Below are positions 1 through 64,000 of a DNA stretch of 64,000 nt, piece by piece. The stretch comes from a bacterium (GTDB lineage: Bacteria > Patescibacteriota > Microgenomatia > Daviesbacterales > UBA10151). Position 1 is the stretch's first letter. The number at the start of each line of letters is the position of its first letter. The DNA is taken from positions 270,997 to 334,996 of the forward strand of contig JAJYNN010000002.1 of the NCBI GenBank assembly GCA_021786315.1, given 5' to 3'. The notes under the pieces were generated by a model. That model searched no databases. It saw nothing but the letters and a program-made list of their open reading frames with translations, and was not told the origin of the DNA. The position numbers and the translations under genes are program-made.

Positions 1-80
1 TGAAAAATTTCACACCCCCATTCTATCTCAGTCTTGACCATGAGTATTTTTTGTGCGATGGTTTATTCTAATCAACAGAG

Positions 81-1166
81 GTGGTTAACCTTGAATATTT
101 ATTGGCGCTGCATTCGGTAAACGGTTTGGGGCCGGTTAGGCTTCGGGCTTTAATGGATTATTACCAGGACCCAAAGTTGGTTTGGGAAGCAGACCCCAAA
201 GAGCTTCAAAAACTGAGCATCTTCCAAAATGTAATTAATCTGCTTTTGGAAACCCGGAAAAAGTTGGTTCCGGAAAAATACCTGGAATATATCCAAAAAT
301 GCGGGATCTCCTGGGTGACAAGTTTTGATGAAAAATACCCCAGGCTTTTAAAGGAGATATCCGACCCGCCAATTATTTTGTACTACAAGGGCGATATTGT
401 TGAGGACGGAAAAACGATTGCGGTGGTAGGAACCAGGAAGATGACCGGGTACGGAGGATTGGTAACGGAAAAATTTGTTAGTGGTTTGGTCGAGGCCGGA
501 ATAACTATTGTTTCCGGGCTAGCGCGGGGTGTGGATACCCAGGCCCACAAAACTACAGTTAAATTGGAGGGGAGAACTTTGGCAGTTTTGGGCGGAGGGT
601 TAAATCGTATCTTTCCTCCGGAAAATACCCGTTTGGCGGGCGAAATTGCCTCCGGTTTCGGGGCAGTAATTTCAGAATTCCCTCCCGACCACCCATCACT
701 CCCGGGAAACTTTCCTGCCCGAAATAGAATTATCTCCGGGCTTTCAAAAGCAGTTTTGGTAACTGAGGCGGCGGAAGATTCCGGATCATTAATCACCGCC
801 AAACTGGCTCTAGAACAGGGCCGGGATGTTTTTGCTATCCCCGGGCCGATTACTTCCGATTTATCCCAAGGGCCACTACTTTTAATTAAACAGGGAGCAA
901 AGCTGGTGACGGAAGTGGAGGAAATACTCGAAGAGATTGGATTAACTAGATTTAAGAATACAGATTTAAGAATTAAGAATGAAAACGAATTAAACGAAAT
1001 GGAAAAGAAAATACTCGAAGTGTTGCAATCTGAGAGTAAACACATTGATGAAATATGCCGGGAGTTGCAATGCAGTGCGGCTTTGGTTTCCGCATCCCTG
1101 ATTAAAATGGAAATTTTTGGCCTGGTAAAAAATATGGGGGCAGGAAATTACATCAGAATTTGCTAA
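81..1166 (+). CDS. dprA: DNA processing protein A (DprA/Smf)
   Basis: 361 aa with a Rossmann-like DprA core (GTRKMTGYG, GLARGVDTQAHK, AVLGGG). GTG start at 81. Size typical of DprA. Confidence 0.85.
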   Translation: MVNLEYLLALHSVNGLGPVRLRALMDYYQDPKLVWEADPKELQKLSIFQNVINLLLETRKKLVPEKYLEYIQKCGISWVTSFDEKYPRLLKEISDPPIILYYKGDIVEDGKTIAVVGTRKMTGYGGLVTEKFVSGLVEAGITIVSGLARGVDTQAHKTTVKLEGRTLAVLGGGLNRIFPPENTRLAGEIASGFGAVISEFPPDHPSLPGNFPARNRIISGLSKAVLVTEAAEDSGSLITAKLALEQGRDVFAIPGPITSDLSQGPLLLIKQGAKLVTEVEEILEEIGLTRFKNTDLRIKNENELNEMEKKILEVLQSESKHIDEICRELQCSAALVSASLIKMEIFGLVKNMGAGNYIRIC

Positions 1167-1204
1167 GCTCTACAATCGTGAACCGGTTGTAGTAGAATAA
1201 AGGT

Positions 1205-1573
1205 ATGCAAATTCTCCTTAGCCGAAAATCAAAATTATTCTGGTTATTTTTCTCTGTGGTTTTAATTATCGGGACTGTGGTTATCAGCACCGGAAAAGCT
1301 CCTGAATATAAAAGAGGCTCATCCTATACCTATGACCTGGCAGTTGGCCGGGCTTTGTCGCTTTTTAAGAAGGATGTTTCTTTGGGTATTGATATGTCCA
1401 AGGGTCCATGCCTTTCCAATGATTTAATGCCGGGTTGGGTGGTGGACGTGGTCCACACCCCAAGGGAGCAAATGGATAACCAGCCGGAAAACGAATGCCA
1501 GGCATTTATTGAGGGAAGATCTACCCATTTTGTCGAGCTTGATACCAATGGGAATGTAGTCAGAGTACAGTGA
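1205..1573 (+). CDS. hypothetical membrane-anchored protein
   Basis: 122-aa ORF with an N-terminal hydrophobic helix. No recognisable motif. Confidence 0.4.
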   Translation: MQILLSRKSKLFWLFFSVVLIIGTVVISTGKAPEYKRGSSYTYDLAVGRALSLFKKDVSLGIDMSKGPCLSNDLMPGWVVDVVHTPREQMDNQPENECQAFIEGRSTHFVELDTNGNVVRVQ

Positions 1574-1583
1574 TATATCGACG

Positions 1584-4097
1584 ATGAAATACCTATATCT
1601 GCCAATTCATCTGCTAAAGTTTTGGTTTCTTGAAAGCCCCAAAGTAATTTTAAGATCCTGGAAAAACATCATCCTTTATCTGGAAGAAGACTTGGCTGTT
1701 GGGTTAATGTTTAAACTTTTGTTTACTCCCTTATTCCATGATTCTTCGATAGTGGGCAGGCTTTTGAGTTTCTCTTTTCGTTTAATTAGGATTTGTATTG
1801 GTTTGGTGGCTTTCCTTGGGGTTTCTGTTTTGGCTGCCGTTTTGCTGGTGGTTTGGCTGGCGCTCCCGCTTGCGGCCATTATTGAACCGGGTACCATAGC
1901 TTTAATTTGCCGGCTGCTGCTTTTTTCCGGGGTAGTTTTGTTTATTAACCATTTGGTTTCCCATCCTCACCAAAAGTTGCGGCAGGTGAAAGATTTTACC
2001 AAGATATGGAAGGCCAGTTTTGTCGGGAAAAATGATGTTAGTTTTACCAAGCTTTTAAAAACATATCCGGTAAAAAAACTGCTTTTGTACCTTGAGCAGA
2101 CACCGGAAAGCTTTACCGGTTTAAATGATATAGACAGTGATGAGGTTTTCAAGAAAGTTTATGAACTGGGCAATAGCTTAAAGCTTCCTTATCTTTCCCA
2201 GGAACATTTTTTTGTAGCCAAACTTTATCTGGTTCCGGGTATTGAAGAGCAGCTTTTAAAGCTGGGTTTAAAGCTTGGTGATTTTCTGGATGCCTTAAGT
2301 TTCCTAAAAAAGAAAGCTGATACCTGGAGAGTGATTTTGCCTTGGGATGAGGATTTTAAGGTCCACCACTTAAAGGGGGTCAACCGGGGTTGGATGGGGG
2401 TGCAAACTCCGACTTTGGACTCTGTTTGTGATGACATAACCAGGGAAGCTGCCAAACAGTATATTCCTGATTTTGTTGGCCGTCCGGAGGTTGTCAAAAG
2501 GGTAATCGACATCCTCTCCTTGGAGCAAGGCCAAAATGTGGCTTTAATTGGTGAGCCAGGATCGGGCCGGGGGGCCTTAATTTCCTATTTGGCAAAACTT
2601 ATTATCTCCGGGGATGCCCCCAAGGCCTTAGCCACTAAAAGACTGGTCAAGCTCGATATAAGCAGGCTTATGGCGGGGATTACCAATGAAGGAGACTTGG
2701 CAGCCAGACTGAAGAGTATCTTTGACGAGGTAAAGTTTTCCGGAAATATCATTGTCTATGTTGATGAGATCCAGGATTTGGGATTAGGCGAGGCCGGAAA
2801 CCAATTTAACCTTTATGCTTTGATTCTGCCTTACTTAGAAAGTTCCGATTTTCAATTCGTTGCCGTGGCGGATTCCGCAAGCTATACCAAAACGGTGGAG
2901 AAGAATAAAAGTTTTGCCCGGATATTTACCAAAGTGGAGTTACCTCCGGCTTCGGTTGCTGAAACAGTAGGGGTGTTAATAAACCGGGCAATTGAGGTTG
3001 AGCGTTACAAAAAAATCTGTACCACTGTTCCTGCCATTCACGCTATTGCCGAGTTGTCTAACCGTTACATCCATGATTCGGTCCTACCGGATATCGCCCT
3101 GAAGGTTTTTGAGGAGAGCCTTGGCGCGGCCGAAGACGGTTGGATTAAAAAGTTGGTTGTGGAAAAGGCAATTCAAAACCGGAGTAACATTCCCATTGCC
3201 GGTGCCGGATCAGAGACCACAAAACAGCTATTAAATCTGGAGGATCTTATCCACCAAAAAATGATTGACCAGGAGGAAGCGGTTTTGGCGGTGTCCAAAG
3301 CTTTGCGCCGGGCGGCAGCGGAACTCCGGGATAATAAACGCCCGATCGGTTCCTTCCTTTTTGTCGGCCCGACCGGTGTCGGTAAAACTGAATTGGCCAA
3401 GACTTTGGTTGATGTCTATTTTGCCGGGAAGGGGTATTTTGCCCGGTTCGATATGTCGGAATACCAAACTCCGGAAGCGATTGACAGGTTGATTGGGGGA
3501 AATAATGAGGAAGGGCAGTTAACGGAAACGGTTCGCCAGCATCCTTATTCCCTGGTGCTATTGGATGAGTTTGAAAAAGCGGATCCCAAAATCCTGACCC
3601 TCTTCCTCCAGGTTTTGGATGATGGGAGGCTAACCAGCGGAACCGGAAGGACAGTTGATTTTACCAACACCATTATTATTGCCACTTCCAATGCTGCCAG
3701 TGTCACCATTGCCAAAGGTTTGGAAGCGGGTCAAGGCATGGACCAGCTGAAAAAAGTTGTCAGTGATGAGTTGATAACTGTTTTTCGCCCGGAGTTGGTT
3801 AACCGTTTTGACGAGGTTGTTATCTTTAAACCATTATCTCCAACAGACTTGCAACAAGTAGTGAAATTAAAGTTATCTGAGTTGCAAAAGCAGCTCAAAA
3901 ACCAGGGTTTTGAGATAGATTTTGACCAAAAATTGATTGAAGGATTGGCCCAAAAAGGTTATGACCCTGTGCTTGGAGCCCGGCCTCTAAGAAGATTAAT
4001 TCAGGATACTCTAGAGGCCAAACTTTCGGTGATGATTTTGGAAAATAAACTTCCTAAAGGACAAAAGTTCTTGGCTTCGGAACAATTATTAAACTGA
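1584..4097 (+). CDS. membrane-anchored double-AAA+ Clp/Hsp100-family ATPase (ClpA/ClpB-like)
   Basis: 837 aa with N-terminal TM helices. D1 has a degenerate Walker A (GEPGSGRGAL) and Walker B (IVYVDEIQD). D2 is canonical: Walker A (VGPTGVGKTELAKTL), Walker B (LVLLDEFEKA), sensor 2 (GARPLRR). No M-domain coiled coil and no obvious IGF/LGF ClpP loop. Confidence 0.8.
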   Translation: MKYLYLPIHLLKFWFLESPKVILRSWKNIILYLEEDLAVGLMFKLLFTPLFHDSSIVGRLLSFSFRLIRICIGLVAFLGVSVLAAVLLVVWLALPLAAIIEPGTIALICRLLLFSGVVLFINHLVSHPHQKLRQVKDFTKIWKASFVGKNDVSFTKLLKTYPVKKLLLYLEQTPESFTGLNDIDSDEVFKKVYELGNSLKLPYLSQEHFFVAKLYLVPGIEEQLLKLGLKLGDFLDALSFLKKKADTWRVILPWDEDFKVHHLKGVNRGWMGVQTPTLDSVCDDITREAAKQYIPDFVGRPEVVKRVIDILSLEQGQNVALIGEPGSGRGALISYLAKLIISGDAPKALATKRLVKLDISRLMAGITNEGDLAARLKSIFDEVKFSGNIIVYVDEIQDLGLGEAGNQFNLYALILPYLESSDFQFVAVADSASYTKTVEKNKSFARIFTKVELPPASVAETVGVLINRAIEVERYKKICTTVPAIHAIAELSNRYIHDSVLPDIALKVFEESLGAAEDGWIKKLVVEKAIQNRSNIPIAGAGSETTKQLLNLEDLIHQKMIDQEEAVLAVSKALRRAAAELRDNKRPIGSFLFVGPTGVGKTELAKTLVDVYFAGKGYFARFDMSEYQTPEAIDRLIGGNNEEGQLTETVRQHPYSLVLLDEFEKADPKILTLFLQVLDDGRLTSGTGRTVDFTNTIIIATSNAASVTIAKGLEAGQGMDQLKKVVSDELITVFRPELVNRFDEVVIFKPLSPTDLQQVVKLKLSELQKQLKNQGFEIDFDQKLIEGLAQKGYDPVLGARPLRRLIQDTLEAKLSVMILENKLPKGQKFLASEQLLN

Positions 4098-4146
4098 TTA
4101 GGCCTATAAATTTGATTTATAGGTAGAGAGTACTATAATACCCGTT

Positions 4147-4830
4147 ATGAATATTGAAGATTTGCGTCACGCGGTTGAAGGCGCAAAAAGAAAAGCTAGT
4201 TCCTTTAGACTTTCTCGTAATAGGTGGGGAATTGCTGCAGCTTTAGTTGGAGGGGGTCTTACCCTAGTAACAATTACCAGCTGTACGCCTGCTCCTAAGA
4301 TAGAAACTCCAACTCCAGTTTCTATGCCTCCGGCTCCTACACGGGAAGCAACTATTACTCCCAGCCCCCTAAATTCTATTCTTGATAAGTTGCGTGATCC
4401 CTCAAAAGGAGTTATCGAAGTTTGGCTATATCGGAACAGAGATACCGATAGTAGCGGATTGGTCCATACCCCTGATCAATTACCTATTGCCCTATGTCCA
4501 AATGACTCCATAATGTTCCAAATCAAATATGATAAACCAACACAAGGGGAAGGTTTTACTGTATCCTCGAGTGGATTTGGAAATGTATCTGGCAATTTTA
4601 ATGATCGTATGGTTATGGAAGGGTTGTATGTTAATAGCAATAAGCCTGACGGCGATTATGAAGGCACAGCAACTGTGGAATGTACAGACGGGAATGCCGT
4701 AACGGCTGCAATGATTCGAGAGTATAAGATCCACTTACTCCAGCAGGCACCAGCTTATATACCTCTTCCCGGATCAGCTACACCAATACCGGAGAATAGA
4801 CCCGGAAAGTTGAAGTCCCTTCCTTTTTAG
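4147..4830 (+). CDS. hypothetical secreted/lipoprotein-like protein
   Basis: 227 aa. An N-terminal TM/signal segment (AAALVGGGLTLVTITSC) is followed by a Pro/Thr-rich linker. Confidence 0.45.
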   Translation: MNIEDLRHAVEGAKRKASSFRLSRNRWGIAAALVGGGLTLVTITSCTPAPKIETPTPVSMPPAPTREATITPSPLNSILDKLRDPSKGVIEVWLYRNRDTDSSGLVHTPDQLPIALCPNDSIMFQIKYDKPTQGEGFTVSSSGFGNVSGNFNDRMVMEGLYVNSNKPDGDYEGTATVECTDGNAVTAAMIREYKIHLLQQAPAYIPLPGSATPIPENRPGKLKSLPF

Positions 4831-4988
4831 GTATCAGGAAATTCCTAGCTTTGGAACAACTGTTAAGCTGATAGGTTGATCCTTTAGCACCTGCTTCGCC
4901 CACACTCTTCACACTATGTTATAGTAATATAGCGCTTGTTTCATGGAAGCCTGCCTTTTACCTGCGGTAAAATGCAACATATATTTAT

Positions 4989-6944
4989 ATGCAGAACCTT
5001 GTAATTGTGGAATCGCCGACAAAAGCCAAGACCCTCTCCAAATTTTTGGGGAGTAAGTATCAGGTGGAAGCCTCCATGGGGCATGTCCGTGACCTTCCCA
5101 AGGGTGATATCGGGGTGGATGTTGAACACGATTTTGCCCCCAAATATATCATTCCCCGGGATAAATCCAAAAAAGCCAATGAATTAAAGAAGCTGGCCAA
5201 AGAAGCCAAAACTTTGTGGCTGGCTACTGACCCTGATCGTGAAGGGGAAGCAATTGCCTGGCATTTAAAAGAACTATTTAATAGGAAGGATGCCTATAAA
5301 AGGGTGGTTTTCCATGAAATTACCGAGGATGCGATTAACGAGGCTTTTGCCCATCCCCGGGATTTGGATAAACAATTAATAGATGCCCAACAAGCCAGAA
5401 GGGTTTTGGACCGGTTGGTGGGTTACAAGCTTTCCCCGCTTCTTTGGAAAAAGGTAAAAAGTGGCCTGTCTGCTGGAAGGGTGCAATCTGTTGCATTGCG
5501 GCTCATCGTTGAGCGGGAAAGGGAGATTGAGGCCTTTAAGCCCCAAGAATATTGGAGTCTTGAAGCGGAGCTGGAGAAAAAAGGTGAGAAAGCTGCAAAC
5601 TTTGTGGCTGCTCTGGTTGAACAAAACGGTAAAAAACTGGCGATTAAAAACCAGGGGGAAGCAGATAAACACGTTAAAGCTTTGGAAAAAGCAGATTATC
5701 AGGTTGCAAAAATTACCCAAAAAGAAGTCAAAAAATATGCCGCTCCGCCGTTTACCACTTCCACTATGCAGCAAGCCGCTGCCAACCGTTTAGGATTTTC
5801 CGCCAAAAGGACGATGCAGCTGGCCCAGGTTTTATATGAGCATGGGTACATTACCTATATGAGAACCGATTCTTTGAATTTGTCTGCCCAGGCAATTGCG
5901 GCAGTCCGTGATTTTATCGGCCAACATATTGGCAAGAATTATCTTCCTAAAGAAGCCAAGGTCTATAAAACAAAATCCAAAGTTGCCCAGGAGGCCCACG
6001 AAGCGATCCGCCCGACCAATGTTAAGTTAGCTCCGGATGAATTGAAAAACATTGAGGGAATGACCCGGGATCATGTCCGGCTTTATGACATGATCTGGAA
6101 GAGGATGGTGGCCTCGCAAATGGCTGAGGCGGTGTTTGACCAAAAAACTGTGGATATAAAGGCTGATAGCTACACATTAAGAGTAACAGGAAGCACGCTA
6201 AAATTTGACGGCTGGATGATTGTTTATGGAAAAATCCAGGATGAAGAAGGGGAAGAGGGGGAGAAAATTTTGCCTGAGCTTACGGAAGGTGAAATTTTAA
6301 AACTTCTAAAACTTTTACCGACCCAACATTTCACCGAGCCGCCGGCCCGTTTTAATGAGGCTTCCTTAATTAAAAAGCTGGAAGAGCTTTCAATTGGCCG
6401 GCCTTCCACCTATGCCCCGATTTTGTCGACTATCCAGGAGCGTTTTTATGTAGAAAAAGTTGAAAAAAGGTTTTCTCCGACACCTTTGGGGATTGCCGTG
6501 ACCGACTTTTTGGTCAAATATTTCCCCAATATTGTGGACTATGACTTTACGGCTTCTATGGAGGATGCTTTGGATAATATTGCCAATGGAGAAGATCGCT
6601 GGCAGCCGATTATCGGCACTTTTTACCGGCCGTTTGAGAAAAAGATTAAAGAGGTGGATGAGGAAGCGGGACGGGTGGCTATTAAATCCGAAGAAGTCGA
6701 TAAAAAATGCCCCAAATGCGGCAAGAATTTACAAATTAAATACGGAAAGTTTGGCAAGTTTTTGGCCTGTACCGGATTCCCGGATTGTAAATACACCGAA
6801 AGTATCGAGGAAAAGGTGGATGTCCCTTGTCCTGATTGCGGTGGGGAAATAGTTATCCGAAAAACCCGCCGGGGCCGGCCTTTTTACGGGTGCAAAAACT
6901 GGCCTAATTGCAAATATGCCTCCTGGACGAAACCCAAAAAATAG
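4989..6944 (+). CDS. topA: DNA topoisomerase I
   Basis: 651 aa. TOPRIM N-terminus (LVIVESPTKAKT, DPDREGEAIAWH) and a Tyr active-site region. Two C-terminal Zn ribbons (CPKCGKN...CTGFPDCKY and CPDCGG...CKNWPNCKY). Confidence 0.93.
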   Translation: MQNLVIVESPTKAKTLSKFLGSKYQVEASMGHVRDLPKGDIGVDVEHDFAPKYIIPRDKSKKANELKKLAKEAKTLWLATDPDREGEAIAWHLKELFNRKDAYKRVVFHEITEDAINEAFAHPRDLDKQLIDAQQARRVLDRLVGYKLSPLLWKKVKSGLSAGRVQSVALRLIVEREREIEAFKPQEYWSLEAELEKKGEKAANFVAALVEQNGKKLAIKNQGEADKHVKALEKADYQVAKITQKEVKKYAAPPFTTSTMQQAAANRLGFSAKRTMQLAQVLYEHGYITYMRTDSLNLSAQAIAAVRDFIGQHIGKNYLPKEAKVYKTKSKVAQEAHEAIRPTNVKLAPDELKNIEGMTRDHVRLYDMIWKRMVASQMAEAVFDQKTVDIKADSYTLRVTGSTLKFDGWMIVYGKIQDEEGEEGEKILPELTEGEILKLLKLLPTQHFTEPPARFNEASLIKKLEELSIGRPSTYAPILSTIQERFYVEKVEKRFSPTPLGIAVTDFLVKYFPNIVDYDFTASMEDALDNIANGEDRWQPIIGTFYRPFEKKIKEVDEEAGRVAIKSEEVDKKCPKCGKNLQIKYGKFGKFLACTGFPDCKYTESIEEKVDVPCPDCGGEIVIRKTRRGRPFYGCKNWPNCKYASWTKPKK

Positions 6945-6969
6945 CCACGCAAGGGCAGCCCTTGCGTGG
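6945..6969 (+). terminator. perfect 11-bp stem hairpin just after the topA stop
   Basis: ccacgcaaggg-cag-cccttgcgtgg. No clean U-run follows, so possibly a rho-independent terminator or an RNA-stability element. Confidence 0.45.
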
Positions 6970-7041
6970 GTGTTGACAAAATAATGGGGAAGCTGTAATT
7001 ATATTGAGGGCCTCTAATTTCCCCCTCTAGTTTTTAAGATT

Positions 7042-8658
7042 ATGAAGTATATTTTTGTCTCCGGCGGAGTAATTTCCGGTATTGGTAAAGGTGTGGCTAC
7101 TGCCTCGATTGCCCTTAAGATCGGATCTGCAGGGTTTAAAGTTGCCCCCCTAAAAATTGACCCCTATTTAAATGTTGATGCCGGGACTATGAACCCTATT
7201 CACCACGGAGAGGTATTTGTTTTGGATGATGGCTCGGAAACTGACCAGGATTTGGGAAACTACGAGAGGTTTTTAGATGAACCCCTAAATAAAACAAATT
7301 ATGCGACATCCGGCCAGGTGTATTTATCGGTAATCCAACGGGAAAGAAGTTTGGGTTATGACGGTGACTGTGTGGAGGCGGTGCCCCACATTCCGGAAGA
7401 GATTATCAGAAGGATTGATGAGGCGGGAAAAAGCAAAAAAGCGGATATTGCGGTGATTGAGATTGGGGGAACGGTGGGTGAGATGCAAAATGTTTTCATC
7501 TTTGAAGCCAACAGGATGCTAAAGCTGAAAAAACCGGAAGATGTGATCCATATCCATCTAAGCTATCTGCCGATTCCTCCTTCTTTGGGCGAGATGAAGT
7601 CAAAACCGGTCCAGATGTCGGTCAAAGAGTTAAACTCCATGGGGATCCAGCCGGATATTTTACTGGCCCGATCGGGTGTTCCGGTTGATGAAATTCGCCG
7701 GAAAAAACTGGCACTGTTTTGTTCGGTGGAGCCGGAGGATATTATCTCGGCTCCGGACGTTAGAAACATTTATGAAGTGCCGGTTAATTACGAGGATGGT
7801 GGATTATCGGGAAGAATCCTGCAAAAACTGAGACTTAAAAGAAAGAACAAAGACTTAAAGGAGTGGCGGAAGTTTGAAAGCAAAGTTTCTTCTGCTGATA
7901 AACCTCTGAAAATTGGCATTGTGGGTAAATACTTCTCTACCGGCGATTTCACTTTGGCTGATTCCTATATTTCCGTTATTGAGGCTTTGAAGCATGCCGC
8001 TTTTACTCAAGGATATAAACCGGAAATTGCTTGGATTGATTCCGGGAAACTTTTAAAAGATATTGATCAGCTGCGGGATTACCAGGGGATTATTGTTCCG
8101 GGGGGGTTTGGATCCCGGGATATAGAAGGAAAAATTGAGGCCATCAGGTTTTGCCGGGTTAATAAAATTCCTTATTTCGGTTTGTGTTACGGAATGCAGT
8201 TGGCAGTAGTTGAATATGCCCGGAATGTTCTAAGGATGGCAGAGGCCAATACAACAGAAATTGATCCCAAAACAAAGTATCCGGTCATTCATATTATGTC
8301 TGATCAACAAAAGAAACTTTTGGAGAAAGATTATGGGGGAACGATGCGGTTGGGGGCTTGGGAGTGTAAATTAAAACCGGGAAGTTTGGTCAGAAAACTT
8401 TATGGGAAACCCAAGATTTCCGAACGCCACCGCCACCGCTATGAATTTAACAATGAGTTTCTAAAACAATTTAACAAGGAGCTATATGTTTCCGGAACCT
8501 CTCCTGACGGGAAACTGGTAGAGATTGTCGAGATGAAGGACCACCCGTTTTTTGTGGGAACCCAGTTCCATCCGGAATTAAAATCCCGCCCCCTTGACCC
8601 TCATCCTTTATTCATGGGTTTTATTAAAGCGGCTTCGAAAATTATTTTGCCCTCTTGA
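7042..8658 (+). CDS. pyrG: CTP synthase
   Basis: 538 aa. N-terminal MKYIFVSGGVISGIGKG. C-terminal GATase domain (GLCYGMQ, HRHRYEFN). Confidence 0.95.
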   Translation: MKYIFVSGGVISGIGKGVATASIALKIGSAGFKVAPLKIDPYLNVDAGTMNPIHHGEVFVLDDGSETDQDLGNYERFLDEPLNKTNYATSGQVYLSVIQRERSLGYDGDCVEAVPHIPEEIIRRIDEAGKSKKADIAVIEIGGTVGEMQNVFIFEANRMLKLKKPEDVIHIHLSYLPIPPSLGEMKSKPVQMSVKELNSMGIQPDILLARSGVPVDEIRRKKLALFCSVEPEDIISAPDVRNIYEVPVNYEDGGLSGRILQKLRLKRKNKDLKEWRKFESKVSSADKPLKIGIVGKYFSTGDFTLADSYISVIEALKHAAFTQGYKPEIAWIDSGKLLKDIDQLRDYQGIIVPGGFGSRDIEGKIEAIRFCRVNKIPYFGLCYGMQLAVVEYARNVLRMAEANTTEIDPKTKYPVIHIMSDQQKKLLEKDYGGTMRLGAWECKLKPGSLVRKLYGKPKISERHRHRYEFNNEFLKQFNKELYVSGTSPDGKLVEIVEMKDHPFFVGTQFHPELKSRPLDPHPLFMGFIKAASKIILPS

Positions 8659-8694
8659 AAAAGTTTTCCGGTTCCTGTAAAAAAGGAAAGCAAT

Positions 8695-9600
8695 ATGGCT
8701 GGAAAGATTGAAAAATATATGCCTGATTTGGACCGCATCAAGGAACATAGCAAAACCCCCGATCCATTAGTCCTTTCCCCTGAAGAATATGATGAAATCC
8801 TGGCAGAGCACAAGTTATACAGAGGCTCCCGTCTTTCCGATGTTGGCCTGTTAAAATGTATGGAGCTTGGGCTCATTAAAATTTGGAATGAAGATGGAAC
8901 ATGTCCTTTTAACGAAGAGCGTGTCCAGAGTTGCTCTTATGATGTCACACAAGGAAATGAATTTTGGCATTACATTGAACACGAGATTTCTGAAATCGAG
9001 TACGGAACTCACAAAGAAACAATCCAAAATTTGGATTTGCTTGCTTATAACTTCAGGAATACTGGAGAGACTTTTGTTTACCATCCCGGAAGCGTTGTCC
9101 TCTCATTCATCGGAGAAGGGATAAGCTTGGCTAATGTGGTGTCTGCTGATTTGGGGGGCAAAAGTTCTTTGGGGCGCCTTGGAACTCTAAACCACCAGAC
9201 TGCTTCGTTAGCTCATGCAGGTTTTAGTGGGAAAATCATGACAGAGCATTCTGTTAGCAATAGGTTATCTGTGAAAGTCCCGGTTGGCGCACCTATTGGG
9301 ACGCTTGTCTTTACCCTGCTTGACCAGCCCAGTACCCGGCCCGAAAACCAAAAATCTGACAGCCTAAGTAAAGCCTACAGACAGCGAGGGCCTTTTGGCT
9401 ATTGGAAGGATAAATGGACACAGATAAAAGCTGAGGCTATAGGAAGGTATATTTTAGCCAGGGAAAATGGTTCTGTTACTAATGACCACTACCTGGTGGA
9501 TATCAGAAGGAAGGCTGAGGAATATGATTCCCTTGTTGCTAGGGGGATTATTCCGGGACAAAATCCGGTTCCTTCGGGAAACGGCAGACACAGCATGTAG
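8695..9600 (+). CDS. dCTP deaminase/dUTPase-fold protein (DCD-like) with a ~120-aa N-terminal extension
   Basis: 301 aa. Carries the DCD signature GKSSLGRLG (compare GRSSLARLGL) and a jelly-roll C-terminal half (GFSGKIMTEH...PIGTLVF). Confidence 0.6.
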   Translation: MAGKIEKYMPDLDRIKEHSKTPDPLVLSPEEYDEILAEHKLYRGSRLSDVGLLKCMELGLIKIWNEDGTCPFNEERVQSCSYDVTQGNEFWHYIEHEISEIEYGTHKETIQNLDLLAYNFRNTGETFVYHPGSVVLSFIGEGISLANVVSADLGGKSSLGRLGTLNHQTASLAHAGFSGKIMTEHSVSNRLSVKVPVGAPIGTLVFTLLDQPSTRPENQKSDSLSKAYRQRGPFGYWKDKWTQIKAEAIGRYILARENGSVTNDHYLVDIRRKAEEYDSLVARGIIPGQNPVPSGNGRHSM

Positions 9601-9621
9601 AGCTTTTTGTAAAAAATAATT

Positions 9622-10131
9622 ATGGCAATCGAGAAGTTATCAGAAATATTAAAAAGGGTAGAAAAAGAGAATCTAATTGAAGGTTTGTGTGAACAAACAG
9701 GTAAGGGTGTGGGATTGAATCTAAGGTTAGGTAAAGTTTCCCAATGGATGGAAGGATATGCTGTAGGTTTTGACAGCAAGGGTTTGGATTATCGGCAAGC
9801 TGGGTGGAGGAACGTTGCCGATTGCCAGGGTGCGAGGTTCTTAGCTGAGTGCGACCAAGAGGACTTAGTTACCTCTCAAATCTTAAAACCTGGGGTTTAT
9901 TATCGGGTTGAGACGGTGGAAAAACTAAATGTTCCTACAGATCTCTTACCGGACGTTCGCTCAACACAACTTTTAGTGGATAACGGTTTGCGTTTAGAAG
10001 TGCCTGGAGGGATTGAACCAGGTTATACTGGGGCTATTCGGATGGGTTTGGTTAATCAAAATAGTTTTTCTGTCCCCATCCGTCTTGGCAGCCCGATTTG
10101 CCGGGTGGTTTTTCATAAAGTCGAAGAGTAG
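9622..10131 (+). CDS. dCTP deaminase-family protein (paralog 2)
   Basis: 169 aa. Shows LNLRLG (the DCD N-terminal DLRLG motif), GIEPGYTGAIRMGLVN (compare IDPGFRGEITLELxN) and ICRVVF. Confidence 0.65.
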   Translation: MAIEKLSEILKRVEKENLIEGLCEQTGKGVGLNLRLGKVSQWMEGYAVGFDSKGLDYRQAGWRNVADCQGARFLAECDQEDLVTSQILKPGVYYRVETVEKLNVPTDLLPDVRSTQLLVDNGLRLEVPGGIEPGYTGAIRMGLVNQNSFSVPIRLGSPICRVVFHKVEE

Positions 10132-10166
10132 TCTTCATCTGAATAAACTGTAAAGGTTAATAAGAT

Positions 10167-12038
10167 ATGCCAACAAAAGAAGGAAGTAGCCCCCAACAGA
10201 TTCTGGAAGTATACGGAATGCCACCAGTGAGAAAAGAAAATTATTTTGGACGCGGCGCTATCAACCTGCTTGCTCCGTTAGACTACAAGATGAGCATGTT
10301 GATCGGGGATCCGGATAGCGAAACGGCAATTATTACGGCTTGGGGTGACCCTTGGCACGCTTTACCCGAGGATATAGTGAAGGAATGCTCGGTAGCTGCC
10401 TCTCTAAGAATTCCCTGGGGTGTGGATTTAATGCTGCACAATTTAGCCAGTAATCCCCATATTCGGAGGGTGGGAATTTATGCCGCCGGGAAAAACGACA
10501 ACACCGAAACCGGGCAGATGCCTCTGGGTATTACCCGATCTTTGTGGACTAATGGAGTAACAGATGAGGGTGGGGTTATTGGCACTGGCCATAAACTTTC
10601 TCCGGAGCTGGTAAACGACGGCGCTATTGAAGCTGTCAGAGGTGTTTTAAATAATGTGGAGCTGTGTGAGTGGAGCCATCTTTCCCCGGAGGAATTATTA
10701 CAGGAAATTCAAAGATTCCCAAAGGTTGGACCATATGGGGAGAAGGTAGTGCTTCCGGAATTTAAAATCCAGGAAGTGGATACCTGGCCATCAGAGCTGG
10801 AGGGGCTAGTGGTTCGCAGGAGAGGAGCTTTTAATGCTTGGTTGGGAATAATTTCATCTATTATGCGTTATGGGCGGGAAGCATGTTTAGAAACAGCTAC
10901 CAGTATTAAGATTAAGGAACTTCCCTTTGTTCGGGTGGTGATTGAGGGCGAGAGGCCCTTTGATGATATTCCCCAATGGGCTTTGGACCTAAAAGCAGTA
11001 TCAATCACTCCTGAGGGATTGGAAGACTATTACCAAAGAATTTTTAGACCCGAGAGGCACCTCAAGGAGATCTTTCCTGGAGTGAAAAAGTTTGAAAGGC
11101 CAAAAGAGGAGAAGTATTTGTATGGGGAGTTAATCCATGCTTTTCCTAGGGATGAAAAGTACACCCGGGCTGTGTTGGAGCTGGCAAAACAAAGCGGCAT
11201 TCAAGTTACCAGGCAATTTTTGCGGGGTCTTGCTGGAGAGGCTACCGAGCAAATGGAAGAAACTGCTGACAGTGTTATTTCGGCAAAAGATTTGGATCCA
11301 GTACAACAAGCAGAGATTTTGCTAGAGGTGTATACACCAAGAACGAATCAGGTAGCCAAGGCTATCGAAAGAATCCGCCAGATTCCTGATGATGCCGATA
11401 AAACCTTTATCCTCTGGGATCCGGAAACCCATGGGATGCAATACCGGGGCAGACCATGTCTTTTGGAAATGGGACTTTTGGTAAGAGATGGGGCAATTTC
11501 CGGAAAAGCCGTCTTCCGGACGCATGACATGGCTAAAGGCTGGTTGCTCAACGCTTATGGAATCTGGAGAACTGTTGAGGATATTTGTAAAGAAACCGGC
11601 TATAAACAAGGTCCTCTGGTCATGGAATCGGAATCAGCTCATTTCTACAAAGGCGATATCAATTGGGTTAATGAGCTTTGGCAACAAGAGGTGCTCACTA
11701 GAGATATAGCTAAGCGGTTTGATTCAGCAAAGGCTGATCCCCGCGGTAACATTGTTGTGGATATTACCCCCGATAACAGGGTAGTAGTGAAGCTGACTGA
11801 CCCAAAGAGCGGAGCTACTATTCATAAATTTGAGGAAGATTCTGCCCGAGAGGCTCTTGCCCGTTTATCTCAGGAAGAAATTATTTCTCAACCCGGACAT
11901 GGTCTAGATATTGGTTTGCAATTAGGAGTTTTGGAGGTTGCCAGAAGATTGCGGGGAAAGGGTGTTGATATAGTCTTTACGCAAGATCAACCGTTTAAAA
12001 CTTGGGGAGCAGTTGAAGCAGAAGTAATAAAGGACTAA
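10167..12038 (+). CDS. divergent thymidylate synthase/dCMP-hydroxymethylase superfamily protein, 623 aa with large insertions and a C-terminal extension
   Basis: By eye against E. coli ThyA: IRQIPDDADKTFILWDPE aligns with LKNDPDSRRIIVSAWNVGE. GRPCLLE aligns with the APCH catalytic Cys. FRTHDMAKGWLLNAYG aligns with YQRSCDVFLGLPFNIASY, with the uracil-specifying Asn retained. ESAHFY aligns with GDTHLY. The N-terminus (KENYFGRGAINLL) resembles the TS N-terminal DRTGTGTLSIFG. Confidence 0.65.
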   Translation: MPTKEGSSPQQILEVYGMPPVRKENYFGRGAINLLAPLDYKMSMLIGDPDSETAIITAWGDPWHALPEDIVKECSVAASLRIPWGVDLMLHNLASNPHIRRVGIYAAGKNDNTETGQMPLGITRSLWTNGVTDEGGVIGTGHKLSPELVNDGAIEAVRGVLNNVELCEWSHLSPEELLQEIQRFPKVGPYGEKVVLPEFKIQEVDTWPSELEGLVVRRRGAFNAWLGIISSIMRYGREACLETATSIKIKELPFVRVVIEGERPFDDIPQWALDLKAVSITPEGLEDYYQRIFRPERHLKEIFPGVKKFERPKEEKYLYGELIHAFPRDEKYTRAVLELAKQSGIQVTRQFLRGLAGEATEQMEETADSVISAKDLDPVQQAEILLEVYTPRTNQVAKAIERIRQIPDDADKTFILWDPETHGMQYRGRPCLLEMGLLVRDGAISGKAVFRTHDMAKGWLLNAYGIWRTVEDICKETGYKQGPLVMESESAHFYKGDINWVNELWQQEVLTRDIAKRFDSAKADPRGNIVVDITPDNRVVVKLTDPKSGATIHKFEEDSAREALARLSQEEIISQPGHGLDIGLQLGVLEVARRLRGKGVDIVFTQDQPFKTWGAVEAEVIKD

Positions 12039-12047
12039 ACTAAAAAT

Positions 12048-12614
12048 ATGGCAGTTTTAGGACTTGATGAAGTACTTCGAAGAGTAAAAGAAGAAGGCCT
12101 CCTGGAAAATTTGGGAGACCGGGATTTAAATAACCCTGAAGGTGCGGGGTTGGATTTGCGTCTGGGAATTTTGTCCCGGATGACAGAAGGAGGGGCGTTT
12201 ATTGAAAGTGATGGGCCGGAAGGTTTAGGTAAAAGAAAGGGTGTTCAAACTGAGGTAGTTGCTGAATATAAACCAGGAGCCAAAACCCAGGAAGAAGTAG
12301 TTATTAAACCGGGTGAATATTATTTCGTTACCACTATTGAATCATTTAATGCTTCGGAAGACTTGTTATTTGTTCTTTATCCAAGAACTACTTTAATGAG
12401 AATGGGGCTTTTGCTTTTGGCCAACCGGGGAGATCCGGGATATAAGGGAACTGTTTCTATGGGTTTAGTAAATTTAAGTAAATTTGATGTCAAATTACAA
12501 ATGGGAGCCAGGGTTTGTAATGTAGTTTTCTATAAAGTAGAGGGTGAAACAGTTATGTACCGTGGCCAGCACGGCGGAAGGATAACTCCTACAGAGGTCG
12601 AACAACAAGTCTAA
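12048..12614 (+). CDS. dCTP deaminase-family protein (paralog 3; Dcd or bifunctional Dcd-Dut-like)
   Basis: 188 aa. Shows GLDLRLG, PRTTLMRMGLLL (compare GRSSLARLGL), GDPGYKGTVSMGLVN and CNVVFYKVEGE. The C-terminal dUTPase motif 5 is absent. Confidence 0.7.
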   Translation: MAVLGLDEVLRRVKEEGLLENLGDRDLNNPEGAGLDLRLGILSRMTEGGAFIESDGPEGLGKRKGVQTEVVAEYKPGAKTQEEVVIKPGEYYFVTTIESFNASEDLLFVLYPRTTLMRMGLLLLANRGDPGYKGTVSMGLVNLSKFDVKLQMGARVCNVVFYKVEGETVMYRGQHGGRITPTEVEQQV

Positions 12615-13079
12615 GCCCCAAGAAAGAGACCATCTTGTAGTAAAAACTACCCTGTTGACAAGAATTCCCAAAAGCTGCTACGTTTAAATGTACTGATCTG
12701 CTCCTGGCAGATTTTTTGTGATTTATGGAATCTGAATCGAAAATTGGACGGGAACAAAATAATAAAAATAATAACGGAACGGAAAGCATTCCGTCTAAAG
12801 CCCTTTATCCTGATAAAGGTGGACACTTTTTAAGAAGCCAATACTGGAAAGCGATGAAACTAATCGACCGCTCTTCTGAGCCCAGTTTCCGTTCAATGGT
12901 AACTGTTCCTGTTACTCCAGCAGATGTTAGCTGGCAAAGAAGAAGGTTCATGCCGCGCCATGGTATTAATGACGGTAGGCATTGACTTAAATCAAGGAAG
13001 CAGTTAGAATATCTGCAGTAAACATCTATTACTAGAGTTTTCCTGAATCCACTGGTAATAGAGAAGTCTAAGGAAAACG

Positions 13080-13904
13080 ATGAGTATTTCAGTTCCTTCA
13101 ATGCAGGATTTGTTAGAAGCGGGTGTTCATTTTGGACACCAGGTCCGCCGTGGCCACCCCAGGATGAAAGAGTTTATCTTTGGTGCCCGCGAAGGTGTCC
13201 ACATCATTAACCTGGAACACTCCGAGAAACTTTTACAGGAAGCTGCAGATTATGTTAATAAATTGGGGGCTGAGGGCAAGGTTATCCTTTTTGTGGGGAC
13301 CAAAAAACAAGCCCAGCCAATTATTAAAGAAGCAGCCGAAAAATGTAACGCTCCTTATGTTGATATCAAATGGATTGGCGGGTTCTTAACCAACTTTGAC
13401 GAAATCCGCAAGAATGTTAAAAAGCTTAATGATTTGGCAGAAAAAACCGAAAAAGGTGAATTAGTCCGTACTAAGAAAGAGCAGCTCTTGATTTCCAAGA
13501 AGCTGGAAAAGTTTGGCAAGGAATGGGGTGGAATTGCCAACATGGACAAGCTTCCGGATGCTTTGTTTATTGTCGATTGCGTGATGGAAAAGACTGCTGT
13601 TTTAGAGGCCAACAGGATGGAAATCCCGGTCATCGGCATTGCGGATTCCAACTGTAACCCGGCTCTTTTGGCCTTCCCGATTCCCGGAAACGATGATGCT
13701 ACCAAATCAATCAAGATTATTGTGGATGCTATCGCCGATGCTTATTCCCAAGGGTTAAAAGCTGCCGGGAAAGCGGCTGAAGCCAAGAAGAAAGAAGAAG
13801 AGGCTAAAGAAGAGAAAGCTGACGCTTCAATCGAAGCTGATGTGGAAGATGCTGAGGTGGCTGTAGAACAAGAAGCGGTTGAAGAAGCGAAAAGAGAAGT
13901 TTAA
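13080..13904 (+). CDS. rpsB: 30S ribosomal protein S2
   Basis: VHFGHQVRRGHPRM, and an acidic C-terminal tail. Confidence 0.95.
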   Translation: MSISVPSMQDLLEAGVHFGHQVRRGHPRMKEFIFGAREGVHIINLEHSEKLLQEAADYVNKLGAEGKVILFVGTKKQAQPIIKEAAEKCNAPYVDIKWIGGFLTNFDEIRKNVKKLNDLAEKTEKGELVRTKKEQLLISKKLEKFGKEWGGIANMDKLPDALFIVDCVMEKTAVLEANRMEIPVIGIADSNCNPALLAFPIPGNDDATKSIKIIVDAIADAYSQGLKAAGKAAEAKKKEEEAKEEKADASIEADVEDAEVAVEQEAVEEAKREV

Positions 13905-13914
13905 GATTAATAAG

Positions 13915-14370
13915 ATGGCTATTTCCACAGAAGATATCAAGAAATTACGGGAAGAAACGGGAGCCGGGATTGCGGACTGCAAAGAAGCCTTAACTGAATC
14001 CGATGGTGATATGGCCAAAGCCAAAGAATGGTTAAAGCAAAAAGGTTTTGACCGGGCCGCTAAAAAATCCGAAAGGGAAGTCAAATCCGGAGTTGTCGAA
14101 GTTTATTCCCACGGTGGCAGGGTTGGTGTAGTTGTGGAGGTGCTTTGTGAAACCGACTTTGTGGCCAAAACGGAAGATTTTAAGAACTTAGCTCACGAAA
14201 TTGCCTTGCAAATTGCTTCCATGAACCCGGAAGACAAAGAGGCGCTGCTTGCCCAGGAATATATCCGGGATAACAGCCAAACCATCTCCGACATGATAAA
14301 ATCAGTGGTAGGAAAGCTCGGAGAAAATATCCAAATCGGAAAGTTTTGCCGGGTAGTTCTCGGAGAGTGA
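13915..14370 (+). CDS. tsf: elongation factor Ts (short form)
   Basis: MAISTEDIKKLREETGAGIADCKEAL (UBA-like N-terminus of EF-Ts). ATG at 13915 lies downstream of the rpsB stop. The track ORF starts earlier, at 13879. Confidence 0.9.
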   Translation: MAISTEDIKKLREETGAGIADCKEALTESDGDMAKAKEWLKQKGFDRAAKKSEREVKSGVVEVYSHGGRVGVVVEVLCETDFVAKTEDFKNLAHEIALQIASMNPEDKEALLAQEYIRDNSQTISDMIKSVVGKLGENIQIGKFCRVVLGE

Positions 14371-14419
14371 CTAGATTTAGGATTTAAGATCTTAATTCCT
14401 AAACCCTAATTCTTAATTC

Positions 14420-14974
14420 ATGGATAATGTTTTAATCGAAGCCAATAATAGAATCCAACAAGCATTGGAGCATCTCAAAAAGGATTTGTCTACCATTCGG
14501 GCCGGTCGTGCCAACCCCACTTTAATTGAAGAAGTCCCGGTCAATGTTTATGGTTCCCGGATGAAGCTTGTGGAATTGGGGACCATTTCCGCCCCACAGC
14601 CTTCGCTTTTGACTGTCCAAATTTGGGATGCCAGTGTTGTCCAGGATGTTTTGAAATCCTTACAGGAAGCCAATTTAGGCTTAAATCCTTCTGTCGAAGG
14701 CCAGACTATCAGGCTGCCTATCCCCCCGCTGACTGCCGAAAGAAGGGAAGAGTTTATTAAACTAGCCCATCAAAAAATGGAGGGTGCAAGAATTGAAATC
14801 AGACAAATCCGTCAGGATGTCCGCGAGGAATGGAAGAAAGCTGAAGATGATAAAGAGTTTGGCGAAGATGAGTTTGAGAGAAGAAGTAAACTGCTTCAGG
14901 AGCTGATTGATAAATCTAGTGGGCAGATTGATGAACTAGGTAAGGCAAAAGAGGAAGAGCTATCACAAGTCTAG
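14420..14974 (+). CDS. frr: ribosome recycling factor
   Basis: 184 aa. LSTIRAGRANPTLIEEVPVNVYG, and a C-terminal coiled coil. Confidence 0.93.
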   Translation: MDNVLIEANNRIQQALEHLKKDLSTIRAGRANPTLIEEVPVNVYGSRMKLVELGTISAPQPSLLTVQIWDASVVQDVLKSLQEANLGLNPSVEGQTIRLPIPPLTAERREEFIKLAHQKMEGARIEIRQIRQDVREEWKKAEDDKEFGEDEFERRSKLLQELIDKSSGQIDELGKAKEEELSQV

Positions 14975-15038
14975 ATTTAAGAATGTAGATTTAAGATTTA
15001 AGAATAATTCCTAAATCCTAATTCCTAAATCCTAAATC

Positions 15039-16166
15039 ATGGTTATTACAATAATTGTTTTTATTCTCACGCTTTTAATTTTGGTCATCTCTCATGAATT
15101 TGGGCATTTTATTACGGCCAAAAAGTTTGGTATCAAAGTTTTGGAATTTGGTTTTGGGCTGCCTCCAAAAATCTGGGGTAAAAAGGTTGGGGAAACCTTA
15201 GTTTCTATTAACTGGCTGCCTTTGGGCGGCTTTGTTCGTTTGTTTGGAGAAGACGAAGTGGACAAAAAGGTTCTAAAAAATGAACGCTCTTTTGCGGCAA
15301 AACCAGTTGGCCAAAGGATTGTGGTGGTTGTTGCCGGAGTGGCGATGAACTTTCTTCTGGCAGCCCTAATCTTTTGGGTTGTCCTTTTTGCCGAAGGGTT
15401 CCGTGAACAAGTGCCGCTTTTAACCCCGTACCATTTTGTGGGGGTTAACCAGACCGATGAGACGCTTGTTTTGGTTGGTGGAGTGGCAAAAGATTCTCCG
15501 GCGGGGGCAGCGGGCATTAAGCCTGGAGACCAGATATTAAAGTTTGACAGTACGGCAATTACCGGCAGCGAACAGTTGATGTCTTTAACCAAAGCCCACG
15601 CCGACCAGCCGGTAAACCTGACTTTACAGGATCCGGAAAGGAACCAAAGGGAAGTGACAGTTACTCCCCGGGGCAATCCTCCGGCAGGTCAGGGTGCCTT
15701 GGGGGTAGAAATTGGTTCGGTAACGGTGGCCAATTTGAATTACCAGAGCTTTCCCCAGCGGCTTTTTTCCGGTATCACCCACAGCTATAACTTGGGTTCG
15801 TACTCGCTGACTGTTTTGGGGAGGTTTATTGGGGAAGCTATTTCCAGCCGGAATGTTGCTCCTGTTGCCGGTTCGGTATCCGGGCCTGTAGGGATTACCA
15901 ACATTGCCGGCATGATTTTACAAAGTAAATCACCACTGCTTCCTTATCTAAGTTTTATAGCTATGCTTTCCTTGAACTTAGCAATGATTAATATTTTGCC
16001 TTTTCCGGCTTTGGATGGGGGAAGGCTGGTATTTTTGGTGGTTGAGCTTATAACCAGGAGGCGGGTGAAAGCTGAGGTTGAAAGATGGGTACACACAATT
16101 GGTATGGTTATCCTTATTGCTTTGATTGTTTTGGTGACTTTTTCCGATATTAAAAAATTCTTCTAA
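15039..16166 (+). CDS. rseP: RIP zinc metalloprotease RseP (site-2 protease)
   Basis: HEFGHF HExxH motif in TM1, a PDZ domain, a C-terminal LDGG motif, and multiple TM segments. Confidence 0.9.
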   Translation: MVITIIVFILTLLILVISHEFGHFITAKKFGIKVLEFGFGLPPKIWGKKVGETLVSINWLPLGGFVRLFGEDEVDKKVLKNERSFAAKPVGQRIVVVVAGVAMNFLLAALIFWVVLFAEGFREQVPLLTPYHFVGVNQTDETLVLVGGVAKDSPAGAAGIKPGDQILKFDSTAITGSEQLMSLTKAHADQPVNLTLQDPERNQREVTVTPRGNPPAGQGALGVEIGSVTVANLNYQSFPQRLFSGITHSYNLGSYSLTVLGRFIGEAISSRNVAPVAGSVSGPVGITNIAGMILQSKSPLLPYLSFIAMLSLNLAMINILPFPALDGGRLVFLVVELITRRRVKAEVERWVHTIGMVILIALIVLVTFSDIKKFF

Positions 16167-16173
16167 GCCCGTT

Positions 16174-16488
16174 GTGGGATCCCTAACTGCTCAATTTTCT
16201 GCTTTGAGGTATTATTGGCATCTGTCCATGAAAAATGAGAAGCTGCCTGAGAATAACCCTGAAGAATTACAAAGAGAGGATATGACCAAAAGGATGGGTC
16301 TGCTTTTGGTTTGGGCCCAATCAGTCAAGACTATTGCTGACCAAATAGAAACTGAATTGGGAGGGGCGGGGATTCCGGTAATCAAGGAATACAAACTTGC
16401 ATCCTACAAATTGGCATTAGATCTATCGATGAATGCACAAATTTTGCGTAAGGCTTTAGGATCTACTGAGGTTTATTCGGGAGGTTGA
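16174..16488 (+). CDS. hypothetical protein
   Basis: 104-aa ORF in a gene-dense context. No motif. Confidence 0.35.
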   Translation: MGSLTAQFSALRYYWHLSMKNEKLPENNPEELQREDMTKRMGLLLVWAQSVKTIADQIETELGGAGIPVIKEYKLASYKLALDLSMNAQILRKALGSTEVYSGG

Positions 16489-16494
16489 ACGGAT

Positions 16495-16662
16495 ATAGTA
16501 CCTGTGTTAGGATATATTTAAGAAAGGCTGCGAAGGAGTTTCCCGCTCCGGAGTCGCATACGAGGAGTATTGCCGGAGGTTCCGTAATAACCAAAAATGA
16601 GAAGCAACTAAGGTGGTACCACGAGAGCACCTCGTCCTTGGATTAAAGGAGGGTGCTTTTTT
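16495..16662 (+). promoter_or_regulatory. T-box riboswitch leader upstream of proS
   Basis: Conserved T-box sequence AACTAAGGTGGTACCACGAG (consensus AATTAGGGTGGTACCGCGG). It is followed by a terminator hairpin gcacctcgtcc...ggagggtgc plus TTTTTT (16657-16662), immediately before the proS ATG. Confidence 0.6.
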
Positions 16663-16676
16663 GTTACACTAAAAAT

Positions 16677-18116
16677 ATGGCAAACCAGGGTAAATACATT
16701 ACTAAAAAAAGTGAAAACTTGTCTGATTGGTATAACGATGTGATTATTGCAGCTAAACTGGCTGAACACGGCCCTGTCCGCGGGACAATGATTATCCGCC
16801 CTTATGGATATGCCATCTGGGAGGCGATTCAAAAAAATTTAGACACTCGGATCAAAGATTTAGGCGCTGAAAATGCATATTTCCCAATGTTTATTCCTTA
16901 TTCTTTTTTGGAAAGGGAAAAGGATCACGTCGAGGGATTTTCGCCGGAGCTGGCTGTAGTGACCCACGCTGGCGGGGAAAAGTTGCCTGAGCCGCTGGTA
17001 GTCCGTCCAACTTCGGAAACAATTATTTATGATGCCTTCTCCCGTTGGATTCAATCCTACCGTGACTTGCCTTTGACGGTTAACCAGTGGAGTAATGTAG
17101 TGCGCTGGGAGAAACGCCCGTATCTGTTTTTAAGGACAACTGAATTTTTGTGGCAAGAAGGCCATAGCGCTCATAAAAGTAACGAGGAGTCACAAGAGTT
17201 GGTAGAGCAGGCCTTAAAGATGTACGTCGAAACTTATCAGGACGACTTGGCCTTATTCGGTTATGCAGGAAGAAAATCTGAAAGTGAAAAATTTGCCGGC
17301 GCTGTTGCTACCTATTCTTATGAAATGCTGATGCCGGATGGTAAAGCTTTACAGGGCTGCACTTCCCACAACTTAGGCCAAAATTTCTCCAAAGTCTTTA
17401 ATGTTAAATACCAAACTGAAAAAGGCCAGGAAGACTTAGTCTGGCAAAATTCCTGGGGTTTTACTACCCGCTCTATTGGCGGTTTGATTATGGCCCACGG
17501 AGATGATAACGGCTTAATTTTGCCTCCAGGTGTGGCTCCTATCCAGGTAAAAATTATTCCGATTGTGACCAAGAACTCTGACAATAAAGAAATTGAGGCA
17601 TTAGCCCAAAAAGCTTTTGCTGTTTTGGAAGGCCGGGATATCCGGGTGCGGATTGATAATAGCGATGCTTCCCCGGGCTGGAAATTTAACCAGGCGGATT
17701 TAGAGGGGGTGTCCCTCCGGGTTGAAATTGGAGCGACGGAAGCCAAAGAAGGAAAAGTTAGGGTGGTGAGGCGTGATAATAAGGAAAGTTTTCTCTTGAA
17801 CCCCCAGGAATTAGGGGACCAGGTAGATGAGATCTTGGCTAAAATGCAAAGTGACCTTTTGGAAAGGTCCAAGAAGTTTACCCTGGAAAATACCCGGGAA
17901 GCCCGGACTTACCCTGATTTTAAAGAGATTATGAATACCACCAAAGGGTTTATCAAGGCTTTTTGGTGTGAGGACCCGCATTGTGAGGAGATGATTAAAG
18001 AGGAAACTAAGGCTTCAACCAGGTGTTTGCCTTTGGGTTCGGAACCTTCAGAAGGGGTTTGTATTTATTGTCAAAAACCGGCAAAATTCCAGTGGCTGTT
18101 TGCCCAATCATATTAA
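16677..18116 (+). CDS. proS: prolyl-tRNA synthetase, archaeal/eukaryotic type
   Basis: Class II motifs, no INS editing domain, and a C-terminal Zn-binding domain (CIYC) ending in Tyr. ATG at 16677 chosen so the start lies after the T-box terminator. Confidence 0.9.
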   Translation: MANQGKYITKKSENLSDWYNDVIIAAKLAEHGPVRGTMIIRPYGYAIWEAIQKNLDTRIKDLGAENAYFPMFIPYSFLEREKDHVEGFSPELAVVTHAGGEKLPEPLVVRPTSETIIYDAFSRWIQSYRDLPLTVNQWSNVVRWEKRPYLFLRTTEFLWQEGHSAHKSNEESQELVEQALKMYVETYQDDLALFGYAGRKSESEKFAGAVATYSYEMLMPDGKALQGCTSHNLGQNFSKVFNVKYQTEKGQEDLVWQNSWGFTTRSIGGLIMAHGDDNGLILPPGVAPIQVKIIPIVTKNSDNKEIEALAQKAFAVLEGRDIRVRIDNSDASPGWKFNQADLEGVSLRVEIGATEAKEGKVRVVRRDNKESFLLNPQELGDQVDEILAKMQSDLLERSKKFTLENTREARTYPDFKEIMNTTKGFIKAFWCEDPHCEEMIKEETKASTRCLPLGSEPSEGVCIYCQKPAKFQWLFAQSY

Positions 18117-18157
18117 CATTTGTTTTATTCTTTCTGCTAAGTTAGAATTCTTATTCT

Positions 18158-18454
18158 ATGGAAAGCGCTAACTGTAGAATAAACCCTAATAAAGTTTGCC
18201 AACCTGGAGAGTTTGCTGACAATAAAACGGCTTGCTGTGTGAGAAGATGTCTAGAGGTTAAATCGATTTTCCGAAAAGGAGGAGGATTTTCCCCGCAAGA
18301 AGAGATAAAAATTGCAATGAAAAAAGTAGGATTTGCAGGATATGAGGTAGAAAGAGCCCTGGATTATTTACATAGATCTAAACATGTAGAGTTCAAAAAG
18401 GGCGGAAACGGTGCAAGAACGTGGGGGTTGGTAAATAGAGCTATAAATGAATAA
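18158..18454 (+). CDS. hypothetical protein
   Basis: 98-aa ORF, Cys-rich N-terminus. Confidence 0.35.
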   Translation: MESANCRINPNKVCQPGEFADNKTACCVRRCLEVKSIFRKGGGFSPQEEIKIAMKKVGFAGYEVERALDYLHRSKHVEFKKGGNGARTWGLVNRAINE

Positions 18455-18499
18455 TCAATCATTGATTTTAAGCTCAACTTCTGGTAAATTACTCTAGAT

Positions 18500-19600
18500 A
18501 TGATTTCTAAAAATATTGTTAAACAACCCAAGAGCATTGTTGAAGTTCAGGTGACTGTTCCCTGGGCAGATTTAGAACCCAAATGGAATGAAGTTTTAAA
18601 CAGGTTAGCCCAGGAAGTAGAAATTTCCGGTTTCAGAAAAGGCCAGGCTCCTTTAAATATGGTTGAGCAGCAACTGGGTAATAAACTTCAGGATGAGTTT
18701 TTCCGGACAGTCTTTCCACAATACTTAGTTGAAGCTTTACAGGGTTCAAACATTGTCCCGATTGATTATCCAAGATACCAATTGGTTTCATTTGCCAAGG
18801 GTCAGCAATTGGTCTTTAAGGCTCAGGTGACTGAAAAGCCGGAAGTAAAGATTGGTGAATATAAAACCATTGGTGTCCAAAGGCCGGCTCTAAAAACTGT
18901 TTCTGAGGATGAAGTAAATAAGTTAGTTGATGATTTGTTCAAGAGATGGAAGGTCAGGCAGCCTGAGGGCAATCAGCCGCAAAACCAGGGAGCCGGCTCC
19001 GGATCCATGTCCTTTAATCAGCCTTCGGGATTAGTTGATGCCCAGGGTAATCCTTTATCGGTTACCACCAGCGAGACCCCGGATGACAACTTTGCCAAAG
19101 CTGTTGGGGCTCAAAGTTTAGCCGACCTAAAAGAGAAAATTAAGACCGACCTTTCTAATGAAGCCAAGTTCAACAATGAATTGGATTTTGAGGAAGCAAT
19201 TTTGCAACAGGTAGAAAAAATTACTACCGTTGACGTGCCGGAAATTCTAATTGAGGATGAATTAAACAGGATGTTGGTCTCTTTGCAAAAAAGAGTTTCC
19301 GACATGGGGCTTTTGGTTGAGGAATACCTTAAGGGGCAGGGTGAAACTGTTGAGGGCTTGAAAACTAAGTGGAGAGAACAGGCGGAAAAGAATGTCCGGA
19401 TGGAGTTAGGTTTGGCGGAAATTGCTCGCCAGGAAAAAGTCGAAATCACCGATGCTGAGTTGCAGGCTGAAATAGACAAGATCCAGGATGCAAAACTTAA
19501 AGCCCAATTTGAGGCCCAGGAGCCGAGGCTTCATCTTCGCCATTCCTTGCGGCAGATGAGAACCCTCGATCTTTTAAAGACCCTCGTCAAAACTGCCTAG
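18500..19600 (+). CDS. tig: trigger factor lacking the PPIase (FKBP) domain
   Basis: N-terminal ribosome-binding domain (GFRKGQAPLNMVEQQLG) and a C-terminal chaperone-arm domain. The middle is replaced by a low-complexity Gln/Gly/Ser linker (QPQNQGAGSGSMSFNQPSG). Confidence 0.8.
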   Translation: MISKNIVKQPKSIVEVQVTVPWADLEPKWNEVLNRLAQEVEISGFRKGQAPLNMVEQQLGNKLQDEFFRTVFPQYLVEALQGSNIVPIDYPRYQLVSFAKGQQLVFKAQVTEKPEVKIGEYKTIGVQRPALKTVSEDEVNKLVDDLFKRWKVRQPEGNQPQNQGAGSGSMSFNQPSGLVDAQGNPLSVTTSETPDDNFAKAVGAQSLADLKEKIKTDLSNEAKFNNELDFEEAILQQVEKITTVDVPEILIEDELNRMLVSLQKRVSDMGLLVEEYLKGQGETVEGLKTKWREQAEKNVRMELGLAEIARQEKVEITDAELQAEIDKIQDAKLKAQFEAQEPRLHLRHSLRQMRTLDLLKTLVKTA

Positions 19601-19794
19601 ATAGTGGTACAATATCCCGGAAAGTCGGAATATCAGCGTATCAGAATATCGGAATGTTAAGTTCGATTTTCTGAAACTCTGACACACTGAAACTCTGATA
19701 ATCTGAACAGGAGGTGCTTTTTTTAATAAAATTTGTCAATAATGAGTCTACTTTGCCTGCGGCAAAGATCTTGTAATTGACAGTTTGTAAGCTT

Positions 19795-19992
19795 ATGTCG
19801 ATTATTGTAAGACGTGGACCAAAAGATACGACTGATATGGTTATTCGTAAGTTTCAGAAGAAGGTAGCTTTGGAAAATGTTATTCAGGAATATAGAGACC
19901 GCGAATTTCATAAAACAGCTTCCGAGAAACGTCAGGAAAGACGCCAGGAGCGACTACGAAAGATCATGAGAGCCAGAAGGATGAGAGATTAA
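19795..19992 (+). CDS. rpsU: 30S ribosomal protein S21
   Basis: MSIIVRRGPKD...RKFQKK...basic C-terminus. Confidence 0.9.
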   Translation: MSIIVRRGPKDTTDMVIRKFQKKVALENVIQEYRDREFHKTASEKRQERRQERLRKIMRARRMRD

Positions 19993-19995
19993 TTA

Positions 19996-20442
19996 ATGCT
20001 CAAAGACCGAATCCAAAAAGATTTACAGGAGGCTCAATTAAATAAAGACGAAAACAAGGTCAGTACCTTGCGTCTTCTGCTATCCGAAATCCGCTACGCC
20101 GAGATTAACTCGGGCGGTGAAATTGATGATGCCGGGGTAGTTGGTGTTGTCCAGAAAGAGATCAAAAAACGCCGCGAAGCTGCTGAAGGTTTCAAAAAAG
20201 GCGGAAGGGATGAGCAGGCCCAAAAAGAGGAGGCCGAGTTGGAAATTTTGTCCCCCTATTTACCGGCCCAGCTTTCTGATGAAGAACTTGATAAGATTAT
20301 TGGTGAAGCCATTGCTCAAACTGGGGCTTCGGCCATTTCCGATATGGGAAAGGTTATTGGTGTGGTTATGGGTAAAGTTGCCGGCCAGGCCGAAGGCGCC
20401 AGGGTTTCGGCAAAAGTTAAGGAGAAATTATCTAATGGTTAA
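19996..20442 (+). CDS. yqeY: GatB/YqeY domain protein
   Basis: N-terminal MLKDRIQKDLQEAQLNKDENKVSTLRLLLSEI. Confidence 0.85.
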   Translation: MLKDRIQKDLQEAQLNKDENKVSTLRLLLSEIRYAEINSGGEIDDAGVVGVVQKEIKKRREAAEGFKKGGRDEQAQKEEAELEILSPYLPAQLSDEELDKIIGEAIAQTGASAISDMGKVIGVVMGKVAGQAEGARVSAKVKEKLSNG

Positions 20443-20851
20443 TGTCATTATTGCTGCTGACCCCAGATACGATATCAACAAAGCATCCATCCAGACTTCA
20501 GTTTTGGGTGTTTTAAATAAACACCGGATTCGCGGAAAGGTTGAGGTTGAGGTCAATATTGTTGGTGACCGCAAGATGCATGAACTCAATAAACAATACC
20601 GGGATATTGACTCAACCACTGATGTTTTATCTTTTGTTTTTGAAGACCCCCAGCCGGCCAATTTGCAACATATCCCCAGAGTCGGTTTTGTAGCTGCTCC
20701 TGATGGGTGGCTTAGGTTGGGGTCAATTGTCATTTCCTATCCCCAGGCAGTGGAAGATGCGGCTTTGGACGGGACCTCGGTTGAGGACGAAATTTCTTTT
20801 TTGGTTGATCACGGTACTACCCACCTGCTCGGTATTCACCACCCGGAATAA
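20435..20851 (+). CDS. ybeY: rRNA maturation endoribonuclease YbeY
   Basis: HGTTHLLGIHH metal-binding motif. ATG at 20435 overlaps the yqeY stop by 8 nt. Confidence 0.88.
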   Translation: MVNVIIAADPRYDINKASIQTSVLGVLNKHRIRGKVEVEVNIVGDRKMHELNKQYRDIDSTTDVLSFVFEDPQPANLQHIPRVGFVAAPDGWLRLGSIVISYPQAVEDAALDGTSVEDEISFLVDHGTTHLLGIHHPE

Positions 20852-20914
20852 CCAAATTAATACAGTTTGCTGTCTTTACTATGGAATGGAAACTCATTAG
20901 TATTAACTACGAAA

Positions 20915-22489
20915 ATGGTTCTGTATCGTAAATACCGTCCACAAACTCTTGATGAAGTCATTGGCCAGACATTGGTCAAGCAAGCCTTAAAATCTGCCAT
21001 ATCTTCCGGAAAATTGTCCCACGCTTACCTCTTTTGTGGTCCCCGCGGGACAGGCAAAACTTCGACGGCCCGGATTTTGGCCAAGATGGTAAACTGCGAA
21101 GCCGGAAATGAAAAAGTCCCGTGCAATAAATGTTCAGCCTGTATGTCCATTACTGATGGATCAAATCTGGATGTGGTGGAAATGGATGCAGCATCCAATA
21201 GAGGCATTGAAGATATCCGGGTGTTACGGGACAACATCAAACTTTCCCCGACATCCTTAAAGAAAAAAGTCTACATTATCGATGAGGTGCATATGTTATC
21301 AACTGATGCCTTCAACGCCCTTTTAAAGACTTTGGAGGAGCCACCAGAGCATGTTTTATTTGTTTTGGCGACTACTGAGTTGCAAAAAATTCCGGCCACT
21401 ATTTTGTCCCGGGTTTCCAAGCTGGACTTTAAATCTGCAACCAGCGAGGAACTGGTTGAAGCTTTGGAAAGGGTAGCCAAGGCCGAAAAGATAAACGCGG
21501 ACAAAGGGGCAATTTTGGAGATCGGTAAAAAGGCCCAGGGCAGTTTCCGTGATGGAATTAAATTATTGGATTTGGTATCTACTCTTCCGGAAATCAACCA
21601 GGCGGCGGTCGAAGAATTTTTACGCGGGGGAGCGTTTGCCGGGGTAGCCGGACTCCTGGAAAATATTGCCGCCAAAAAAACCACAGAAGCCTTATCAAGT
21701 TTAGAAAAAGAGGTGGGTGCTGGGGTCAATATTAAAGAACTAACGATTACAATCCTGGATACCTTAAGGCAATTACTGCTTATTAAACACGGCTTGGGGA
21801 AGCAACTGGTAAGCGGGGAGGTTGATGAGGAGAAATATAAGGTGCTGGAAGGGCTGGCCGGAAAATTCGAAGCGGCCCATTTAGCTGTTGTAATTGAGAC
21901 TTTCCAAAAAAGCTTTGAACAGAACCGGTATTCCTCAGTGGCAATCCTGCCTTTGGAATTGGCGGTGGTGGAAAGTGCATCAGAGTATCAGAGTATCGGA
22001 GTATCGGAAGATCGGAAGGCGGAGGTGTTGGAAGATAAGCAGATCAGTAGAACGGAAAAATCTGATACGCCGATACATCGACACTCCGAAACACCAGCTG
22101 AGATTCCCATCATTGCCGTCCCTTCAGAGAACGCTTCCGAGGATATGCAAAAAATTACGGAAAAATGGAACTATATCCTGGAAACTGTCCGGGCGGCTAA
22201 TTTTTCCCTGGAAGCCTTGCTCCGTTCTTCGAGAATTGTAAAATGTGAGGGTAAAAACGTAGTTTTGGAAGTTCCCTATTCCTTCCACCAGAGGATAATT
22301 GAAGCCCCTAAAGCCCGGGATTTACTGGAAACAATTTTTGCTGATATTCTCCAGAGAAAGGTTCTTGTCTCAACCGTATTGGGGAAGAAAGCGGTAAAAA
22401 GTGAAGGATTGGCCAATGTTGAGGTGGCGGCGGATGATGAGATTGTCAAAATTGCCGCGGAGATTTTTAATTCGGAGCCGGCAAGCTAA
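20915..22489 (+). CDS. dnaX: DNA polymerase III subunit gamma/tau
   Basis: YRPQTLDEVIGQ, Walker A GPRGTGKTS, Zn module CNKCSAC, DEVHML, SRV. Confidence 0.93.
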   Translation: MVLYRKYRPQTLDEVIGQTLVKQALKSAISSGKLSHAYLFCGPRGTGKTSTARILAKMVNCEAGNEKVPCNKCSACMSITDGSNLDVVEMDAASNRGIEDIRVLRDNIKLSPTSLKKKVYIIDEVHMLSTDAFNALLKTLEEPPEHVLFVLATTELQKIPATILSRVSKLDFKSATSEELVEALERVAKAEKINADKGAILEIGKKAQGSFRDGIKLLDLVSTLPEINQAAVEEFLRGGAFAGVAGLLENIAAKKTTEALSSLEKEVGAGVNIKELTITILDTLRQLLLIKHGLGKQLVSGEVDEEKYKVLEGLAGKFEAAHLAVVIETFQKSFEQNRYSSVAILPLELAVVESASEYQSIGVSEDRKAEVLEDKQISRTEKSDTPIHRHSETPAEIPIIAVPSENASEDMQKITEKWNYILETVRAANFSLEALLRSSRIVKCEGKNVVLEVPYSFHQRIIEAPKARDLLETIFADILQRKVLVSTVLGKKAVKSEGLANVEVAADDEIVKIAAEIFNSEPAS

Positions 22490-23217
22490 TGGAAAAACTT
22501 AGATTAGGGATTTTTGCTTCCGGGGGCGGGACAACCGGAGAAGTAATCTTTGATAAGGCTGCTGTTATCTTAACCAACAACCCTCAAGCCGGCGTTATTG
22601 AGCTGGCTAAGCAACATCACATCCCTTGTGAAGTTTTGCTTCCAAGATCAGAGTTCCGTGTACTCAACTCTGTCGGGGAAAATGACAAAGAGTCGTCCCG
22701 CCTAAAATACGGGGAGTATCTGATTACAATTCTGAGTAACTATGCTGTTACCCATGGATCGTTGAATGGTTTTGATACTTTAATTCCTCAGAATGTAATT
22801 CAAGCATTTAAACTAGTGAATTCTCATCCCGGGCCTTTAGACCCCGGGTTTTTGGATTTTGGCGGAGAGGGTATGCATGGGTTGGCAGTACACCAAGCGG
22901 TAATCAATTTTTCTCGGATGATTGACCGGCCTTTTTCGACAGCAGTTTGTTTACATCGGGTAGTGGAAAAATATGATAAGGGGGAGTTGCTATCCCTTGT
23001 TGAAGTGGCGATTAAAGAAGATGACACCGCCGAGAGTTTGCAAGCGCGGGTGAAGGAAGTGGAGAAAGAGCAGAATAGAAAATTTTGGGAAAAAGTTGAA
23101 CAAGATAATGGGGAACTGAGGGTTATACAAAGGACTTCGAGAGTGATTTTACCGGGGGAGGAGGATCTTTTATTTCAGGCGAAAGAAGAGGCAATTGCCG
23201 CTTATCCTCACGGATAA
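22489..23217 (+). CDS. formyltransferase-family protein (PurN-like N-terminal formyl-transferase domain)
   Basis: LGIFASGGGTTG (compare PurN VLISGNGSN), NSHPGPL (compare NIHPSLLP with the catalytic N..H), and HQAV...DKGELL (the Asp region). Confidence 0.55.
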   Translation: MEKLRLGIFASGGGTTGEVIFDKAAVILTNNPQAGVIELAKQHHIPCEVLLPRSEFRVLNSVGENDKESSRLKYGEYLITILSNYAVTHGSLNGFDTLIPQNVIQAFKLVNSHPGPLDPGFLDFGGEGMHGLAVHQAVINFSRMIDRPFSTAVCLHRVVEKYDKGELLSLVEVAIKEDDTAESLQARVKEVEKEQNRKFWEKVEQDNGELRVIQRTSRVILPGEEDLLFQAKEEAIAAYPHG

Positions 23218-23238
23218 TATATAGTATAATAAGCACAT

Positions 23239-23511
23239 ATGGGATTTATGGATGGTTTAAAACAAATGGGCGATTTGAAGAAGATGCGCGACCAGGCAAT
23301 GGAAGTGCAAAAACGTCTTGCGGGAATCAAGATCACTGTGGAACATAAAGGTGTAACAGTAGTCATGACCGCTGACCAAAAAGTGGTTTCCATTTCCGGA
23401 GACAATGATTTGGATAAGGTTACTGAAGCTGTCAATGAAGCTTTGAAACAATCCCAAAAAGTGGCTGCGGAAGAGATGAAAACTCTCATGGGCGGTTTCC
23501 CCGGAATGTAA
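23239..23511 (+). CDS. ybaB: nucleoid-associated protein YbaB/EbfC
   Basis: 90 aa. MGDLKKMRDQAMEVQKRL...VTVVMTADQKVVSISGDN. Confidence 0.9.
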   Translation: MGFMDGLKQMGDLKKMRDQAMEVQKRLAGIKITVEHKGVTVVMTADQKVVSISGDNDLDKVTEAVNEALKQSQKVAAEEMKTLMGGFPGM

Positions 23512-23744
23512 ATTTCCAAGGTATGAACGAGGCGGACAAAAAATTTTCAGCAGGTGTTTCAGTGGAACAGAATCTTTCTGCAGGTAATTCCTTAAATAAA
23601 GAGAGACCTTTTTTGGCAAAAATTGTTCACCCGCTAATCCAAGCAAGGCAATGGGTCTATGATTCCATTACTCTCTTAATGCTTGGCTAAGGTTTTTTGT
23701 TAGGCTTCCTATTTATCCTGAAAAATGGTAAAATTGGCCTTGAA

Positions 23745-24341
23745 ATGGCCACAGTCCCCAAGGTTGTACAAAACTTAATTGAGGCATTTGAAAGGCTCCC
23801 TGGTATCGGGCCGAAGACAGCCCAGCGGTTAACTTATCACCTTTTGCATGCCCCCAAAGAAGAGGCTGAAGCCTTGGCCCGGGCGGCTTTGGACCTGAAG
23901 GATAAAACCGTAATTTGCGAGACTTGTTTTAATATCTCCGAAGAGTCCCCCTGCCAGATTTGTACCGATATCTCCCGCCAAAAATCGATCATTGCCGTTG
24001 TCGAAGACCCCTTGGATGTCTTGGCTTTGGAAAAGACTGGGTTTACCGGCCTGTATCATGTTTTGCATGGATCGATCTCGCCCTTGGAAAATATTGGTCC
24101 TGAGGAATTAAAGATTAGGGAGCTTCTGCCAAGATTAAAAGATGGGGTAGTCAAAGAGGTGATCTTGGCCACCAACCCAACTATGGAGGGGGAAGCGACG
24201 GCGATGTACATCGACCGTTTAATTTCTCCTTTGGGAATTAAAGTTACCCGCATTGCCCGGGGAATTCCGGTTGGGGGGGATTTGGAATATGCTGACGAAA
24301 CTACCTTAACCAGGGCCTTAGAGGGACGGAAAGAGTATTAA
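23745..24341 (+). CDS. recR: recombination protein RecR
   Basis: HhH LPGIGPKTAQRL, C4 Zn finger CETC...CQIC, Toprim domain. 198 aa from the ATG at 23745. Confidence 0.92.
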   Translation: MATVPKVVQNLIEAFERLPGIGPKTAQRLTYHLLHAPKEEAEALARAALDLKDKTVICETCFNISEESPCQICTDISRQKSIIAVVEDPLDVLALEKTGFTGLYHVLHGSISPLENIGPEELKIRELLPRLKDGVVKEVILATNPTMEGEATAMYIDRLISPLGIKVTRIARGIPVGGDLEYADETTLTRALEGRKEY

Positions 24342-24432
24342 ATTTCTAATTTCTAAGTACTAATTTCTAAATAAATCCCAATTCCAAAATTACTTAGATT
24401 AATTGGGTCAATTAGAAATTAGATCAATTTAT

Positions 24433-25731
24433 ATGTTAAAAACCTTTACTTTAAAAAATGGAATTCATGTTGCGACTTATAATTTGCCGAACTTAAAATC
24501 TGTTCATCTCCGTTTGGCTACCAAAGGCGGCATGCTAACCCAGAAACAGGATGGCGCAGCCCACTTGATGGAGCATATGCTGGTCCAGGGGATACCGTTT
24601 CTTCCAACCGCGGAAGAGTTTTCTTCTTATATAGAAAGCTTGGCTGGAACCTATGGGGCTTATACCCAGCAACTTCAGGTAGGTTTTGAAATTACCGTTC
24701 CTGCCCCATATTTGGATATTGCTGTGGAGATTTCCGCCCAGACTTTTTTTGAGCCTCTTTTTAAGCCGGAGGCTTTGGAAAAAGAAAGACAGGTAGTGGT
24801 TACCGAAATTAAACAGCGCTTAGATTCGAAGTGGCATAAAATTGGGGAATTTTTCCAACAATCCAGATTCAAGAAAGGAAGTATTATGACCCGGGAGTTG
24901 GGAGGTACAGTTGAGGAGCTGGAAAGGTTAACCCTGAAAGACTTAAAGGATCTTTGGGAGAAGTATTTTGTTCCGAAAAATACTTACCTGATAGTAGTAG
25001 GCAACTTTTCTGAATTGAAGCTTAAGGAACTTCTGCAAAAACATTTTGATAAATATACCTCCAAGGACCCATTTTTGGGTTTCCCTAAAATTTCCAAAAG
25101 TGATTTTTCAAGTGAAGAAATTTCTATACGTCATGATAAAACTTTGCAAAGCAATTATTTGGACCTGACATTTCCGGGGGTGACCTTGCTTGATAACGAT
25201 TTAAGGATGAAACAGAGCTTGGCATTGACGACCTTGGGCAGATTGCGCAACAGCAGGCTCTACAGGTTATTAAGGTACAACAAAGGTTTGGTTTATGATG
25301 TCCGGGCAGGATCTAGTCTTTTGCCGGGGTTGGGGTATGTTTTTGTTTCCTCAGAGGTATCCAAGGAACACCTTTGGGAAGTGGCAGGATTAATTGTGGC
25401 GGAAGTGGCCGATTTTGTTAAAAACGGACCCTTGACGGAGGAGATCGAATTTTCCAAAAATTTCTTAATTAACCAATGGCTAATGGCTTTTGACCACCCG
25501 TCATCAATTGCTTCCTGGCTAGAGGGGGAACTGCTTTGGGAGGACAAGATCAGGCTTCCGGAAGAAATTGTTTCTGAAGTAAGAGAAATAAAAGCGAAGG
25601 ATGTTTGGGAGATGATGCAAAACAATTGGGATTTTAGTAAACTGAATTTAACAGTTCAGGGTCCGTTAGGGAAAACTCCTGAAACGGTAAGGAAATTCAC
25701 TGAACTTATAGAAAGACTTAAAAATGGCTAA
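24433..25731 (+). CDS. M16-family zinc peptidase (insulinase-like, catalytic subunit)
   Basis: HLMEHML HxxEH inverted zinc-binding motif. Confidence 0.8.
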   Translation: MLKTFTLKNGIHVATYNLPNLKSVHLRLATKGGMLTQKQDGAAHLMEHMLVQGIPFLPTAEEFSSYIESLAGTYGAYTQQLQVGFEITVPAPYLDIAVEISAQTFFEPLFKPEALEKERQVVVTEIKQRLDSKWHKIGEFFQQSRFKKGSIMTRELGGTVEELERLTLKDLKDLWEKYFVPKNTYLIVVGNFSELKLKELLQKHFDKYTSKDPFLGFPKISKSDFSSEEISIRHDKTLQSNYLDLTFPGVTLLDNDLRMKQSLALTTLGRLRNSRLYRLLRYNKGLVYDVRAGSSLLPGLGYVFVSSEVSKEHLWEVAGLIVAEVADFVKNGPLTEEIEFSKNFLINQWLMAFDHPSSIASWLEGELLWEDKIRLPEEIVSEVREIKAKDVWEMMQNNWDFSKLNLTVQGPLGKTPETVRKFTELIERLKNG

Positions 25732-26137
25732 CGGACCAATAGGTGCAATAAAACAAACAGCTGTGGACTTGGGGGAGGCTATAGGGAAGCCTGTGGTTGA
25801 TGAGGTGGGGAAAGCGATTGAAGAAGGTGCGCAATCTGCAACCGGATATACCCCTAAACCTCTTGACCCCCAGGAACAGCAAAAAAAGATGGAGGAAGAC
25901 CAAAAGAAAAAAGCTTGGGCGATCCATGTAATTGAATGGAATAAAAAGATCCAGGAAGAACAGGCTAAGATCCGCCAGCAACAAAAGCAACAGGAGATGC
26001 AAAAGACCCAACAGGAAACCGAGAAGAAAAAAGTAAAACAGTTTCAAATTATGGAGCAAAAACAAAAACAAGTCCAACTCTCGGAAGCTCAAAAGGCAGC
26101 CACTAAAGCCGAGCGTAAGGGTGGAGTAGGAGGATGA
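25724..26137 (+). CDS. hypothetical Lys/Gln/Glu-rich coiled-coil protein
   Basis: 137 aa of low-complexity sequence (QEEQAKIRQQQKQQEMQKTQQETEKKK). Confidence 0.4.
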   Translation: MANGPIGAIKQTAVDLGEAIGKPVVDEVGKAIEEGAQSATGYTPKPLDPQEQQKKMEEDQKKKAWAIHVIEWNKKIQEEQAKIRQQQKQQEMQKTQQETEKKKVKQFQIMEQKQKQVQLSEAQKAATKAERKGGVGG

Positions 26138-26138
26138 G

Positions 26139-27482
26139 ATGTTAAAACTCTATAATACTTTGACCCGAAAAGTTGAGGAATTTAAATCCCTTAAAAACAA
26201 AGAAGTGGCAATGTACACCTGTGGTCCTACGGTTTACGACTTTGCCCATATCGGAAATTTGCGGACCTATATCTTTGAGGATTTATTGAGACGTGTTTTG
26301 GAAGTAAATGGCTATCAGGTGAAGCAGGTGATGAACATTACCGATATTGAGGACAAAATCATTAAAAAAGCCAAAGAGAAAGGTGTGAGCATTGATGAAG
26401 TTACCCGGCCTTTTGAGAAAGCATTCCTGGAGGATTTGAGTAAGCTAAATATCGAGCCAGCCAGTGTTTATCCCCGGGCTACAGAACATATTGGCCAGAT
26501 GATCAAGTATGTGGAAGAGCTTATAAAAAAAGGCTACGCCTATATTGAAAAGGATGGGTCTGTTTATTTTGATATTTCTAAATTTCCTGACTATGGAAAA
26601 TTATCCCAACTGGACAAAAGGGAGGTCATGGCGGGAGCCAGAGTTTCGGCGGACGAGTATACCAAAGAAAATGCCCAGGATTTTGCTCTGTGGAAATCAG
26701 TGGAACCGGATGAGGTAGGATACAGTTCTCCCTGGGGTCGAGGCAGGCCTGGATGGCATATTGAGTGTTCGGTGATGAGCCAGGAGTATTTGGGGGAGAC
26801 AATGGATATCCATGGGGGTGCAGTAGACTTAATTTTCCCTCATCATGAAAATGAAATTGCCCAATCAGAGGCCAAAACAGGGAAAACCTTTGCCAATTTG
26901 TTTATCCATGGAGAACACTTGTTGGTTAACAACCAAAGAATGGCAAAGTCCGCCAATAATTTTTTTACCCTGAGGGATATCGAGGAAAAGGGTTATGACC
27001 CCTTGGCTTATAGATATTTAGATCTAACAGCTCATTACAGAGACAAATTAAACTTCACCTGGGAATCTTTAGAGGCGGCACAAAATGCTTTAAACAATTT
27101 AAGGGAAGAGGTTAGGGCTTGGGAACAACCTGATAAGACAGATGAAGCTTTTTGGCAAAAGTTTTTGGATAGCGCTAATAATGATTTGGGGATACCACAA
27201 GCCCTTGCGGTGTTGCATGAGCTGGTACACAGCCAGTTGGATAGCGCCACAAAAGCGGCAACAATTTTAGAAATGGATAAGGTTTTGGGATTGAGACTTG
27301 ATGAATACGTTGGTAAGCCGTTGGAAGTTCCGGAAGAAGTCCAAAAGTTAGTAGATGAACGGGAAGAGGCCAGAGAAAATAAAGACTTCCAAAAGTCTGA
27401 TGAACTGAGAGACAAAATTAAGGATTTAGGATTTGAAGTTAAGGACACCTCTGCCGGTCCCCGAATAAAAAAGTCCCATTAA
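26139..27482 (+). CDS. cysS: cysteinyl-tRNA synthetase
   Basis: HIGN (the HIGH motif), KMAKSANN (the KMSKS motif), and a Zn-binding Cys. Confidence 0.93.
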   Translation: MLKLYNTLTRKVEEFKSLKNKEVAMYTCGPTVYDFAHIGNLRTYIFEDLLRRVLEVNGYQVKQVMNITDIEDKIIKKAKEKGVSIDEVTRPFEKAFLEDLSKLNIEPASVYPRATEHIGQMIKYVEELIKKGYAYIEKDGSVYFDISKFPDYGKLSQLDKREVMAGARVSADEYTKENAQDFALWKSVEPDEVGYSSPWGRGRPGWHIECSVMSQEYLGETMDIHGGAVDLIFPHHENEIAQSEAKTGKTFANLFIHGEHLLVNNQRMAKSANNFFTLRDIEEKGYDPLAYRYLDLTAHYRDKLNFTWESLEAAQNALNNLREEVRAWEQPDKTDEAFWQKFLDSANNDLGIPQALAVLHELVHSQLDSATKAATILEMDKVLGLRLDEYVGKPLEVPEEVQKLVDEREEARENKDFQKSDELRDKIKDLGFEVKDTSAGPRIKKSH

Positions 27483-27490
27483 CGAATATT

Positions 27491-27961
27491 ATGTGGGAAA
27501 GGGAAAACAAAAGACTTCGGAAGATTTTAGGAGAAATCCCTCAAAATGCGGCCGGAAATAATTCCCCCAGGTTTGATATGAGGATTTGGAAAACTCTGGA
27601 ACCATCTCAGATTTCAGAAGAGGGTAGATGGTTCGTTTTTGACCAGATCAGGTCATTTGCGGCCAATGGTGTAGTTACAGTACCTACTCCCAAGGATCTG
27701 GCTCGGCCATATTTTTTACAACCTTATTCTTTGGCTGAGTTTAAAGGGTTTACCTCTTTACTGACAAACTCCCCCAACGGTGGCTTATATGGGCCAGAGG
27801 GGAAAGCTATCGAAAGAGTTCTATTTTTGGAAATAGCCAACCCTCTTTCTGAATTCTCTGCTACCGAGACAGAAGGTATAATTATGGGTCTATTGTATTG
27901 GGTTGCACGCTTAGTAAACTGGGAGGAATCTTTTGTAAAGTATCACGGAGAGAAACCCTAA
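27491..27961 (+). CDS. hypothetical protein
   Basis: 156-aa ORF. Confidence 0.4.
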   Translation: MWERENKRLRKILGEIPQNAAGNNSPRFDMRIWKTLEPSQISEEGRWFVFDQIRSFAANGVVTVPTPKDLARPYFLQPYSLAEFKGFTSLLTNSPNGGLYGPEGKAIERVLFLEIANPLSEFSATETEGIIMGLLYWVARLVNWEESFVKYHGEKP

Positions 27962-28018
27962 AGGAAGTAATTTAGCATATTGTCCGGCTTTTATCTTGGT
28001 GCTAAACTCAATTGTTAA

Positions 28019-29287
28019 ATGAAATATAAACTTTCCACTTTAAAAAACGGTTTAACAGTTATCTCTATTGACCAACCCAATATCGAATCCGTAACTACCA
28101 TGGTGGCAGTTGGGGCAGGTTCCCGGAATGAATCTAAAAATGAAATGGGGATTGCCCACTTTTTCGAACATATGTTTTTTAAGGGATCGCGCAAGTACCC
28201 AACAGCCTTGGAAATTTCTACTCTAGTTGATGGGGTGGGGGCAATTAATAATGCTTTTACCTCTAAAGAGTTTACTGGTTATTGGATAAAATCTGCGACG
28301 AATAATGTGGAGTTAGCAGCCGATATAATATCAGCTGGTCTTACTGAGCCAATACTGTCTGAAGAGGAGATAGATCGGGAAAAAGGTGTCATTATTGAGG
28401 AGAAAAGAATGTATCAGGATAACCCTACTCGTTATGTTTGGGATCTTTTCTTTAGTTTAGTGTTTGGAAATACACCTTTAGGATGGAACGTCATTGGGAC
28501 TGATCAAACTATAACCTCTTTTTCTAGGAATGATTTTCTAAAATACATCCGAAGTTTTTATTCCCCAGAAAACATGGCATTAATATTCGCCGGCAAGATT
28601 GGCAATAAAGGGGTAGAACTTGCTAAGCAATATTTTTCAGACATGCCAACGCACCGGAACAACTCTCCCTTGGCATTTAAACCGAAAGAGCAGAAAAAAC
28701 CGGGGATAAACATTTTCTACAAAAAGACAGATCAAGTAAATGTTGTTTTGGGTGGTTTGGGTTATAAACGTAGTGATTCCAGAAGATACACAGCTGCATT
28801 GATAGCAAGTCTTTTGGGGGAGGGAATGAGTTCTCGTTTGTTTATCCAAGTCAGGGAGAGGAGAGGTTTGGCGTATCATGTCGCAGCTGATATCGAAGAT
28901 TTTAGGGATACCGGTATTTTTGCTGCTTATGCTGGGCTTAAGCAGGAAAAGGTGGAGGAAGGTGTGAAGGTTATAAAAGAACAGTTGGACAGGCTGAAAG
29001 TGGAAAGTGTCCCAGGGGATGAACTTAAAAAAGTGAAAGAAATGATAAAAGGAAGATTAGCAATTAGATCAGAATCAACGAATTTTTTGGCAGAGTTTTA
29101 CGGTTTACAGTGGGTTGTGGACCGAAATATTGAAACCCCGGAAGAATATATTAAAAAAATAGAAGCAGTAACAGCTGAGGATGTAAAAGAAGTTGCTAAC
29201 GATCTTTTTGAGAGCCGAAAACTCAATTTACAGATAATTGGCCCCTTGAAAAATTCCTCAGAATTTGAAAGAATCTTAGAGGGCTGA
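28019..29287 (+). CDS. M16-family zinc peptidase (second insulinase-like protein)
   Basis: HFFEHMFFKGS HxxEH motif. Confidence 0.8.
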   Translation: MKYKLSTLKNGLTVISIDQPNIESVTTMVAVGAGSRNESKNEMGIAHFFEHMFFKGSRKYPTALEISTLVDGVGAINNAFTSKEFTGYWIKSATNNVELAADIISAGLTEPILSEEEIDREKGVIIEEKRMYQDNPTRYVWDLFFSLVFGNTPLGWNVIGTDQTITSFSRNDFLKYIRSFYSPENMALIFAGKIGNKGVELAKQYFSDMPTHRNNSPLAFKPKEQKKPGINIFYKKTDQVNVVLGGLGYKRSDSRRYTAALIASLLGEGMSSRLFIQVRERRGLAYHVAADIEDFRDTGIFAAYAGLKQEKVEEGVKVIKEQLDRLKVESVPGDELKKVKEMIKGRLAIRSESTNFLAEFYGLQWVVDRNIETPEEYIKKIEAVTAEDVKEVANDLFESRKLNLQIIGPLKNSSEFERILEG

Positions 29288-29321
29288 GGCCTTTATCTAG
29301 AAAGGCCTTTTTTTGTTTTTT
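29288..29321 (+). terminator. rho-independent terminator
   Basis: aggcctttatctagaaaggcct followed by tttttttgtttttt. Confidence 0.8.
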
Positions 29322-29326
29322 AACAT

Positions 29327-30646
29327 ATGAGTCAACAGAATCCATTTGAAAGCGCTTTAGTTTTACTCCGGCAGGCAGCCGAAAAGATGCAGCTTGAGGA
29401 TTCAGTTTTAAAAATATTATTGGTTCCTGAAAGGGTCATTGAGTTATCCCTTCCGCTTAAAAAAGATTCCGGAGAATTGGAAATAATTCGGGGTTACCGG
29501 GTGCAATACAATAACTGGCTTGGGCCTTACAAGGGCGGGCTACGTTTTCATCCCCAAGTTGACATGAATGAGGTTAAAGCTTTGGCCTTCTGGATGACTA
29601 TCAAAAATGCCGTCTGCAATGTGCCTTTCGGTGGTGGTAAAGGTGGACTCGAAATTGATCCTAAAACTTTATCAAAAGAAGAACTGGAAAGGTTAACCCG
29701 GGAATTTGCGAAAGAACTTGCCCCCAATGTTGGGCCGGAAGTTGACGTTCCTGCCCCCGACGTTAACACTAACGGCCAAATTATGGATTGGTTTAGGGAT
29801 GAGTATTCGAAAGTTGTCGGAAAAGATTCTCCGGCTGTGGTTACCGGCAAGCCGGTCGGCAAAGGTGGATCATTAGGCAGGGAAGAGGCAACAGGAATGG
29901 GTGGGTTTTTTGTTCTGGAACAGTTAGTCGAAAAATTATCGCTGGAGAAACCTTTAACTGTAGCCGTTCAGGGATTTGGCAATGTGGGTTTGCATATTGC
30001 CCGCTTGCTTTCCGAAAATGGTTATAAAGTTGTGGCTTTGTCTGATTCCAAAGGCGGGGTTTCTGATTTGGAAAACGGGTTTGATGTCCGCGAGGCAGAA
30101 AGCAACAAAAAGGAAAAGGGTTCATTGGGGGAATCTTATCCTGACAAAAAAATTACCAATGAAGAGCTTTTGGAATTACCGGTGGATATCTTAGTTCCGG
30201 CTGCCTTAGAAGGGGTTATTAATAAGGACAACGCCGGGAAAATTCAGGCCAAGATAATTTTAGAAATGGCTAATGGGCCAATAACGGCGGAAGGTGATGA
30301 GATCTTAAACCAGAAAGAAATTAAGGTTGTTCCTGATGTCCTGGCGAATTCCGGCGGAGTTACAGTTTCATATTTTGAATGGTATCAGAATATGCATAAA
30401 GAGGAATGGAGTGAAGAAGACGTAAATAAAAAACTCAAAGAAAAAATGGTTTCATCTTTTGCAGAAGTTTGGGGGATCCATGAAGAGAAAAATGTTAATT
30501 TCCGGACAGCAGCTTATATTTTGGCGATCCAAAGATTACTGGACTCCAGGTTACATGTTGAGCCTGTGCAAGGCGACGCCTTGCGTGAGGAATCAGAAGA
30601 GAATTTTGAAGAGCCAGTTTTTAATTTGCCAGCCGGCAGCAACTGA
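29327..30646 (+). CDS. gdhA: NAD(P)-specific glutamate dehydrogenase
   Basis: KGGLRFHP, FGGGKGG, and a Rossmann GFGNVG motif. Confidence 0.93.
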   Translation: MSQQNPFESALVLLRQAAEKMQLEDSVLKILLVPERVIELSLPLKKDSGELEIIRGYRVQYNNWLGPYKGGLRFHPQVDMNEVKALAFWMTIKNAVCNVPFGGGKGGLEIDPKTLSKEELERLTREFAKELAPNVGPEVDVPAPDVNTNGQIMDWFRDEYSKVVGKDSPAVVTGKPVGKGGSLGREEATGMGGFFVLEQLVEKLSLEKPLTVAVQGFGNVGLHIARLLSENGYKVVALSDSKGGVSDLENGFDVREAESNKKEKGSLGESYPDKKITNEELLELPVDILVPAALEGVINKDNAGKIQAKIILEMANGPITAEGDEILNQKEIKVVPDVLANSGGVTVSYFEWYQNMHKEEWSEEDVNKKLKEKMVSSFAEVWGIHEEKNVNFRTAAYILAIQRLLDSRLHVEPVQGDALREESEENFEEPVFNLPAGSN

Positions 30647-31120
30647 GATAAATCCGAGAACGATTCCTCCGATGATATCAAAGGGATAGTGGACTCCTAT
30701 AAAAATCCGGGCAAAACCCACAATAAGCATAAGTATTAACAAAAGCGGGGCAAACCTGGATTTATAAAAGGTAAAACTCCAAGCTGTTACTGCCATAACT
30801 GTAGTGTGGCCGGAAGGGAAGGCTGCATCAACGGCATGTTTAATTAGGGGGGCGATATCATAAGTTACAAAAGGGCGGGGCTCGAAATAAAAGCCGTGGA
30901 TTATTCTTGTTAAAACCTCAGCAATTATCAAACCAATAAAAGCTAGTATAGTCGATTTTTTTTCTTTGGCGGATCCGAACAATGCCAAAAGCACGACGAG
31001 TAAAAATGTAGCAAAGATTAAATATTGGGCGTTAAAGATCATAAACTTATCCAGGACAGCGTTGTGATAAGCAAGCCCGAAAATTCTAAAAAATAAGGAA
31101 ATATTACTTCCGACTTCCAT
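30593..31120 (-). CDS. PAP2-family phosphatase (undecaprenyl-diphosphatase-like)
   Basis: PSGH and SRxxxxxHxxxD-like motifs (AAFPSGHTT). Multi-TM. Confidence 0.75.
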   Translation of the reverse strand: MEVGSNISLFFRIFGLAYHNAVLDKFMIFNAQYLIFATFLLVVLLALFGSAKEKKSTILAFIGLIIAEVLTRIIHGFYFEPRPFVTYDIAPLIKHAVDAAFPSGHTTVMAVTAWSFTFYKSRFAPLLLILMLIVGFARIFIGVHYPFDIIGGIVLGFISVAAGWQIKNWLFKILF

Positions 31121-31121
31121 A

Positions 31122-31493
31122 TTAAAACCTTAAATAAGGTAGGAAAATTATTATACCAACAATTGAGGCAGAAATGGCAGTGATCAAAACGGCGGCAGCC
31201 CCGATATCTTTAGCGTATTTTGCCCGAGGATGTTGTTCGGGGGTAAATGAATCGACAATAGCTTCAATGGCGGTGTTGGTGAGTTCTAGGGTAAGCACTA
31301 ACCCGGTCATGATAATAATAAAGATCCAATCCAGGGAACTAATTTGGAAATAAAATCCTGCCGTTATTACTAAAAGGGCAAAAAAGAAATGGAATTTTAG
31401 ATTGGGTTCTTCCTTAAAGGCTGCATACAAACCTTCAAAAGCATATTTAAAAGAGAGGATGCGGTGAAAACGTGAATGGCGAGGTTTTAGCAT
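31122..31493 (-). CDS. dgkA: prokaryotic diacylglycerol/undecaprenol kinase (DgkA family)
   Basis: 123 aa, 3 TM. EEPNLKFHF...LELTNTAIEAIVD. Confidence 0.8.
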   Translation of the reverse strand: MLKPRHSRFHRILSFKYAFEGLYAAFKEEPNLKFHFFFALLVITAGFYFQISSLDWIFIIIMTGLVLTLELTNTAIEAIVDSFTPEQHPRAKYAKDIGAAAVLITAISASIVGIIIFLPYLRF

Positions 31494-31514
31494 AAATCCA
31501 GTATACCATGATCT

Positions 31515-32252
31515 CTAGGTGATTGATTTATATCCCCATTCCTCAACATCTATCTTGTAGGGGTCAATTGCCAACAGTAGCCCCCGGGTAATCTTTTCCT
31601 TGGGGATGGGTGAGCTGAGTTGATAAGTTAAACGCCTAATAAGTTCCGCCATCAACCACCCCGGAACGATATGCTTTTCCGAAGGATAAACAAAGCGGAA
31701 GTTTAAGATGTGGGCAAAAAGTATTTCCCAGTGGGCCTCCATCCTCGTGAGCAATCTCTTCCAATCCAAACTGTCTCCTTTTTTTAAAAACATATGGTTT
31801 ATATCAGGGCCGTCGTAACGGTATCGGTCTTGGCGGTAAGCTTTTGACCAGATGATCTCTTCCGGCGGAACGAGCCGGACTTTTTGTCCTAATATTTCCG
31901 CAGGATAGGGGGTTTCGAACCAGGTATCGTCGATCGGGACTACGCCTTGAGCAGTCCCGAAAATTAAATCAACAACAGATTTGTTAAAGAAAGCTTTGGC
32001 CAGCCATCTTGGGTCAGAAATTTCAGTTTTGAATTCGGCATGTTTAAATAAATCCAGTATCTGCAAATAATCACCCGGTTTACAAAAAATATCAAAATCA
32101 TTGGTCTCCCTTTTGATTCCGGTATAATCCATGACGGCGTAGGATCCTCCTACAAGAAACGGAAGTCCGCTTTTATTCAAAATTTTTAGGGCTTGGGTAT
32201 AGAAATCTTCCGGACAATTGATATTCTCCTCTGCCATCTTACCTTCGTACAT
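31515..32252 (-). CDS. nucleotidyltransferase-fold protein (putative)
   Basis: GGSYAV...NDFDIF matches the minimal NTase hG[GS]x9-13DhDh signature. Confidence 0.4.
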   Translation of the reverse strand: MYEGKMAEENINCPEDFYTQALKILNKSGLPFLVGGSYAVMDYTGIKRETNDFDIFCKPGDYLQILDLFKHAEFKTEISDPRWLAKAFFNKSVVDLIFGTAQGVVPIDDTWFETPYPAEILGQKVRLVPPEEIIWSKAYRQDRYRYDGPDINHMFLKKGDSLDWKRLLTRMEAHWEILFAHILNFRFVYPSEKHIVPGWLMAELIRRLTYQLSSPIPKEKITRGLLLAIDPYKIDVEEWGYKSIT

Positions 32253-32297
32253 TAAATAAGATTGATGTGATGATGATGAATATCAGGAAAGAATTTT

Positions 32298-33305
32298 GTG
32301 AGTTGGATAGCTTTAGGTATAATTAGATCCATGAAAAATTTTTGGAACAAGCTTAATAAACCATTTTTTGCTCTGGCTCCTATGGAGGATGTAACTGACA
32401 CTGCTTTCCGTCAAGTAGTGGCCTCGATTGGTAAACCGGACGTTTTTTTTACTGAGTTTGCCAATGTTGACGGAATTTTTTCAGCTGGGGAAAAGAAGGT
32501 CTTCCCTCGTTTGAAGTTTACCTCAAAAGAACATCCAATTGTGGCTCAGATTTGGGGGGCGAAATTAGAAAACTTTACCAAAGCTGCCAGATTAATTGCG
32601 GAGATGGGTTTTGACGGGATCGATATTAATATGGGTTGTCCCCAAAAGTCAGTTATTAAACAAAAAGCCTGTTCTGCTTTAATTAATTATCCCGAAAAAG
32701 CCAAAGAAATATTTTTAGCAGTTAAAAGAGGTGCAGGGGATTTACCGGTAAGTATTAAAACCCGAATTGGTTTTGACAAAATCCAGACAGAAGAATGGAT
32801 CGGATTTTTATTAGAATTAGAACCGGCAGTCTTAACGGTTCATGGGCGAACTGTTAAAGAACAGTCAGAAGGCTTGGCACATTGGGATGAAATCGGCAAG
32901 GTTGTAAAAATGAGAGACAAATTAAAATCCAAAACTTTAATTATGGGTAATGGGGATGTGGCGAGCTTGGATAATGCAAGGGAAAAATGTCAGCAGTATG
33001 GGGTGGATGGGGTGATGATCGGGCGCGGAGTGTTCCATAATCCTTGGGTTTTTAATCCCGAAGTTGATTTAAATAAAGTAACAATCAAAGATAGGTTAAA
33101 AGTTTTGGAAAAACACCTGCAGCTTTTCGAAAAAAGTTGGCAAGGGGAAAAGGACTTTAACATTTTGAAAAAATTCTTTAAAGCATATATTCGGGACTTT
33201 GATGGTGCTTCAGAACTCCGGACTAAATTAATGGAAGTAAATAATCCTCAAGAGGTCCATAATCTTCTGCAAGGTGACGCCTTGCAGAGAACTAAACAAT
33301 TGTAG
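32298..33305 (+). CDS. dus: tRNA-dihydrouridine synthase
   Basis: FALAPMEDVTDTAFR, and a TIM-barrel FMN site including a catalytic Cys (MGCPQ). Confidence 0.88.
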   Translation: MSWIALGIIRSMKNFWNKLNKPFFALAPMEDVTDTAFRQVVASIGKPDVFFTEFANVDGIFSAGEKKVFPRLKFTSKEHPIVAQIWGAKLENFTKAARLIAEMGFDGIDINMGCPQKSVIKQKACSALINYPEKAKEIFLAVKRGAGDLPVSIKTRIGFDKIQTEEWIGFLLELEPAVLTVHGRTVKEQSEGLAHWDEIGKVVKMRDKLKSKTLIMGNGDVASLDNAREKCQQYGVDGVMIGRGVFHNPWVFNPEVDLNKVTIKDRLKVLEKHLQLFEKSWQGEKDFNILKKFFKAYIRDFDGASELRTKLMEVNNPQEVHNLLQGDALQRTKQL

Positions 33306-33954
33306 AGGTGCGTAGGGTAGAGATCATGCTTTCTATTTCCGGCGTGTAATCGATTGGGCTGCTGGCAGGAAAACCTGTCGTTGAAACCCTGTTGGTGATT
33401 TTTAGAACCGGGTTGGTATTAGTGCACCAAAGGTTTTGGGTAAAGTTGGGAGTAACTGTAGTTGATTTTAAAGTAGGGATAGACCCAATACTTACAGTGG
33501 TCCCGTCGCACCCGGCTAAGCTGTTATCAACAATTACCGTGATTGGTTTTTGGGCTGTCCCACAAATCACATTTAGCTGGTCAATCCCGGTTGCCGGATC
33601 AAATTCAAAGTTAGGGGAGTTGTTACAAGTCAAAAGCCCCCAATTTGCCGGATAATTAAGAGTAAATCCCGGACCAGTAACAGTTTTTACTAAGTTAAAA
33701 GTAGTGACAGGAACTGGTGTCGGGGTAACTACTATTATTTGAGGAGTGGGGGTGGGAATAGGAGCGCTGCTGATAGGGGTGGGCGTCGGGGTTGTTATAA
33801 CTGTGGGTATGGATGTAGGTGTAGGGGTTGGAGTCACAACCGCAGTTGGAGTGCTCACTGCTCTGAAAATAAAAGAGATCAAAAATCCGATGATAATTAA
33901 AAAAATAATTACAGCGATGATGATAAGAATAATTACAATAATCTGCCTACTCAC
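33292..33954 (-). CDS. hypothetical secreted protein with a Pro/Thr-rich linker
   Basis: N-terminal TM (IIVIILIIIAVIIFLII), then (TP)n repeats and a C-terminal domain. Confidence 0.45.
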   Translation of the reverse strand: MSRQIIVIILIIIAVIIFLIIIGFLISFIFRAVSTPTAVVTPTPTPTSIPTVITTPTPTPISSAPIPTPTPQIIVVTPTPVPVTTFNLVKTVTGPGFTLNYPANWGLLTCNNSPNFEFDPATGIDQLNVICGTAQKPITVIVDNSLAGCDGTTVSIGSIPTLKSTTVTPNFTQNLWCTNTNPVLKITNRVSTTGFPASSPIDYTPEIESMISTLRTSTIV

Positions 33955-34064
33955 AGCTTATCTTAATTTAGCAAAATCAAGATAGGAAAAGATAAGAGAG
34001 AGGTCGTAACTTTGAAAGAATATCTTAGGTTTTTTTATGTTAAAATTACTCAGGAATAATTGCG

Positions 34065-34961
34065 ATGGCTAAACGTAAATCCTCCCACCGGTTTCAGATT
34101 TCCCCCGCTCACCTTAATATTATTCTCCTGGCAATTTTATTAACCCTTTTCGGCATTTATAGGACTTATGTTTTAGAGAATGAACCAAATTCCGGAAGGG
34201 AGGTTAGGGAGATGGGGCAACTGCCGTCAGAAATTAAAAAAGAACTTCAGGTTGCTTCCCCTTCTGCCACGTTCAGAGTCCCTGTTTTGCTTTACCACTA
34301 CGTTGAGTATGTCCAGGACAAAAAAGATACCACCCGGCAGTCGCTAAACATTAATCCTTATATCTTCGAGACTCAAGTTAAAACTTTGAAAGATGCCGGT
34401 TTCACTTTTATGACAGCTTCGGATATTGCCGATGTTTTGGATGGGAAAAAAGCTTTACCCCAAAAACCTGTGGCTCTGACTTTTGATGATGGGTACAGGG
34501 ACTTATATACTGATGTTTTGCCGATCCTTAAAAAATACGGTGCCCACGCGACTGCCTTTATTGTCCCGGGGTTTATTGATGGCCCAAACTCGATGTATGC
34601 CTGGCAACTCAAAGATGTTGCGGGAAGCGGGTTAGTGGAAATTGGGGCTCACACCATGCACCACAGCTACCTTAAAGGTATGGCGCTAAGTCGTGTCCAA
34701 TTCGAAGTTGACCAAAGTAAAGAAGCTTTGCAAAAAGAATTAGGAATTCCGGTTTCTTCTTTTGCTTATCCTTACGGGGCTTTTGATAAACAAACTGAAG
34801 ATGTTGTTAAAAATGCCGGTTTTAGAATTGCTATCTCTACAGTTCCCGGTGTAGAAGTAAACCAGGCAGACCGCTTTTTTGTTTACCGGATCCGTCCCGG
34901 TGCAAGAACAGGGGAAGAGCTTATTAAATTCTTAGAACAAAAAACATTTCACCCCTACTAA
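34065..34961 (+). CDS. polysaccharide deacetylase (NodB homology domain)
   Basis: ALTFDDGY...HTMHH NodB motifs, and an N-terminal TM anchor. Confidence 0.82.
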   Translation: MAKRKSSHRFQISPAHLNIILLAILLTLFGIYRTYVLENEPNSGREVREMGQLPSEIKKELQVASPSATFRVPVLLYHYVEYVQDKKDTTRQSLNINPYIFETQVKTLKDAGFTFMTASDIADVLDGKKALPQKPVALTFDDGYRDLYTDVLPILKKYGAHATAFIVPGFIDGPNSMYAWQLKDVAGSGLVEIGAHTMHHSYLKGMALSRVQFEVDQSKEALQKELGIPVSSFAYPYGAFDKQTEDVVKNAGFRIAISTVPGVEVNQADRFFVYRIRPGARTGEELIKFLEQKTFHPY

Positions 34962-35908
34962 AACATTTGTCGGTCTTTCAAATCCTGTTTGATTATTTCA
35001 ATAAATTTAGCGCTTCCGGTTTCATTTAAATGATCTGAATTGTCAGCAAAATCATCAGTATTAAACCTCTGGTCTTTTAAATAATTAAGATAAGGAATTT
35101 GTAGCTTTTCCGATATTTTGCCAACTGTTTTTTGCAAGTTCTCGTATTTTACCGGATCGACAGAAGAGTAATATGAGGCTGTTGCCGGGAAAGTGATTAA
35201 TACTACTTTTACTCCATGGCTCTGTAGCTTACTGATGGTATCTTCTAGGAGAGCGGTATTTTTAGGGATCAATGCCGGTCTCATGAAACTGGTATGTTTT
35301 TGGGCATTTTTTTGCCCGGCATTTTTCTCTTGTGACCTTTTTATCTTGGGGAAATCATACCATCCTACAGATGTGTTGTACTCAAGGAGATTATTTCTAA
35401 AACCGCTCATGGCCAGTGTGCGGATTGTTTCCGGATCATAAGAAGCGACCAAACTATAGTTTCGGGGATCTAAAGGATCGGGCTTTGCGGGAGGAATATC
35501 AAAGAATCGTTGGTAAAAAAATTTCCGCCAATATTCATTAGTGTTTTCTAAACTAAATTCTAAAGAAAAGTAGGAAATGCCGATAAAGGCTACTTTCAGA
35601 TTTGGCATCATATTGATGTATTTTGAAAGAATGGCGTGATCGTAATAGATATCCTGATTGGAGTTGGCTAAGTTACAGGAATTTTTAAAAAAGGCCGCGG
35701 GGTTAATATCATAATGGGCCTGGGAAGATCCAAGAATAATCATCTCTACTTTTGCCGGATCTTTTTCAATGCAGTTCCTTTTTAGAGTATAACTATTAGA
35801 AACAGAAGCAAGATTGTATTCCAAAATTAACACAAGAATTACCGGGACCGTTAAGAAAAGCAGTAACCTCTTTATAAAAAATATTGGAGAACCCGTTGTT
35901 CTATACAT
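34958..35908 (-). CDS. membrane-anchored SGNH/DltD-like putative acyl-esterase
   Basis: N-terminal TM. ILGSSQAHY (block I GDS-like) and SDHLNETG (block V DxxH). Confidence 0.45.
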   Translation of the reverse strand: MYRTTGSPIFFIKRLLLFLTVPVILVLILEYNLASVSNSYTLKRNCIEKDPAKVEMIILGSSQAHYDINPAAFFKNSCNLANSNQDIYYDHAILSKYINMMPNLKVAFIGISYFSLEFSLENTNEYWRKFFYQRFFDIPPAKPDPLDPRNYSLVASYDPETIRTLAMSGFRNNLLEYNTSVGWYDFPKIKRSQEKNAGQKNAQKHTSFMRPALIPKNTALLEDTISKLQSHGVKVVLITFPATASYYSSVDPVKYENLQKTVGKISEKLQIPYLNYLKDQRFNTDDFADNSDHLNETGSAKFIEIIKQDLKDRQMF

Positions 35909-36082
35909 TGCAATATATACAAAGAAATTATATAGTTATCTCATGCGTTTGGGAATGAAGATCTTAGCCTATCTTGTGGTGGCCCTGATTCTGATGGGCT
36001 TGGGGTATTATTTTATTTTCTCCTCAAAAAATTCCAATACCGGAACAGTTGGAGAACCTCCCATAAAAAGCATCTACGGATA

Positions 36083-37810
36083 TTGAAAATGAGGAGTTTC
36101 CCAAAACGTTTAGCTATTCAGGTTTTATTCGCAATTTTCCTGGTTCTAACTTTTTTCGAAATCTTGCTAAGAATATTTTGGAATCCTCCTTATTTGGAAG
36201 AAAAATATAAAAGAAATGATCTGGCCTGGCTTCAACAAAATGTAAAACTTAACCACTTTGGTTACCGTGACCGGGAGTTTGATTTAAAAAAGGATCCTGG
36301 GACTTTCCGGATATACACTGCTGGGAGCTCATATTCTTTTGGCTGGTACCTTAACGATTATAAATTGTCTTATCCTAAACAACTCGAATTATTACTTACT
36401 GACAAATTCAAAGACCACAAAATTGAAGTGGTAAACAGCGCTCGACCGGGGTTTAGTTTAGGGGAGCGGGTTAATAGATTAAAGACTGATGGTTTATTGT
36501 TTGACCCGGATATGTTTATATTAAGTATTAATCCATTCGATCTCTCGGTCAAAAGTTTTAAGCCGGGGATTACCAACTTGAAATTTATTCGGGATTTAAG
36601 GTTGTATCAATTTCTATATGCCAGGTTCGAAATTGCCCGGGTAGCCAAACTTCGCGATGCAGAGATTGTCGAAAATGCATCTGAGAACTCTAGCCAGTTG
36701 CAAAAAGTTGAAAAATTAATATTGGATGCTAAAAAGACGGCGGATGATAATGGGATAGATTTTGTGTTGTTGCTTTTTCCGGAACTGGATATAAATAATC
36801 CCAACGGTACCTATAAGTACACTAAGGTTAATGAGCAGTTTAAAACATTTGCCAAAGAAAATTCGATAAATTTTATTGATGCGTTTGAAGGATATAAAGG
36901 TTACCCTAAGAAGGGAGATCTAATTATAAATCCTACAGACCCTCACCCCAGTGCGCTTGCAAATAAGTTAACTGCTAACTATCTTTTAAATCAAATCGAT
37001 TTTGAAAAAATCATTAATTCATCCCGAACTTCCCCCGCTGTAGAAACTGCAACTGTTTCTTTAAATATGCCTTTAGATAGCTTTAATTTCATCTCATCAA
37101 TTGAGCCTTCAGGTTGGCTATATTTTAATAAGGAATTTGGGGGGACAATGAATTTCTTTTTACCGGATAGCCCGGACAGGGAAGTTTTGTATATGGAAGA
37201 TGTTTTAAAAACATCGGCCGGATTCACTAATGATGGTTGGCCGGGAGCAAAAATTGAACATCGAATTTTAGCTAAATCTAATCCTTTGGTGCTTCCGCAA
37301 AAATTGTATGGATATCGGGTGGTAGGAATTTCCGGGATAACCGGTTTTTGGGTGGAGGATGGTGCTTTACGGAGTAAAGATTTAGATCTTGTTTCTACAG
37401 AAATTACCAGAGACCAAAATAATATTTATCTGAAAGTAAATGACCCGCAAAAATTCCTGTTATATAAAATTACTGCAGATATCAGAATCAAACAATTTGA
37501 TATTGAAAAAGGAAAAATTACTGATTTATTTTCCACCCGATTAGAATCCGCAAGTGTTAACCAAGGCGGGCAAAAGGTATCTTTACAAGTTGAAGGTAAG
37601 ATCGGGTCTTTACCAAAGTTTACGTATTTAGGTAAGAAGGTTGGCTATGTCTGGCTGGATAATAAATTAGTTGGTGCTGATATTTCTGTGTCCGGTAATC
37701 AATTGGATATAGTTTTAAAAAACAAAGTTATAAAAGATTCGACTCTGGAAGTTCCCCTTGCCGAAGAGTTAGATAAGACTGTTGAAATGCCAACAATTTA
37801 TTATAAGTAG
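36083..37810 (+). CDS. membrane-anchored SGNH-hydrolase-like protein with a C-terminal beta-rich domain
   Basis: N-terminal TM. IYTAGSSYSFGW (GDS-like) and TDPHPS (DxH). Confidence 0.45.
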   Translation: MKMRSFPKRLAIQVLFAIFLVLTFFEILLRIFWNPPYLEEKYKRNDLAWLQQNVKLNHFGYRDREFDLKKDPGTFRIYTAGSSYSFGWYLNDYKLSYPKQLELLLTDKFKDHKIEVVNSARPGFSLGERVNRLKTDGLLFDPDMFILSINPFDLSVKSFKPGITNLKFIRDLRLYQFLYARFEIARVAKLRDAEIVENASENSSQLQKVEKLILDAKKTADDNGIDFVLLLFPELDINNPNGTYKYTKVNEQFKTFAKENSINFIDAFEGYKGYPKKGDLIINPTDPHPSALANKLTANYLLNQIDFEKIINSSRTSPAVETATVSLNMPLDSFNFISSIEPSGWLYFNKEFGGTMNFFLPDSPDREVLYMEDVLKTSAGFTNDGWPGAKIEHRILAKSNPLVLPQKLYGYRVVGISGITGFWVEDGALRSKDLDLVSTEITRDQNNIYLKVNDPQKFLLYKITADIRIKQFDIEKGKITDLFSTRLESASVNQGGQKVSLQVEGKIGSLPKFTYLGKKVGYVWLDNKLVGADISVSGNQLDIVLKNKVIKDSTLEVPLAEELDKTVEMPTIYYK

Positions 37811-37882
37811 GGATTACTGGATTCATACCCCAAACTCACGCAATTATTTCTGCTCAAATTTAAGATTTACCCATTAATTTCG

Positions 37883-38983
37883 ATGAAAGAGGTTTTGGTT
37901 GTTTTTCTTGTTTGGATTACGTCAATTAACCTTTTTGCCTTTACAGCCTTTCACCGCTTTAACCTAACGGGAGACACTGCCTATAACTGGACAAGCCGCT
38001 ATTTTTTACCGGCAAGGGATACGGATTTTTTTTCGCTGCATGAGAGGTGGGACTCTTATTGGTACTTGGATATTGCTGAACATGGATATTCGTTTCACAG
38101 TGGGGATAGTTTATCCAATGTAGCATTCTTTCCGCTTTATCCATTTTTAATAAGGATTTCCACTCCCATCTTTTTCGGCCAGGCAAATATAGCCGGTTGG
38201 TTTATAAGTGCCGTATCTTTACTTTTGGTGCTGATATATTTTTATAAACTAATCAAAAGATTTCATCCAAATATAAATCCTCATCTAGTTTTAGTTTTTC
38301 TGTTATTATTTCCGACTGCATTTTTTTTAAACGCGATTTATACAGAATCATTGTTTCTATTTTTGTCTATTGCTGCCTTTTACTACATGTTCAGTAAAAA
38401 CTTATTATTATCAGGAATCTTTGGCTTTTTGGCATCGGTGACGAGGCCTTCAGGTGTCTATCTCTTTATCCCACTTCTTTGGGAATATTACAGGCAAAAT
38501 TCCAGTATTAGAGCATTATTCAGAAAGGAATCTTTGTTTGTATTCTTAACTCCATTAGGTTTTGCTGTAACGCTGTTGATAGATTATTTACTTTTCCGCG
38601 ATCCGTTGTTATTTTTCAAAGTGGAAGGATGGTGGGGCAGGGGTTTTAACTTGAGGTCCGTATATATTAATCTTTTTAGTCAACCATCGGTTGTGAATTT
38701 TGCTTGTGACGTTTCGTTTTTCTTTTTTGCGGCTGCGGCCGCATATTTCCTTTTTAAAAATATCCGCACTTCTTATGGTCTTTATGTTTTGGTCACGATT
38801 TTGCCGGCAATTGCTTCGGGGACTTTGCTTAGTATCGGCAGGTATATTTTAGTGTTATTCCCGATATATATCTTGCTGGCTTCGATAAAAAACAAATATA
38901 TCCAGGCCTTAGTTCTTTTTAACTTTTCCCTCTATTTGGCCATGTTTACCACCCTTTTTGTAAACTACTATTGGACAGGATAG
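37883..38983 (+). CDS. polytopic membrane protein, putative GT-C-fold glycosyltransferase (PIG-V/DUF2029-like)
   Basis: 366 aa with about 9-10 TM helices. The Phe/Tyr/Leu-rich profile is typical of GT-C mannosyltransferases. Confidence 0.4.
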   Translation: MKEVLVVFLVWITSINLFAFTAFHRFNLTGDTAYNWTSRYFLPARDTDFFSLHERWDSYWYLDIAEHGYSFHSGDSLSNVAFFPLYPFLIRISTPIFFGQANIAGWFISAVSLLLVLIYFYKLIKRFHPNINPHLVLVFLLLFPTAFFLNAIYTESLFLFLSIAAFYYMFSKNLLLSGIFGFLASVTRPSGVYLFIPLLWEYYRQNSSIRALFRKESLFVFLTPLGFAVTLLIDYLLFRDPLLFFKVEGWWGRGFNLRSVYINLFSQPSVVNFACDVSFFFFAAAAAYFLFKNIRTSYGLYVLVTILPAIASGTLLSIGRYILVLFPIYILLASIKNKYIQALVLFNFSLYLAMFTTLFVNYYWTG

Positions 38984-39004
38984 ATTTGTGAGATAATAGC
39001 GCCA

Positions 39005-39301
39005 ATGGATTCCATTACTGATTTGTTTGATTTTGACTTTGAAGTTGAATATATGCTTTTTGTGGACGAGTTGGAAAACTCAGCCGGAATTTATGTTGTC
39101 CATACTGAAAAGGAAATATTAGATGCCGGGGAAACTGAGGACTTAAAAGAGGCAATAGAATCGCATCCTCATACCAAAAGCTGGATTGATAAAGCTCAAA
39201 AGGGGGATATCTATATTGCCTTCCATTCCGATCCAGATCCCGAAAGCCGCAAAGATAAGCTGCTTTATATCCAGTCTAAAATAATTCCTCAAGTAAGATA
39301 A
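39005..39301 (+). CDS. hypothetical acidic protein
   Basis: 98-aa ORF. Confidence 0.35.
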   Translation: MDSITDLFDFDFEVEYMLFVDELENSAGIYVVHTEKEILDAGETEDLKEAIESHPHTKSWIDKAQKGDIYIAFHSDPDPESRKDKLLYIQSKIIPQVR

Positions 39302-39371
39302 TCTTCTTTCTTCTTACTTACAAAAAGTTAATCCATTTTTAAGCTCTTCAAGATATCATTACTCTCGTAAA

Positions 39372-40211
39372 ATGCCTGCCACAAGGAGTAAAGAAAAAAA
39401 ATTCCAAAAAGAAGTTAAACTTGACCAAAAAGCTCAAAGAGCCTTGGCTTATCTTTCCGGAATTCCTCCGACAGAAGAAGAGACACTGACTCAAAATGTA
39501 ACTCTTTCGGAAGAAGAGAATGAGGAGTTTGAACACCTGCTTTCTATCTGGCTAACCCTACAGGAAACCGAGATTAAAGAGATAGGCAAAACTTTATTGG
39601 AGGTAATCCAAAGGTTAAAACTTTCTGCCAAAGGCATCCGCGGAAGGATCGAAAGCCAGGAGTATTTAAGGTTAGTGAGAAAAGCTTTTCGGAATTGGGC
39701 GGCAGCGGAGAGTGAAGAAAGAAGGATTCTGGTAAGAAATTTATTGGTTAATGCTGCCTCCAGATCTACGAGTCCGGATAATATTATATCGATGTTTATC
39801 GACTGGATAGACAACTATTCTGATGAACACTTCCGGGTAATCCGGGAAATTTCCCAAACCCAACCGGAGGGATTAACCAGAAGGGAGATGTGGGAACGGT
39901 TTTATCCCGGAAGGGAAATTCCGGCAGAGGATAGTGCCGAAGCGGATATGTTTAAGATGTTAATTTTGGATTTAACAACTGGGTATGTAATCCGGCAACC
40001 CCGGGAGAAAGATTTTTACGGATATTATGTCAGAGCCAGATCTACCACCAAGGCTGTTGCCGGAACGGAGGCTGTCCAAAGGACTACGGCCTTTGATAAT
40101 AGTAAAAAATACGTTTTAACGGAGCTTGGTAAACAATTTGTGCTTTATACTATGGAAGAGACTGAACCGGAAATGGAAAATACCTCCGAGGAAACCGCGA
40201 TAGACATATGA
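39372..40211 (+). CDS. hypothetical protein
   Basis: 279-aa ORF. No motif recognised. Confidence 0.4.
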   Translation: MPATRSKEKKFQKEVKLDQKAQRALAYLSGIPPTEEETLTQNVTLSEEENEEFEHLLSIWLTLQETEIKEIGKTLLEVIQRLKLSAKGIRGRIESQEYLRLVRKAFRNWAAAESEERRILVRNLLVNAASRSTSPDNIISMFIDWIDNYSDEHFRVIREISQTQPEGLTRREMWERFYPGREIPAEDSAEADMFKMLILDLTTGYVIRQPREKDFYGYYVRARSTTKAVAGTEAVQRTTAFDNSKKYVLTELGKQFVLYTMEETEPEMENTSEETAIDI

Positions 40212-40224
40212 TATTATCTAGTTA

Positions 40225-40689
40225 ATGCCTAAGATTCTTCGTTTAATTTTGGCTGTTTTGCTTTGTGAGGGGGCGGGAATTCTAGGTTCCTTATTTACTA
40301 TTTCTTCAATACCGACCTGGTACGCTACTTTAAATAAACCATTTTTTAGTCCTCCCAACTCTATCTTCGGGCCGGTCTGGACTATCCTTTATCTTTTAAT
40401 GGGTGTTGCCTTGTTTTTAATCTGGGAAAACAAGGGAAGCAAGGGAAGGGCTTTACAGGTTTTCTTTATTCAATTGGGTCTAAACGTGTTATGGTCTCTG
40501 GTTTTCTTTGGCGCTCACCAGCTGCTTTTGTCTTTAATTATCATCGTCGCCTTGTGGTACTTTATTTTCCAAACCATCAAGGCTTTTGCCCGGATAAATA
40601 AAACTGCCTCATATTTGCTTTACCCATATTTGACATGGGTCTCTTTTGCCTTAATTTTGAACTTAGGAATTGTGATTTTAAACCGCTGA
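40225..40689 (+). CDS. tspO: TspO/MBR tryptophan-rich sensory protein
   Basis: WYATLNKPFFSPPNSIFGPVWTILYLLMG, five TM. Confidence 0.82.
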   Translation: MPKILRLILAVLLCEGAGILGSLFTISSIPTWYATLNKPFFSPPNSIFGPVWTILYLLMGVALFLIWENKGSKGRALQVFFIQLGLNVLWSLVFFGAHQLLLSLIIIVALWYFIFQTIKAFARINKTASYLLYPYLTWVSFALILNLGIVILNR

Positions 40690-43050
40690 CTACTTGTATT
40701 TATTCAGGAGACGAAAAGCGATTTCTTTTCTGTTTAAAGTCGGAGGCTTAATGTCTGTCACTGGTTTTTCTTCGTGTCTTTCTTCCTTCTTTTCTTCCCT
40801 TTTTTCCTCCTGTTTAGGTTTGACAGTGGGAGTGGGAACATCAACTACAAAATCGTCAGTGTTAAAAGGCTTTTCTTTACCCACTTTAGTATACCTTTCC
40901 TGGGAAACCTTAATAATCTTCTCCCGGTTTTGGTTTTTGCAGTCAGGTAAAGGCAGGCTTTGGGCCACAAATGGGGAGGAGGTTAGTCCGTCAATGGCCA
41001 TTTTGACAATCATCTGGTAAGTCCCCAAAGAAAGAAGATCAACGTCTTTAAATCTTTCCCCGAACTCCCGGGCTAAAATCGGCGCGTCTTCAGCACCAAT
41101 AATAAAGGACAGCATGGTTCCGGCGTTCCCAAAAATAGCGGACCGGACATGCTCCTCAATTTGGCCAATATATTGGTTAGCCAAAATTAAGTCTAAGCGG
41201 TATTTTCTCGCTTCGGACAAAATTTTGATAAAGCTGGAAGTGGCAAAATTTTGGAACTCATCAACATACATGTAAAAATCCCGGCGCTCCGGTTCGGGAA
41301 TATTGACCCGGTGCATGGCTGCCAGTTGAATTTTGGTGATGATCATGGCTCCCAACAGTGAGGAATTATCCTCTCCGATTTTTCCCTGGGAAAGGTTTAA
41401 GATGACAATCTTTCCCTGATCCATGGCTTCGGCCAGATTAACGGTAGATTTGGGGGAACCAACAATATTGCGGATGACCTGGGAAGAAAGGAACTGGCCT
41501 ACCTTGTTTAAGATTGGCGATATGGCCTCATTCATTTGCTGGGGGGACATCTTTTCAAATTCGTTGACCCAGAAGTTTTTTAGGACCGGATCGGCTAGTT
41601 TATCCACTACTTTTTGACGGAATCTTTTATTTGTCAAAAGCTCAGGAATCATGAGCATAGTAGAATTAGGCACTTCGAGCAGTGTTAAAATCGTATTTCT
41701 TAAAATGTATTCCAGCCTTGGCCCCCATGAGTGGGCATAGAGCTTAATAAAGATGGAAACGATACCGGAGGCCACGAGTTCCTTTTGGGTGGAACTGTCC
41801 ACTTCCAGCGGGTTTAAGTGGAATGGGTGGTCTAAATCGGCAGGGTTTAAGTAAGCGACATCGTTTATCCGGTGTGAAGGAATGTAATCCAAAAGGATTT
41901 CCGATAAATCCCCGTGGGGATCAATAACCGCAATGCCTTCGCCGTTTCGAATGTCGTTTATGGCCATATTGGCAATAAGGGTAGATTTACCGACACCGGT
42001 TTTACCGATGATGTACATGTGCTTGCGGCGGTCAACCTTTCTGATACCAAATGTCGCCGCGGTGTTTTTATACTCTGTTTTACCAAAGAAATTAATTTGC
42101 CCCTTATCCTCGGCGGCGATTCCTTGAGCCACCGGCAGGTTTTCAGGAGGATCAGAAAGAATTGTTTTAGACCAGGAAATATTGCGGATAGATTGCAGTT
42201 TTTCTCCCGGCAAATGGAAAAGGGTAGCCAGTTCCAAAAGATTTAAAATTTGGTTTTGGGGGATGGTCTCACCGGTTCGTCCCAGAATTGCCTTAAGCAT
42301 GGTTTTTTTCTCTAAAAATCCCGGTCCCGCTAAAGCAACACTATTTCCCTGAGGGTTATTGAATCCGGTAAAACAAGCGGCGGTAAGACCTAACAAAGAA
42401 GTATTAGGCCCGGCGGAAAGGATCCTGATCCCGGTTTTAAATCCGGGGTAGGAAATCTTTTCCTGGATAATTTTGGCGTAGGCATTTAAATTAAATGGAT
42501 CCTCGACAGGGGTTCCGTCAGCATTTTTAGAGCCTTTCCGCTCCAAGGCTTGTCGGCCTTTGCTTTGCCATTTATTGCTTTGGGGGATCAGCAAAAATTG
42601 TACCAATACTGTATCTTCCGGCCCAAGCTTGGACATCATCCCCAAAAGGGAAGACATCGGATCAACGTCTTTGAAATCCTTATAAGTCTTTAGGGGGTAA
42701 ACGTTAGGGGATTGAAGCTTGAGTTGCCCGTAAGAATAGGACAGCGGATCTTGAAAGGGAGCCATCATTTGTTCTAATTTAACGGGGGTGACCAAGGCCC
42801 GGGGGTATTGGGAGAGCAATTGGCTCTCGATAAATGATTGGTAGGAGGTGGGGATAACTACATAAAAGTGGATGGTTTGGTTAAAAGCTACAATTTCAAA
42901 ACTTAAAGGAAGCTCGGGAGCGCTTTTCCAAAAAGACCCGGATTTGGGGGCTTTAAGCTGAACAAGACTCCCAAAGAATTGGGCCATGGCCTCTGGGGTT
43001 TCTGTTCCCGTGCGAGGTGTTCTGATCTCGAGGGCAATTTTATTATCCAT
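40690..43050 (-). CDS. TraD/TraG/VirD4-family P-loop ATPase (type IV secretion coupling-protein-like), no N-terminal TM anchor
   Basis: 786 aa. Walker A IIGKTGVGKST and Walker B FYMYVDEFQNF. C-terminal ANQYIGQI...SAIFGNAGTMLSF is typical of the TrwB/TraD all-alpha and ATP-binding regions. Charged C-terminal tail. Confidence 0.65.
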   Translation of the reverse strand: MDNKIALEIRTPRTGTETPEAMAQFFGSLVQLKAPKSGSFWKSAPELPLSFEIVAFNQTIHFYVVIPTSYQSFIESQLLSQYPRALVTPVKLEQMMAPFQDPLSYSYGQLKLQSPNVYPLKTYKDFKDVDPMSSLLGMMSKLGPEDTVLVQFLLIPQSNKWQSKGRQALERKGSKNADGTPVEDPFNLNAYAKIIQEKISYPGFKTGIRILSAGPNTSLLGLTAACFTGFNNPQGNSVALAGPGFLEKKTMLKAILGRTGETIPQNQILNLLELATLFHLPGEKLQSIRNISWSKTILSDPPENLPVAQGIAAEDKGQINFFGKTEYKNTAATFGIRKVDRRKHMYIIGKTGVGKSTLIANMAINDIRNGEGIAVIDPHGDLSEILLDYIPSHRINDVAYLNPADLDHPFHLNPLEVDSSTQKELVASGIVSIFIKLYAHSWGPRLEYILRNTILTLLEVPNSTMLMIPELLTNKRFRQKVVDKLADPVLKNFWVNEFEKMSPQQMNEAISPILNKVGQFLSSQVIRNIVGSPKSTVNLAEAMDQGKIVILNLSQGKIGEDNSSLLGAMIITKIQLAAMHRVNIPEPERRDFYMYVDEFQNFATSSFIKILSEARKYRLDLILANQYIGQIEEHVRSAIFGNAGTMLSFIIGAEDAPILAREFGERFKDVDLLSLGTYQMIVKMAIDGLTSSPFVAQSLPLPDCKNQNREKIIKVSQERYTKVGKEKPFNTDDFVVDVPTPTVKPKQEEKREEKKEERHEEKPVTDIKPPTLNRKEIAFRLLNKYK

Positions 43051-43120
43051 TGGACAAGCTAAAAATATTATACAATGTTTAAGCTTACAAGCGATAACAT
43101 TTTTCTTGCTAATTCCTTCG

Positions 43121-43149
43121 TTGACAAATAGCCTCAGTTGGGCTACAAT
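43121..43149 (+). promoter_or_regulatory. sigma70-like promoter (TTGACA-17-TACAAT)
   Basis: ttgacaaatagcctcagttgggctacaat, about 70 nt upstream of the 43216 ORF. Confidence 0.55.
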
Positions 43150-43215
43150 CTTCGGGTAAAGTTTGGGTTTGATATTTAGGTTTGGAAATTTAATTTAGGT
43201 AAGGAGGTGAGTTAA

Positions 43216-43653
43216 TTGGACCCAAAAAAAGAAGAAAAACAAACTCTACCCGAGGCTCCGGCTTCAGTTACTGCCAGGGTTATTTCTGACCAAGGCTTCC
43301 ACTTGTTATTCACTCTTCGGGATACATCTGTCTCCGGATTGATTACAAAATTTCAGGAGTTCCAAAAGTATGTTTTATCGTGCGGCTGGAAACCTGACGG
43401 TAAAACGGAATTTTCCGAAAAAGAGTTGGATAAGCCTAACTGGTCTAACGGGTTAAAGAAGACTACCAATAGATCTTATTTTGCCCAAGAGATTTCAGCC
43501 CCGAAACATAAGGCCATTAAATCTGAACCGGCGACCTGTGCTGTTTGCGGCGCTCCCGCGACAAAAAAATCAGGCACCAGAAAAGATGGCAGTTTATGGG
43601 AAGGAGTTTTTTGCTCAACCGGTGATGAATTACACAAGGTCTGGCTAAGCTAA
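43216..43653 (+). CDS. hypothetical protein with a C-terminal Cys4 zinc ribbon
   Basis: CAVCGAP...C. Confidence 0.45.
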   Translation: MDPKKEEKQTLPEAPASVTARVISDQGFHLLFTLRDTSVSGLITKFQEFQKYVLSCGWKPDGKTEFSEKELDKPNWSNGLKKTTNRSYFAQEISAPKHKAIKSEPATCAVCGAPATKKSGTRKDGSLWEGVFCSTGDELHKVWLS

Positions 43654-43734
43654 CTTTGTGGAGATTCTTACCCCATTTTGACTGGGTTCTTATCTTGCCC
43701 CCTTAAGATGTGAAGGTCTAAAGGGGGTGAGAAT

Positions 43735-44340
43735 ATGGCAAAAACGATTTTCGGTATTTTTAATAACCGGGATGATGCTGAAGAAGCTATCAATAGGTTA
43801 AAGGATCAAGATTACAACCCCAAGGATATGTCCATTGTTATAAGAGATACGGGGGAAGCCCGCGCCATGAGCGAAGACATGGGGGCAAATATCGGCGGGG
43901 GAGCTGTTTCCGGAGCTGCAACCGGAGGGGTTATCGGCGCAATCGCCGGCCTTTTAATCGGAGTGGGAGCAATTGCCGTTCCGGGAATCGGCGCGCTTTT
44001 AATAGGCGGGCCTTTGGCGGTCGCTTTGGGATTGACGGGCGCAGCTGCCACAACGGTTTCCGGCGCCTTGACCGGAGTTCTGGCCGGAGGTTTGGTGGGC
44101 GCATTGGTTAGTTTAGGAATTCCGGAAAATGAGGCCCGGGTTTATGAAGAGAGGGTCAAAAGTGGTGCAATTTTATTGGCCGTTCCGGCTCGGGATGGGG
44201 AAGAAGAGGAGGTTAGAAATATCATGGAAGATACAGGAGCAACTAACGTGAGCACGGTTTCGATGAGCCACGACCATTACGAACATCATCGGGATGAGGA
44301 AGAAAGAAAAAGAGATGATGATGAGGATGATATGGAGTAA
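43735..44340 (+). CDS. YflT/GSP17M-like general stress protein with a Gly-zipper membrane segment and an acidic tail
   Basis: N-terminal MAKTIFGIFNNRDDAEEAINRLKDQDY (YflT-like). GxxxG-rich TM region. C-terminus DDDEDDME. Confidence 0.55.
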   Translation: MAKTIFGIFNNRDDAEEAINRLKDQDYNPKDMSIVIRDTGEARAMSEDMGANIGGGAVSGAATGGVIGAIAGLLIGVGAIAVPGIGALLIGGPLAVALGLTGAAATTVSGALTGVLAGGLVGALVSLGIPENEARVYEERVKSGAILLAVPARDGEEEEVRNIMEDTGATNVSTVSMSHDHYEHHRDEEERKRDDDEDDME

Positions 44341-44347
44341 AGATTTG

Positions 44348-44388
44348 CCTTGGGGTTGGCAGTTACATTTAACCCCAAGGTTTTAAGG
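44348..44388 (+). terminator. rho-independent terminator-like hairpin
   Basis: ccttggggtt-N13-aaccccaagg followed by tttt. Confidence 0.55.
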
Positions 44389-44399
44389 AGGTGTAGCAT

Positions 44400-44555
44400 A
44401 TGGCTAAATATGGACCCAAAACCCAGGAAGAAGTACACAAAGAGTTGCACGAACACAAACATGAGGGTAAATGGAAAAACCGCAAACAAGCAATCGCCGT
44501 AGGTTTATCGGAAGCCCGGGAAAAAGGATATAAAGTTCCCCCAAAAAAGGATTAG
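44400..44555 (+). CDS. small basic hypothetical protein (51 aa)
   Basis: Strong SD aaggaggtg 8 nt before the ATG. MAKYGPKTQEEVHKELHEHKHEGKWKNRKQAIAVGLSEAREKGYKVPPKKD. Below the 60-aa cutoff of the ORF track. Confidence 0.4.
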   Translation: MAKYGPKTQEEVHKELHEHKHEGKWKNRKQAIAVGLSEAREKGYKVPPKKD

Positions 44556-44579
44556 ACTTCCCATGTATAATTATGGGAG

Positions 44580-45047
44580 ATGAAAAAAGTACTACTCTCC
44601 CTAGTAGTTATTTTAGGGTTTGCGTTTTATGCTTTTGGCCAAAAGGACAAGGAAGGCCAGGCTAATGAGGTTGGTGTATTGCCGCTTCCTACCCCAGCTG
44701 ATACAGGTACTCCGATATCTGACCAGAATATTCCTGCTCAGACAAATCCTCCGGCATCCCCGGGAAAATATCGGGATGGTGAATATACGGGTGATTCTGC
44801 TGATGCTTATTACGGAAATGTCCAAGTTAAAGTGGTTATTTCCGGCGGGAAAATTAGCGATGTTCAATTTTTAGATTATCCACGCGATAGGCGGACTTCT
44901 CAGCTGATTAATTCTCAAGCAATGCCGTTTTTAAAGCAGGAGGCAATCCAGGCCCAAAACGCTAATGTCGACATTATCTCCGGTGCTACTGCTACCAGCG
45001 AGGCTTTCAGGCAGTCTTTGCAGTCGGCGTTATCAAAGGCAATTTAA
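44580..45047 (+). CDS. secreted FMN-binding domain protein (substrate of ApbE flavinylation)
   Basis: Signal peptide MKKVLLSLVVILGFAFYAFG. FMN_bind domain with the flavinylation motif DIISGATATS (Dxx[ST]GAT[ST]). Confidence 0.8.
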   Translation: MKKVLLSLVVILGFAFYAFGQKDKEGQANEVGVLPLPTPADTGTPISDQNIPAQTNPPASPGKYRDGEYTGDSADAYYGNVQVKVVISGGKISDVQFLDYPRDRRTSQLINSQAMPFLKQEAIQAQNANVDIISGATATSEAFRQSLQSALSKAI

Positions 45048-45048
45048 A

Positions 45049-45789
45049 ATGAAACAGACCCGGATAATGTGGGATATGCCGATTACGGTAGAGGTTGTTG
45101 ATCCGCAAGCTGCGGAAAAAGATATTGATAAAGTTTTTTTATATTTTGAGGTTGTTGATAAAAAATTCAGCACTTTTAGAAAAGATAGCGAAATAAGCCT
45201 GATTAATGATAAAAGATTAATGATTGATGAAAGCAGCAAAGACATGCAAACTATTTTTAAATTAGCTGGACAAACGAAAAGAGAGACAAACGGATATTTT
45301 GATATTCGGCGGGCTAACAAATATGACCCCTTGGGGTTGGTCAAGGGTTGGGCAATTTTGAATGCGGCCCGGATTTTAGATGAATCAGGTTTTAAAAATT
45401 ATTTTATAGAAGCGGGTGGCGATATTCAGGTTTCCGGAAAAAATAACCAGGGAGAAAGTTGGAAAGTGGGGATCAGAAACCCGTTTAATACGGAACAAAT
45501 TGTCAAGGTTGTCCGGCTTTCTCATGAAGGGATTGCCACATCAGGCACTTATTTGCGGGGAAAACATATTTATAATCCTAAAAATCAATTCAAACCAGCT
45601 GATGAGATTGCCAGTATGACTGTAATTGGACCAAATATTTATGAAGCAGACAGGTTTGCAACGGCTACCTTTGTAATAGGGAAAGAGGGCATTAATTTTA
45701 TTGAAGCACAGCTAAATTTAGAAGGATATATGATTGATAAGGAGGGAGTTGCCACAATGACCTCTGGTTTTGATAAATACGCCGTATGA
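45049..45789 (+). CDS. apbE: FAD:protein FMN transferase ApbE
   Basis: 246 aa. The region ATSGTYLRGKHIYNP is typical of ApbE. Starts 2 nt after the FMN_bind stop. Confidence 0.8.
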   Translation: MKQTRIMWDMPITVEVVDPQAAEKDIDKVFLYFEVVDKKFSTFRKDSEISLINDKRLMIDESSKDMQTIFKLAGQTKRETNGYFDIRRANKYDPLGLVKGWAILNAARILDESGFKNYFIEAGGDIQVSGKNNQGESWKVGIRNPFNTEQIVKVVRLSHEGIATSGTYLRGKHIYNPKNQFKPADEIASMTVIGPNIYEADRFATATFVIGKEGINFIEAQLNLEGYMIDKEGVATMTSGFDKYAV

Positions 45790-47297
45790 ATTTTATCGAT
45801 AACTTTTTGAATAACATTACCATGTATCGATTGGTGCTTTATGTATTAATCGGTTTGCTGGTGATAGCAGCTTTCTTCGGATTGTTAGGGCTTTTACCTT
45901 ATTCACCTTGGGCAATTATTTTCTCGGCAGCTATTTTGGTCCTTGTTTCCTGGATCGTAAATTATATTTTTGCCAAGGTTTATGAGGTTCCGGCTAATGC
46001 GGAATCTTTCTTTATTTCAGCGCTAATCTTGGCATTAATTTTATCCCCGGCTAATAAATTTTCAGATTTGCCGTTTTTAATTTGGGCAGCTGTTTTAACT
46101 ATGGCCTCAAAATACATTATAAATATCAGGGGAAAACATATTTTTAACCCTGTGGCTTTGGCTGTGACTTTAACCTCTTATGCTGCGGGGCAGTCGGCAA
46201 CTTGGTGGGTAGGAAACATTCCTATGTTGCCATTTGTTGTAATTGGGGGGTTATTGATTATTCGAAAAATCAAAAGATTTAACTTCATCGTCACTTTTCT
46301 AATAGTGTCAATTTTGGCAATAGGCATTTTGAGTTTATTGGCAGGTAACGATCCCGCGTCTACCATTAAAAAAACTATTATTTATTCGCCCTGGTTTTTC
46401 TTTGCCTCAGTAATGCTTACTGAGCCGTTAACAACTCCACCCCGGAAATTACAACAGATGATCTATGCCGGGATAACGGGTTTCCTGTTTGCTCCGCAGG
46501 TGCATTTTGGGTCGCTGTATACTACGCCGGAGCTGGCACTTTTGATTGGCAATATCTATTCATATCTGGCAAGCCCCAAAGAAAAGCTATTACTCAAATT
46601 AAAACAGGCCTTAAAGATCGGGCCGGATATCTATGATTTTATTTTTTCCGGGCCGCGGACTCATTATTTGCCTGGTCAATACATGGAATGGACTTTGGGT
46701 TACGGGAATGCAGATTCAAGAGGGAACAGAAGATACTTTACTTTGGCTTCATCGCCGACAGAAGAAGATTTGCGGATTGGAGTGAAGTTTGCTGAAAAAT
46801 CAAGCACCTTTAAAAAGTCTATGTTAGAACTTACTTCCCAAAGCCCGGTTGTGGCAGCAGGATTGGCAGGGGATTTTATTTTGCCCCATGACCCAAATAA
46901 AAAATTGGCTTTTGTTGCCGGGGGAATCGGTATTACGCCTTTTCGGAGTATGCTTAAATATTTAATTGACACCCATCAAAAGAGGGACATAGTTCTTTTT
47001 TATTCGGCAAGAAAACAAGAGGATTTGGTTTATGGGGATGTAATTAACCAGGCGGTTAGGGAATTAGGTCTTAAGGTCGTAGTAACCCTTACCGATACTG
47101 AGCAAGTTTCTTCTGGGTGGGCTGGAAGAACAGGGTATCTTAATGAGCAAATGATTGTAGAGACGACGCCCGATTATAAAGAAAGAACATTTTATATCTC
47201 CGGGCCGCAAGCTTTAGTTTTCTCAGTGAAATCTGTTTTGAAACATACAGGACTAAAAGAGAAACAAATTATTACTGATTATTTCCCCGGATTTTAA
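45786..47297 (+). CDS. membrane oxidoreductase: polytopic N-terminal domain fused to an FNR-like FAD/NAD(P)-binding domain
   Basis: 503 aa. About 6 TM helices with an FNPVALAV (NqrB/RnfD-like NPA[LV]) segment. The C-terminus has RYFTLASSP (the RxYS FAD motif) and VAGGIGITPF (NAD(P)-binding). Confidence 0.65.
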   Translation: MNFIDNFLNNITMYRLVLYVLIGLLVIAAFFGLLGLLPYSPWAIIFSAAILVLVSWIVNYIFAKVYEVPANAESFFISALILALILSPANKFSDLPFLIWAAVLTMASKYIINIRGKHIFNPVALAVTLTSYAAGQSATWWVGNIPMLPFVVIGGLLIIRKIKRFNFIVTFLIVSILAIGILSLLAGNDPASTIKKTIIYSPWFFFASVMLTEPLTTPPRKLQQMIYAGITGFLFAPQVHFGSLYTTPELALLIGNIYSYLASPKEKLLLKLKQALKIGPDIYDFIFSGPRTHYLPGQYMEWTLGYGNADSRGNRRYFTLASSPTEEDLRIGVKFAEKSSTFKKSMLELTSQSPVVAAGLAGDFILPHDPNKKLAFVAGGIGITPFRSMLKYLIDTHQKRDIVLFYSARKQEDLVYGDVINQAVRELGLKVVVTLTDTEQVSSGWAGRTGYLNEQMIVETTPDYKERTFYISGPQALVFSVKSVLKHTGLKEKQIITDYFPGF

Positions 47298-47368
47298 GGC
47301 CAGTTGACATTTGTCCACAGGATGTTTAATATACAAAACATCTACTATGTGCAATAGTAGATTTATAC

Positions 47369-48094
47369 ATGACTAACCCCCGAAAGAAAAATAATATTCC
47401 ATTATTCCGCGTTGAAAATACATTAGGTTTTTTGGAACTTGAGGTGATGAGAATCATCTGGCATCACAAAGTTACAACGGTTAGGGAAGTGGTTGAGCTC
47501 TTAAACCAAAGAAGACCGATTGCCTATACCACGGTGATGACTGTGATGGATAATTTATATAAAAAGGGATTCCTTACCAGAAAAAAGGTAGAAAAATCAT
47601 ACCACTACTGCCCGGCATTTTTAGAGAAGCACCTCATTCAAGCCACGCTCCGTTTAATCTTCAAAGATTTAGCGTCCCGTTATGGGAAAAGAAAGATTTT
47701 TATGTCTGCTGTCGGAAGCAACTTACCGGAGATGCCTAAAGAAGTAGTTTTGCCTGTTCCGGCAAAAGTTGTGAGAAATTATAAAGCTCCGGTTATTTCC
47801 GGTATTTCTTTAACCCTATTATTTGCCATGCTGTCTTTTTCAGTCTTTGATTTAATGCAAAGTTCACACTCTTCGGGAACCTTGGACTATATAAATTTGT
47901 CAGCTTCTGAACCGTCACTATTTTTAAGCCGGATCCATCTTTTCCTCCTGGCTATTTGGGAAAGTTTGCCGATAGCTAACTTGTCTTTCACCACAATCCT
48001 GATGGCATTGTTTATAATACTGGGAAGAAAAATGTGGCAGCTTTTGAGAATCAACAGAATCCCCTTTAGTTTCTTGGGAGGAATAACCGGATGA
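47369..48094 (+). CDS. BlaI/MecI/CopY-family winged-helix repressor with a C-terminal transmembrane extension
   Basis: N-terminal LELEVMRIIWHHKVTTVREVVELLN...YTTVMTVMDNLYKKGFLTR. The C-terminal half is hydrophobic. Confidence 0.7.
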   Translation: MTNPRKKNNIPLFRVENTLGFLELEVMRIIWHHKVTTVREVVELLNQRRPIAYTTVMTVMDNLYKKGFLTRKKVEKSYHYCPAFLEKHLIQATLRLIFKDLASRYGKRKIFMSAVGSNLPEMPKEVVLPVPAKVVRNYKAPVISGISLTLLFAMLSFSVFDLMQSSHSSGTLDYINLSASEPSLFLSRIHLFLLAIWESLPIANLSFTTILMALFIILGRKMWQLLRINRIPFSFLGGITG

Positions 48095-48546
48095 AAGATA
48101 GAAAAGTTGTTTTAACAGGAGTCGGTATTGGTGTAGGCATCGCCATAGTTTTATTATTGGTTTTTATGGCCGGTGTTTTTTGGGGAGCTCATGGTTTGCG
48201 GTATTCTCCTTTTGGCAGACGGCAAATGATGTCTAGGGGTTTTGTAGCTAATCGTTTAGGTCACGGAGTAGTGGGCACTATCGATTCTCTGGGAAACAAC
48301 ACTTTGGTGGTCAAAGACCGTAATGGCCAGTTAGATACTGTCACAGTTAACAATGACACCGTTATTAGACAGGGCACGGCTCCTATTAAGTTTCCTGATT
48401 TAAAAAAGGATGAAAATGTAATTGTGATTGGGGAGCCACAGAATCAGGAAGGTGCTACTTTGGCTCGGGTTATCAGAGTTATTGAACCTGCTGCTCAAAA
48501 TGCCACTGGGTCAGGCATATTTATCAGGCGAATGGAAGGAATATAA
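48091..48546 (+). CDS. hypothetical secreted protein
   Basis: 151 aa, N-terminal TM. Confidence 0.4.
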   Translation: MKDRKVVLTGVGIGVGIAIVLLLVFMAGVFWGAHGLRYSPFGRRQMMSRGFVANRLGHGVVGTIDSLGNNTLVVKDRNGQLDTVTVNNDTVIRQGTAPIKFPDLKKDENVIVIGEPQNQEGATLARVIRVIEPAAQNATGSGIFIRRMEGI

Positions 48547-48551
48547 GATAA

Positions 48552-49820
48552 ATGAAATTTATGGGGCTAATCAGGCCGGTTACAAAAAAGAAAATACTTA
48601 TTTTAATTTTGGTTTTGGCTGTAGGGGGAGTTTTATACTGGAAAACAATTGGGGCAAAGGCTCAAACTCCCCAATATGAATCACAGCAAGTCGCTCGAGG
48701 AACTGTCGTTTCTTCAATTTCTGCTTCCGGCCAGATCACTTCCGGTTCCAGTATGCCAATTACTTCCCAGGCTACAGGAATTGTGAGTAATGTTTATGTT
48801 AAAGATGGTGATACTGTTCAGGCTGGACAGACAATTGCTGATTTGAACTTGGACTTGGCTTCCCAACAGAAGCAAGCAGCTGCTTGGAACTCATACTTAA
48901 CTGCTAAAAATAATTTAAATAGCGCTCAGGCGGATTTGAATTCTTTACAGTCGGCTGAATTTAAGGCTAACCAAAAATTTATTAATGATGCAGCGGATCG
49001 GGATTTAGCAACAGATGACCCAACCTATATTCAGGAAAATGCCGATTGGTTACAAGCGGAAGCGAACTATAAAAACCAACAAGGGGTGATCGACCAATCA
49101 CAGGCGGCGGTAAGTAGCGCTTGGCTAAATTACCAACAGCTATCCTCAAGTATTACTGCCCCGATTGCCGGAACTGTTAGTGGATTGACTGTCGCTCCGG
49201 GGTCAGCTGTTGTTTCTTCCGGTACAGGCAACTCGCAATCTTTAGGAAACGTCTTGGTAAGCGGCCCGTTACAAGCAGTAGTAGATCTTTCTGAGGTTGA
49301 CGTGACTAAAGTAAAGATTGGCCAAAAGGCAACCTTAACCCTTGACGCTTTTCCGGGAAAAACCTTCGCCGGAAAAGTCGCCAGTATTAATACCTCAGGG
49401 GTTGTTTCATCAGGGGTAACAAATTATCCGGTGACAATTTCTTTGGATTCCTCAACTGATGGCATTTACCCCAATATGGCGGTGACTGCCAACATCATCA
49501 CAGATACAAAGTCTGATGTATTGGTAATCCCTTCGGCAGCAATTCAAAATCAGAATGGGCAGAATACAGTCCGGATTTTAAATAACGGTAAAGTAACTGA
49601 TGTTCCGGTTACTACCGGTATTTCTTCTGATACGGAGATTGAGGTGGTTTCCGGACTTAATGAGGGCGACAATGTAGTAACAGGTGTAATTTTATCAGGC
49701 AGCACAAGTTCATCCGGTACAAGATCGGTGTTTTCTGGCGGCGGCTTTGGGGGTATGGGTGGAGGTAATATGAGGTTTACTACAGGAGGGGGGAACCGTG
49801 GTGGTGCTAGGGGAGGTTAA
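48552..49820 (+). CDS. efflux transporter periplasmic adaptor subunit (MacA/HlyD family) with a Gly-rich C-terminal tail
   Basis: Biotinyl-lipoyl-like hairpin VYVKDGDTVQAGQTIADLN, a long coiled coil and a beta-barrel domain. Confidence 0.8.
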   Translation: MKFMGLIRPVTKKKILILILVLAVGGVLYWKTIGAKAQTPQYESQQVARGTVVSSISASGQITSGSSMPITSQATGIVSNVYVKDGDTVQAGQTIADLNLDLASQQKQAAAWNSYLTAKNNLNSAQADLNSLQSAEFKANQKFINDAADRDLATDDPTYIQENADWLQAEANYKNQQGVIDQSQAAVSSAWLNYQQLSSSITAPIAGTVSGLTVAPGSAVVSSGTGNSQSLGNVLVSGPLQAVVDLSEVDVTKVKIGQKATLTLDAFPGKTFAGKVASINTSGVVSSGVTNYPVTISLDSSTDGIYPNMAVTANIITDTKSDVLVIPSAAIQNQNGQNTVRILNNGKVTDVPVTTGISSDTEIEVVSGLNEGDNVVTGVILSGSTSSSGTRSVFSGGGFGGMGGGNMRFTTGGGNRGGARGG

Positions 49821-49822
49821 GG

Positions 49823-50518
49823 ATGATCCAAATAAAGAACGTTTCCAAAGTCTATCGTAACGATACTGTTGAAACTAAAGCCCTCGATGATGTTGCCTTT
49901 GAAATAAAAAAAGGTGAGTTTGTGGCCATAATGGGTCCTTCCGGATCCGGTAAATCCACCTTAATGCATATTTTAGGGGCTTTGGATACTCCTACCTCAG
50001 GTACCTATATTCTGGATGGTGAAGAAGTGGGTAAACTATCTGATGATAAATTAGCCGAAATCAGAAATAAAAAGATAGGGTTTGTCTTTCAGGCTTTTAA
50101 TTTATTGCCCCGGACAACAGCCATGAAAAATGTGATGCTGCCCATGGTTTATGGGGATGTGGCGAAAAGCGAACGTGAGGCGAGGGCAAAGAAATATCTA
50201 GAGATGGTCGGCTTGGGCGACAGGATGCAGCACACATCCAGCCAGCTTTCCGGCGGACAAATGCAGCGGGTAGCCATTGCCAGATCGCTGGTTATGGATC
50301 CGGCAATTATCTTAGCAGATGAACCAACGGGGAATATTGCCTCTAACCAAGCTTCAGAAATTATGGCCATTTTTCAGGATCTGAATGAACAGGGCCATAC
50401 CATTATTATGATTACCCATGAACCGGACATTGCTGAACACGCCAAAAGGATTATCCATATTAAGGACGGAAAGATTGTAAAAGACAGTGATAAGCATTCC
50501 CAGAGGAGAGCAAAGTAA
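49823..50518 (+). CDS. ABC transporter ATP-binding protein (MacB/LolD-like)
   Basis: Walker [10 protein letters not shown], signature [15 protein letters not shown], and Walker B ILADEPTG. Confidence 0.92.
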
Positions 50519-51741
50519 TGGAATTTGGTGAAATCCTTTCTGAAGCCTTAACTGCCTTAACCATTAATAAAATGCGGACAGGGTTGGCGACTTTGGGAAT
50601 TATTATTGGTATCGGAGCGGTGATTGCCTTAATTTCTTTAGGCCAGTCCGGCCAAAAAGCGGTAGAGTCACAGATCCAGTCTTTAGGCTCAAATTTATTA
50701 ACAGTTATCCCAGGATCACCAAACAGTGGCGGTATCAGGCAGGCTGCCGGAGGATTAACTACTTTAACATACGATGATGCCAAGGCGATTACCACTTCGG
50801 CGACGGTTACCGATGTCGCCAATGTTTCGGCGGAACTTTCCCGGAGGGCACAAGTTACTTCAGGAAAAAATAACACAAACACCCAAATTATCGGAGTAAC
50901 ACCCAGCTATCTTACAGTTCATAACTTATCTATGCAGTCAGGGTCCTTTATTATCCAGAGAGATGTAGATTCTTTAGGGAAGGTGGTGGTTATCGGACCG
51001 CAAGTGGTTAGCGACCTGTTTGGTGACGGATCAAACCCTATTGGCCAGACGATCAGGGTAAACAAATTAGCCCTAAAAGTTATTGGGGTAACGGCTTCTA
51101 AAGGGGGAAGCGGTTTTATGAACCAGGATGATATGGTTTTTGTGCCTTTAACCACGGCCCAAAAACAGCTTTTTGGAGTCGATTACTTAAGCGCAATTTC
51201 TATCCAAGCCAAAAGCGACAAGGTTATGACTGATGCCCAGGACCAAGTGGGTTATCTTTTATTAAGCCGCCACAAAATTGGGAATCCGGCCCAAGCTGAC
51301 TTTTCCATTCTTTCCCAGCAAGACATTATGGGAGCTGCCTCTTCTATCACCGGAACATTTACTGCTCTTTTGTCCGGAATTGCGGCGATTTCTTTAGTGG
51401 TTGGAGGGATTGGGATTATGAACATTATGTTAGTGACTGTGGTAGAGCGGACACGGGAAATTGGTTTAAGAAAAGCACTGGGAGCCAAAAAGAAAAGCGT
51501 TATCCAGCAATTTTTGGTGGAATCAATTATTTTGACTATGTTGGGTGGAGTTTTGGGGATGGTTTTGGGGATGGTCCTTTCTGTTGCAGTCTCTAAAATT
51601 ATTAATTTGCCTTTTGTAATTTCCTTCCAAGCTATTGCCCTGGCTATTGGGGTTTCAGGCGGAATTGGAATTTTATTTGGCTGGTATCCGGCCAGAAAAG
51701 CCTCGAATTTAAGTCCGATTGAAGCCTTAAGATATGAGTAA
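50518..51741 (+). CDS. ABC transporter permease (MacB/FtsX family)
   Basis: N-terminal TM, a periplasmic MacB_PCD domain, and a C-terminal FtsX 3-TM bundle. Confidence 0.88.
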   Translation: MEFGEILSEALTALTINKMRTGLATLGIIIGIGAVIALISLGQSGQKAVESQIQSLGSNLLTVIPGSPNSGGIRQAAGGLTTLTYDDAKAITTSATVTDVANVSAELSRRAQVTSGKNNTNTQIIGVTPSYLTVHNLSMQSGSFIIQRDVDSLGKVVVIGPQVVSDLFGDGSNPIGQTIRVNKLALKVIGVTASKGGSGFMNQDDMVFVPLTTAQKQLFGVDYLSAISIQAKSDKVMTDAQDQVGYLLLSRHKIGNPAQADFSILSQQDIMGAASSITGTFTALLSGIAAISLVVGGIGIMNIMLVTVVERTREIGLRKALGAKKKSVIQQFLVESIILTMLGGVLGMVLGMVLSVAVSKIINLPFVISFQAIALAIGVSGGIGILFGWYPARKASNLSPIEALRYE

Positions 51742-51769
51742 ATTAATTATTGGGATTCTCTGAGGGGAG

Positions 51770-52180
51770 GTGATTTTTATAAATAAAGCATTACCTATTG
51801 TTGCTGTGGGGATAGTGGCGCTTGCCGGAGGATTTTTTGGTGGGATGAAATACCAGCAAACTAAAACTCCTGCAGCTGCCGGATACAGAATAAGACAATT
51901 TCAGGGAAGAATGGAACAAAATTTCCGCCCGGTTAATGGTGACATCATCAGCCAAGATGACAAAAGCATCACCGTTAAACTTAACGACGGAAGCAGTAAG
52001 ATAGTCCTACTTTCCGATAAAACTTCCATCAATGAAGCAACCCAAGCCGCCAAAACTGATTTGCAGGTTGGTAAAAAGGTGGCAGTTTTTGGAAGTGAGA
52101 ATTCTGACGGAAGTGTGACAGCCCAAAGCATACAATTAAATCCAACCGTAAGAATGTTTGGCCAAGGTCAGGGCGGGTAG
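51770..52180 (+). CDS. hypothetical secreted protein
   Basis: 136 aa, N-terminal TM. Confidence 0.4.
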   Translation: MIFINKALPIVAVGIVALAGGFFGGMKYQQTKTPAAAGYRIRQFQGRMEQNFRPVNGDIISQDDKSITVKLNDGSSKIVLLSDKTSINEATQAAKTDLQVGKKVAVFGSENSDGSVTAQSIQLNPTVRMFGQGQGG

Positions 52181-52187
52181 TTTCAGG

Positions 52188-53213
52188 ATGAAGAAATTTT
52201 TGTGGCTAGGTATAATTTTGTTACTTCTTGTGGCGGGAGCAGGCTTTTATCTGGAAAGCTCCCGCCCAAAAATTTTGCCTCCGGTTTTAACCCCCACCCG
52301 CACAAAAGAGAACAACCCTCTAAATATCCAGGCGATGAGGGAAAAATCCTATCCGGGAAGTGATATTAAAATTGAGGAGACATTGGCTGACGGGGAAAAT
52401 TACCATCAGTATATTGCCTCATACCAATCCGATGGATTAAAAATTTTTGGGCTATTAACTGTACCTATGGGTGAAAAACCGGCCAATGGTTGGCCGGCAA
52501 TTATTTTTAACCATGGCTATATTCCGCCTGCCCAGTACCGGACAACGGAGAGGTATGTAGCTTATGTTGATGCCTTTGCCAGAAACGGTTATGTGGTTTT
52601 TAAATCAGACTACCGGGGGAACGGTAATTCTGAAGGCCAGCCTGAAGGAGCATACTATTCCCCGGCGTATACTGTTGATGTTTTAAATGCCTTAGCATCC
52701 GTTAAAAAATATCCCGGAGTGGATCCAAATAAAATTGGAATGTGGGGACACTCAATGGGAGGAAATATAACTTTAAGGAGTTTGGTCATTTCTCCGGATA
52801 TTAAGGCGGCAGTGATTTGGGGTGGAGTTGTGGGGACCTATGATGATTTAATGAATAACTGGCAAAGGAGGGTAAGCTACCAGCCGCCGCCTAATGAGTT
52901 AGCCAACAGAAACAGGAACAGGCAAACTTTAATCCAAAAATACGGAACACCTGCCCAAAACCCTGACTTTTGGCATTCCATTGACCCTAATTTTAACTTG
53001 CAATATGTTACTGCTCCGGTGCAGCTCCATGCAGGACTTGCTGACGAGGAAGTGCCTTGGCAGTTTTCCCAGGGGTTGGATGAAAGACTGAAGCAGGCCG
53101 GGAAGACGGCGGAGTTTTATACCTATCCCGGGGCAGATCACAATATTTCTGGACCCAGTTTTGACCTGGCCATGCAAAGGTCAATAGAATTTTTCGACAA
53201 GTACTTAAAATGA
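52188..53213 (+). CDS. secreted alpha/beta hydrolase (S9 prolyl-oligopeptidase/dienelactone hydrolase-like)
   Basis: GHSMGG nucleophile elbow, with a C-terminal Asp/His. Start chosen at ATG 52188, after the upstream stop. Confidence 0.7.
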   Translation: MKKFLWLGIILLLLVAGAGFYLESSRPKILPPVLTPTRTKENNPLNIQAMREKSYPGSDIKIEETLADGENYHQYIASYQSDGLKIFGLLTVPMGEKPANGWPAIIFNHGYIPPAQYRTTERYVAYVDAFARNGYVVFKSDYRGNGNSEGQPEGAYYSPAYTVDVLNALASVKKYPGVDPNKIGMWGHSMGGNITLRSLVISPDIKAAVIWGGVVGTYDDLMNNWQRRVSYQPPPNELANRNRNRQTLIQKYGTPAQNPDFWHSIDPNFNLQYVTAPVQLHAGLADEEVPWQFSQGLDERLKQAGKTAEFYTYPGADHNISGPSFDLAMQRSIEFFDKYLK

Positions 53214-53240
53214 CCTGTTTGTGTTAGAATTTTTCAAGAG

Positions 53241-53663
53241 ATGTTCAAGTGGATCCAAAGAAACATTATGTATATTGCTTTAGCCCAGGCTTTAGCTGCA
53301 ACTTTAGGCAGTCTCTATTTTAGTGAAATAAAGCATTACACTCCCTGTGTCCTTTGCTGGTACCAACGGATTTTGATGTACCCCCTGGTTTTAATAATAA
53401 CCGTGGGAATTTTAAGAAAAGACAAAAAACTTTACCAATACGTTTTTCCACTCTCAATCCTCGGTTGGTTTATTGCCTTGTACCACAATTTACTCCAATG
53501 GAGGATCTTGCCGGAAGCTGTCGCTCCCTGTACTTTAAGCGGGACCTGCACCGTTCGTTATACCGGCTACTTTGGTTTCATTACCATCCCCCTGATGTCA
53601 CTTACAGCCTTTACAGTGATTAATGTTTGCATGTATATTATGGCAAAGGGGAAGAAGAAATGA
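53241..53663 (+). CDS. dsbB: disulfide bond formation protein B (DsbB/BdbC family)
   Basis: CVLCWYQR, and a second Cys pair in the periplasmic loop (CTLSGTC). Confidence 0.8.
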   Translation: MFKWIQRNIMYIALAQALAATLGSLYFSEIKHYTPCVLCWYQRILMYPLVLIITVGILRKDKKLYQYVFPLSILGWFIALYHNLLQWRILPEAVAPCTLSGTCTVRYTGYFGFITIPLMSLTAFTVINVCMYIMAKGKKK

Positions 53664-54340
53664 CCCAGGAAGTAAAAACTTTATTAATTATTGGAGTAGT
53701 GACATTGGTTTTAGTTGTGGGGGGCATCTTTCTATTAGGTCGGGGAGGCAGCTCATCTTCCGAGATCAATACTCCTATTGATACTAAACTTTTGGTCCGG
53801 GCAGACAGTGACAAGATTGCCACTGATTCAGCAAAAGTCACAGTTGTTGAATTTGGTGATTTTGAGTGCCCGGCTTGCGGGGCAGCCCAACCGGTCACCA
53901 AACAGGTTATTGATGACTACAAGGGAAAGATTGACTATGTTTTCCGTAATTTCCCCTTACCTCAACATGACAAGGCTTTGATTGCAGCTGAGGCAGCGGA
54001 AGCGGCCGGAGCTCAGGGAAAGTATTGGGAGATGCACGATAAGTTATATGAAACTCAAGATACTTGGTCTGTGGCGGATAAGCCTTTGGATTTGTTTGTC
54101 CAATATGCCCAAAGCTTTGGTCTGGATGTAAATAAATTCAGGGATGATGTAACTAATAATAAATATCAAGCTAAAATTACCCAGGATTTTCAGGACGGAA
54201 CGGCTGTTGGGATCCGCGCCACTCCGACATTCTTTATTGCCAAAAATGTTAACGGAGGATTAAGTAACCCGCAAAAGCTTGAAGGAGTACCTACCTACGA
54301 GCAGATAAAGGCCTTAATAGACTCCAAACTTACCAATTAA
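53660..54340 (+). CDS. DsbA/BdbD-like thioredoxin-fold thiol:disulfide oxidoreductase
   Basis: N-terminal TM, CPAC active site, cis-Pro region. Overlaps the dsbB stop. Confidence 0.8.
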   Translation: MTQEVKTLLIIGVVTLVLVVGGIFLLGRGGSSSSEINTPIDTKLLVRADSDKIATDSAKVTVVEFGDFECPACGAAQPVTKQVIDDYKGKIDYVFRNFPLPQHDKALIAAEAAEAAGAQGKYWEMHDKLYETQDTWSVADKPLDLFVQYAQSFGLDVNKFRDDVTNNKYQAKITQDFQDGTAVGIRATPTFFIAKNVNGGLSNPQKLEGVPTYEQIKALIDSKLTN

Positions 54341-54936
54341 TATGATTTTTCCGGGTTTGAAACTTGGCCTTCAGGGGTAATATTTCTTTCGGGCATGATC
54401 AGTCTTAAGAGTTCCCTTCTTTTATCAATGAGTTGGGTCTCATCATTAAAATCTACGAATTTTTGTAAGTTAACCAATGATCGCGGGCCAAAGATATCGA
54501 GATGAATCGCTCCATTCCGCCTGGGGTTACTTAAGGATTCTGTGATTCCGTCGAGATCTTCAAAAGGGTGGTCAAACATCCAGTTGCCGCCTTCGTCTTT
54601 AAGTGACATGGCAAATTGGCAGGCCTGCAACTCTTCTGAATTGGCAAAGCGGAATAAAGCTCTGACGTAAAACTTGGCTGCTTCTGATAAGCCTTTTCTG
54701 GTCATCTCTTCTTCCAGCTCTGTTCCTGTATAAGATTCCCGTTCCGGATAGGCAAAGACCTCATTGTTGGTAAAAGGTTCTCCGCTGACCTCGACTTTAG
54801 GAATTGTCAGCCTTCCCAGCGTATTTCCCGGGTATTCATGGCTGGCATAGACCTTAATAATTCTTCCTCCGTGAGGGATGCCTTTTTCTTCCAGGCTTTT
54901 GATAAACTCTGACCAGTCGCTAAAGTGCAAAAACAT
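54337..54936 (-). CDS. hypothetical protein
   Basis: 199-aa ORF. Confidence 0.4.
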   Translation of the reverse strand: MFLHFSDWSEFIKSLEEKGIPHGGRIIKVYASHEYPGNTLGRLTIPKVEVSGEPFTNNEVFAYPERESYTGTELEEEMTRKGLSEAAKFYVRALFRFANSEELQACQFAMSLKDEGGNWMFDHPFEDLDGITESLSNPRRNGAIHLDIFGPRSLVNLQKFVDFNDETQLIDKRRELLRLIMPERNITPEGQVSNPEKSY

Positions 54937-54986
54937 GGTTTAAATTATACCTTTTTACCTTAAATAATGCGAGAATAGGGTAGGAG

Positions 54987-55262
54987 GTGATTGCTTTGAA
55001 TGGTGATAAAAACCAGGGGTTGGAGGTCAGTGTGAATCCTGATACAACCCCGGTAGTCTATACGGATAACGTCCAAATGGTGGCCAATGAAGATGGGGTG
55101 GTTTTGGATATTGGCCAAAGGCTGGGGGCGACAAACCAAATCAGGATAGTGTCCCGGGTGGGAATGAGCAGGGAACATGCTAAAAAGTTAATTAAGGCTT
55201 TAAGTGATGTCTTGGATTCCACTAGTGGACAAAGCCAAACGGGGAAAGTAGCTAGGGCTTAA
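54987..55262 (+). CDS. hypothetical protein
   Basis: 91-aa ORF. Confidence 0.35.
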   Translation: MIALNGDKNQGLEVSVNPDTTPVVYTDNVQMVANEDGVVLDIGQRLGATNQIRIVSRVGMSREHAKKLIKALSDVLDSTSGQSQTGKVARA

Positions 55263-55263
55263 A

Positions 55264-55554
55264 TTATTCTAAACCTACGGAATCAATTTTGGGGAAGAGG
55301 GTTTTAACTTCAGCATGGAATTTATCAGCTAAGGAATTAGTAAACTTTCCATAACCGCTGCTTTCAGAGTGTGAACAGAGCATGTTCTCGTATCTTCTGA
55401 TGATATCCAAAACATCCTGCCCGGTTCCGTTAAATTGGGCTTTATAAGTTTTTGGGTCTTTGACAAAGTTGTCATGGACCTCACGAAACTCGTCGAACAA
55501 TTTCTTGTTTTGTTTGAGCATCATCTCAAATGTTTCCCTGTACTTTACTGACAT
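55264..55554 (-). CDS. hypothetical protein
   Basis: 96-aa ORF. Confidence 0.35.
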   Translation of the reverse strand: MSVKYRETFEMMLKQNKKLFDEFREVHDNFVKDPKTYKAQFNGTGQDVLDIIRRYENMLCSHSESSGYGKFTNSLADKFHAEVKTLFPKIDSVGLE

Positions 55555-55634
55555 AAAAATATTTTACCATTTCTTTCTTAAGTCTTACTCTGCTTTGTGA
55601 GATCTCAGAAGGTGCTCGGTTAAGATGAACTTGG

Positions 55635-56054
55635 ATGAAAAAGGATAACCTGGGGAAGAGGTATCTGGTGATTTTGGCGGACAGGGAAAAGGTCAGGTTT
55701 TTTACAATCTACCTGGGCCATTTTGAGGGTGAAGTGGAAGAAATTGATATAGAGGATGTACCCCAAAAGGTAAAGTCAGAAGGATACAGGCCGGGAAAGG
55801 TCCAACGCCATATTGCCGATCATTTAAAGCATCATTTGAAAAACGTCGGGAAGGAAGCCTGGCAATATGTAGTCAAAAAAAGGATTAAGCAGCTGGATGG
55901 GGTTTTCTTAGGAACCCATAAATCACTATTTGGGGATTTAAAAAATAACCTGCCCGCTAAATTAAAACACAAAGTTTTGGGAGAATTTGTTATGGAACCA
56001 AATAATGCCGTGGGGGATATCGCCAACACAATTATTTCCAAATTTAACCTCTAA
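55635..56054 (+). CDS. host-attachment-protein-like / baeRF-family (bacterial eRF1-like) protein
   Basis: N-terminal RYLVILADREKVRFF resembles the WVLVADGSRARIF signature of the Host_attach family. Confidence 0.4.
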   Translation: MKKDNLGKRYLVILADREKVRFFTIYLGHFEGEVEEIDIEDVPQKVKSEGYRPGKVQRHIADHLKHHLKNVGKEAWQYVVKKRIKQLDGVFLGTHKSLFGDLKNNLPAKLKHKVLGEFVMEPNNAVGDIANTIISKFNL

Positions 56055-56108
56055 TTTCTGGATTGACAGCTGGTAAGGGTTTATATACACTGCTTCGGGA
56101 GATTTTTT

Positions 56109-57419
56109 GTGGCTAAAGAAATTGCAGCAGCTAAAAACTATTTTCGTGGTGTTGTCTTAATAACAGATATTCTCTGGGGAGATGGCGGTAAGGGTAAGAT
56201 TGCGGATTTGGGAGCCCAATATTCTGATGTTGTTGTCAAAACCAATGGTGGCGCCAACGCTGGGCATACAGTTTGTAATGAACACGGGCATTTCCCCCTA
56301 CACTTAGTGCCTTCCGGAATCTTTAACCCCAGAGCGTTGTGTGTTGTTGGTTCCGGTGTGGCTGTTGACCCAATCCAATTTACCCGGGAATATACGGGAC
56401 TTTTGAATTCCGGTATTCCTTTGGCTCAGTGTTTATTGGCTGAGGATGCCCACATGGTTATGCCCTGGCACAAATTACGGGATAATTTAAAGGAAAAAGC
56501 TTTGGGGAATAAGGAAATCGGCACTACCGGGCAAGGAATTGGCCCGGCATATGCTGACAGGACAAACCGGGAAGGGTTAAGGTTAAAGGACCTAAAAAGC
56601 CCGGATTTTGAGCGGTCGTTTTTGTCCACCTTGGCTTACCAGCAAAGGCTGATCCGGGCAATGGATCCGGAGATTGTTGAAGATTATTTCGATCCGGATA
56701 AGATTTTGGGGGATTTGCGTTTAGCCCGGGAAATTTTACCCCCGATAATTGCCGATACCCGGACGATTTTAGGCAGGATGAATGACGAGGGGAGAGATAT
56801 TTTAGGTGAGGCCGGACAGGGAGCGCTTTTGGATAAAGATATGGGAGGTTACCCTTATGTTACCTCCAGCCACCCGGGGGTAATTGGCTTCTGGATTTCT
56901 ACAGGTTTTAGGCCTAACCAGGTAACTGGTGTCGCTAAGGCATATGCCACCAGGGTAGGAAAGGGGCCGATGCCGACAGAACAAAATAATGGTATGGGCC
57001 ATCACTTACAGGAAGTGGGGCAGGAAGTTGGGGTTACCAGCGGGAGGGTCCGCCGGTGTGGATGGTTTGATGCAGTAGCGGCAGAATATGGGGTGAGAGC
57101 GGCAGGAGTGACAAGACTTGCCTTAACCAAGCTGGACGTTTTGGATGGGGTAGACCAAATTAAAGTATGTGTTGGATACCGGGTGGATGACCAAGTCTGG
57201 AAGAAAATATATCATGCAGATGCGGAGTTTATGGAAAAGGCTGAGCCAGTGTATGAGACCTTACCCGGCTGGTCCAGGTCAACCAAAGAAGTCCGGCGTT
57301 TTCAGGATTTACCCGAAAATGCTCGGGGTTACGTCAGAAAAATTGAGAGTTTAGTTGATCTTCCAATAGATATTGTCTCTGTTGGGCCAGACCGTGAGGC
57401 AACCATCTTCCGGGATTAA
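56109..57419 (+). CDS. purA: adenylosuccinate synthetase
   Basis: GDGGKGKIAD P-loop, GTTGQGIGPAY, GANAGHT. Confidence 0.93.
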   Translation: MAKEIAAAKNYFRGVVLITDILWGDGGKGKIADLGAQYSDVVVKTNGGANAGHTVCNEHGHFPLHLVPSGIFNPRALCVVGSGVAVDPIQFTREYTGLLNSGIPLAQCLLAEDAHMVMPWHKLRDNLKEKALGNKEIGTTGQGIGPAYADRTNREGLRLKDLKSPDFERSFLSTLAYQQRLIRAMDPEIVEDYFDPDKILGDLRLAREILPPIIADTRTILGRMNDEGRDILGEAGQGALLDKDMGGYPYVTSSHPGVIGFWISTGFRPNQVTGVAKAYATRVGKGPMPTEQNNGMGHHLQEVGQEVGVTSGRVRRCGWFDAVAAEYGVRAAGVTRLALTKLDVLDGVDQIKVCVGYRVDDQVWKKIYHADAEFMEKAEPVYETLPGWSRSTKEVRRFQDLPENARGYVRKIESLVDLPIDIVSVGPDREATIFRD

Positions 57420-57420
57420 T

Positions 57421-58677
57421 TCATTTACCAAGGGTGAATTTGTCTTCAATCATCTGCCAGAGGTTGGGGTATTGTTTGTCGTAACCTAAAGTCCAAATGG
57501 CAACCCCAGCTAAATCCAAGTTCTTTGCGTAATCATATTTAATACCGATGGATTTATCATCTTCCAGCCAAACCTGGTGGTTAACATCTGTTTCTGGGTC
57601 AGTGTACCAGCACCATGTAGCTTCTGCATCAGGGTCCCATTGGCATTGGTCAGGTTTCAACTGGTCAAAGCTTTGGGCCCGGCCGTAAGAAATAATTGCC
57701 GGGTAGCCATTAGCGTCGTTTCCTTCCAGGGTTTTGCTTTGTAGAGTTTTACCATTTTCCACTGGGTAGTCCCAGCCGTAATAAGGGACACCTAAAACCA
57801 ATTTTTCCTTGGGGACAAATTTTAAGTAATCATCCAAAGAGGTGGTGACGTCAAAAATATACTTCTTGTCGGAAAAACCTTTCATGGGGGCGACTGGTCC
57901 GGCGATATCCGAGGTGCTGGAATAAAAGTCATAGGACATAATAATGACCCGGTCAAAAAGTGGTGCCAGTTTGGCGATATCAAAAAGGCGGGGCTTGCGG
58001 ACGGAAAGGGGATACATATCAATACTCATCTCAGTTTTTGGCGACTCCCTCTTAAATTTGGCGGTTAGGTTTTGGTTAAATTCCACAAATTTTTGCCTTA
58101 GACTTTCCTCCGGCTCTCCGTCGTATTCAAAATCAATATTGATTCCGTCCAGGTGTTTATTGGAAACTTCTGCCAGAAGGTTGTCAATAAGAGTTGTTTG
58201 GGCGCTGGGGTTGTTTAAAAAAGTCTCCAGGTCTTTATTTTTTTGCATAGCCACTGTCACGGAAACTTTGCCGCCGCGGATTTGGGTTTGGGTAATCAGG
58301 TCTTTGACTGTCGGGCTGTTCCACCATCTCCAGCCGGGGTCGGTCTCGTTCTTGACGATTTTGATAAAATTTCCATCGGCGCCTGCCGTCAAGCTAAAAT
58401 AAATGACCTCGGAAACCAAATCGTACCGCAGGTATTTGGTGTCATCCATCCGCCAGTAAGGTAAAAAACCGATCACCTCCTTGGTCATTTGGGCATGAGG
58501 GTGGTTAAAGCTGGTAATAAGATAAGTGGAGGAATCAAACGGGGAGGCAACAGGGTATTTATAGTGCAGATAAGCCAGTAAACTTACAACTACAAGTACG
58601 AGGGGCAGGAAAATAAAAAGCAGAGGTTTTTTAAACCTGGCCAATAAGGTTTTTTTGGGAGAAATTTCTTCGTCCAT
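57421..58677 (-). CDS. membrane-anchored glycoside hydrolase family 18 (chitinase-like) protein
   Basis: N-terminal TM. Catalytic motif LDGINIDFEY (DxxDxDxE). Confidence 0.75.
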   Translation of the reverse strand: MDEEISPKKTLLARFKKPLLFIFLPLVLVVVSLLAYLHYKYPVASPFDSSTYLITSFNHPHAQMTKEVIGFLPYWRMDDTKYLRYDLVSEVIYFSLTAGADGNFIKIVKNETDPGWRWWNSPTVKDLITQTQIRGGKVSVTVAMQKNKDLETFLNNPSAQTTLIDNLLAEVSNKHLDGINIDFEYDGEPEESLRQKFVEFNQNLTAKFKRESPKTEMSIDMYPLSVRKPRLFDIAKLAPLFDRVIIMSYDFYSSTSDIAGPVAPMKGFSDKKYIFDVTTSLDDYLKFVPKEKLVLGVPYYGWDYPVENGKTLQSKTLEGNDANGYPAIISYGRAQSFDQLKPDQCQWDPDAEATWCWYTDPETDVNHQVWLEDDKSIGIKYDYAKNLDLAGVAIWTLGYDKQYPNLWQMIEDKFTLGK

Positions 58678-58748
58678 TCTCTAATGATACACCATTTAAC
58701 ACGCTGATCTTGCCTGGCTCGTGCCTGGTGTGACATAATTGATAGCAG

Positions 58749-59741
58749 ATGTCAGACGGTATTTCCGCAGTTTTATATCTCCACCCTAAGTCTTGGCAGT
58801 TTTTACGGGCGGATAAAATTGATATCTTTCCGGCAAAAGTATCCAATTTAGGGCGTTTATTAAAAAAAGAAAATATTAAAGATAAAAAGATAGCAATCCT
58901 TTTGGATGATTCCTTAATCCATAAAAAAGAGATCTCTTTAGAAGACCCGGAAAAAGCCCAAAATGATTATGAGGATTTTTTAAAAGGGCTCCTGATTGAT
59001 GAAGGCAACTTAGCCAGTGTCAAAGTTTATGAAGGTAATACTTTAAGTGCTTTGGTGGTTGATAAGTCTTTCTATCAAGGGGTTCAGTCCTTAATTAAAG
59101 AGAAGGGCGCGAAAGTTGAGGCTGTTTTACCCGGGTCGTTTTTAGAAATTAAGGAACTCAGTAAGGGAAGCTTAGAGCTGATTATTCAGAATAAGGCTTC
59201 TTTTCATAAGTTTAACTTTATTAAGGAAACAAAAAGCCATCTTTTAACCCCCCCAAAAAATATTTCGGGAAAGAAGACCAAGCCTGACAGGAAAAATTCC
59301 TTGTTTTGGGCGGTTTTAGGATTAATCCTGCTTGTTGGGGGAGGCATGTATGTGAATAAAGACAAGCTTTTTAATTTAAAACAAAATATCCCCCTAAAAA
59401 AACAAGTTGCGCAAGTCCCATCCCAAAATGAATCCAGCCCTTCAGCTGGTACTCAGTTGTCGCTCCGGGAAGGAGTTAAAATCCAGATATTAAACGCTTC
59501 CGGAATAAAGGGATTGGCGGGTAAGGTTCAGGATAAGCTGGAGGCGGTGGGGTATACCAATATCGTGGTGGATAGCTTAAGCCAAGTTCAAAGGGGCAAC
59601 TCGGTTGTTGTTTTTGGCCCGAATATCCAGGCAGATTTAGCTTCAGAAATTAAAGATGCGGTAAAAAAGATTGATAAAAATGTGGAAGAAGTGGCAACCA
59701 AAAGCGCGGAATTTGATGCGGTGGTGACGATCAAAAGATAG
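58749..59741 (+). CDS. membrane protein with a C-terminal LytR_C domain
   Basis: TM LFWAVLGLILLVGGGMYV. C-terminus IQILNASGIKGLAGKVQDKLEAVGY...VVVFG (LytR_C). Confidence 0.6.
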   Translation: MSDGISAVLYLHPKSWQFLRADKIDIFPAKVSNLGRLLKKENIKDKKIAILLDDSLIHKKEISLEDPEKAQNDYEDFLKGLLIDEGNLASVKVYEGNTLSALVVDKSFYQGVQSLIKEKGAKVEAVLPGSFLEIKELSKGSLELIIQNKASFHKFNFIKETKSHLLTPPKNISGKKTKPDRKNSLFWAVLGLILLVGGGMYVNKDKLFNLKQNIPLKKQVAQVPSQNESSPSAGTQLSLREGVKIQILNASGIKGLAGKVQDKLEAVGYTNIVVDSLSQVQRGNSVVVFGPNIQADLASEIKDAVKKIDKNVEEVATKSAEFDAVVTIKR

Positions 59742-59948
59742 GGCTACTGAAAATAGATTTTTGGTTAGGGTATACAGGAGAAAAGCTTCAAAGGGATAAA
59801 ATTAATATTTTCAAGCTTTAAAGCCTGAGATATCAAAGACAAACCTTCTTCGCCTACTTCCTTAAAATTTTCGTTTTGGATCCCGGTTTAACAGGGAAGC
59901 TTGCCCGGTTGCCCGGTTGGGCTTCCCTGCTTGTGGGATGTGGAGGGG

Positions 59949-60371
59949 CTAGGATTGGATGTCTGATCGAGTTATTTCTCTCGACATGCGGGCGACCAAG
60001 ATGGCTTGGCAAATCAGAAGAAATGCCGGCGCAATAATGATCGCTTGACCGATAATGGTTTGACCGAGAGTTACATAAATCAGCCCCACATCAACGCTTG
60101 AAATCACGATGATTGGGATCATCATCAGGGCCGCCGATTTGGGGCGGATGATGAAAGTGCTAAGGACGAGCAGGGCGGCAACCCCGATCATTGTCCTCTG
60201 TGAGAACAATGCGGTCGATGTTCCGTCGATTACTGAGTAACCGATGTACGCCATGATTAAAATGGAGACCACTGTACTAAGCCAGGTTTTTGATCCCTGG
60301 ACTGCGGCCGCGGTGTTAGCCATTGATTGGTTTGATTGCCGACGGTTGCTGATAGCCTGGTCGCTCAACAT
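59949..60371 (-). CDS. cassette gene A: small 4-TM membrane protein
   Basis: 140 aa. SD aggagga and ATG. Preceded by the conserved leader and consensus promoter. Moderately elevated GC. Confidence 0.55.
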   Translation of the reverse strand: MLSDQAISNRRQSNQSMANTAAAVQGSKTWLSTVVSILIMAYIGYSVIDGTSTALFSQRTMIGVAALLVLSTFIIRPKSAALMMIPIIVISSVDVGLIYVTLGQTIIGQAIIIAPAFLLICQAILVARMSREITRSDIQS

Positions 60372-60573
60372 TTAGTTTCCTCCTAAGCCATTTATACGTC
60401 ACGGGCGTTAAAAAATTTCACCCGTAACGGATCCAAAGTTATATATTTTTAAGGTCCGCTCAGCTTCAAGAAGCGAGTGGCCTGTATACCCTGTTAAAGT
60501 TCTCTGTCCCGTCGTGTTTGCCAAAAGCAAAAAATCTACCGCATAACGATAGATCCACAGGAAAGATAGGGTA

Positions 60574-60602
60574 ATTATAATACTATGGGTCTTAAAAATC
60601 AA
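60574..60602 (-). promoter_or_regulatory. consensus sigma70 promoter of cassette A (TTGATT-17-TATAAT on the minus strand)
   Basis: Minus strand reads ttgatttttaagacccatagtattataat. Duplicated at 61761-61789. Confidence 0.6.
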
Positions 60603-60813
60603 GTTTTGGGGGTACAAATTGGGTCAGGGTATACAGACGGGGACTTTGCAAAGGATGCAGTTAATATTTTTCAAGCAAAAGCTTGAGATATCAAAAGCAA
60701 ATTTTGCTTTTTCCTTTGTCTTGGACTATTCCTTGGGATCCCCTCTGGTAGGGAAGCTTGGTCCTGGATTAAATCCAGGATTACGCTTCCCAACCTGGAA
60801 GGGATATTGTGGA

Positions 60814-61596
60814 TCAGCGATCTATCCGATACGCTTCGAAGACCCCAGATTGAGGCGGAAAGAAGTGCTTTTCGCCGGATTTGAAGGTCAGGCCGGTGGC
60901 TTTGTCCCGAAGTGCCCAACCGGGCTTCACGGTGGCGAAGAGTTGGGCTCCCTGAGGGAACTGGATCGAGTGGGTCTCGGGCTTGAACGAGTAGGAAACG
61001 ATGTTTCCGTCGTAGGAAAGCTCTGCCTGCTCGACCGTGCCATTGAACATGGAAGCGACCGATGTGATAGGGTCTTGAGTGCTCCACCAAGAACTGACCA
61101 ACATCCCAAGGGCGATGATAGCGACTACGAGTGCAGCCGTTGCTGCGGCAGCTAGCCACGGTTGGTTTGCTACTTGGTTGGTGGTCCGGGCCTGAGGCCT
61201 GTTGCTCATCTGCCGTGCTATGGCTTGGGTTTGCACCCGAAGCATTTGCGATTCAGCCATGATTAGACCAGTCTCTGCCCTTCTCCTGTCTGCTTCGGCC
61301 TCGATCAACCGGGTTTCAGCCTTTACCTGTGCGGCTTGGGCATCGACCAGCCTGATATTGGCGCTCCGCAGCCTGGTGAGCATACGGGTGCAGTAGATTT
61401 GGGCTCTCCTGAGGGAATCCTCTTCTTCCTGCGGGGAAACGATAGTCTGCTCCCGGGAGGCGCCGGGTTCGGTTGTTGCCGCTACCGGAATCTCCTGGGT
61501 GGCGTTGGGGTCGGTGTTGGTTTCCGTGCCGTCCGTTGCCGGTTCGGTTTCGGATTCCTCCAAGACTCCAGTGCCGTTGTCTCCTGCCATTGTCAC
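60814..61596 (-). CDS. cassette gene B: bitopic membrane protein with an acidic/coiled-coil N-terminus and an extracytoplasmic C-terminal domain
   Basis: 260 aa. SD ggagga and ATG. TM WLAAAATAALVVAIIALGMLV. GC about 58%. Same leader and promoter as cassette A. Confidence 0.55.
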   Translation of the reverse strand: MTMAGDNGTGVLEESETEPATDGTETNTDPNATQEIPVAATTEPGASREQTIVSPQEEEDSLRRAQIYCTRMLTRLRSANIRLVDAQAAQVKAETRLIEAEADRRRAETGLIMAESQMLRVQTQAIARQMSNRPQARTTNQVANQPWLAAAATAALVVAIIALGMLVSSWWSTQDPITSVASMFNGTVEQAELSYDGNIVSYSFKPETHSIQFPQGAQLFATVKPGWALRDKATGLTFKSGEKHFFPPQSGVFEAYRIDR

Positions 61597-61760
61597 TCAT
61601 CCTCCGTAATTAATCCATCTGAACGATACGGGCGTTAAAAATTTCACCCGTAACGGTTCCAAAGTAAATATATATCCAAGACTTACCTACCTTTTAAGGG
61701 GTAGAGTAGTCTGTATACCCTGTTAAAGTGCGTTCTTCCTTAAAGGGAAAAACTTTGCGT

Positions 61761-61789
61761 ATTATAATACTATGGGATCCTAAAGTCAA
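61761..61789 (-). promoter_or_regulatory. consensus sigma70 promoter of cassette B (TTGACT-17-TATAAT on the minus strand)
   Basis: Minus strand reads ttgactttaggatcccatagtattataat. Confidence 0.6.
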
Positions 61790-61866
61790 AAAATTTAGAC
61801 CTATAATTAAGAATCTACAAGAACTACAGGCTTGTTTAGGTGTGAATAAGAGAAAGCCCTATAGGA

Positions 61867-61895
61867 TTGAATTGCACTTGACAGCTTGGTATAAT
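61867..61895 (+). promoter_or_regulatory. sigma70 promoter TTGAAT-17-TATAAT driving the 62.1-63.0 kb small-gene operon
   Basis: ttgaattgcacttgacagcttggtataat, followed by a ~190-nt leader carrying gagcc/ggctc hairpins. Confidence 0.55.
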
Positions 61896-62094
61896 AGATA
61901 GTAACAAAGCGGGTAACCCCAGACATAGGCTGTTTGGTGTGTTGTCCTATTTGCAATTATTTTAACTTTGCACTTTGACAGTTTGTTGGAAAGTATCTAG
62001 GAGCCTGGGCTCTTTTTGGTTATAAACATATCTTGTAGCCGGAAAGAGCCTAAGGCTCATATTTTTTTGGCTAAGAGCCAGAAAGGACGACAGG

Positions 62095-62424
62095 TTGAAA
62101 CTGGGGATGTTGACGGGAAGAGTGAAAGCGTTTAGCAGACAGATGGGACGAGGCCATGCGGTTACCCCAGGGGGGAAGAGAATCATCTTCTATGATGATG
62201 GTCGCAAGGTCTACACCAAAGCAAACGCTGGTCTGAACAACGGTAACGGGATCGAGGTCCATGGTCGTGGCAGATTTGTTGACGATCGTGACCCGCGCAA
62301 GGGCGACACGCTCCTCTTTGAGAGGGTGAAAAGAACCCGCAGTGGTTACAAAGGGCGTTCCTGGATTATCAAGGTAAGGACAGGAAACACCGTAACATGC
62401 TCAATTGCTGATGCAATAGCCTAA
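62095..62424 (+). CDS. hypothetical small basic protein (island gene 1)
   Basis: 109-aa ORF, high GC. The true start is possibly ATG 62107. Confidence 0.45.
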   Translation: MKLGMLTGRVKAFSRQMGRGHAVTPGGKRIIFYDDGRKVYTKANAGLNNGNGIEVHGRGRFVDDRDPRKGDTLLFERVKRTRSGYKGRSWIIKVRTGNTVTCSIADAIA

Positions 62425-62440
62425 ATAAGGAGGCATCAGG

Positions 62441-62674
62441 ATGCGGACAGTTGGTTGCACTCCTCTGGGTCACAAGGTGACGGTGGAATGGACCAAGCGA
62501 GATGGTCGTTGGGGAAATCATGTCTTTGTCTACAACAAGGGCAGGGTTCCTCAAAGAATCCGTCATGCTTCGAACGAAGCGCCAGGGATGGTTGCTCAAG
62601 AGCTGGTAAACGGCAAGAGGGCCTATCCCGAGATTGACGAAACTAATCAAGAAAGATTGGGAGGAAGAGGATGA
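62441..62674 (+). CDS. hypothetical small protein (island gene 2)
   Basis: 77 aa, with an SD aggaggcatcagg before the ATG. Confidence 0.45.
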   Translation: MRTVGCTPLGHKVTVEWTKRDGRWGNHVFVYNKGRVPQRIRHASNEAPGMVAQELVNGKRAYPEIDETNQERLGGRG

Positions 62675-62976
62675 ATGCAAGTCTGGTTTTAGCAGGTAAG
62701 GTTTCCCATTCCAACGGTGGCTCGAAAGTTCTCGCCGGTGCGACTCAATGTGCCGAGGACACGCTCAAGGTGCTTCATAAGATGTGTTGCGACCGGGGGC
62801 CGGTTTTTCCAGGACGAGTTCCTGATTGTCTCCCTGTCGCCAAGAAGTTAGGCATCAAGCAGGAGAATGTGATTATTGCAGGTCTTTATGAGCTGCATGA
62901 TCGCGGCTTAGTCCGGTATCTGGGAGGCGATCGGTTTGTCCCCTTTGGAGAGAAAATCCTTTCTTACGATATCTAA
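62671..62976 (+). CDS. hypothetical small protein (island gene 3), possible winged-helix C-terminus
   Basis: 101 aa. Overlaps the upstream stop (translational coupling). Confidence 0.45.
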   Translation: MNASLVLAGKVSHSNGGSKVLAGATQCAEDTLKVLHKMCCDRGPVFPGRVPDCLPVAKKLGIKQENVIIAGLYELHDRGLVRYLGGDRFVPFGEKILSYDI

Positions 62977-63076
62977 TACTTTCCCAACAACTGAATAGCG
63001 CAAAGACTCAGGCGCCGACCGGCAGGTGAGTTGGAATAGCCAACTCTTAACTTGCCCTAAGGCGCCTCTTTGCTAT

Positions 63077-63298
63077 CTAGACATCTATTTCAAAAATTTT
63101 GTGTTTGGATTTTGCTCCGGATATAAGCCTGACGTTTGATTTACCGGTTTTAAAATATTCCGCTAGGGAAGTAAGTGTGGCCTGGTTGGCCTTACCTTCT
63201 AAAGGAGGCTGGTTGACATAAACATGCAACTCCCCAAAAAGATCCTTCTCAATCCTTTCCTTTTTGGCATTTGGGTGCACAATCACCGAAACCTTCAC
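63077..63298 (-). CDS. DUF167/YggU-family protein
   Basis: 73 aa. MKVSVIVHPNAKKERIE...LHVYVNQPPLEGKAN. Confidence 0.7.
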   Translation of the reverse strand: MKVSVIVHPNAKKERIEKDLFGELHVYVNQPPLEGKANQATLTSLAEYFKTGKSNVRLISGAKSKHKIFEIDV

Positions 63299-63370
63299 AA
63301 CTTATTTTACCTCATAACGACCGCAAACAGACCTTTGACTTTGATATAGCCCAGGATATAATAGGTCAAA

Positions 63371-64000
63371 TGATCAGGTTGGAAACAGAATTAAACGATC
63401 GCTGGAATGGTCTTTGGCAAAGGCTGGGTGCGACTGGCAATCCTGATATTCCGTTTGGGGAGATAATGACTCGCTACAGTGAACCCGGACGCCATTACCA
63501 CACCTCGCTTCATATTAAAAACTGTTTAGATCAATTGGAATTAGTGAGAGAATTGGTTACTGATACTAATGCTTTGGAATTTGCAATCTGGACTCATGAT
63601 GTTATTTACGATCCTAAAGCACCTGATAATGAAGAAAAATCGGCTGAATTCGCCAGAGATATACTAGCCCGGGCACAGGTCGTTCCCGCAATGGCGGATA
63701 AAGTTGATCACTTAGTCCAGATTACAAAAACTCATATACCTGGTGACGGTATCGATGAGCAAGTGATGGCTGATATTGATATTTTAATCTTAGGCAGCCA
63801 CCCAATAGTTTATGAGGAATACATGGATGGAATCAGGAAAGAATATACCTCGGTGCCTTTCCACCTGTTCAGAAGGGGAAGACAGAAAGTATTGCAAAGT
63901 TTACTCGGAAGGCTAGAGGCTGGCGAACTATTTCATGTGCCTACATATAGATATAAGTACGAGGAAAGCTCCCGTTATAACCTGTTAGGTGAAGTGAAAG
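63371..64000 (+). CDS. HD-superfamily phosphohydrolase-like protein (COG4339-like), 3'-truncated by the window edge
   Basis: Hand-translated: MIRLETEL...RHYHTSLHIKNCLD...WTHDVIYDP. The ORF runs off the window end. Confidence 0.6.

Follow-up and report, generated by a model that had tools for sequence, protein, structure and literature searches.

Promoter-early stem-loop (PeSL) cassettes of T4-type phages consist of a stem-loop and a strong sigma-70-like promoter that flank orphan open reading frames (ORFs) (PMC2839356, PMC4122927). Long-range pairing between the untranslated regions (UTRs) of one mRNA has been described in other transcripts. In Bacillus subtilis hbs, a 14-bp 5′/3′-UTR helix modulates cleavage by RNase Y (PMC5737220), and in Staphylococcus aureus icaR a long-range 5′/3′-UTR helix includes the Shine-Dalgarno sequence (SD) (PMC3868564). 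The tac/fbi stem of hok also includes the SD, and tac has a competing partner, ucb (PMC9841398). Here, we describe a chromosomal island in a tiny (0.94 Mb), Curtissbacteria-like CPR genome that shares features with both groups of systems.

Position, borders and composition of the island

The island (59745-63070, ~3.3 kb) lies between the LytR_C gene, which ends at 59741, and the DUF167 gene, which ends at 63077. Coordinates refer to the 64-kb window, the whole stretch of DNA that was analysed. Ordinary host genes (PurA, GH18, LytR_C and DUF167, together with an HD-like gene) form the flanks. The borders are sharp, at most ~20 nt from the flanking stop codons, with the left edge ~20 nt past the LytR_C stop. 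Contig L001 (4270 bp) of an independent Logan assembly was 100% identical to window positions 59281-63550; since it reproduces both junctions, these are real and do not represent a chimera of the present assembly.

The GC content of the island was 0.488, compared with a window mean of 0.430 (sd 0.041, 400-bp windows). The top-GC 3.3-kb window in the 64 kb started at 59901 and the top-GC 800-bp window (0.578) at 60801. Gene GC was 0.50 for A, 0.58 for B, 0.515 for C, 0.513 for D and 0.503 for E (LytR_C: 0.39; DUF167: 0.41), and the intergenic frames within the island had a GC of 0.38-0.43. Host GC3 was 0.42 ± 0.05 with a maximum of 0.52 (n = 55 host ORFs); A (0.60), B (0.66) and C (0.55) each exceeded all 55 host genes (z +3.6, +4.9 and +2.6, respectively), while D (0.47) and E (0.50) fell within the upper host range. 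Tetranucleotide and dinucleotide-signature distances both reached their window maxima on the island. The GC-rich island of the original prediction is therefore real, and the GC and tetranucleotide check that it proposed places both maxima there. The locus shows atypical composition with sharp borders, a genomic-island criterion, and its composition makes the islet probably horizontally acquired DNA.

We compared the ~70 ORFs of the window with Pfam and found no integrase, transposase or recombinase, as had been noted before for integrase and transposase. No phage structural, replication, lysis or integration gene was present among these ORFs, the window contained no tRNA or tmRNA, and there were no target-site duplications at the island. 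The best end-proximal direct repeat matched at 15/18, which is chance level, and no att-like repeat was seen. The island thus differs from a classical genomic island, in that the 64-kb window contains no integrase or transposase, no tRNA/tmRNA target and no flanking direct repeats.

The libraries searched contained neither a homologue nor a family match for genes A-E. Searches of PHROG, Pfam, PADLOC and NCBIfam gave no match (for PHROG, none below E = 0.01). Among 5.8e9 protein clusters, B and E retrieved only themselves; a phmmer search of gene C against 1.84e9 representatives returned only artefactual summed matches to giant repeat proteins; A and D had no tblastn match in INPHARED phages and no relatives in IMG/VR. 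At the nucleotide level, the island had no blastn match in 50,697 phage records, and blastn and tblastn against IMG/VR and plasmid collections yielded nothing. Its motifs had no copies in IMG/VR, and the frames and motifs had no further copies in the 64 kb or at the loci of 13 relatives, the only copies being those of the island. The closest genomes found were Curtissbacteria/Levybacteria MAGs with a GH18 identity of 55-58% and no synteny, and metagenomic PurA relatives reached 41-45% identity at most. The host-like LytR_C neighbour had no homologue either, and the flank genes were all singletons at 90% identity. Being an orphan therefore does not set the island genes apart, as the LytR_C gene is one too.

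Three units with promoter-like sites, two of them in a shared untranslated frame

The island carries five Shine-Dalgarno-led genes, with A and B on the minus strand followed by the small basic proteins C, D and E on the plus strand, and overlapping multi-frame ORFs lie beneath gene B. This strand switch and these spurious frames had been predicted, and the predicted layout of two promoter-equipped cassettes plus a three-gene small-protein operon was recovered with consensus promoter matches. Each of the three units is preceded by a promoter-like site, identified as a consensus match at 10-11 of 12 positions. Similar sites occurred at ~0.3 per kb in a 20-kb control of host genes, compared with 1 per kb in 59000-64000, and the promoter consensus scan revealed no conserved antisense promoter at the island. 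The transcription starts and 3′ ends used below are those we infer from such scans.

Unit 1 (minus strand) begins with the promoter-like site P_A, TTGATT-17-TATAAT (60574..60602), found by consensus scan. Its putative 5′ leader (60372..60567), with the start placed from the -10 element, contains a terminator-like hairpin followed by a T-run (60522-60556), which unit 2 lacks, the box ACTTTAACAG (60491-60500), the 5′ arm AGGGTATACAGG (60482-60493), hairpins P2 (60452-60483) and P3 (60397-60429), and the SD (60378-60383). GGAGGA, 6 nt from an ATG, forms the SD and start of gene A (59949..60371), which encodes a protein of 140 aa (pI 9.9) with ~4 hydrophobic segments (4-TM). The 3′ trailer (59742..59948) carries stem-loop T1 (59880-59939, with a GGGAAGC..GCTTCCC stem), the predicted stem-loop T2 (~59790-59848) and the 3′ arm CCTGTATACCCT (59766-59777).

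Unit 2, also on the minus strand, starts from TTGACT-17-TATAAT (61761..61789, 11/12 consensus match), which is divergent from the site of unit 3. The 5′ leader (61591..61754, SD included) holds the same box ACTTTAACAG (61720-61729), the 5′ arm CAGGGTATACAGAC (61709-61722) and hairpins P2 (61677-61713) and P3 (61624-61655). Gene B (60814..61590, GC 0.58, GC3 0.66) encodes 258 aa; its N-terminus is acidic, a coiled-coil-like stretch is rich in Ala, Arg and Glu, residues 143-171 make up the single TM segment, and the C-terminal domain is beta-rich. SD spacing favours a start at ATG 61590 over GTG 61596. The 3′ trailer (60603..60813) contains T1 (60738-60805, z -6.5), a predicted T2 (~60648-60707) and the 3′ arm GTCTGTATACCCTG (60625-60638).

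Unit 3 lies on the plus strand. Its promoter-like site, TTGAAT-17-TATAAT with an extended -10 TG (TGgTATAAT; 61867..61895, consensus scan), precedes a highly structured 5′ leader (61902..62094); the 214 nt at 61902-62115 have a predicted fold of -78 kcal/mol (z -6.1). This leader contains the box ACTTTGACAG (61972-61981) and the 5′ arm CAGTTTGTTGGAAAGTAT (61979-61996), and further on, at 62000-62068, a hairpin of ~25 bp with T7 behind it, which is a candidate attenuator or candidate end of a ~170-nt small RNA; the leader had no match in Rfam. Gene C (62095..62424) encodes 109 aa from TTG or 105 aa from ATG 62107 (pI 11.0, beta-rich), and its AF2 model was unusable (pLDDT 36). Gene D (62441..62674; 77 aa, pI 10.0) is led by AAGGAGG, 7 nt from its ATG, and gene E (62671..62976; 101 aa, pI 8.75) overlaps D by ATGA. 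A low-confidence model of E (pLDDT 45) predicted a winged-helix-like order of H-H-H-E-E, and no DNA-binding domain was detectable in C, D or E; these three small basic proteins probably bind nucleic acids. The 3′ trailer (62976..63076), between the converging E and DUF167 genes, opens with the 3′ arm ATACTTTCCCAACAACTG (62976-62993), which begins on the last base of the stop codon, and continues with a very stable stem-loop (63000-63073, -42 kcal/mol, z -5.9).

Comparison of units 1 and 2 showed that their leaders are 82% identical and their trailers likewise 82% identical, and that this homology stops at the start and stop codons. The enclosed proteins, A and B, bear no relation to each other (BLASTP E = 36). 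New here are two unrelated ORFs inside 5′ and 3′ untranslated frames of ~82% identity, which implies either that recombination within the frames replaced the ORF or that one type of frame recruited different ORFs. All three leaders share a box, ACTTTRACAG, of which the 64 kb contain exactly three copies (0.25 expected; three reached in 0/100 shuffles), one per leader, always on the sense strand and ~115-130 nt upstream of the start codon. P2 pairing is kept between leaders 1 and 2 despite G:C to A:U and C:G to U:A changes, and in T2 of unit 1 a G-U pair stands where the opposite strand would give an A-C mismatch; both observations speak for RNA structure on the sense strand. The trailer hairpins are stable and have no U-tracts.

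This arrangement resembles PeSLs in that the series of trailer stem-loops T1/T2, promoter and leader recurs, with 82% identity, on either side of the unrelated A and B, and unrelated ORFs between homologous frames suggest that ORFs are swapped as modules when the frames recombine. However, the island is chromosomal and has no phage context, with only 2-3 copies, and PeSLs occur in many copies in the hyperplastic regions of T4-type phages with documented exchange, whereas within 64 kb the island copies are the only ones. Its frames are also much longer (~200-nt leader plus ~200-nt trailer), include a 5′/3′ complementary pair and, unlike PeSLs, have hairpins without U-tracts.

Complementarity between the two ends of each unit

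In each unit, the sequence following the box is complementary to the unit's own 3′ trailer, over 12, 14 and ~17 bp in units 1, 2 and 3, respectively. Against an expectation of 0.11, the 12-mer core CAGGGTATACAG has four copies, all of them at the two ends (5′ and 3′) of units 1 and 2 and in inverted orientation. Past this shared core, the arm extension is unit-specific (unit 1: G:C, then GCTTC:GAAGC; unit 2: AC:GT). The arms of unit 3 differ in sequence, with the 5′ arm directly after the box and the 3′ arm directly after the stop; this pair, 15/18 ungapped, is unremarkable but for its position. Pairing of the 20 nt after the box with the unit's own trailer was predicted at -21.0, -26.1 and -17.2 kcal/mol in units 1, 2 and 3, energies equalled by 18, 0 and 11 of 2000 random equal-length window segments. 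The 3′ arms stay unpaired in local trailer folds. Between the 5′ arms and the SD downstream of them are 110-130 nt, and the predicted helix leaves the SD uncovered, so any translational effect would have to be indirect. Covariation support is thin because there are only 2-3 copies, all at one locus, with no homologous copy elsewhere.

As inverted repeats in DNA, the arms fit DNA-level roles equally well. P_A is flanked by the 3′ arm of unit 2 and the 5′ arm of unit 1, which are perfect inverted copies of each other over 12 nt, 131 nt apart. The shared untranslated frames with their unit-specific 5′/3′ complementarity, the most distinctive feature of the locus, were absent from the original prediction.

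The units resemble hbs, icaR and hok in having 12-17 bp of leader-trailer complementarity inside one unit, beyond chance, although the pairing here is a predicted one. As tac has ucb, the 5′ arm of the island has a competing local partner, P1/P2, and units A and B encode membrane proteins, a further likeness to these systems. In contrast to icaR and hok, the helix leaves out the SD. Type I toxins differ in product size (<60 aa, compared with 140 aa for A and 258 aa for B), and no antisense RNA is evident at the island. Moreover, the design and the box recur in three neighbouring units, a situation not described for hbs, icaR or hok.

Proposed explanation and its alternatives

We tentatively favour, at a probability of about 0.4, a reading in which the island consists of expression cassettes of foreign origin, with a long-range 5′/3′ helix closing each mRNA. 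Three self-contained cassettes (A; B; C-D-E) would have been dropped between two host genes, each running from a near-consensus sigma-70-type promoter through a structured 160-200-nt leader and SD-led ORF(s) to a structured trailer. The leader would carry the box ACUUURACAG, and sequence from inside the box would pair with the trailer of its own unit; given this complementarity, the mRNA would be closed by a 12-17-bp helix bracketing the coding region. The helix may compete with the leader hairpins P1/P2 and in this way control ribonuclease access and/or translation of what would be two membrane proteins (A, B) and three small basic proteins. Such a mode of action has precedents in the 14-bp helix of hbs and the tac/fbi stem of hok.

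Two alternatives concern the origin of the DNA. The locus might be native, a fast-evolving, lineage-specific region of an orphan-rich lineage with a GC set by protein composition or local selection. The lack of homologues for the adjoining LytR_C gene, flank genes that are all singletons at 90% identity, D and E with GC3 inside the host range, untranslated frames of host-like GC (0.38-0.43) and host-type promoters all fit such a locus, as do the lack of mobility genes, tRNA and direct repeats and a further 400-bp GC peak of 0.57 inside a host gene at ~43.8 kb. We nevertheless consider it unlikely, because none of the 55 host genes reaches the GC3 of A, B or C and the island is the window maximum in two measures of compositional signature, which reflect more than amino-acid content. 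Still less probable is a prophage remnant, as the original prediction had suggested, or a set of morons left by a decayed prophage. A foreign, moron-like character does fit the composition: deviant GC, units with their own promoter-like site, ORF and hairpin between unrelated genes, and orphan small genes and membrane proteins as typical phage cargo recall phage morons or small islets, and promoter/stem-loop frames around orphans recall T4-type PeSLs (PMC2839356, PMC4122927). The prophage part does not stand. The proposed search of phage and plasmid databases (50,697 phage records, IMG/VR, plasmids) gave no match, with no PHROG match below E = 0.01, no INPHARED blastn or tblastn match and neither relatives of A or D nor motif copies in IMG/VR; Pfam, PADLOC and NCBIfam were equally silent, and the flanks are ordinary host genes. 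The island units lie outside any prophage, and since the window has no integrase, transposase, tRNA, convincing direct or att repeat, or phage structural, replication or integration gene, a remnant is unsupported.

The arms themselves allow two further readings. They could act in DNA, as recombination sites of invertible segments or a shufflon, or as terminal inverted repeats that move or flip cassettes, with a recombinase encoded elsewhere in the 0.94-Mb genome. The four copies of the asymmetric 12-bp core, each centred on the palindrome GTATAC, point alternately in the two directions (+,-,+,-), an inverted pair flanks every gene and also P_A, and the 12-nt perfect inverted repeats 131 nt apart around P_A form a classical inverton layout; as in invertons and shufflons, alternating inverted copies of a short core thus surround the genes and one promoter. 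This reading is nonetheless improbable. No recombinase, integrase or transposase occurs among the ~70 ORFs of the 64-kb window; the unit 3 arms are of different sequence, so that one enzyme would not recognise all pairs; conservation runs far past the repeats and differs between leader and trailer sides; target-site duplications are missing; and two assemblies (the window and Logan L001) show a single, same orientation. Nor does the island match an integron array, which would have IntI, attI and promoterless ORFs with attC: it has no integrase, each unit has its own promoter, and the repeats, separated by 700-1100 bp, stand on both sides of the ORF, with no compact attC after it. Alternatively, the small basic protein E (or C/D) might bind the four cores as operators and repress the A and B units, acting as a roadblock and/or looping the DNA around P_A; the complementarity would then be a by-product of site orientation. 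Sites at ~+33 and +75 of two leaders and at ~-60 of P_A, the divergence of C-D-E from unit B, as is often seen with regulators, the basic nature of C, D and E, and the helix-helix-helix-strand-strand order of E, compatible at low confidence with a winged helix, speak for an operator. Yet it leaves unexplained the unit-specific arm extension and the analogous arm pair of unit 3, unrelated in sequence at the same post-box position; there is no promoter for the site at the 3′ end of gene A to act on, and C, D and E have no detectable DNA-binding domain. We regard this, too, as a long shot.

The three units could further belong to a class of portable 'framed' gene cassettes of CPR bacteria that has so far gone undescribed, defined by a promoter-leader-trailer frame, the shared ACUUURACAG leader box and a 5′/3′ closing helix specific to each cassette. 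We think this broader proposal doubtful, much more so than the favoured reading of imported cassettes with closed mRNAs. If it were true, the frame would insulate and control whatever ORF lies inside, and would provide the homology for swapping ORFs or adding cassettes. Such cassettes would correspond, on a chromosome and with promoters of their own, to phage PeSLs or integron cassettes, and might be serviced by the small basic proteins C-D-E.

Composition and genomic setting of the island

We compared the composition of the island (59745-63070, between the LytR_C and DUF167 genes) with that of the remaining sequence. The island had a GC content of 0.488 against a mean of 0.430 for the 64-kb window; the top 3.3-kb GC window of the whole sequence begins at 59901 and the top 800-bp window (0.578) at 60801. 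The rise was located in the open reading frames (A: 0.50; B: 0.58; C: 0.515; D: 0.513; E: 0.503), and values outside them were 0.38-0.43 in the intergenic frames, 0.41 in the DUF167 gene and 0.39 in the LytR_C gene, the lowest of the neighbourhood. GC at third codon positions (GC3) was 0.42 +/- 0.05 in 55 host ORFs, with a maximum of 0.52. Genes A (0.60), B (0.66) and C (0.55) each exceeded all 55, and D (0.47) and E (0.50) fell inside the upper host range. The tetranucleotide L1 distance and the dinucleotide relative-abundance distance both reached their peak of the window on the island. The GC-rich island of the original prediction is thus borne out by GC, by the GC3 of A-C and by both oligonucleotide maxima. 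The switch of strand and the tiny basic proteins were likewise confirmed (pI 11.0, 10.0 and 8.75 for C, D and E), and the predicted spurious multi-frame ORFs are present as overlapping ones under gene B. The compositional island is real. A 4270-bp contig of the Logan assembly (SRR22746126) showed 100% identity to window 59281-63550 and therefore reproduces both island junctions. This contig, the sole independent one found with the island, stops ~465 bp to the left and ~480 bp to the right of it, which could mean strain variation or, in that sample, altered coverage of the flanking sequence.

The source genome is of the CPR/Microgenomates type, and the neighbouring GH18 gene shares 55-58% identity with genes from MAGs of Candidatus Curtissbacteria and Levybacteria. 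Contigs carrying the island proteins reach 942,606 bp. Ordinary genes of the window include those for DprA, a ClpB-like protein, TopA, CTP synthase, S2, EF-Ts, RRF, ProRS, trigger factor, DnaX, RecR, CysRS, GDH, DsbA/B, a MacB/HlyD ABC exporter, PurA and GH18. The island is followed on its right by the DUF167 gene (63077-63298, minus strand) and a plus-strand ORF that starts at 63370 and crosses the window end. In agreement with the original prediction, no integrase or transposase, nor any other site-specific recombinase, was found among the ~70 ORFs of the window, and no tRNA or tmRNA was found in it. Synteny searches via GH18 in GTDB genomes gave three loci (55-58% identity) with no conserved neighbours, and those via PurA in JGI metagenomes gave ten loci (41-45% identity) in which gene order was not kept. 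The host-like LytR_C gene (58749-59741, plus strand) matched only itself at E <= 1e-5 among 5.8e9 protein clusters, and all flank genes are singletons at 90% identity. The lineage evidently has many orphan genes; since the flanks share it, orphan status is a consequence of poor sampling of the lineage and by itself no evidence of foreignness.

Several other regions of the window were recorded. A 400-bp GC peak of 0.57 (43800-44300) lies within a host-type YflT/ActD-like gene (43735-44340), and therefore short GC spikes occur outside the island too. A second compositional outlier (34500-40200; GC about 0.36-0.38; tetranucleotide distance 0.26-0.27) contains three ORFs without a Pfam match (34958-35908, minus; 36083-37810, plus; 39372-40211, plus) adjoining a polysaccharide deacetylase and a PIG-V-like mannosyltransferase, and is possibly a variable region serving cell-envelope glycosylation. 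A 623-aa protein carrying a thymidylate-synthase-like domain is flanked by three dCTP-deaminase-like paralogues (8695-9600, 9622-10131 and 12048-12614); this stretch (8695-12614) is a nucleotide-metabolism or modification cluster, unusual for a CPR genome. A 786-aa TrwB/VirD4-like type IV secretion coupling protein with TrwB_AAD_bind, DUF87/HerA and TraG-D_C domains is encoded at 40690-43050 (minus strand), and no other conjugation genes were recognisable nearby. Immediately upstream of purA, window 55635-56054 (plus strand) encodes a 139-aa baeRF family 10 protein (bacterial archaeo-eukaryotic release-factor-like).

Frames of the three units and their 5'/3' complementarity

Genes A and B, read on the minus strand, sit in units of the same build, each with a frame of 5' leader and 3' trailer around the ORF. 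Promoter-like sites were located at 60602..60574 for unit A (TTGATT-17-TATAAT) and at 61789..61761 for unit B (TTGACT-17-TATAAT), both on the minus strand. Both leaders contain, in this order, ACTTTAACAGGGTATACAG, a variable hairpin, P2, the P3 hairpin segment ACTTTGGAwCCGTTACGGGTGAAATTTTT(T)AACGCCCGT and GGAGGA. Both trailers carry stem-loop T1 (GGGAAGC...GCTTCCC), GGGATCC, stem-loop T2 (TTGATATCTCArGCTTT..GCTTGAAAA.TATTAA) and then CTGTATACCCT. The two leaders share 82% identity; a single 45-nt indel gives unit A an extra terminator-like hairpin. The trailers are also 82% identical. This homology ends at the start and stop codons, and proteins A and B are unrelated. The added hairpin with its T-run (60522-60556, minus strand), ~10-45 nt past the inferred unit A transcript start, rides on the insertion absent from the unit B leader and might leave gene A attenuated or mostly off.

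No frame motif occurred in the window beyond units A and B, and a covariance model run over the window and the loci of 13 relatives recovered just these two copies. In IMG/VR, a 17-mer frame motif gave 22 single chance matches, never with the second motif present; a 19-mer hairpin motif gave none and a trailer motif one chance match. The combined core and hairpin pattern had no match in JGI metagenomes.

The core of the frames, the 12-mer CAGGGTATACAG, had four copies with no more than one mismatch each (59766+, 60482-, 60625+ and 61711-) against 0.11 expected. On the transcribed strand, the core is found once in each A/B leader and its complement once in each A/B trailer. Past this shared core the match between the complementary arms is unit-specific: AGGGTATACAGG and CCTGTATACCCT in unit A, with GCTTC/GAAGC beyond an internal loop, and CAGGGTATACAGAC and GTCTGTATACCCTG in unit B. 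The plus-strand C-D-E unit has the same layout in a different sequence. Its 5' arm CAGTTTGTTGGAAAGTAT (61979-61996) directly follows ACTTTGACAG in the leader, and its 3' arm ATACTTTCCCAACAACTG (62976-62993; inverted repeat pair I5) begins with the final base of the stop codon of E. The leader copies CTGTATACCCTGTTAAAG resemble the central region and XerD arm of dif. A dif/Xer-like site was judged unsupported: the trailer copies are without the TGTTAAA arm, a second arm is not evident, and cumulative GC skew climbs monotonically through the window without a terminus.

A box, ACTTTRACAG, was found exactly three times in 64 kb (0.25 expected; 0/100 shuffles reached three), once in every leader, on the sense strand and 115-130 nt ahead of the first start codon of the unit. 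RNAduplex of whole leader against whole trailer was uninformative, giving giant loop-rich duplexes; we instead paired the 20 nt beginning inside the box with the trailer of the same unit and compared the energies with 2000 random window segments of equal length. The energies were -21.0, -26.1 and -17.2 kcal/mol for units A, B and C-D-E, equalled by 18/2000, 0/2000 and 11/2000 controls, respectively. The three units thus have a position-specific box and complementarity in common and no one common arm sequence, which argues for base pairing, rather than one protein-binding site, as the selected property.

Both A/B leaders folded into P1 (CAGGGUA:UACUUUG), P2 and P3. In a by-eye comparison of the single-sequence folds of both leaders, the pairs of P2 were kept through G:C->A:U and C:G->U:A changes; an automatic two-sequence alignment fold did not recover P2. 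Local and long-range pairing would be mutually exclusive because the 5' arm overlaps P1/P2. The 3' arms took no part in pairing when the trailers were folded locally. In unit A, stem-loop T2 has a G-U pair, equivalent to A-C on the opposite strand, which points to structure in the sense RNA. The C-D-E leader was strongly structured (-78 kcal/mol, z -6.1). A strong extended -10 promoter-like site precedes 61902-62068, a predicted ~170-nt, highly structured RNA (z -6.1) that would end, upstream of gene C, in a ~25-bp hairpin and U7 (62000-62068), a candidate attenuator or end of a ~170-nt small RNA. Rfam (E <= 5, 58500-64000) returned just chance matches, a trypanosomatid snoRNA model on the trailer hairpin of unit A and NsiR4 inside the next gene; no known RNA family was recognised for the leaders, the trailers or the 61902-62068 RNA.

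Island proteins and database searches

All five island ORFs have a Shine-Dalgarno sequence at proper spacing. Protein A (140 aa) has ~4 hydrophobic segments. Protein B, 258 aa long when read from the ATG at 61590, combines an acidic N-terminus with one TM segment (143-171), a beta-rich C-terminal part and an Ala/Arg/Glu-rich stretch that looks coiled-coil-like on reading the sequence. Proteins A-E had no matches at meaningful E-values in Pfam, PHROGs, PADLOC or NCBIfam, and the defence-system reading was dropped on the PADLOC result. B and E matched only themselves among 5.8e9 protein clusters; neither A nor D had a relative among INPHARED phages or in IMG/VR. Apparent homologues of C (phmmer, 1.84e9 representatives, E = 5e-20 to 1e-14) proved to be weak matches added up over the tandem repeats of giant proteins and were judged artefacts, with pairwise BLASTP identity of 26-31% over just 29-84 aa. 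A phmmer search of the PDB gave nothing under E = 0.19. Single-sequence AF2 modelling reached a pLDDT of 45 for E and 36 for C, too low to support a fold search; the helix-helix-helix-strand-strand order of the E model is compatible, at low confidence, with a winged helix.

Origin of the island and alternative explanations

A foreign origin of the island is likely, though unproven (probability roughly 0.65). Under the best-supported explanation, an imported mini-island would comprise three autonomous expression cassettes, the mRNA of each bracketed by a long-range 5'/3' helix. The locus may instead be native and fast-evolving, as the host-like D, E and frames would fit; the GC3 and composition signatures speak against this. 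The prophage remnant proposed in the original prediction is unsupported, as nothing phage-like was found: PHROGs gave no meaningful match for A-E, INPHARED and IMG/VR no relative of A or D, and blastn of the island DNA against phages no match. A plasmid origin was rejected as blastn against PLSDB gave no match. Att-like end repeats were rejected as well, the inverted pair I8 (14/18) and the direct pair D11 (15/18) being at chance level, with one copy of each inside the DUF167 coding sequence.

The repeats themselves may act in DNA, as inversion sites or TIRs. Against this, no recombinase was found among the ~70 ORFs of the window, the arms of the C-D-E unit differ in sequence, and one and the same orientation was found in two assemblies. 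The core copies may also be operator sites for an island-encoded regulator, a reading that leaves the unit-specific arms unexplained.

Islet or moron-like cassettes and 5'/3'-UTR pairing are already known kinds. In B. subtilis hbs, a 14-bp 5'/3'-UTR interaction modulates RNase Y cleavage (PMC5737220), and S. aureus icaR (PMC3868564) and the tac/fbi stem of hok (PMC9841398) are further experimental precedents for a long-range helix. We regard these three as functional analogies and claim no membership. Unlike in icaR and hok, the Shine-Dalgarno sequence lies outside the predicted helix at this locus; the island ORFs are not of the type I toxin kind, and the island has no phage context. We know of no earlier description of framed cassettes in which a box anchors unit-specific 5'/3' complementarity; this architecture is predicted here from one locus.

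CPR/Patescibacteria genomes are tiny and have few recognisable mobile elements. If the locus is native and fast-evolving, the finding shrinks to an ordinary lineage-specific orphan cluster. Imported orphan genes with their own promoters and a shared structured frame would exemplify CPR acquisition without integrase or tRNA hallmarks. To our knowledge, end-to-end mRNA pairing in bacteria has so far been described for just a few single genes (hbs, icaR and hok); if the pairing is real in RNA, these three adjacent units would form an unusually clear natural set for it.

Follow-up and report, generated by a model that had tools for sequence, protein, structure and literature searches.

A conserved promoter, leader and 3' scaffold with complementary end words, duplicated around two unrelated genes of a Patescibacteriota genome

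Stabilising leaders of the ompA type place a stem no more than a few nucleotides from the 5' end. In hok mRNA, the extreme 5' and 3' ends pair (tac/fbi) and keep the full-length mRNA compact, and the encoded toxin of ~50 aa is controlled by an antisense RNA. The hbs mRNA of Bacillus subtilis is abundant and stable. A 14-bp interaction between its 5' and 3' UTRs is reported to modulate RNase Y cleavage, and hence stability (Braun, Durand and Condon 2017, PMC5737220). In Staphylococcus aureus icaR, the 3'-UTR motif UCCCCUG masks the Shine-Dalgarno sequence and represses translation, and the creation of an RNase III substrate by UTR pairing also has a published precedent (Ruiz de los Mozos et al. 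2013, PMC3868564).

The locus described here lies in a 64-kb stretch of DNA from a bacterium of the Patescibacteriota, the whole of which is called the window. As in mRNAs of the hbs and icaR kind, for which a complementary stretch of at least ~7-14 nt is expected, the predicted 5' and 3' UTRs of the same gene are complementary here, and the complementarity is conserved among orthologues, in all four cassettes from three genomes. The likeness to hbs consists of a structured 5' UTR together with a long-range 5'/3'-UTR duplex of 12-14 bp in the same mRNA, both of them predicted here, and of a gene that appears to be strongly expressed. In contrast, there is no sequence or structural homology to hbs, the partner words are conserved across distant genomes beside a 5'-terminal stem, and the UTR pair has been copied onto a second, unrelated gene. 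Whereas the icaR motif masks the Shine-Dalgarno sequence, the 5' word here lies clear of it, ~110-120 nt upstream. Unlike hok, the proteins are 140 and 258 aa long and no antisense gene is evident.

Two tandem units in the window

An earlier note on this DNA had described two tandem gene units with identical regulatory scaffolds, near-consensus promoters and unrelated cargo, and every feature that it listed was found in place when the sequence was inspected again. Genes A and B adjoin on the minus strand; their promoters, leaders and 3' modules are homologous, whereas their coding regions are not (BLASTP E = 36; tblastn, tblastx and blastn without significant match). The promoters are as near to consensus as claimed (Table 1), and the -10 boxes predict transcription starts at ~61754 for B and ~60567 for A. 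The scaffolds do share blocks but are not identical: they form a mosaic in which blocks of 90-100% identity alternate with spacers that, like the coding regions, are unalignable, and leader B is without a hairpin of ~40 nt that is present in leader A. In the leader, the block ACTTTAACAGGGTATACAG is identical at 19/19 positions (60500-60482 in A, 61729-61711 in B) and the block ACTTTGGAwCCGTTACGGGTGAAATTTTT(T)AACGCCCGT at 37/39 (60439-60401 in A, 61665-61628 in B). The shared 3' blocks are the hairpin GGGAAGC...GCTTCCC, the palindromic module TTTGATATCTCArGC..CTTGAAAATATTAA and the word CTGTATACCCT(G).

Table 1. Elements of units B and A, listed from 5' to 3' on the minus strand (positions in the window)
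Feature	Position	Strand	Sequence or remark
Promoter B	61761..61789	-	TTGACT, 17-nt spacer with CCCATAGTA, TATAAT; 11/12 against the consensus
P1 of B	61732..61753	-	Stem-loop at predicted 5' end, GUUUUUCC/GGAAGAAC; apical hairpin HP1 deleted here
Box and 5' inverted-repeat word of B	61709..61729	-	ACTTTAACAGGGTATACAGAC; final 14 nt complementary to 60625-60638
Variable hairpin HPv of leader B	61681..61710	-	
ACTTTGG block and HP2 of B	61624..61665	-	ACGGGTG-AAATTTTTAA-CGCCCGT; ~30-70 nt 5' of the start codon
Shine-Dalgarno of B	61600..61606	-	GGAGGA
Gene B	60814..61590	-	258 aa from ATG 61590 (260 aa from GTG 61596)
HP3 of B	60747..60795	-	Hairpin directly 3' of the stop, GGTTGGGAAGC...GCTTCCCTACC; apical part variable
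Palindromic 3' module of B	60661..60695	-	TTTGATATCTCAAGCTTTTGCTTGAAAAATATTAA
3' inverted-repeat word of B	60625..60638	-	GTCTGTATACCCTG
Promoter A	60574..60602	-	TTGATT, 17-nt spacer with CCCATAGTA, TATAAT; 10/12 against the consensus
P1 and HP1 of A	60501..60566	-	Predicted 5'-end stem UCUUUCCUGU/ACGGGACAGAGA around HP1; sense -22.9, antisense -10.4 kcal/mol
Box and 5' inverted-repeat word of A	60481..60500	-	ACTTTAACAGGGTATACAGG
Variable hairpin HPv of leader A	60456..60480	-	
ACTTTGG block and HP2 of A	60397..60439	-	
Shine-Dalgarno of A	60378..60384	-	AGGAGGA
Gene A	59949..60371	-	140 aa; predicted all-helical membrane protein, orphan
HP3 of A	59890..59931	-	AGCAGGGAAGC...GCTTCCCTGTT
Palindromic 3' module of A	59802..59837	-	
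3' inverted-repeat word of A	59767..59778	-	CCTGTATACCCT

The repeat word is rare in the window. The 12-mer CAGGGTATACAG, with at most one mismatch, occurs at four sites in 64 kb against 0.11 expected, a count reached in 0/100 shuffles, and the four sites are exactly the 5' and 3' words of A and B. The spacer motif CCCATAGTA has exact matches in the window only at the two promoters, and no further copy of any scaffold module was found elsewhere in the 64 kb. The earlier note had reasoned that repeats confined to this locus, together with homologous proteins, would indicate a simple tandem gene duplication; within the window the repeats are indeed confined to it, but the two proteins are not homologous. 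A 12-nt inverted repeat that flanks a gene is not rare in itself, and 5/62 other window genes are likewise flanked, within 250 nt on each side, by one that is 12 nt or longer. The significance of the repeat therefore derives from the recurrence of the same word and from its conservation in other genomes.

B is a predicted single-pass membrane protein; besides a disordered N-terminus and a long helix, it has one transmembrane helix and, at the C-terminus, a conserved beta domain of ~80 aa. Structure predictions have low confidence for both proteins (pLDDT 64 for A and 61 for B); a PDB fold search gave nothing below E = 0.03 and a PDB profile search gave nothing. No homologue of A was found; A, B and the neighbouring LytR_C protein each retrieved only themselves in word-indexed protein searches, and B and orf109 had no match in viral look-ups. 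The neighbours in the window are PurA, a GH18 glycosyl hydrolase, LytR_C and DUF167. The convergent LytR_C gene ends at 59741, past the 3' word of A, and conservation stops ~10 nt beyond that word. GC3, the G+C fraction of third codon positions, is 0.60 in gene A and 0.51-0.66 in the B-family genes of all three genomes, compared to 0.25-0.46 in their neighbours. Together with the near-consensus promoters, the raised GC3 may be read as a sign of high expression. Three adjacent small ORFs share with A and B an atypical composition.

Conservation and RNA helices in three genomes

Remote homologues of B, P0004 and P0005, were recovered from two other CPR-like genomes by a full HMMER scan with B and not by word-indexed searches; overall, B is 35% and 28% identical to them. 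Both loci, L016 and L021, have the same ordered scaffold elements around a single B-family gene, and the comparative sample comprises four cassettes from three genomes. The elements common to the cassettes are the promoter spacer CCCATAGTA (4/4), a 5'-end stem-loop that begins at +2 of the predicted transcript (4/4), the box ACUUUwACA(r)GGGUAUACA, a hairpin with a conserved loop before the Shine-Dalgarno sequence, a hairpin after the stop codon and the 3'-end word CUGUAUACCCU. Sequence comparison shows far more conservation of the scaffold than is expected under neutrality. The window and L016 are syntenic (DUF167 ... B ... PurA, baeRF, DsbA) even though PurA of the two genomes is only 59% identical, which points to vertical inheritance of the cassette. 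In L021, the cassette has other genes around it, the small ORFs on its upstream side are not homologous to those of the window, and the palindromic 3' module is missing. The cassettes of L016 and L021 are single-copy, keep both words and are followed by convergent genes instead of a second unit. Recent horizontal transfer of the window locus is an unlikely source of the two, given how far their coding sequences have diverged.

Wider searches added no further cassette. The exact 19-mer ACTTTAACAGGGTATACAG has 0 matches in 185,579 representative genomes, and its three matches in JGI metagenomes are unrelated chance hits, one of them in a copia-like retrotransposon. Leader patterns have 0 matches in IMG/VR, and a PurA probe of the representative genomes found distant relatives only, with a Roizmanbacteria genome the best at 48% identity. 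Exact-protein look-ups with the window proteins found a single identical 4.3-kb contig and no strain variation, and a literature search for the repeat word returned PCR primers only. At the gathering thresholds, Rfam has 0 matches in the window, and those with E <=5 are chance matches to snoRNA and lncRNA models.

Several of the conserved elements carry the marks of RNA. In HP2, 5/11 pairs are changed on both sides among the four cassettes, and the loop keeps its sequence. The hairpin's covariation score of 0.576 compares with 0.314 in shuffles, of which 3/500 do as well, and falls to 0.17 or less when the partner is slid. In HP3, 4/11 pairs are compensatory, with a score of 0.47 against 0.22 in shuffles (3/500). 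P1/HP1 contains 4-5 G-U pairs in each of the three HP1-bearing cassettes and one in window B, where HP1 is absent. Where HP1 is present, the folding energy of this structure is -21 to -23 kcal/mol for the sense strand but -5 to -12 kcal/mol for the antisense strand, and HP2 is more stable on the sense strand in 3/4 cassettes. The G-U pairs of the 5' helices, and their stability on the sense strand only, mark these helices as RNA elements under strong selection.

Some candidate functions were rejected. HP1 was considered as a transcription attenuator, but the T-rich run that follows it is present in window A alone. RNAalifold paired the CU-rich strand at the 5' terminus with the Shine-Dalgarno sequence; this anti-Shine-Dalgarno reading was dropped because single-sequence folds place that strand in the local P1 stem in 4/4 leaders. 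Resemblances to CsrA sites, LexA boxes and attC did not fit on inspection by eye.

The 5' and 3' words are complementary in 4/4 cassettes: over 14/14 nt in window B, over 12 nt plus GCTTC/GAAGC (5 nt) in window A, over 12 bp with a 1-nt bulge in L016 and over 11 bp plus flanks in L021. In minimum-energy folds of the whole predicted mRNAs, the words are paired, with probability mostly >0.9. A flanking pair covaries, being A-U in window B and L021 and G-C in window A and L016. Across the duplex, 9/14 pairs are invariant and two are doubly changed, a covariation that is not significant since 63/500 shuffles equal it. The single peripheral mismatch, in L021, reads A-C in the sense orientation and would be G-U on the antisense strand. 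The complementarity is carried mostly by conservation of both words, which DNA-level models would likewise predict. When whole UTRs were compared with shuffles by RNA duplex folding, unconstrained duplexes dominated. A 1-nt indel separates the two copies in L016, GGGTTATACAGG on the 5' side and CCTGTATACCC on the 3' side. All five assemblies agree on the 5' copy, and the 3' copy was fully checked in four; the fifth L016-type assembly (L020) differs only elsewhere in the 3' flank. Such an insertion is tolerable as a bulge in an RNA duplex, but it changes the spacing of a DNA site and is not expected of a crossover site.

A probable closed-loop mRNA and the competing explanations

Probably, the scaffold yields a structured mRNA at a high level, with pairing between the words in its two UTRs; in the window genome, this scaffold has been duplicated onto gene A. 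The earlier note had suggested in passing that the inverted repeats could pair the ends of each mRNA, and this is the reading favoured here, in view of the complementarity in every cassette and of the predicted folds. From these elements, we infer the transcription start, the 3' end, pairing in vivo and its effect as follows. The scaffold would be the expression architecture of the fast-evolving membrane-protein family B in a CPR lineage and would act mainly as RNA. Transcription would start from the sigma-70-type promoter with its conserved spacer, and the first nucleotides would fold into the 5'-terminal stem-loop P1 with HP1 at its tip. The conserved box would follow as a single strand, and then the optional HPv and HP2, with its invariant loop AAAUyUUU(U)AA, would precede the Shine-Dalgarno sequence. 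Past the stop codon, the strong hairpin HP3 and an optional palindromic hairpin would lead to the 3' word, which would pair with the 5' box over 11-14 bp to form an mRNA panhandle beside the 5' stem-loop. Both ends may thereby be shielded from RNases, or an RNase III/Y processing site may be set, and stability or translation would be coupled to completion of the transcript, by analogy with the 14-bp interaction in hbs. In the window genome, the whole unit from promoter to 3' word was tandemly duplicated, and one copy now drives the unrelated four-helix membrane protein A.

The position of HP3 matters to this closed-loop reading, since the 3' word lies downstream of it and would be outside the mRNA if HP3 terminates transcription. 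No canonical sense-strand terminator was found between the stop codon and the 3' word. The stability of HP3 is equal on both strands, and in L021 it is a good terminator for the convergent gene only. A sense-strand U-tract after HP3 is absent in 4/4 cassettes, an observation against termination there.

Alternatively, the words may act as RNA without closing their own mRNA, which we regard as unlikely: the 3' word of a 3'-UTR-derived or read-through RNA would pair in trans or with the next unit, or the box would form part of a local switch. The four words are interchangeable in sequence, and the 3' word of B is complementary also to the 5' word of A, a perfect 12-bp repeat across promoter A at a distance of 131 nt, so that the pairing partners in a read-through RNA are ambiguous. 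The two would form a hairpin with a 131-nt loop around promoter A; RNase III processing sites or cross-regulation between A and B would be the outcome of such pairing. Furthermore, the palindromic 3' module weakly matches a sense promoter (TTGATA-17/18-rAAAAT, 9/12), from which a short RNA led by the 3' word would start, and the T-run of HP1 occurs in the tandem copy only, as if to end read-through transcripts from upstream. A local switch would involve pairing of the box with the ACUUUGG block, and the leader folded alone does pair the 5' word with the AUAUAACUUUGG block. However, the single-copy cassettes retain both words without a second unit, the palindromic module is dispensed with in L021, and complementarity within a cassette (14 nt; 12 + 5 nt) exceeds that of the cross-promoter pair, which is exactly 12 nt.

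It is no more probable that the words are double-stranded DNA sites to which one protein binds, in opposite orientation, on either side of the gene, as an operator pair by which the transcription unit is looped or bracketed. Near-invariance of both words in three genomes suits such sites, as do the palindromic GTATAC core of the word, the ~2.6-fold enrichment of palindromic hexamers in the modules and the conserved spacer CCCATAGTA, which a plain sigma-70 promoter does not need and which could be a third contact. On the other hand, the 5' site of L016 has an extra T in its core (GGGTTATAC against GGGTATAC), which alters the half-site spacing, the flanks covary toward complementarity and not toward identity with a consensus, and the conserved elements around the words are demonstrably helices of sense-strand RNA. 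Beside the cassette, there is no regulator gene common to all three genomes, and an operator 3' of a gene of 0.4-0.8 kb would be unusual.

A bolder proposal, and a distinctly improbable one, is that the unit from promoter to 3' word is a portable 'closed-loop mRNA chassis' that would be copied onto, or would capture, unrelated ORFs in CPR genomes and would be moved to other chromosomal contexts via the complementary words, by routes such as an as yet unrecognised recombinase or an RNA-templated one. If true, this would be a new kind of gene-cassette system and not the UTRs of one gene.

The earlier note had likened the locus to integron cassettes, phage morons or a cassette-exchange locus, with the repeats as the bounds of each cassette. 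The chance that the repeats are site-specific crossover sites, whether of an invertible switch or shufflon or of an integron-like or other cassette exchange, is very small. The four copies of the word alternate in orientation and the two genes carried are non-homologous; a promoter (60482-60636) or a gene lies between short perfect inverted repeats, as invertons (fimS-type, Bacteroides-type) and shufflons require, and the pair around promoter A has inverton-like geometry. Tandem units with unrelated coding regions and similar flanks, including an imperfect hairpin 3' of the gene, are likewise reminiscent of integron cassettes, and the atypical composition and the changed neighbourhood in L021 would suit mobility. 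Nevertheless, among the ORFs of the 64-kb window that are 120 aa or longer, none has a domain of an integrase (IntI included), a tyrosine or serine recombinase or a transposase, and no recombinase is annotated in the L016 or L021 loci. There is no attI and no attC-like R''/R' pair (cores RYYYAAC / GTTRRRY), as the arms of the 3' hairpin are GGGAAGC/GCTTCCC; a GTTAAAC after this hairpin occurs in window A only. Each unit has its own sigma-70 promoter (10-11/12), whereas integron cassettes are normally promoterless. All assembled contigs show a single orientation (six window-type, seven L016-type and two L021-type), and none is broken at a repeat. The repeats are not the boundaries of the unit, since what is conserved and duplicated begins at the promoter, outside the inner repeat. 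They are imperfect in L016 and set among G-U-bearing helices that are stable on the sense strand only. The same scaffold surrounds a single, vertically inherited orthologue elsewhere, in one genome at the syntenic position, and its motif is missing from the representative genomes.

The comparison with phage morons fares no better. No PHROG match is significant (best E = 0.011), and blastn of the 2.1-kb region against phages found no match. The unit does have its own promoter/terminator and an atypical composition, as a moron has, but B orthologues show an equal bias in their own genomes. A MITE or Correia-like element is not indicated either, since the modules are confined to this locus within the 64-kb window and to the B-family gene in the related loci, target-site duplications are lacking and conservation passes the repeats. 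Finally, a neutral relic, in which one coding region decayed or was replaced after a tandem duplication and the flanks have no function, accords with the twofold order of promoter, leader, gene and 3' module and with the raised GC3 common to A and B, but it is scarcely credible, being already contradicted by the conservation across genomes, with blocks of 90-100% identity between unalignable regions that persist where PurA is only 59% identical and helices maintained by compensatory changes.

Significance for gene expression in CPR genomes

Documented bacterial mRNAs with paired 5' and 3' UTRs appear to be few, and the worked examples, hbs and icaR, each concern a single species and were, as their reports present them, established by experiment. 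The present locus adds a case in which comparative sequence supports 5'/3'-UTR pairing. The finding opens no long-standing question, and the organisms that carry the scaffold are uncultured. The words and hairpins survive between genomes whose PurA proteins are 59% identical, and protein similarity of B is almost lost; the non-coding parts are thus more constrained than the gene. From the window locus it is also clear that an unrelated gene can take on such a UTR pair in one piece. This bears on the way in which new genes gain expression signals in CPR bacteria, whose genomes are tiny and evolve fast, and it offers a natural template for a modular expression scaffold.

Layout of the two cassettes in the window

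The window represents an unremarkable stretch of chromosome from a CPR-like bacterium with a small genome and carries rpsB-tsf-frr, topA, pyrG, proS, cysS, tig, purA, and a VirD4-like ATPase. The closest representative genome by PurA belongs to Roizmanbacteria, at 48% identity, and neither tRNA nor Rfam matches were found in the window. The membrane-protein genes A and B are bounded on one side by a LytR_C gene that converges on them (stop 59741) and on the other by three small ORFs that diverge from them. A word-indexed search of 5.8 billion proteins returned no relatives of A, B, or the LytR_C protein, and the single other contig that carries these three is identical to the window.

Each gene lies in a cassette of promoter, leader, and 3' modules. 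From 5' to 3', the leader comprises a stem (P1) with hairpin HP1 at its tip, a box that includes the 5' copy of a 12-nt inverted repeat (the word), hairpins HPv and HP2, and the Shine-Dalgarno sequence; hairpin HP3, a palindromic module, and the 3' word follow the stop codon. Every element listed in the earlier note was located where that note had placed it. The scaffolds, which the note had described as identical, are a mosaic: the shared blocks are 90-100% identical, the spacers between them are unalignable, and a hairpin of ~40 nt in leader A is absent from leader B. The cargo genes are indeed unrelated, with no A/B similarity in any frame.

Features of the two window cassettes and their counterparts at the genes of the B homologues P0004 and P0005
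Feature	Position in window	Strand	Window A and B	P0004 and P0005 genes
Gene A	59949-60371	minus	tandem with gene B	
Gene B	60814-61590 (61596 if GTG start)	minus	tandem with gene A	
Promoter	60602-60574 (A), 61789-61761 (B)	minus	TTGAyT-17-TATAAT; scores 10/12 (A), 11/12 (B)	TTGACA-N8-CCCATAGTAA-TrTAAT, then 5'-end hairpin
19-nt block	both leaders		ACTTTAACAGGGTATACAG, identical in A and B	
Box				GGGAyAAGAGnACTTTTACA(r)GG(k)TATACA, then ACTTwGG
Leader hairpin			ACGGGTG-AAATTTTT(T)AA-CGCCCGT, in a 39-nt block 37/39 identical between A and B	loop AAATCTTT(T)AA, then Shine-Dalgarno
Shine-Dalgarno	both leaders		GGAGGA	
3' side, after stop			GGGAAGC...GCTTCCC hairpin, then palindrome TTTGATATCTCArGC...CTTGAAAATATTAA, then CTGTATACCCT(G)	(C)AGG(G)AAG...CTTCC(C)TG hairpin, then CTGTATACCCT

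A lone short inverted repeat around a gene is a poor signal by itself in this genome. Inverted repeats of at least 12 nt lie within 250 nt of both ends of 5 of the 62 other genes of the window, and the window has 45 perfect 12-mer inverted-repeat pairs with a spacing of 300-3000 nt, compared with ~12 in shuffles. The case for the A and B repeats rests on the recurrence of the same word, which has 4 sites in 64 kb against 0.11 expected (one mismatch allowed), and on further, cross-genome evidence. No further copy of any cassette module occurs elsewhere in the 64-kb window.

Several other features of the window were recorded. Around frr (14420-14974), an AT-rich hairpin repeat, GATTTAGGATTTAAGA...TTCCTAAAyCCTAA, is copied into both intergenic spacers (14370-14415 and 14972-15038), so that a perfect inverted repeat of 13 nt spans the gene; near-matches to the motif number 8 window-wide vs 1.4 expected. 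Palindromic hexamers (GTATAC, GATATC, GGATCC, AAGCTT, AAATTT) reach 41 per kb in the non-coding modules of 59742-61830, compared with 15.5 per kb window-wide. In leader A, HP1 is followed by T6GCT4 (60523-60556, minus strand), a terminator-like arrangement whose T-run is absent from the orthologous hairpins of the P0004 locus L016 and the P0005 locus L021, and which may stop read-through arriving from gene B in the tandem array. The small ORFs divergent from B (62095-62976, plus strand; 109, 77, and 101 aa) have GC raised to 0.50-0.52, and their sole Pfam or PHROG match is to DUF3850, below threshold; they and genes A and B make up ~3.3 kb of atypical composition between LytR_C and DUF167. Ahead of the first of them, orf109 (62095-62424), for which no viral relatives were found, the span 61867-62094 holds a plus-strand promoter-like site, TTGAAT-17-TGgTATAAT (extended -10), with a leader of ~200 nt. 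Two terminator-like hairpins in this leader (61999-62014 and 62046-62058) are followed by T-runs. The leader may represent an attenuator or be structured in some other way.

The B family and its scaffold in other genomes

A full HMMER scan of B against 1.84 billion representative proteins found three relatives. P0004 (256 aa) and P0005 (266 aa), with 35% and 28% overall identity to B, share its architecture, in which the N-terminus varies and a C-terminal domain of ~80 aa is conserved, alongside an AQRDY motif, a Pro/Ala linker, and one transmembrane helix. The third, P0006, is a eukaryotic protein of fibronectin type III repeats whose match is confined to the C-terminal domain. P0004 occurs in five assemblies (loci L016-L020), in a region syntenic with the window (DUF167 ... 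B-homologue ... PurA, baeRF, DsbA) where PurA is 59% and DUF167 82% identical. P0005 occurs in L021 and L022 and has a different neighbourhood. The genomes of both homologues hold one cassette each and no gene A.

A common scaffold surrounds the P0004 and P0005 genes, in a minimal version at L021 that is devoid of the variable hairpin and the palindromic 3' module. When profiles built from the 5' and from the 3' modules were searched with nhmmer, matches were limited to these and the two window cassettes in all sequence searched (the window and the related loci). Neutral non-coding DNA is expected to be unrecognisable at 59% PurA identity, and the scaffold blocks are better conserved than the B protein. 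Because it surrounds the genes of both homologues, the scaffold belongs to the B family and is old. In L020 (2371-2563, vs L016 10772-10964), a strain variant of the L016 cassette has five substitutions in 1.5 kb, four of them in apical HP3 (C10795A, TCC10811-13GAA), with no change to the arms of the stem, to the encoded protein, or to either word.

The G+C content at third codon positions (GC3) of the B-family genes is 0.51-0.66, compared with 0.25-0.46 for neighbouring genes, in each of the three genomes (window 60814-61590; L016 10001-10771; L021 5362-6162), and that of gene A is 0.60. The recurrence of this bias in three genomes suggests selection on codon use or mRNA and not recent transfer.

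Helices and proposed end pairing of the predicted mRNA

HP2 keeps its loop and varies its stem (ACGGGTG/CGCCCGT, ATGGGAG/CTCTCAT, ACAGGAG/CTCCTGT), both sides being changed in 5 of 11 pairs. Its covariation score is 0.576 vs 0.314 in shuffles (3/500), and slid partners reach at most 0.17. In HP3, whose arms were aligned manually, four pairs are compensatory and the score is 0.47 vs 0.22 (3/500). The 5' helices are specific to one strand: where HP1 is present (three cassettes), P1/HP1 contains 4-5 G-U pairs, and its folding energy is -21 to -23 kcal/mol for the sense strand vs -5 to -12 kcal/mol for the antisense strand. HP2 is more stable on the sense strand in three of the four cassettes (window A, window B, L016, and L021). 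HP3 is strand-symmetric and in L021 is also a good terminator for the convergent gene. If the transcript start is predicted from the -10 box, P1 starts at +2 in all four, which is the stem position of classical 5' stabilisers.

The earlier note had also suggested that the inverted repeats pair the mRNA ends, and this is the best-supported reading, though unproven. All four cassettes show complementarity between the 3' word and the 3' half of the box, (C)A(r)GGGUAUACA(r): over 14/14 positions in window B, 12 nt plus a second 5-bp stretch in window A, 12 bp with a 1-nt bulge in L016, and 11 bp plus flanks in L021. In folds of the whole predicted mRNAs (811-1151 nt), the words are paired in the minimum-energy structure, mostly with probability >0.9. 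The core-adjacent pair covaries (window B and L021 have A-U, window A and L016 have G-C), but covariation of the word duplex is not significant (63/500), 9 of its 14 pairs being invariant. The weak point of the end-pairing reading is whether the 3' word lies on the transcript. HP3 is upstream of it, although all cassettes lack a sense-strand U-tract at HP3. Conservation in the sense orientation reaches the 3' word and ends ~10 nt beyond.

That the words serve as a DNA site, or as a site of crossover, is less probable. In L016 the core of the 5' word is longer by one T, this 5' copy being identical in five of five assemblies, and the conserved, duplicated unit starts at the promoter, outside the inner repeat; both points favour RNA pairing. 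Since the unit starts there, the repeats are not its boundaries, and the analogy to integron cassettes, phage morons, or a cassette-exchange locus is not supported, given this and the lack of integrase, recombinase, or transposase domains in window ORFs of at least 120 aa and of phage matches for the window.

By eye in the alignment, the invariant HP2 loop AAAUyUUU(U)AA (60401-60424) is complementary to a conserved RRUUUG block that immediately precedes the palindromic 3' module (59838-59850), and likewise at the equivalent sites; one position differs on both sides (C-G in L016, U-A in window B), and the block is absent in L021. It could be a second 5'-3' contact, or a chance match of AU-rich sequences.

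With near-consensus promoters and the raised GC3 of the B genes, the A and B mRNAs look strongly transcribed, and they look heavily structured. The 5'-terminal stem, the hairpin near the Shine-Dalgarno sequence, and the 3' hairpins would stabilise them, and the word duplex beside the 5' stem would close them as panhandles. In B. subtilis hbs mRNA, a 14-bp 5'/3'-UTR interaction limits RNase Y cleavage (PMC5737220); this is the nearest precedent for the proposed panhandle. Such duplexes can also serve as RNase III substrates, as in icaR (PMC3868564).

Origin of the tandem pair

In the window genome the whole unit is present a second time, in tandem, and there encloses the gene of the orphan 4-helix protein A. 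The L016 flanks are closer to those of A than to those of B (3' module identity 66% vs 60%), and L016 and window A have in common HP1, the CGGGCAACCG apex of HP3, and CCTGTATACCCTAACC. Because of this resemblance, the duplication is not recent and the flanks of B have drifted faster. The A coding region sits exactly between the Shine-Dalgarno sequence and HP3, and no residual similarity to B is detectable; it could be a replacement, or a new reading frame born in a decayed copy of B. The cassettes add a new example, backed by comparative sequence, to a known kind of bacterial mRNA architecture that has seldom been documented; unusually, the architecture has here been copied onto an unrelated gene.
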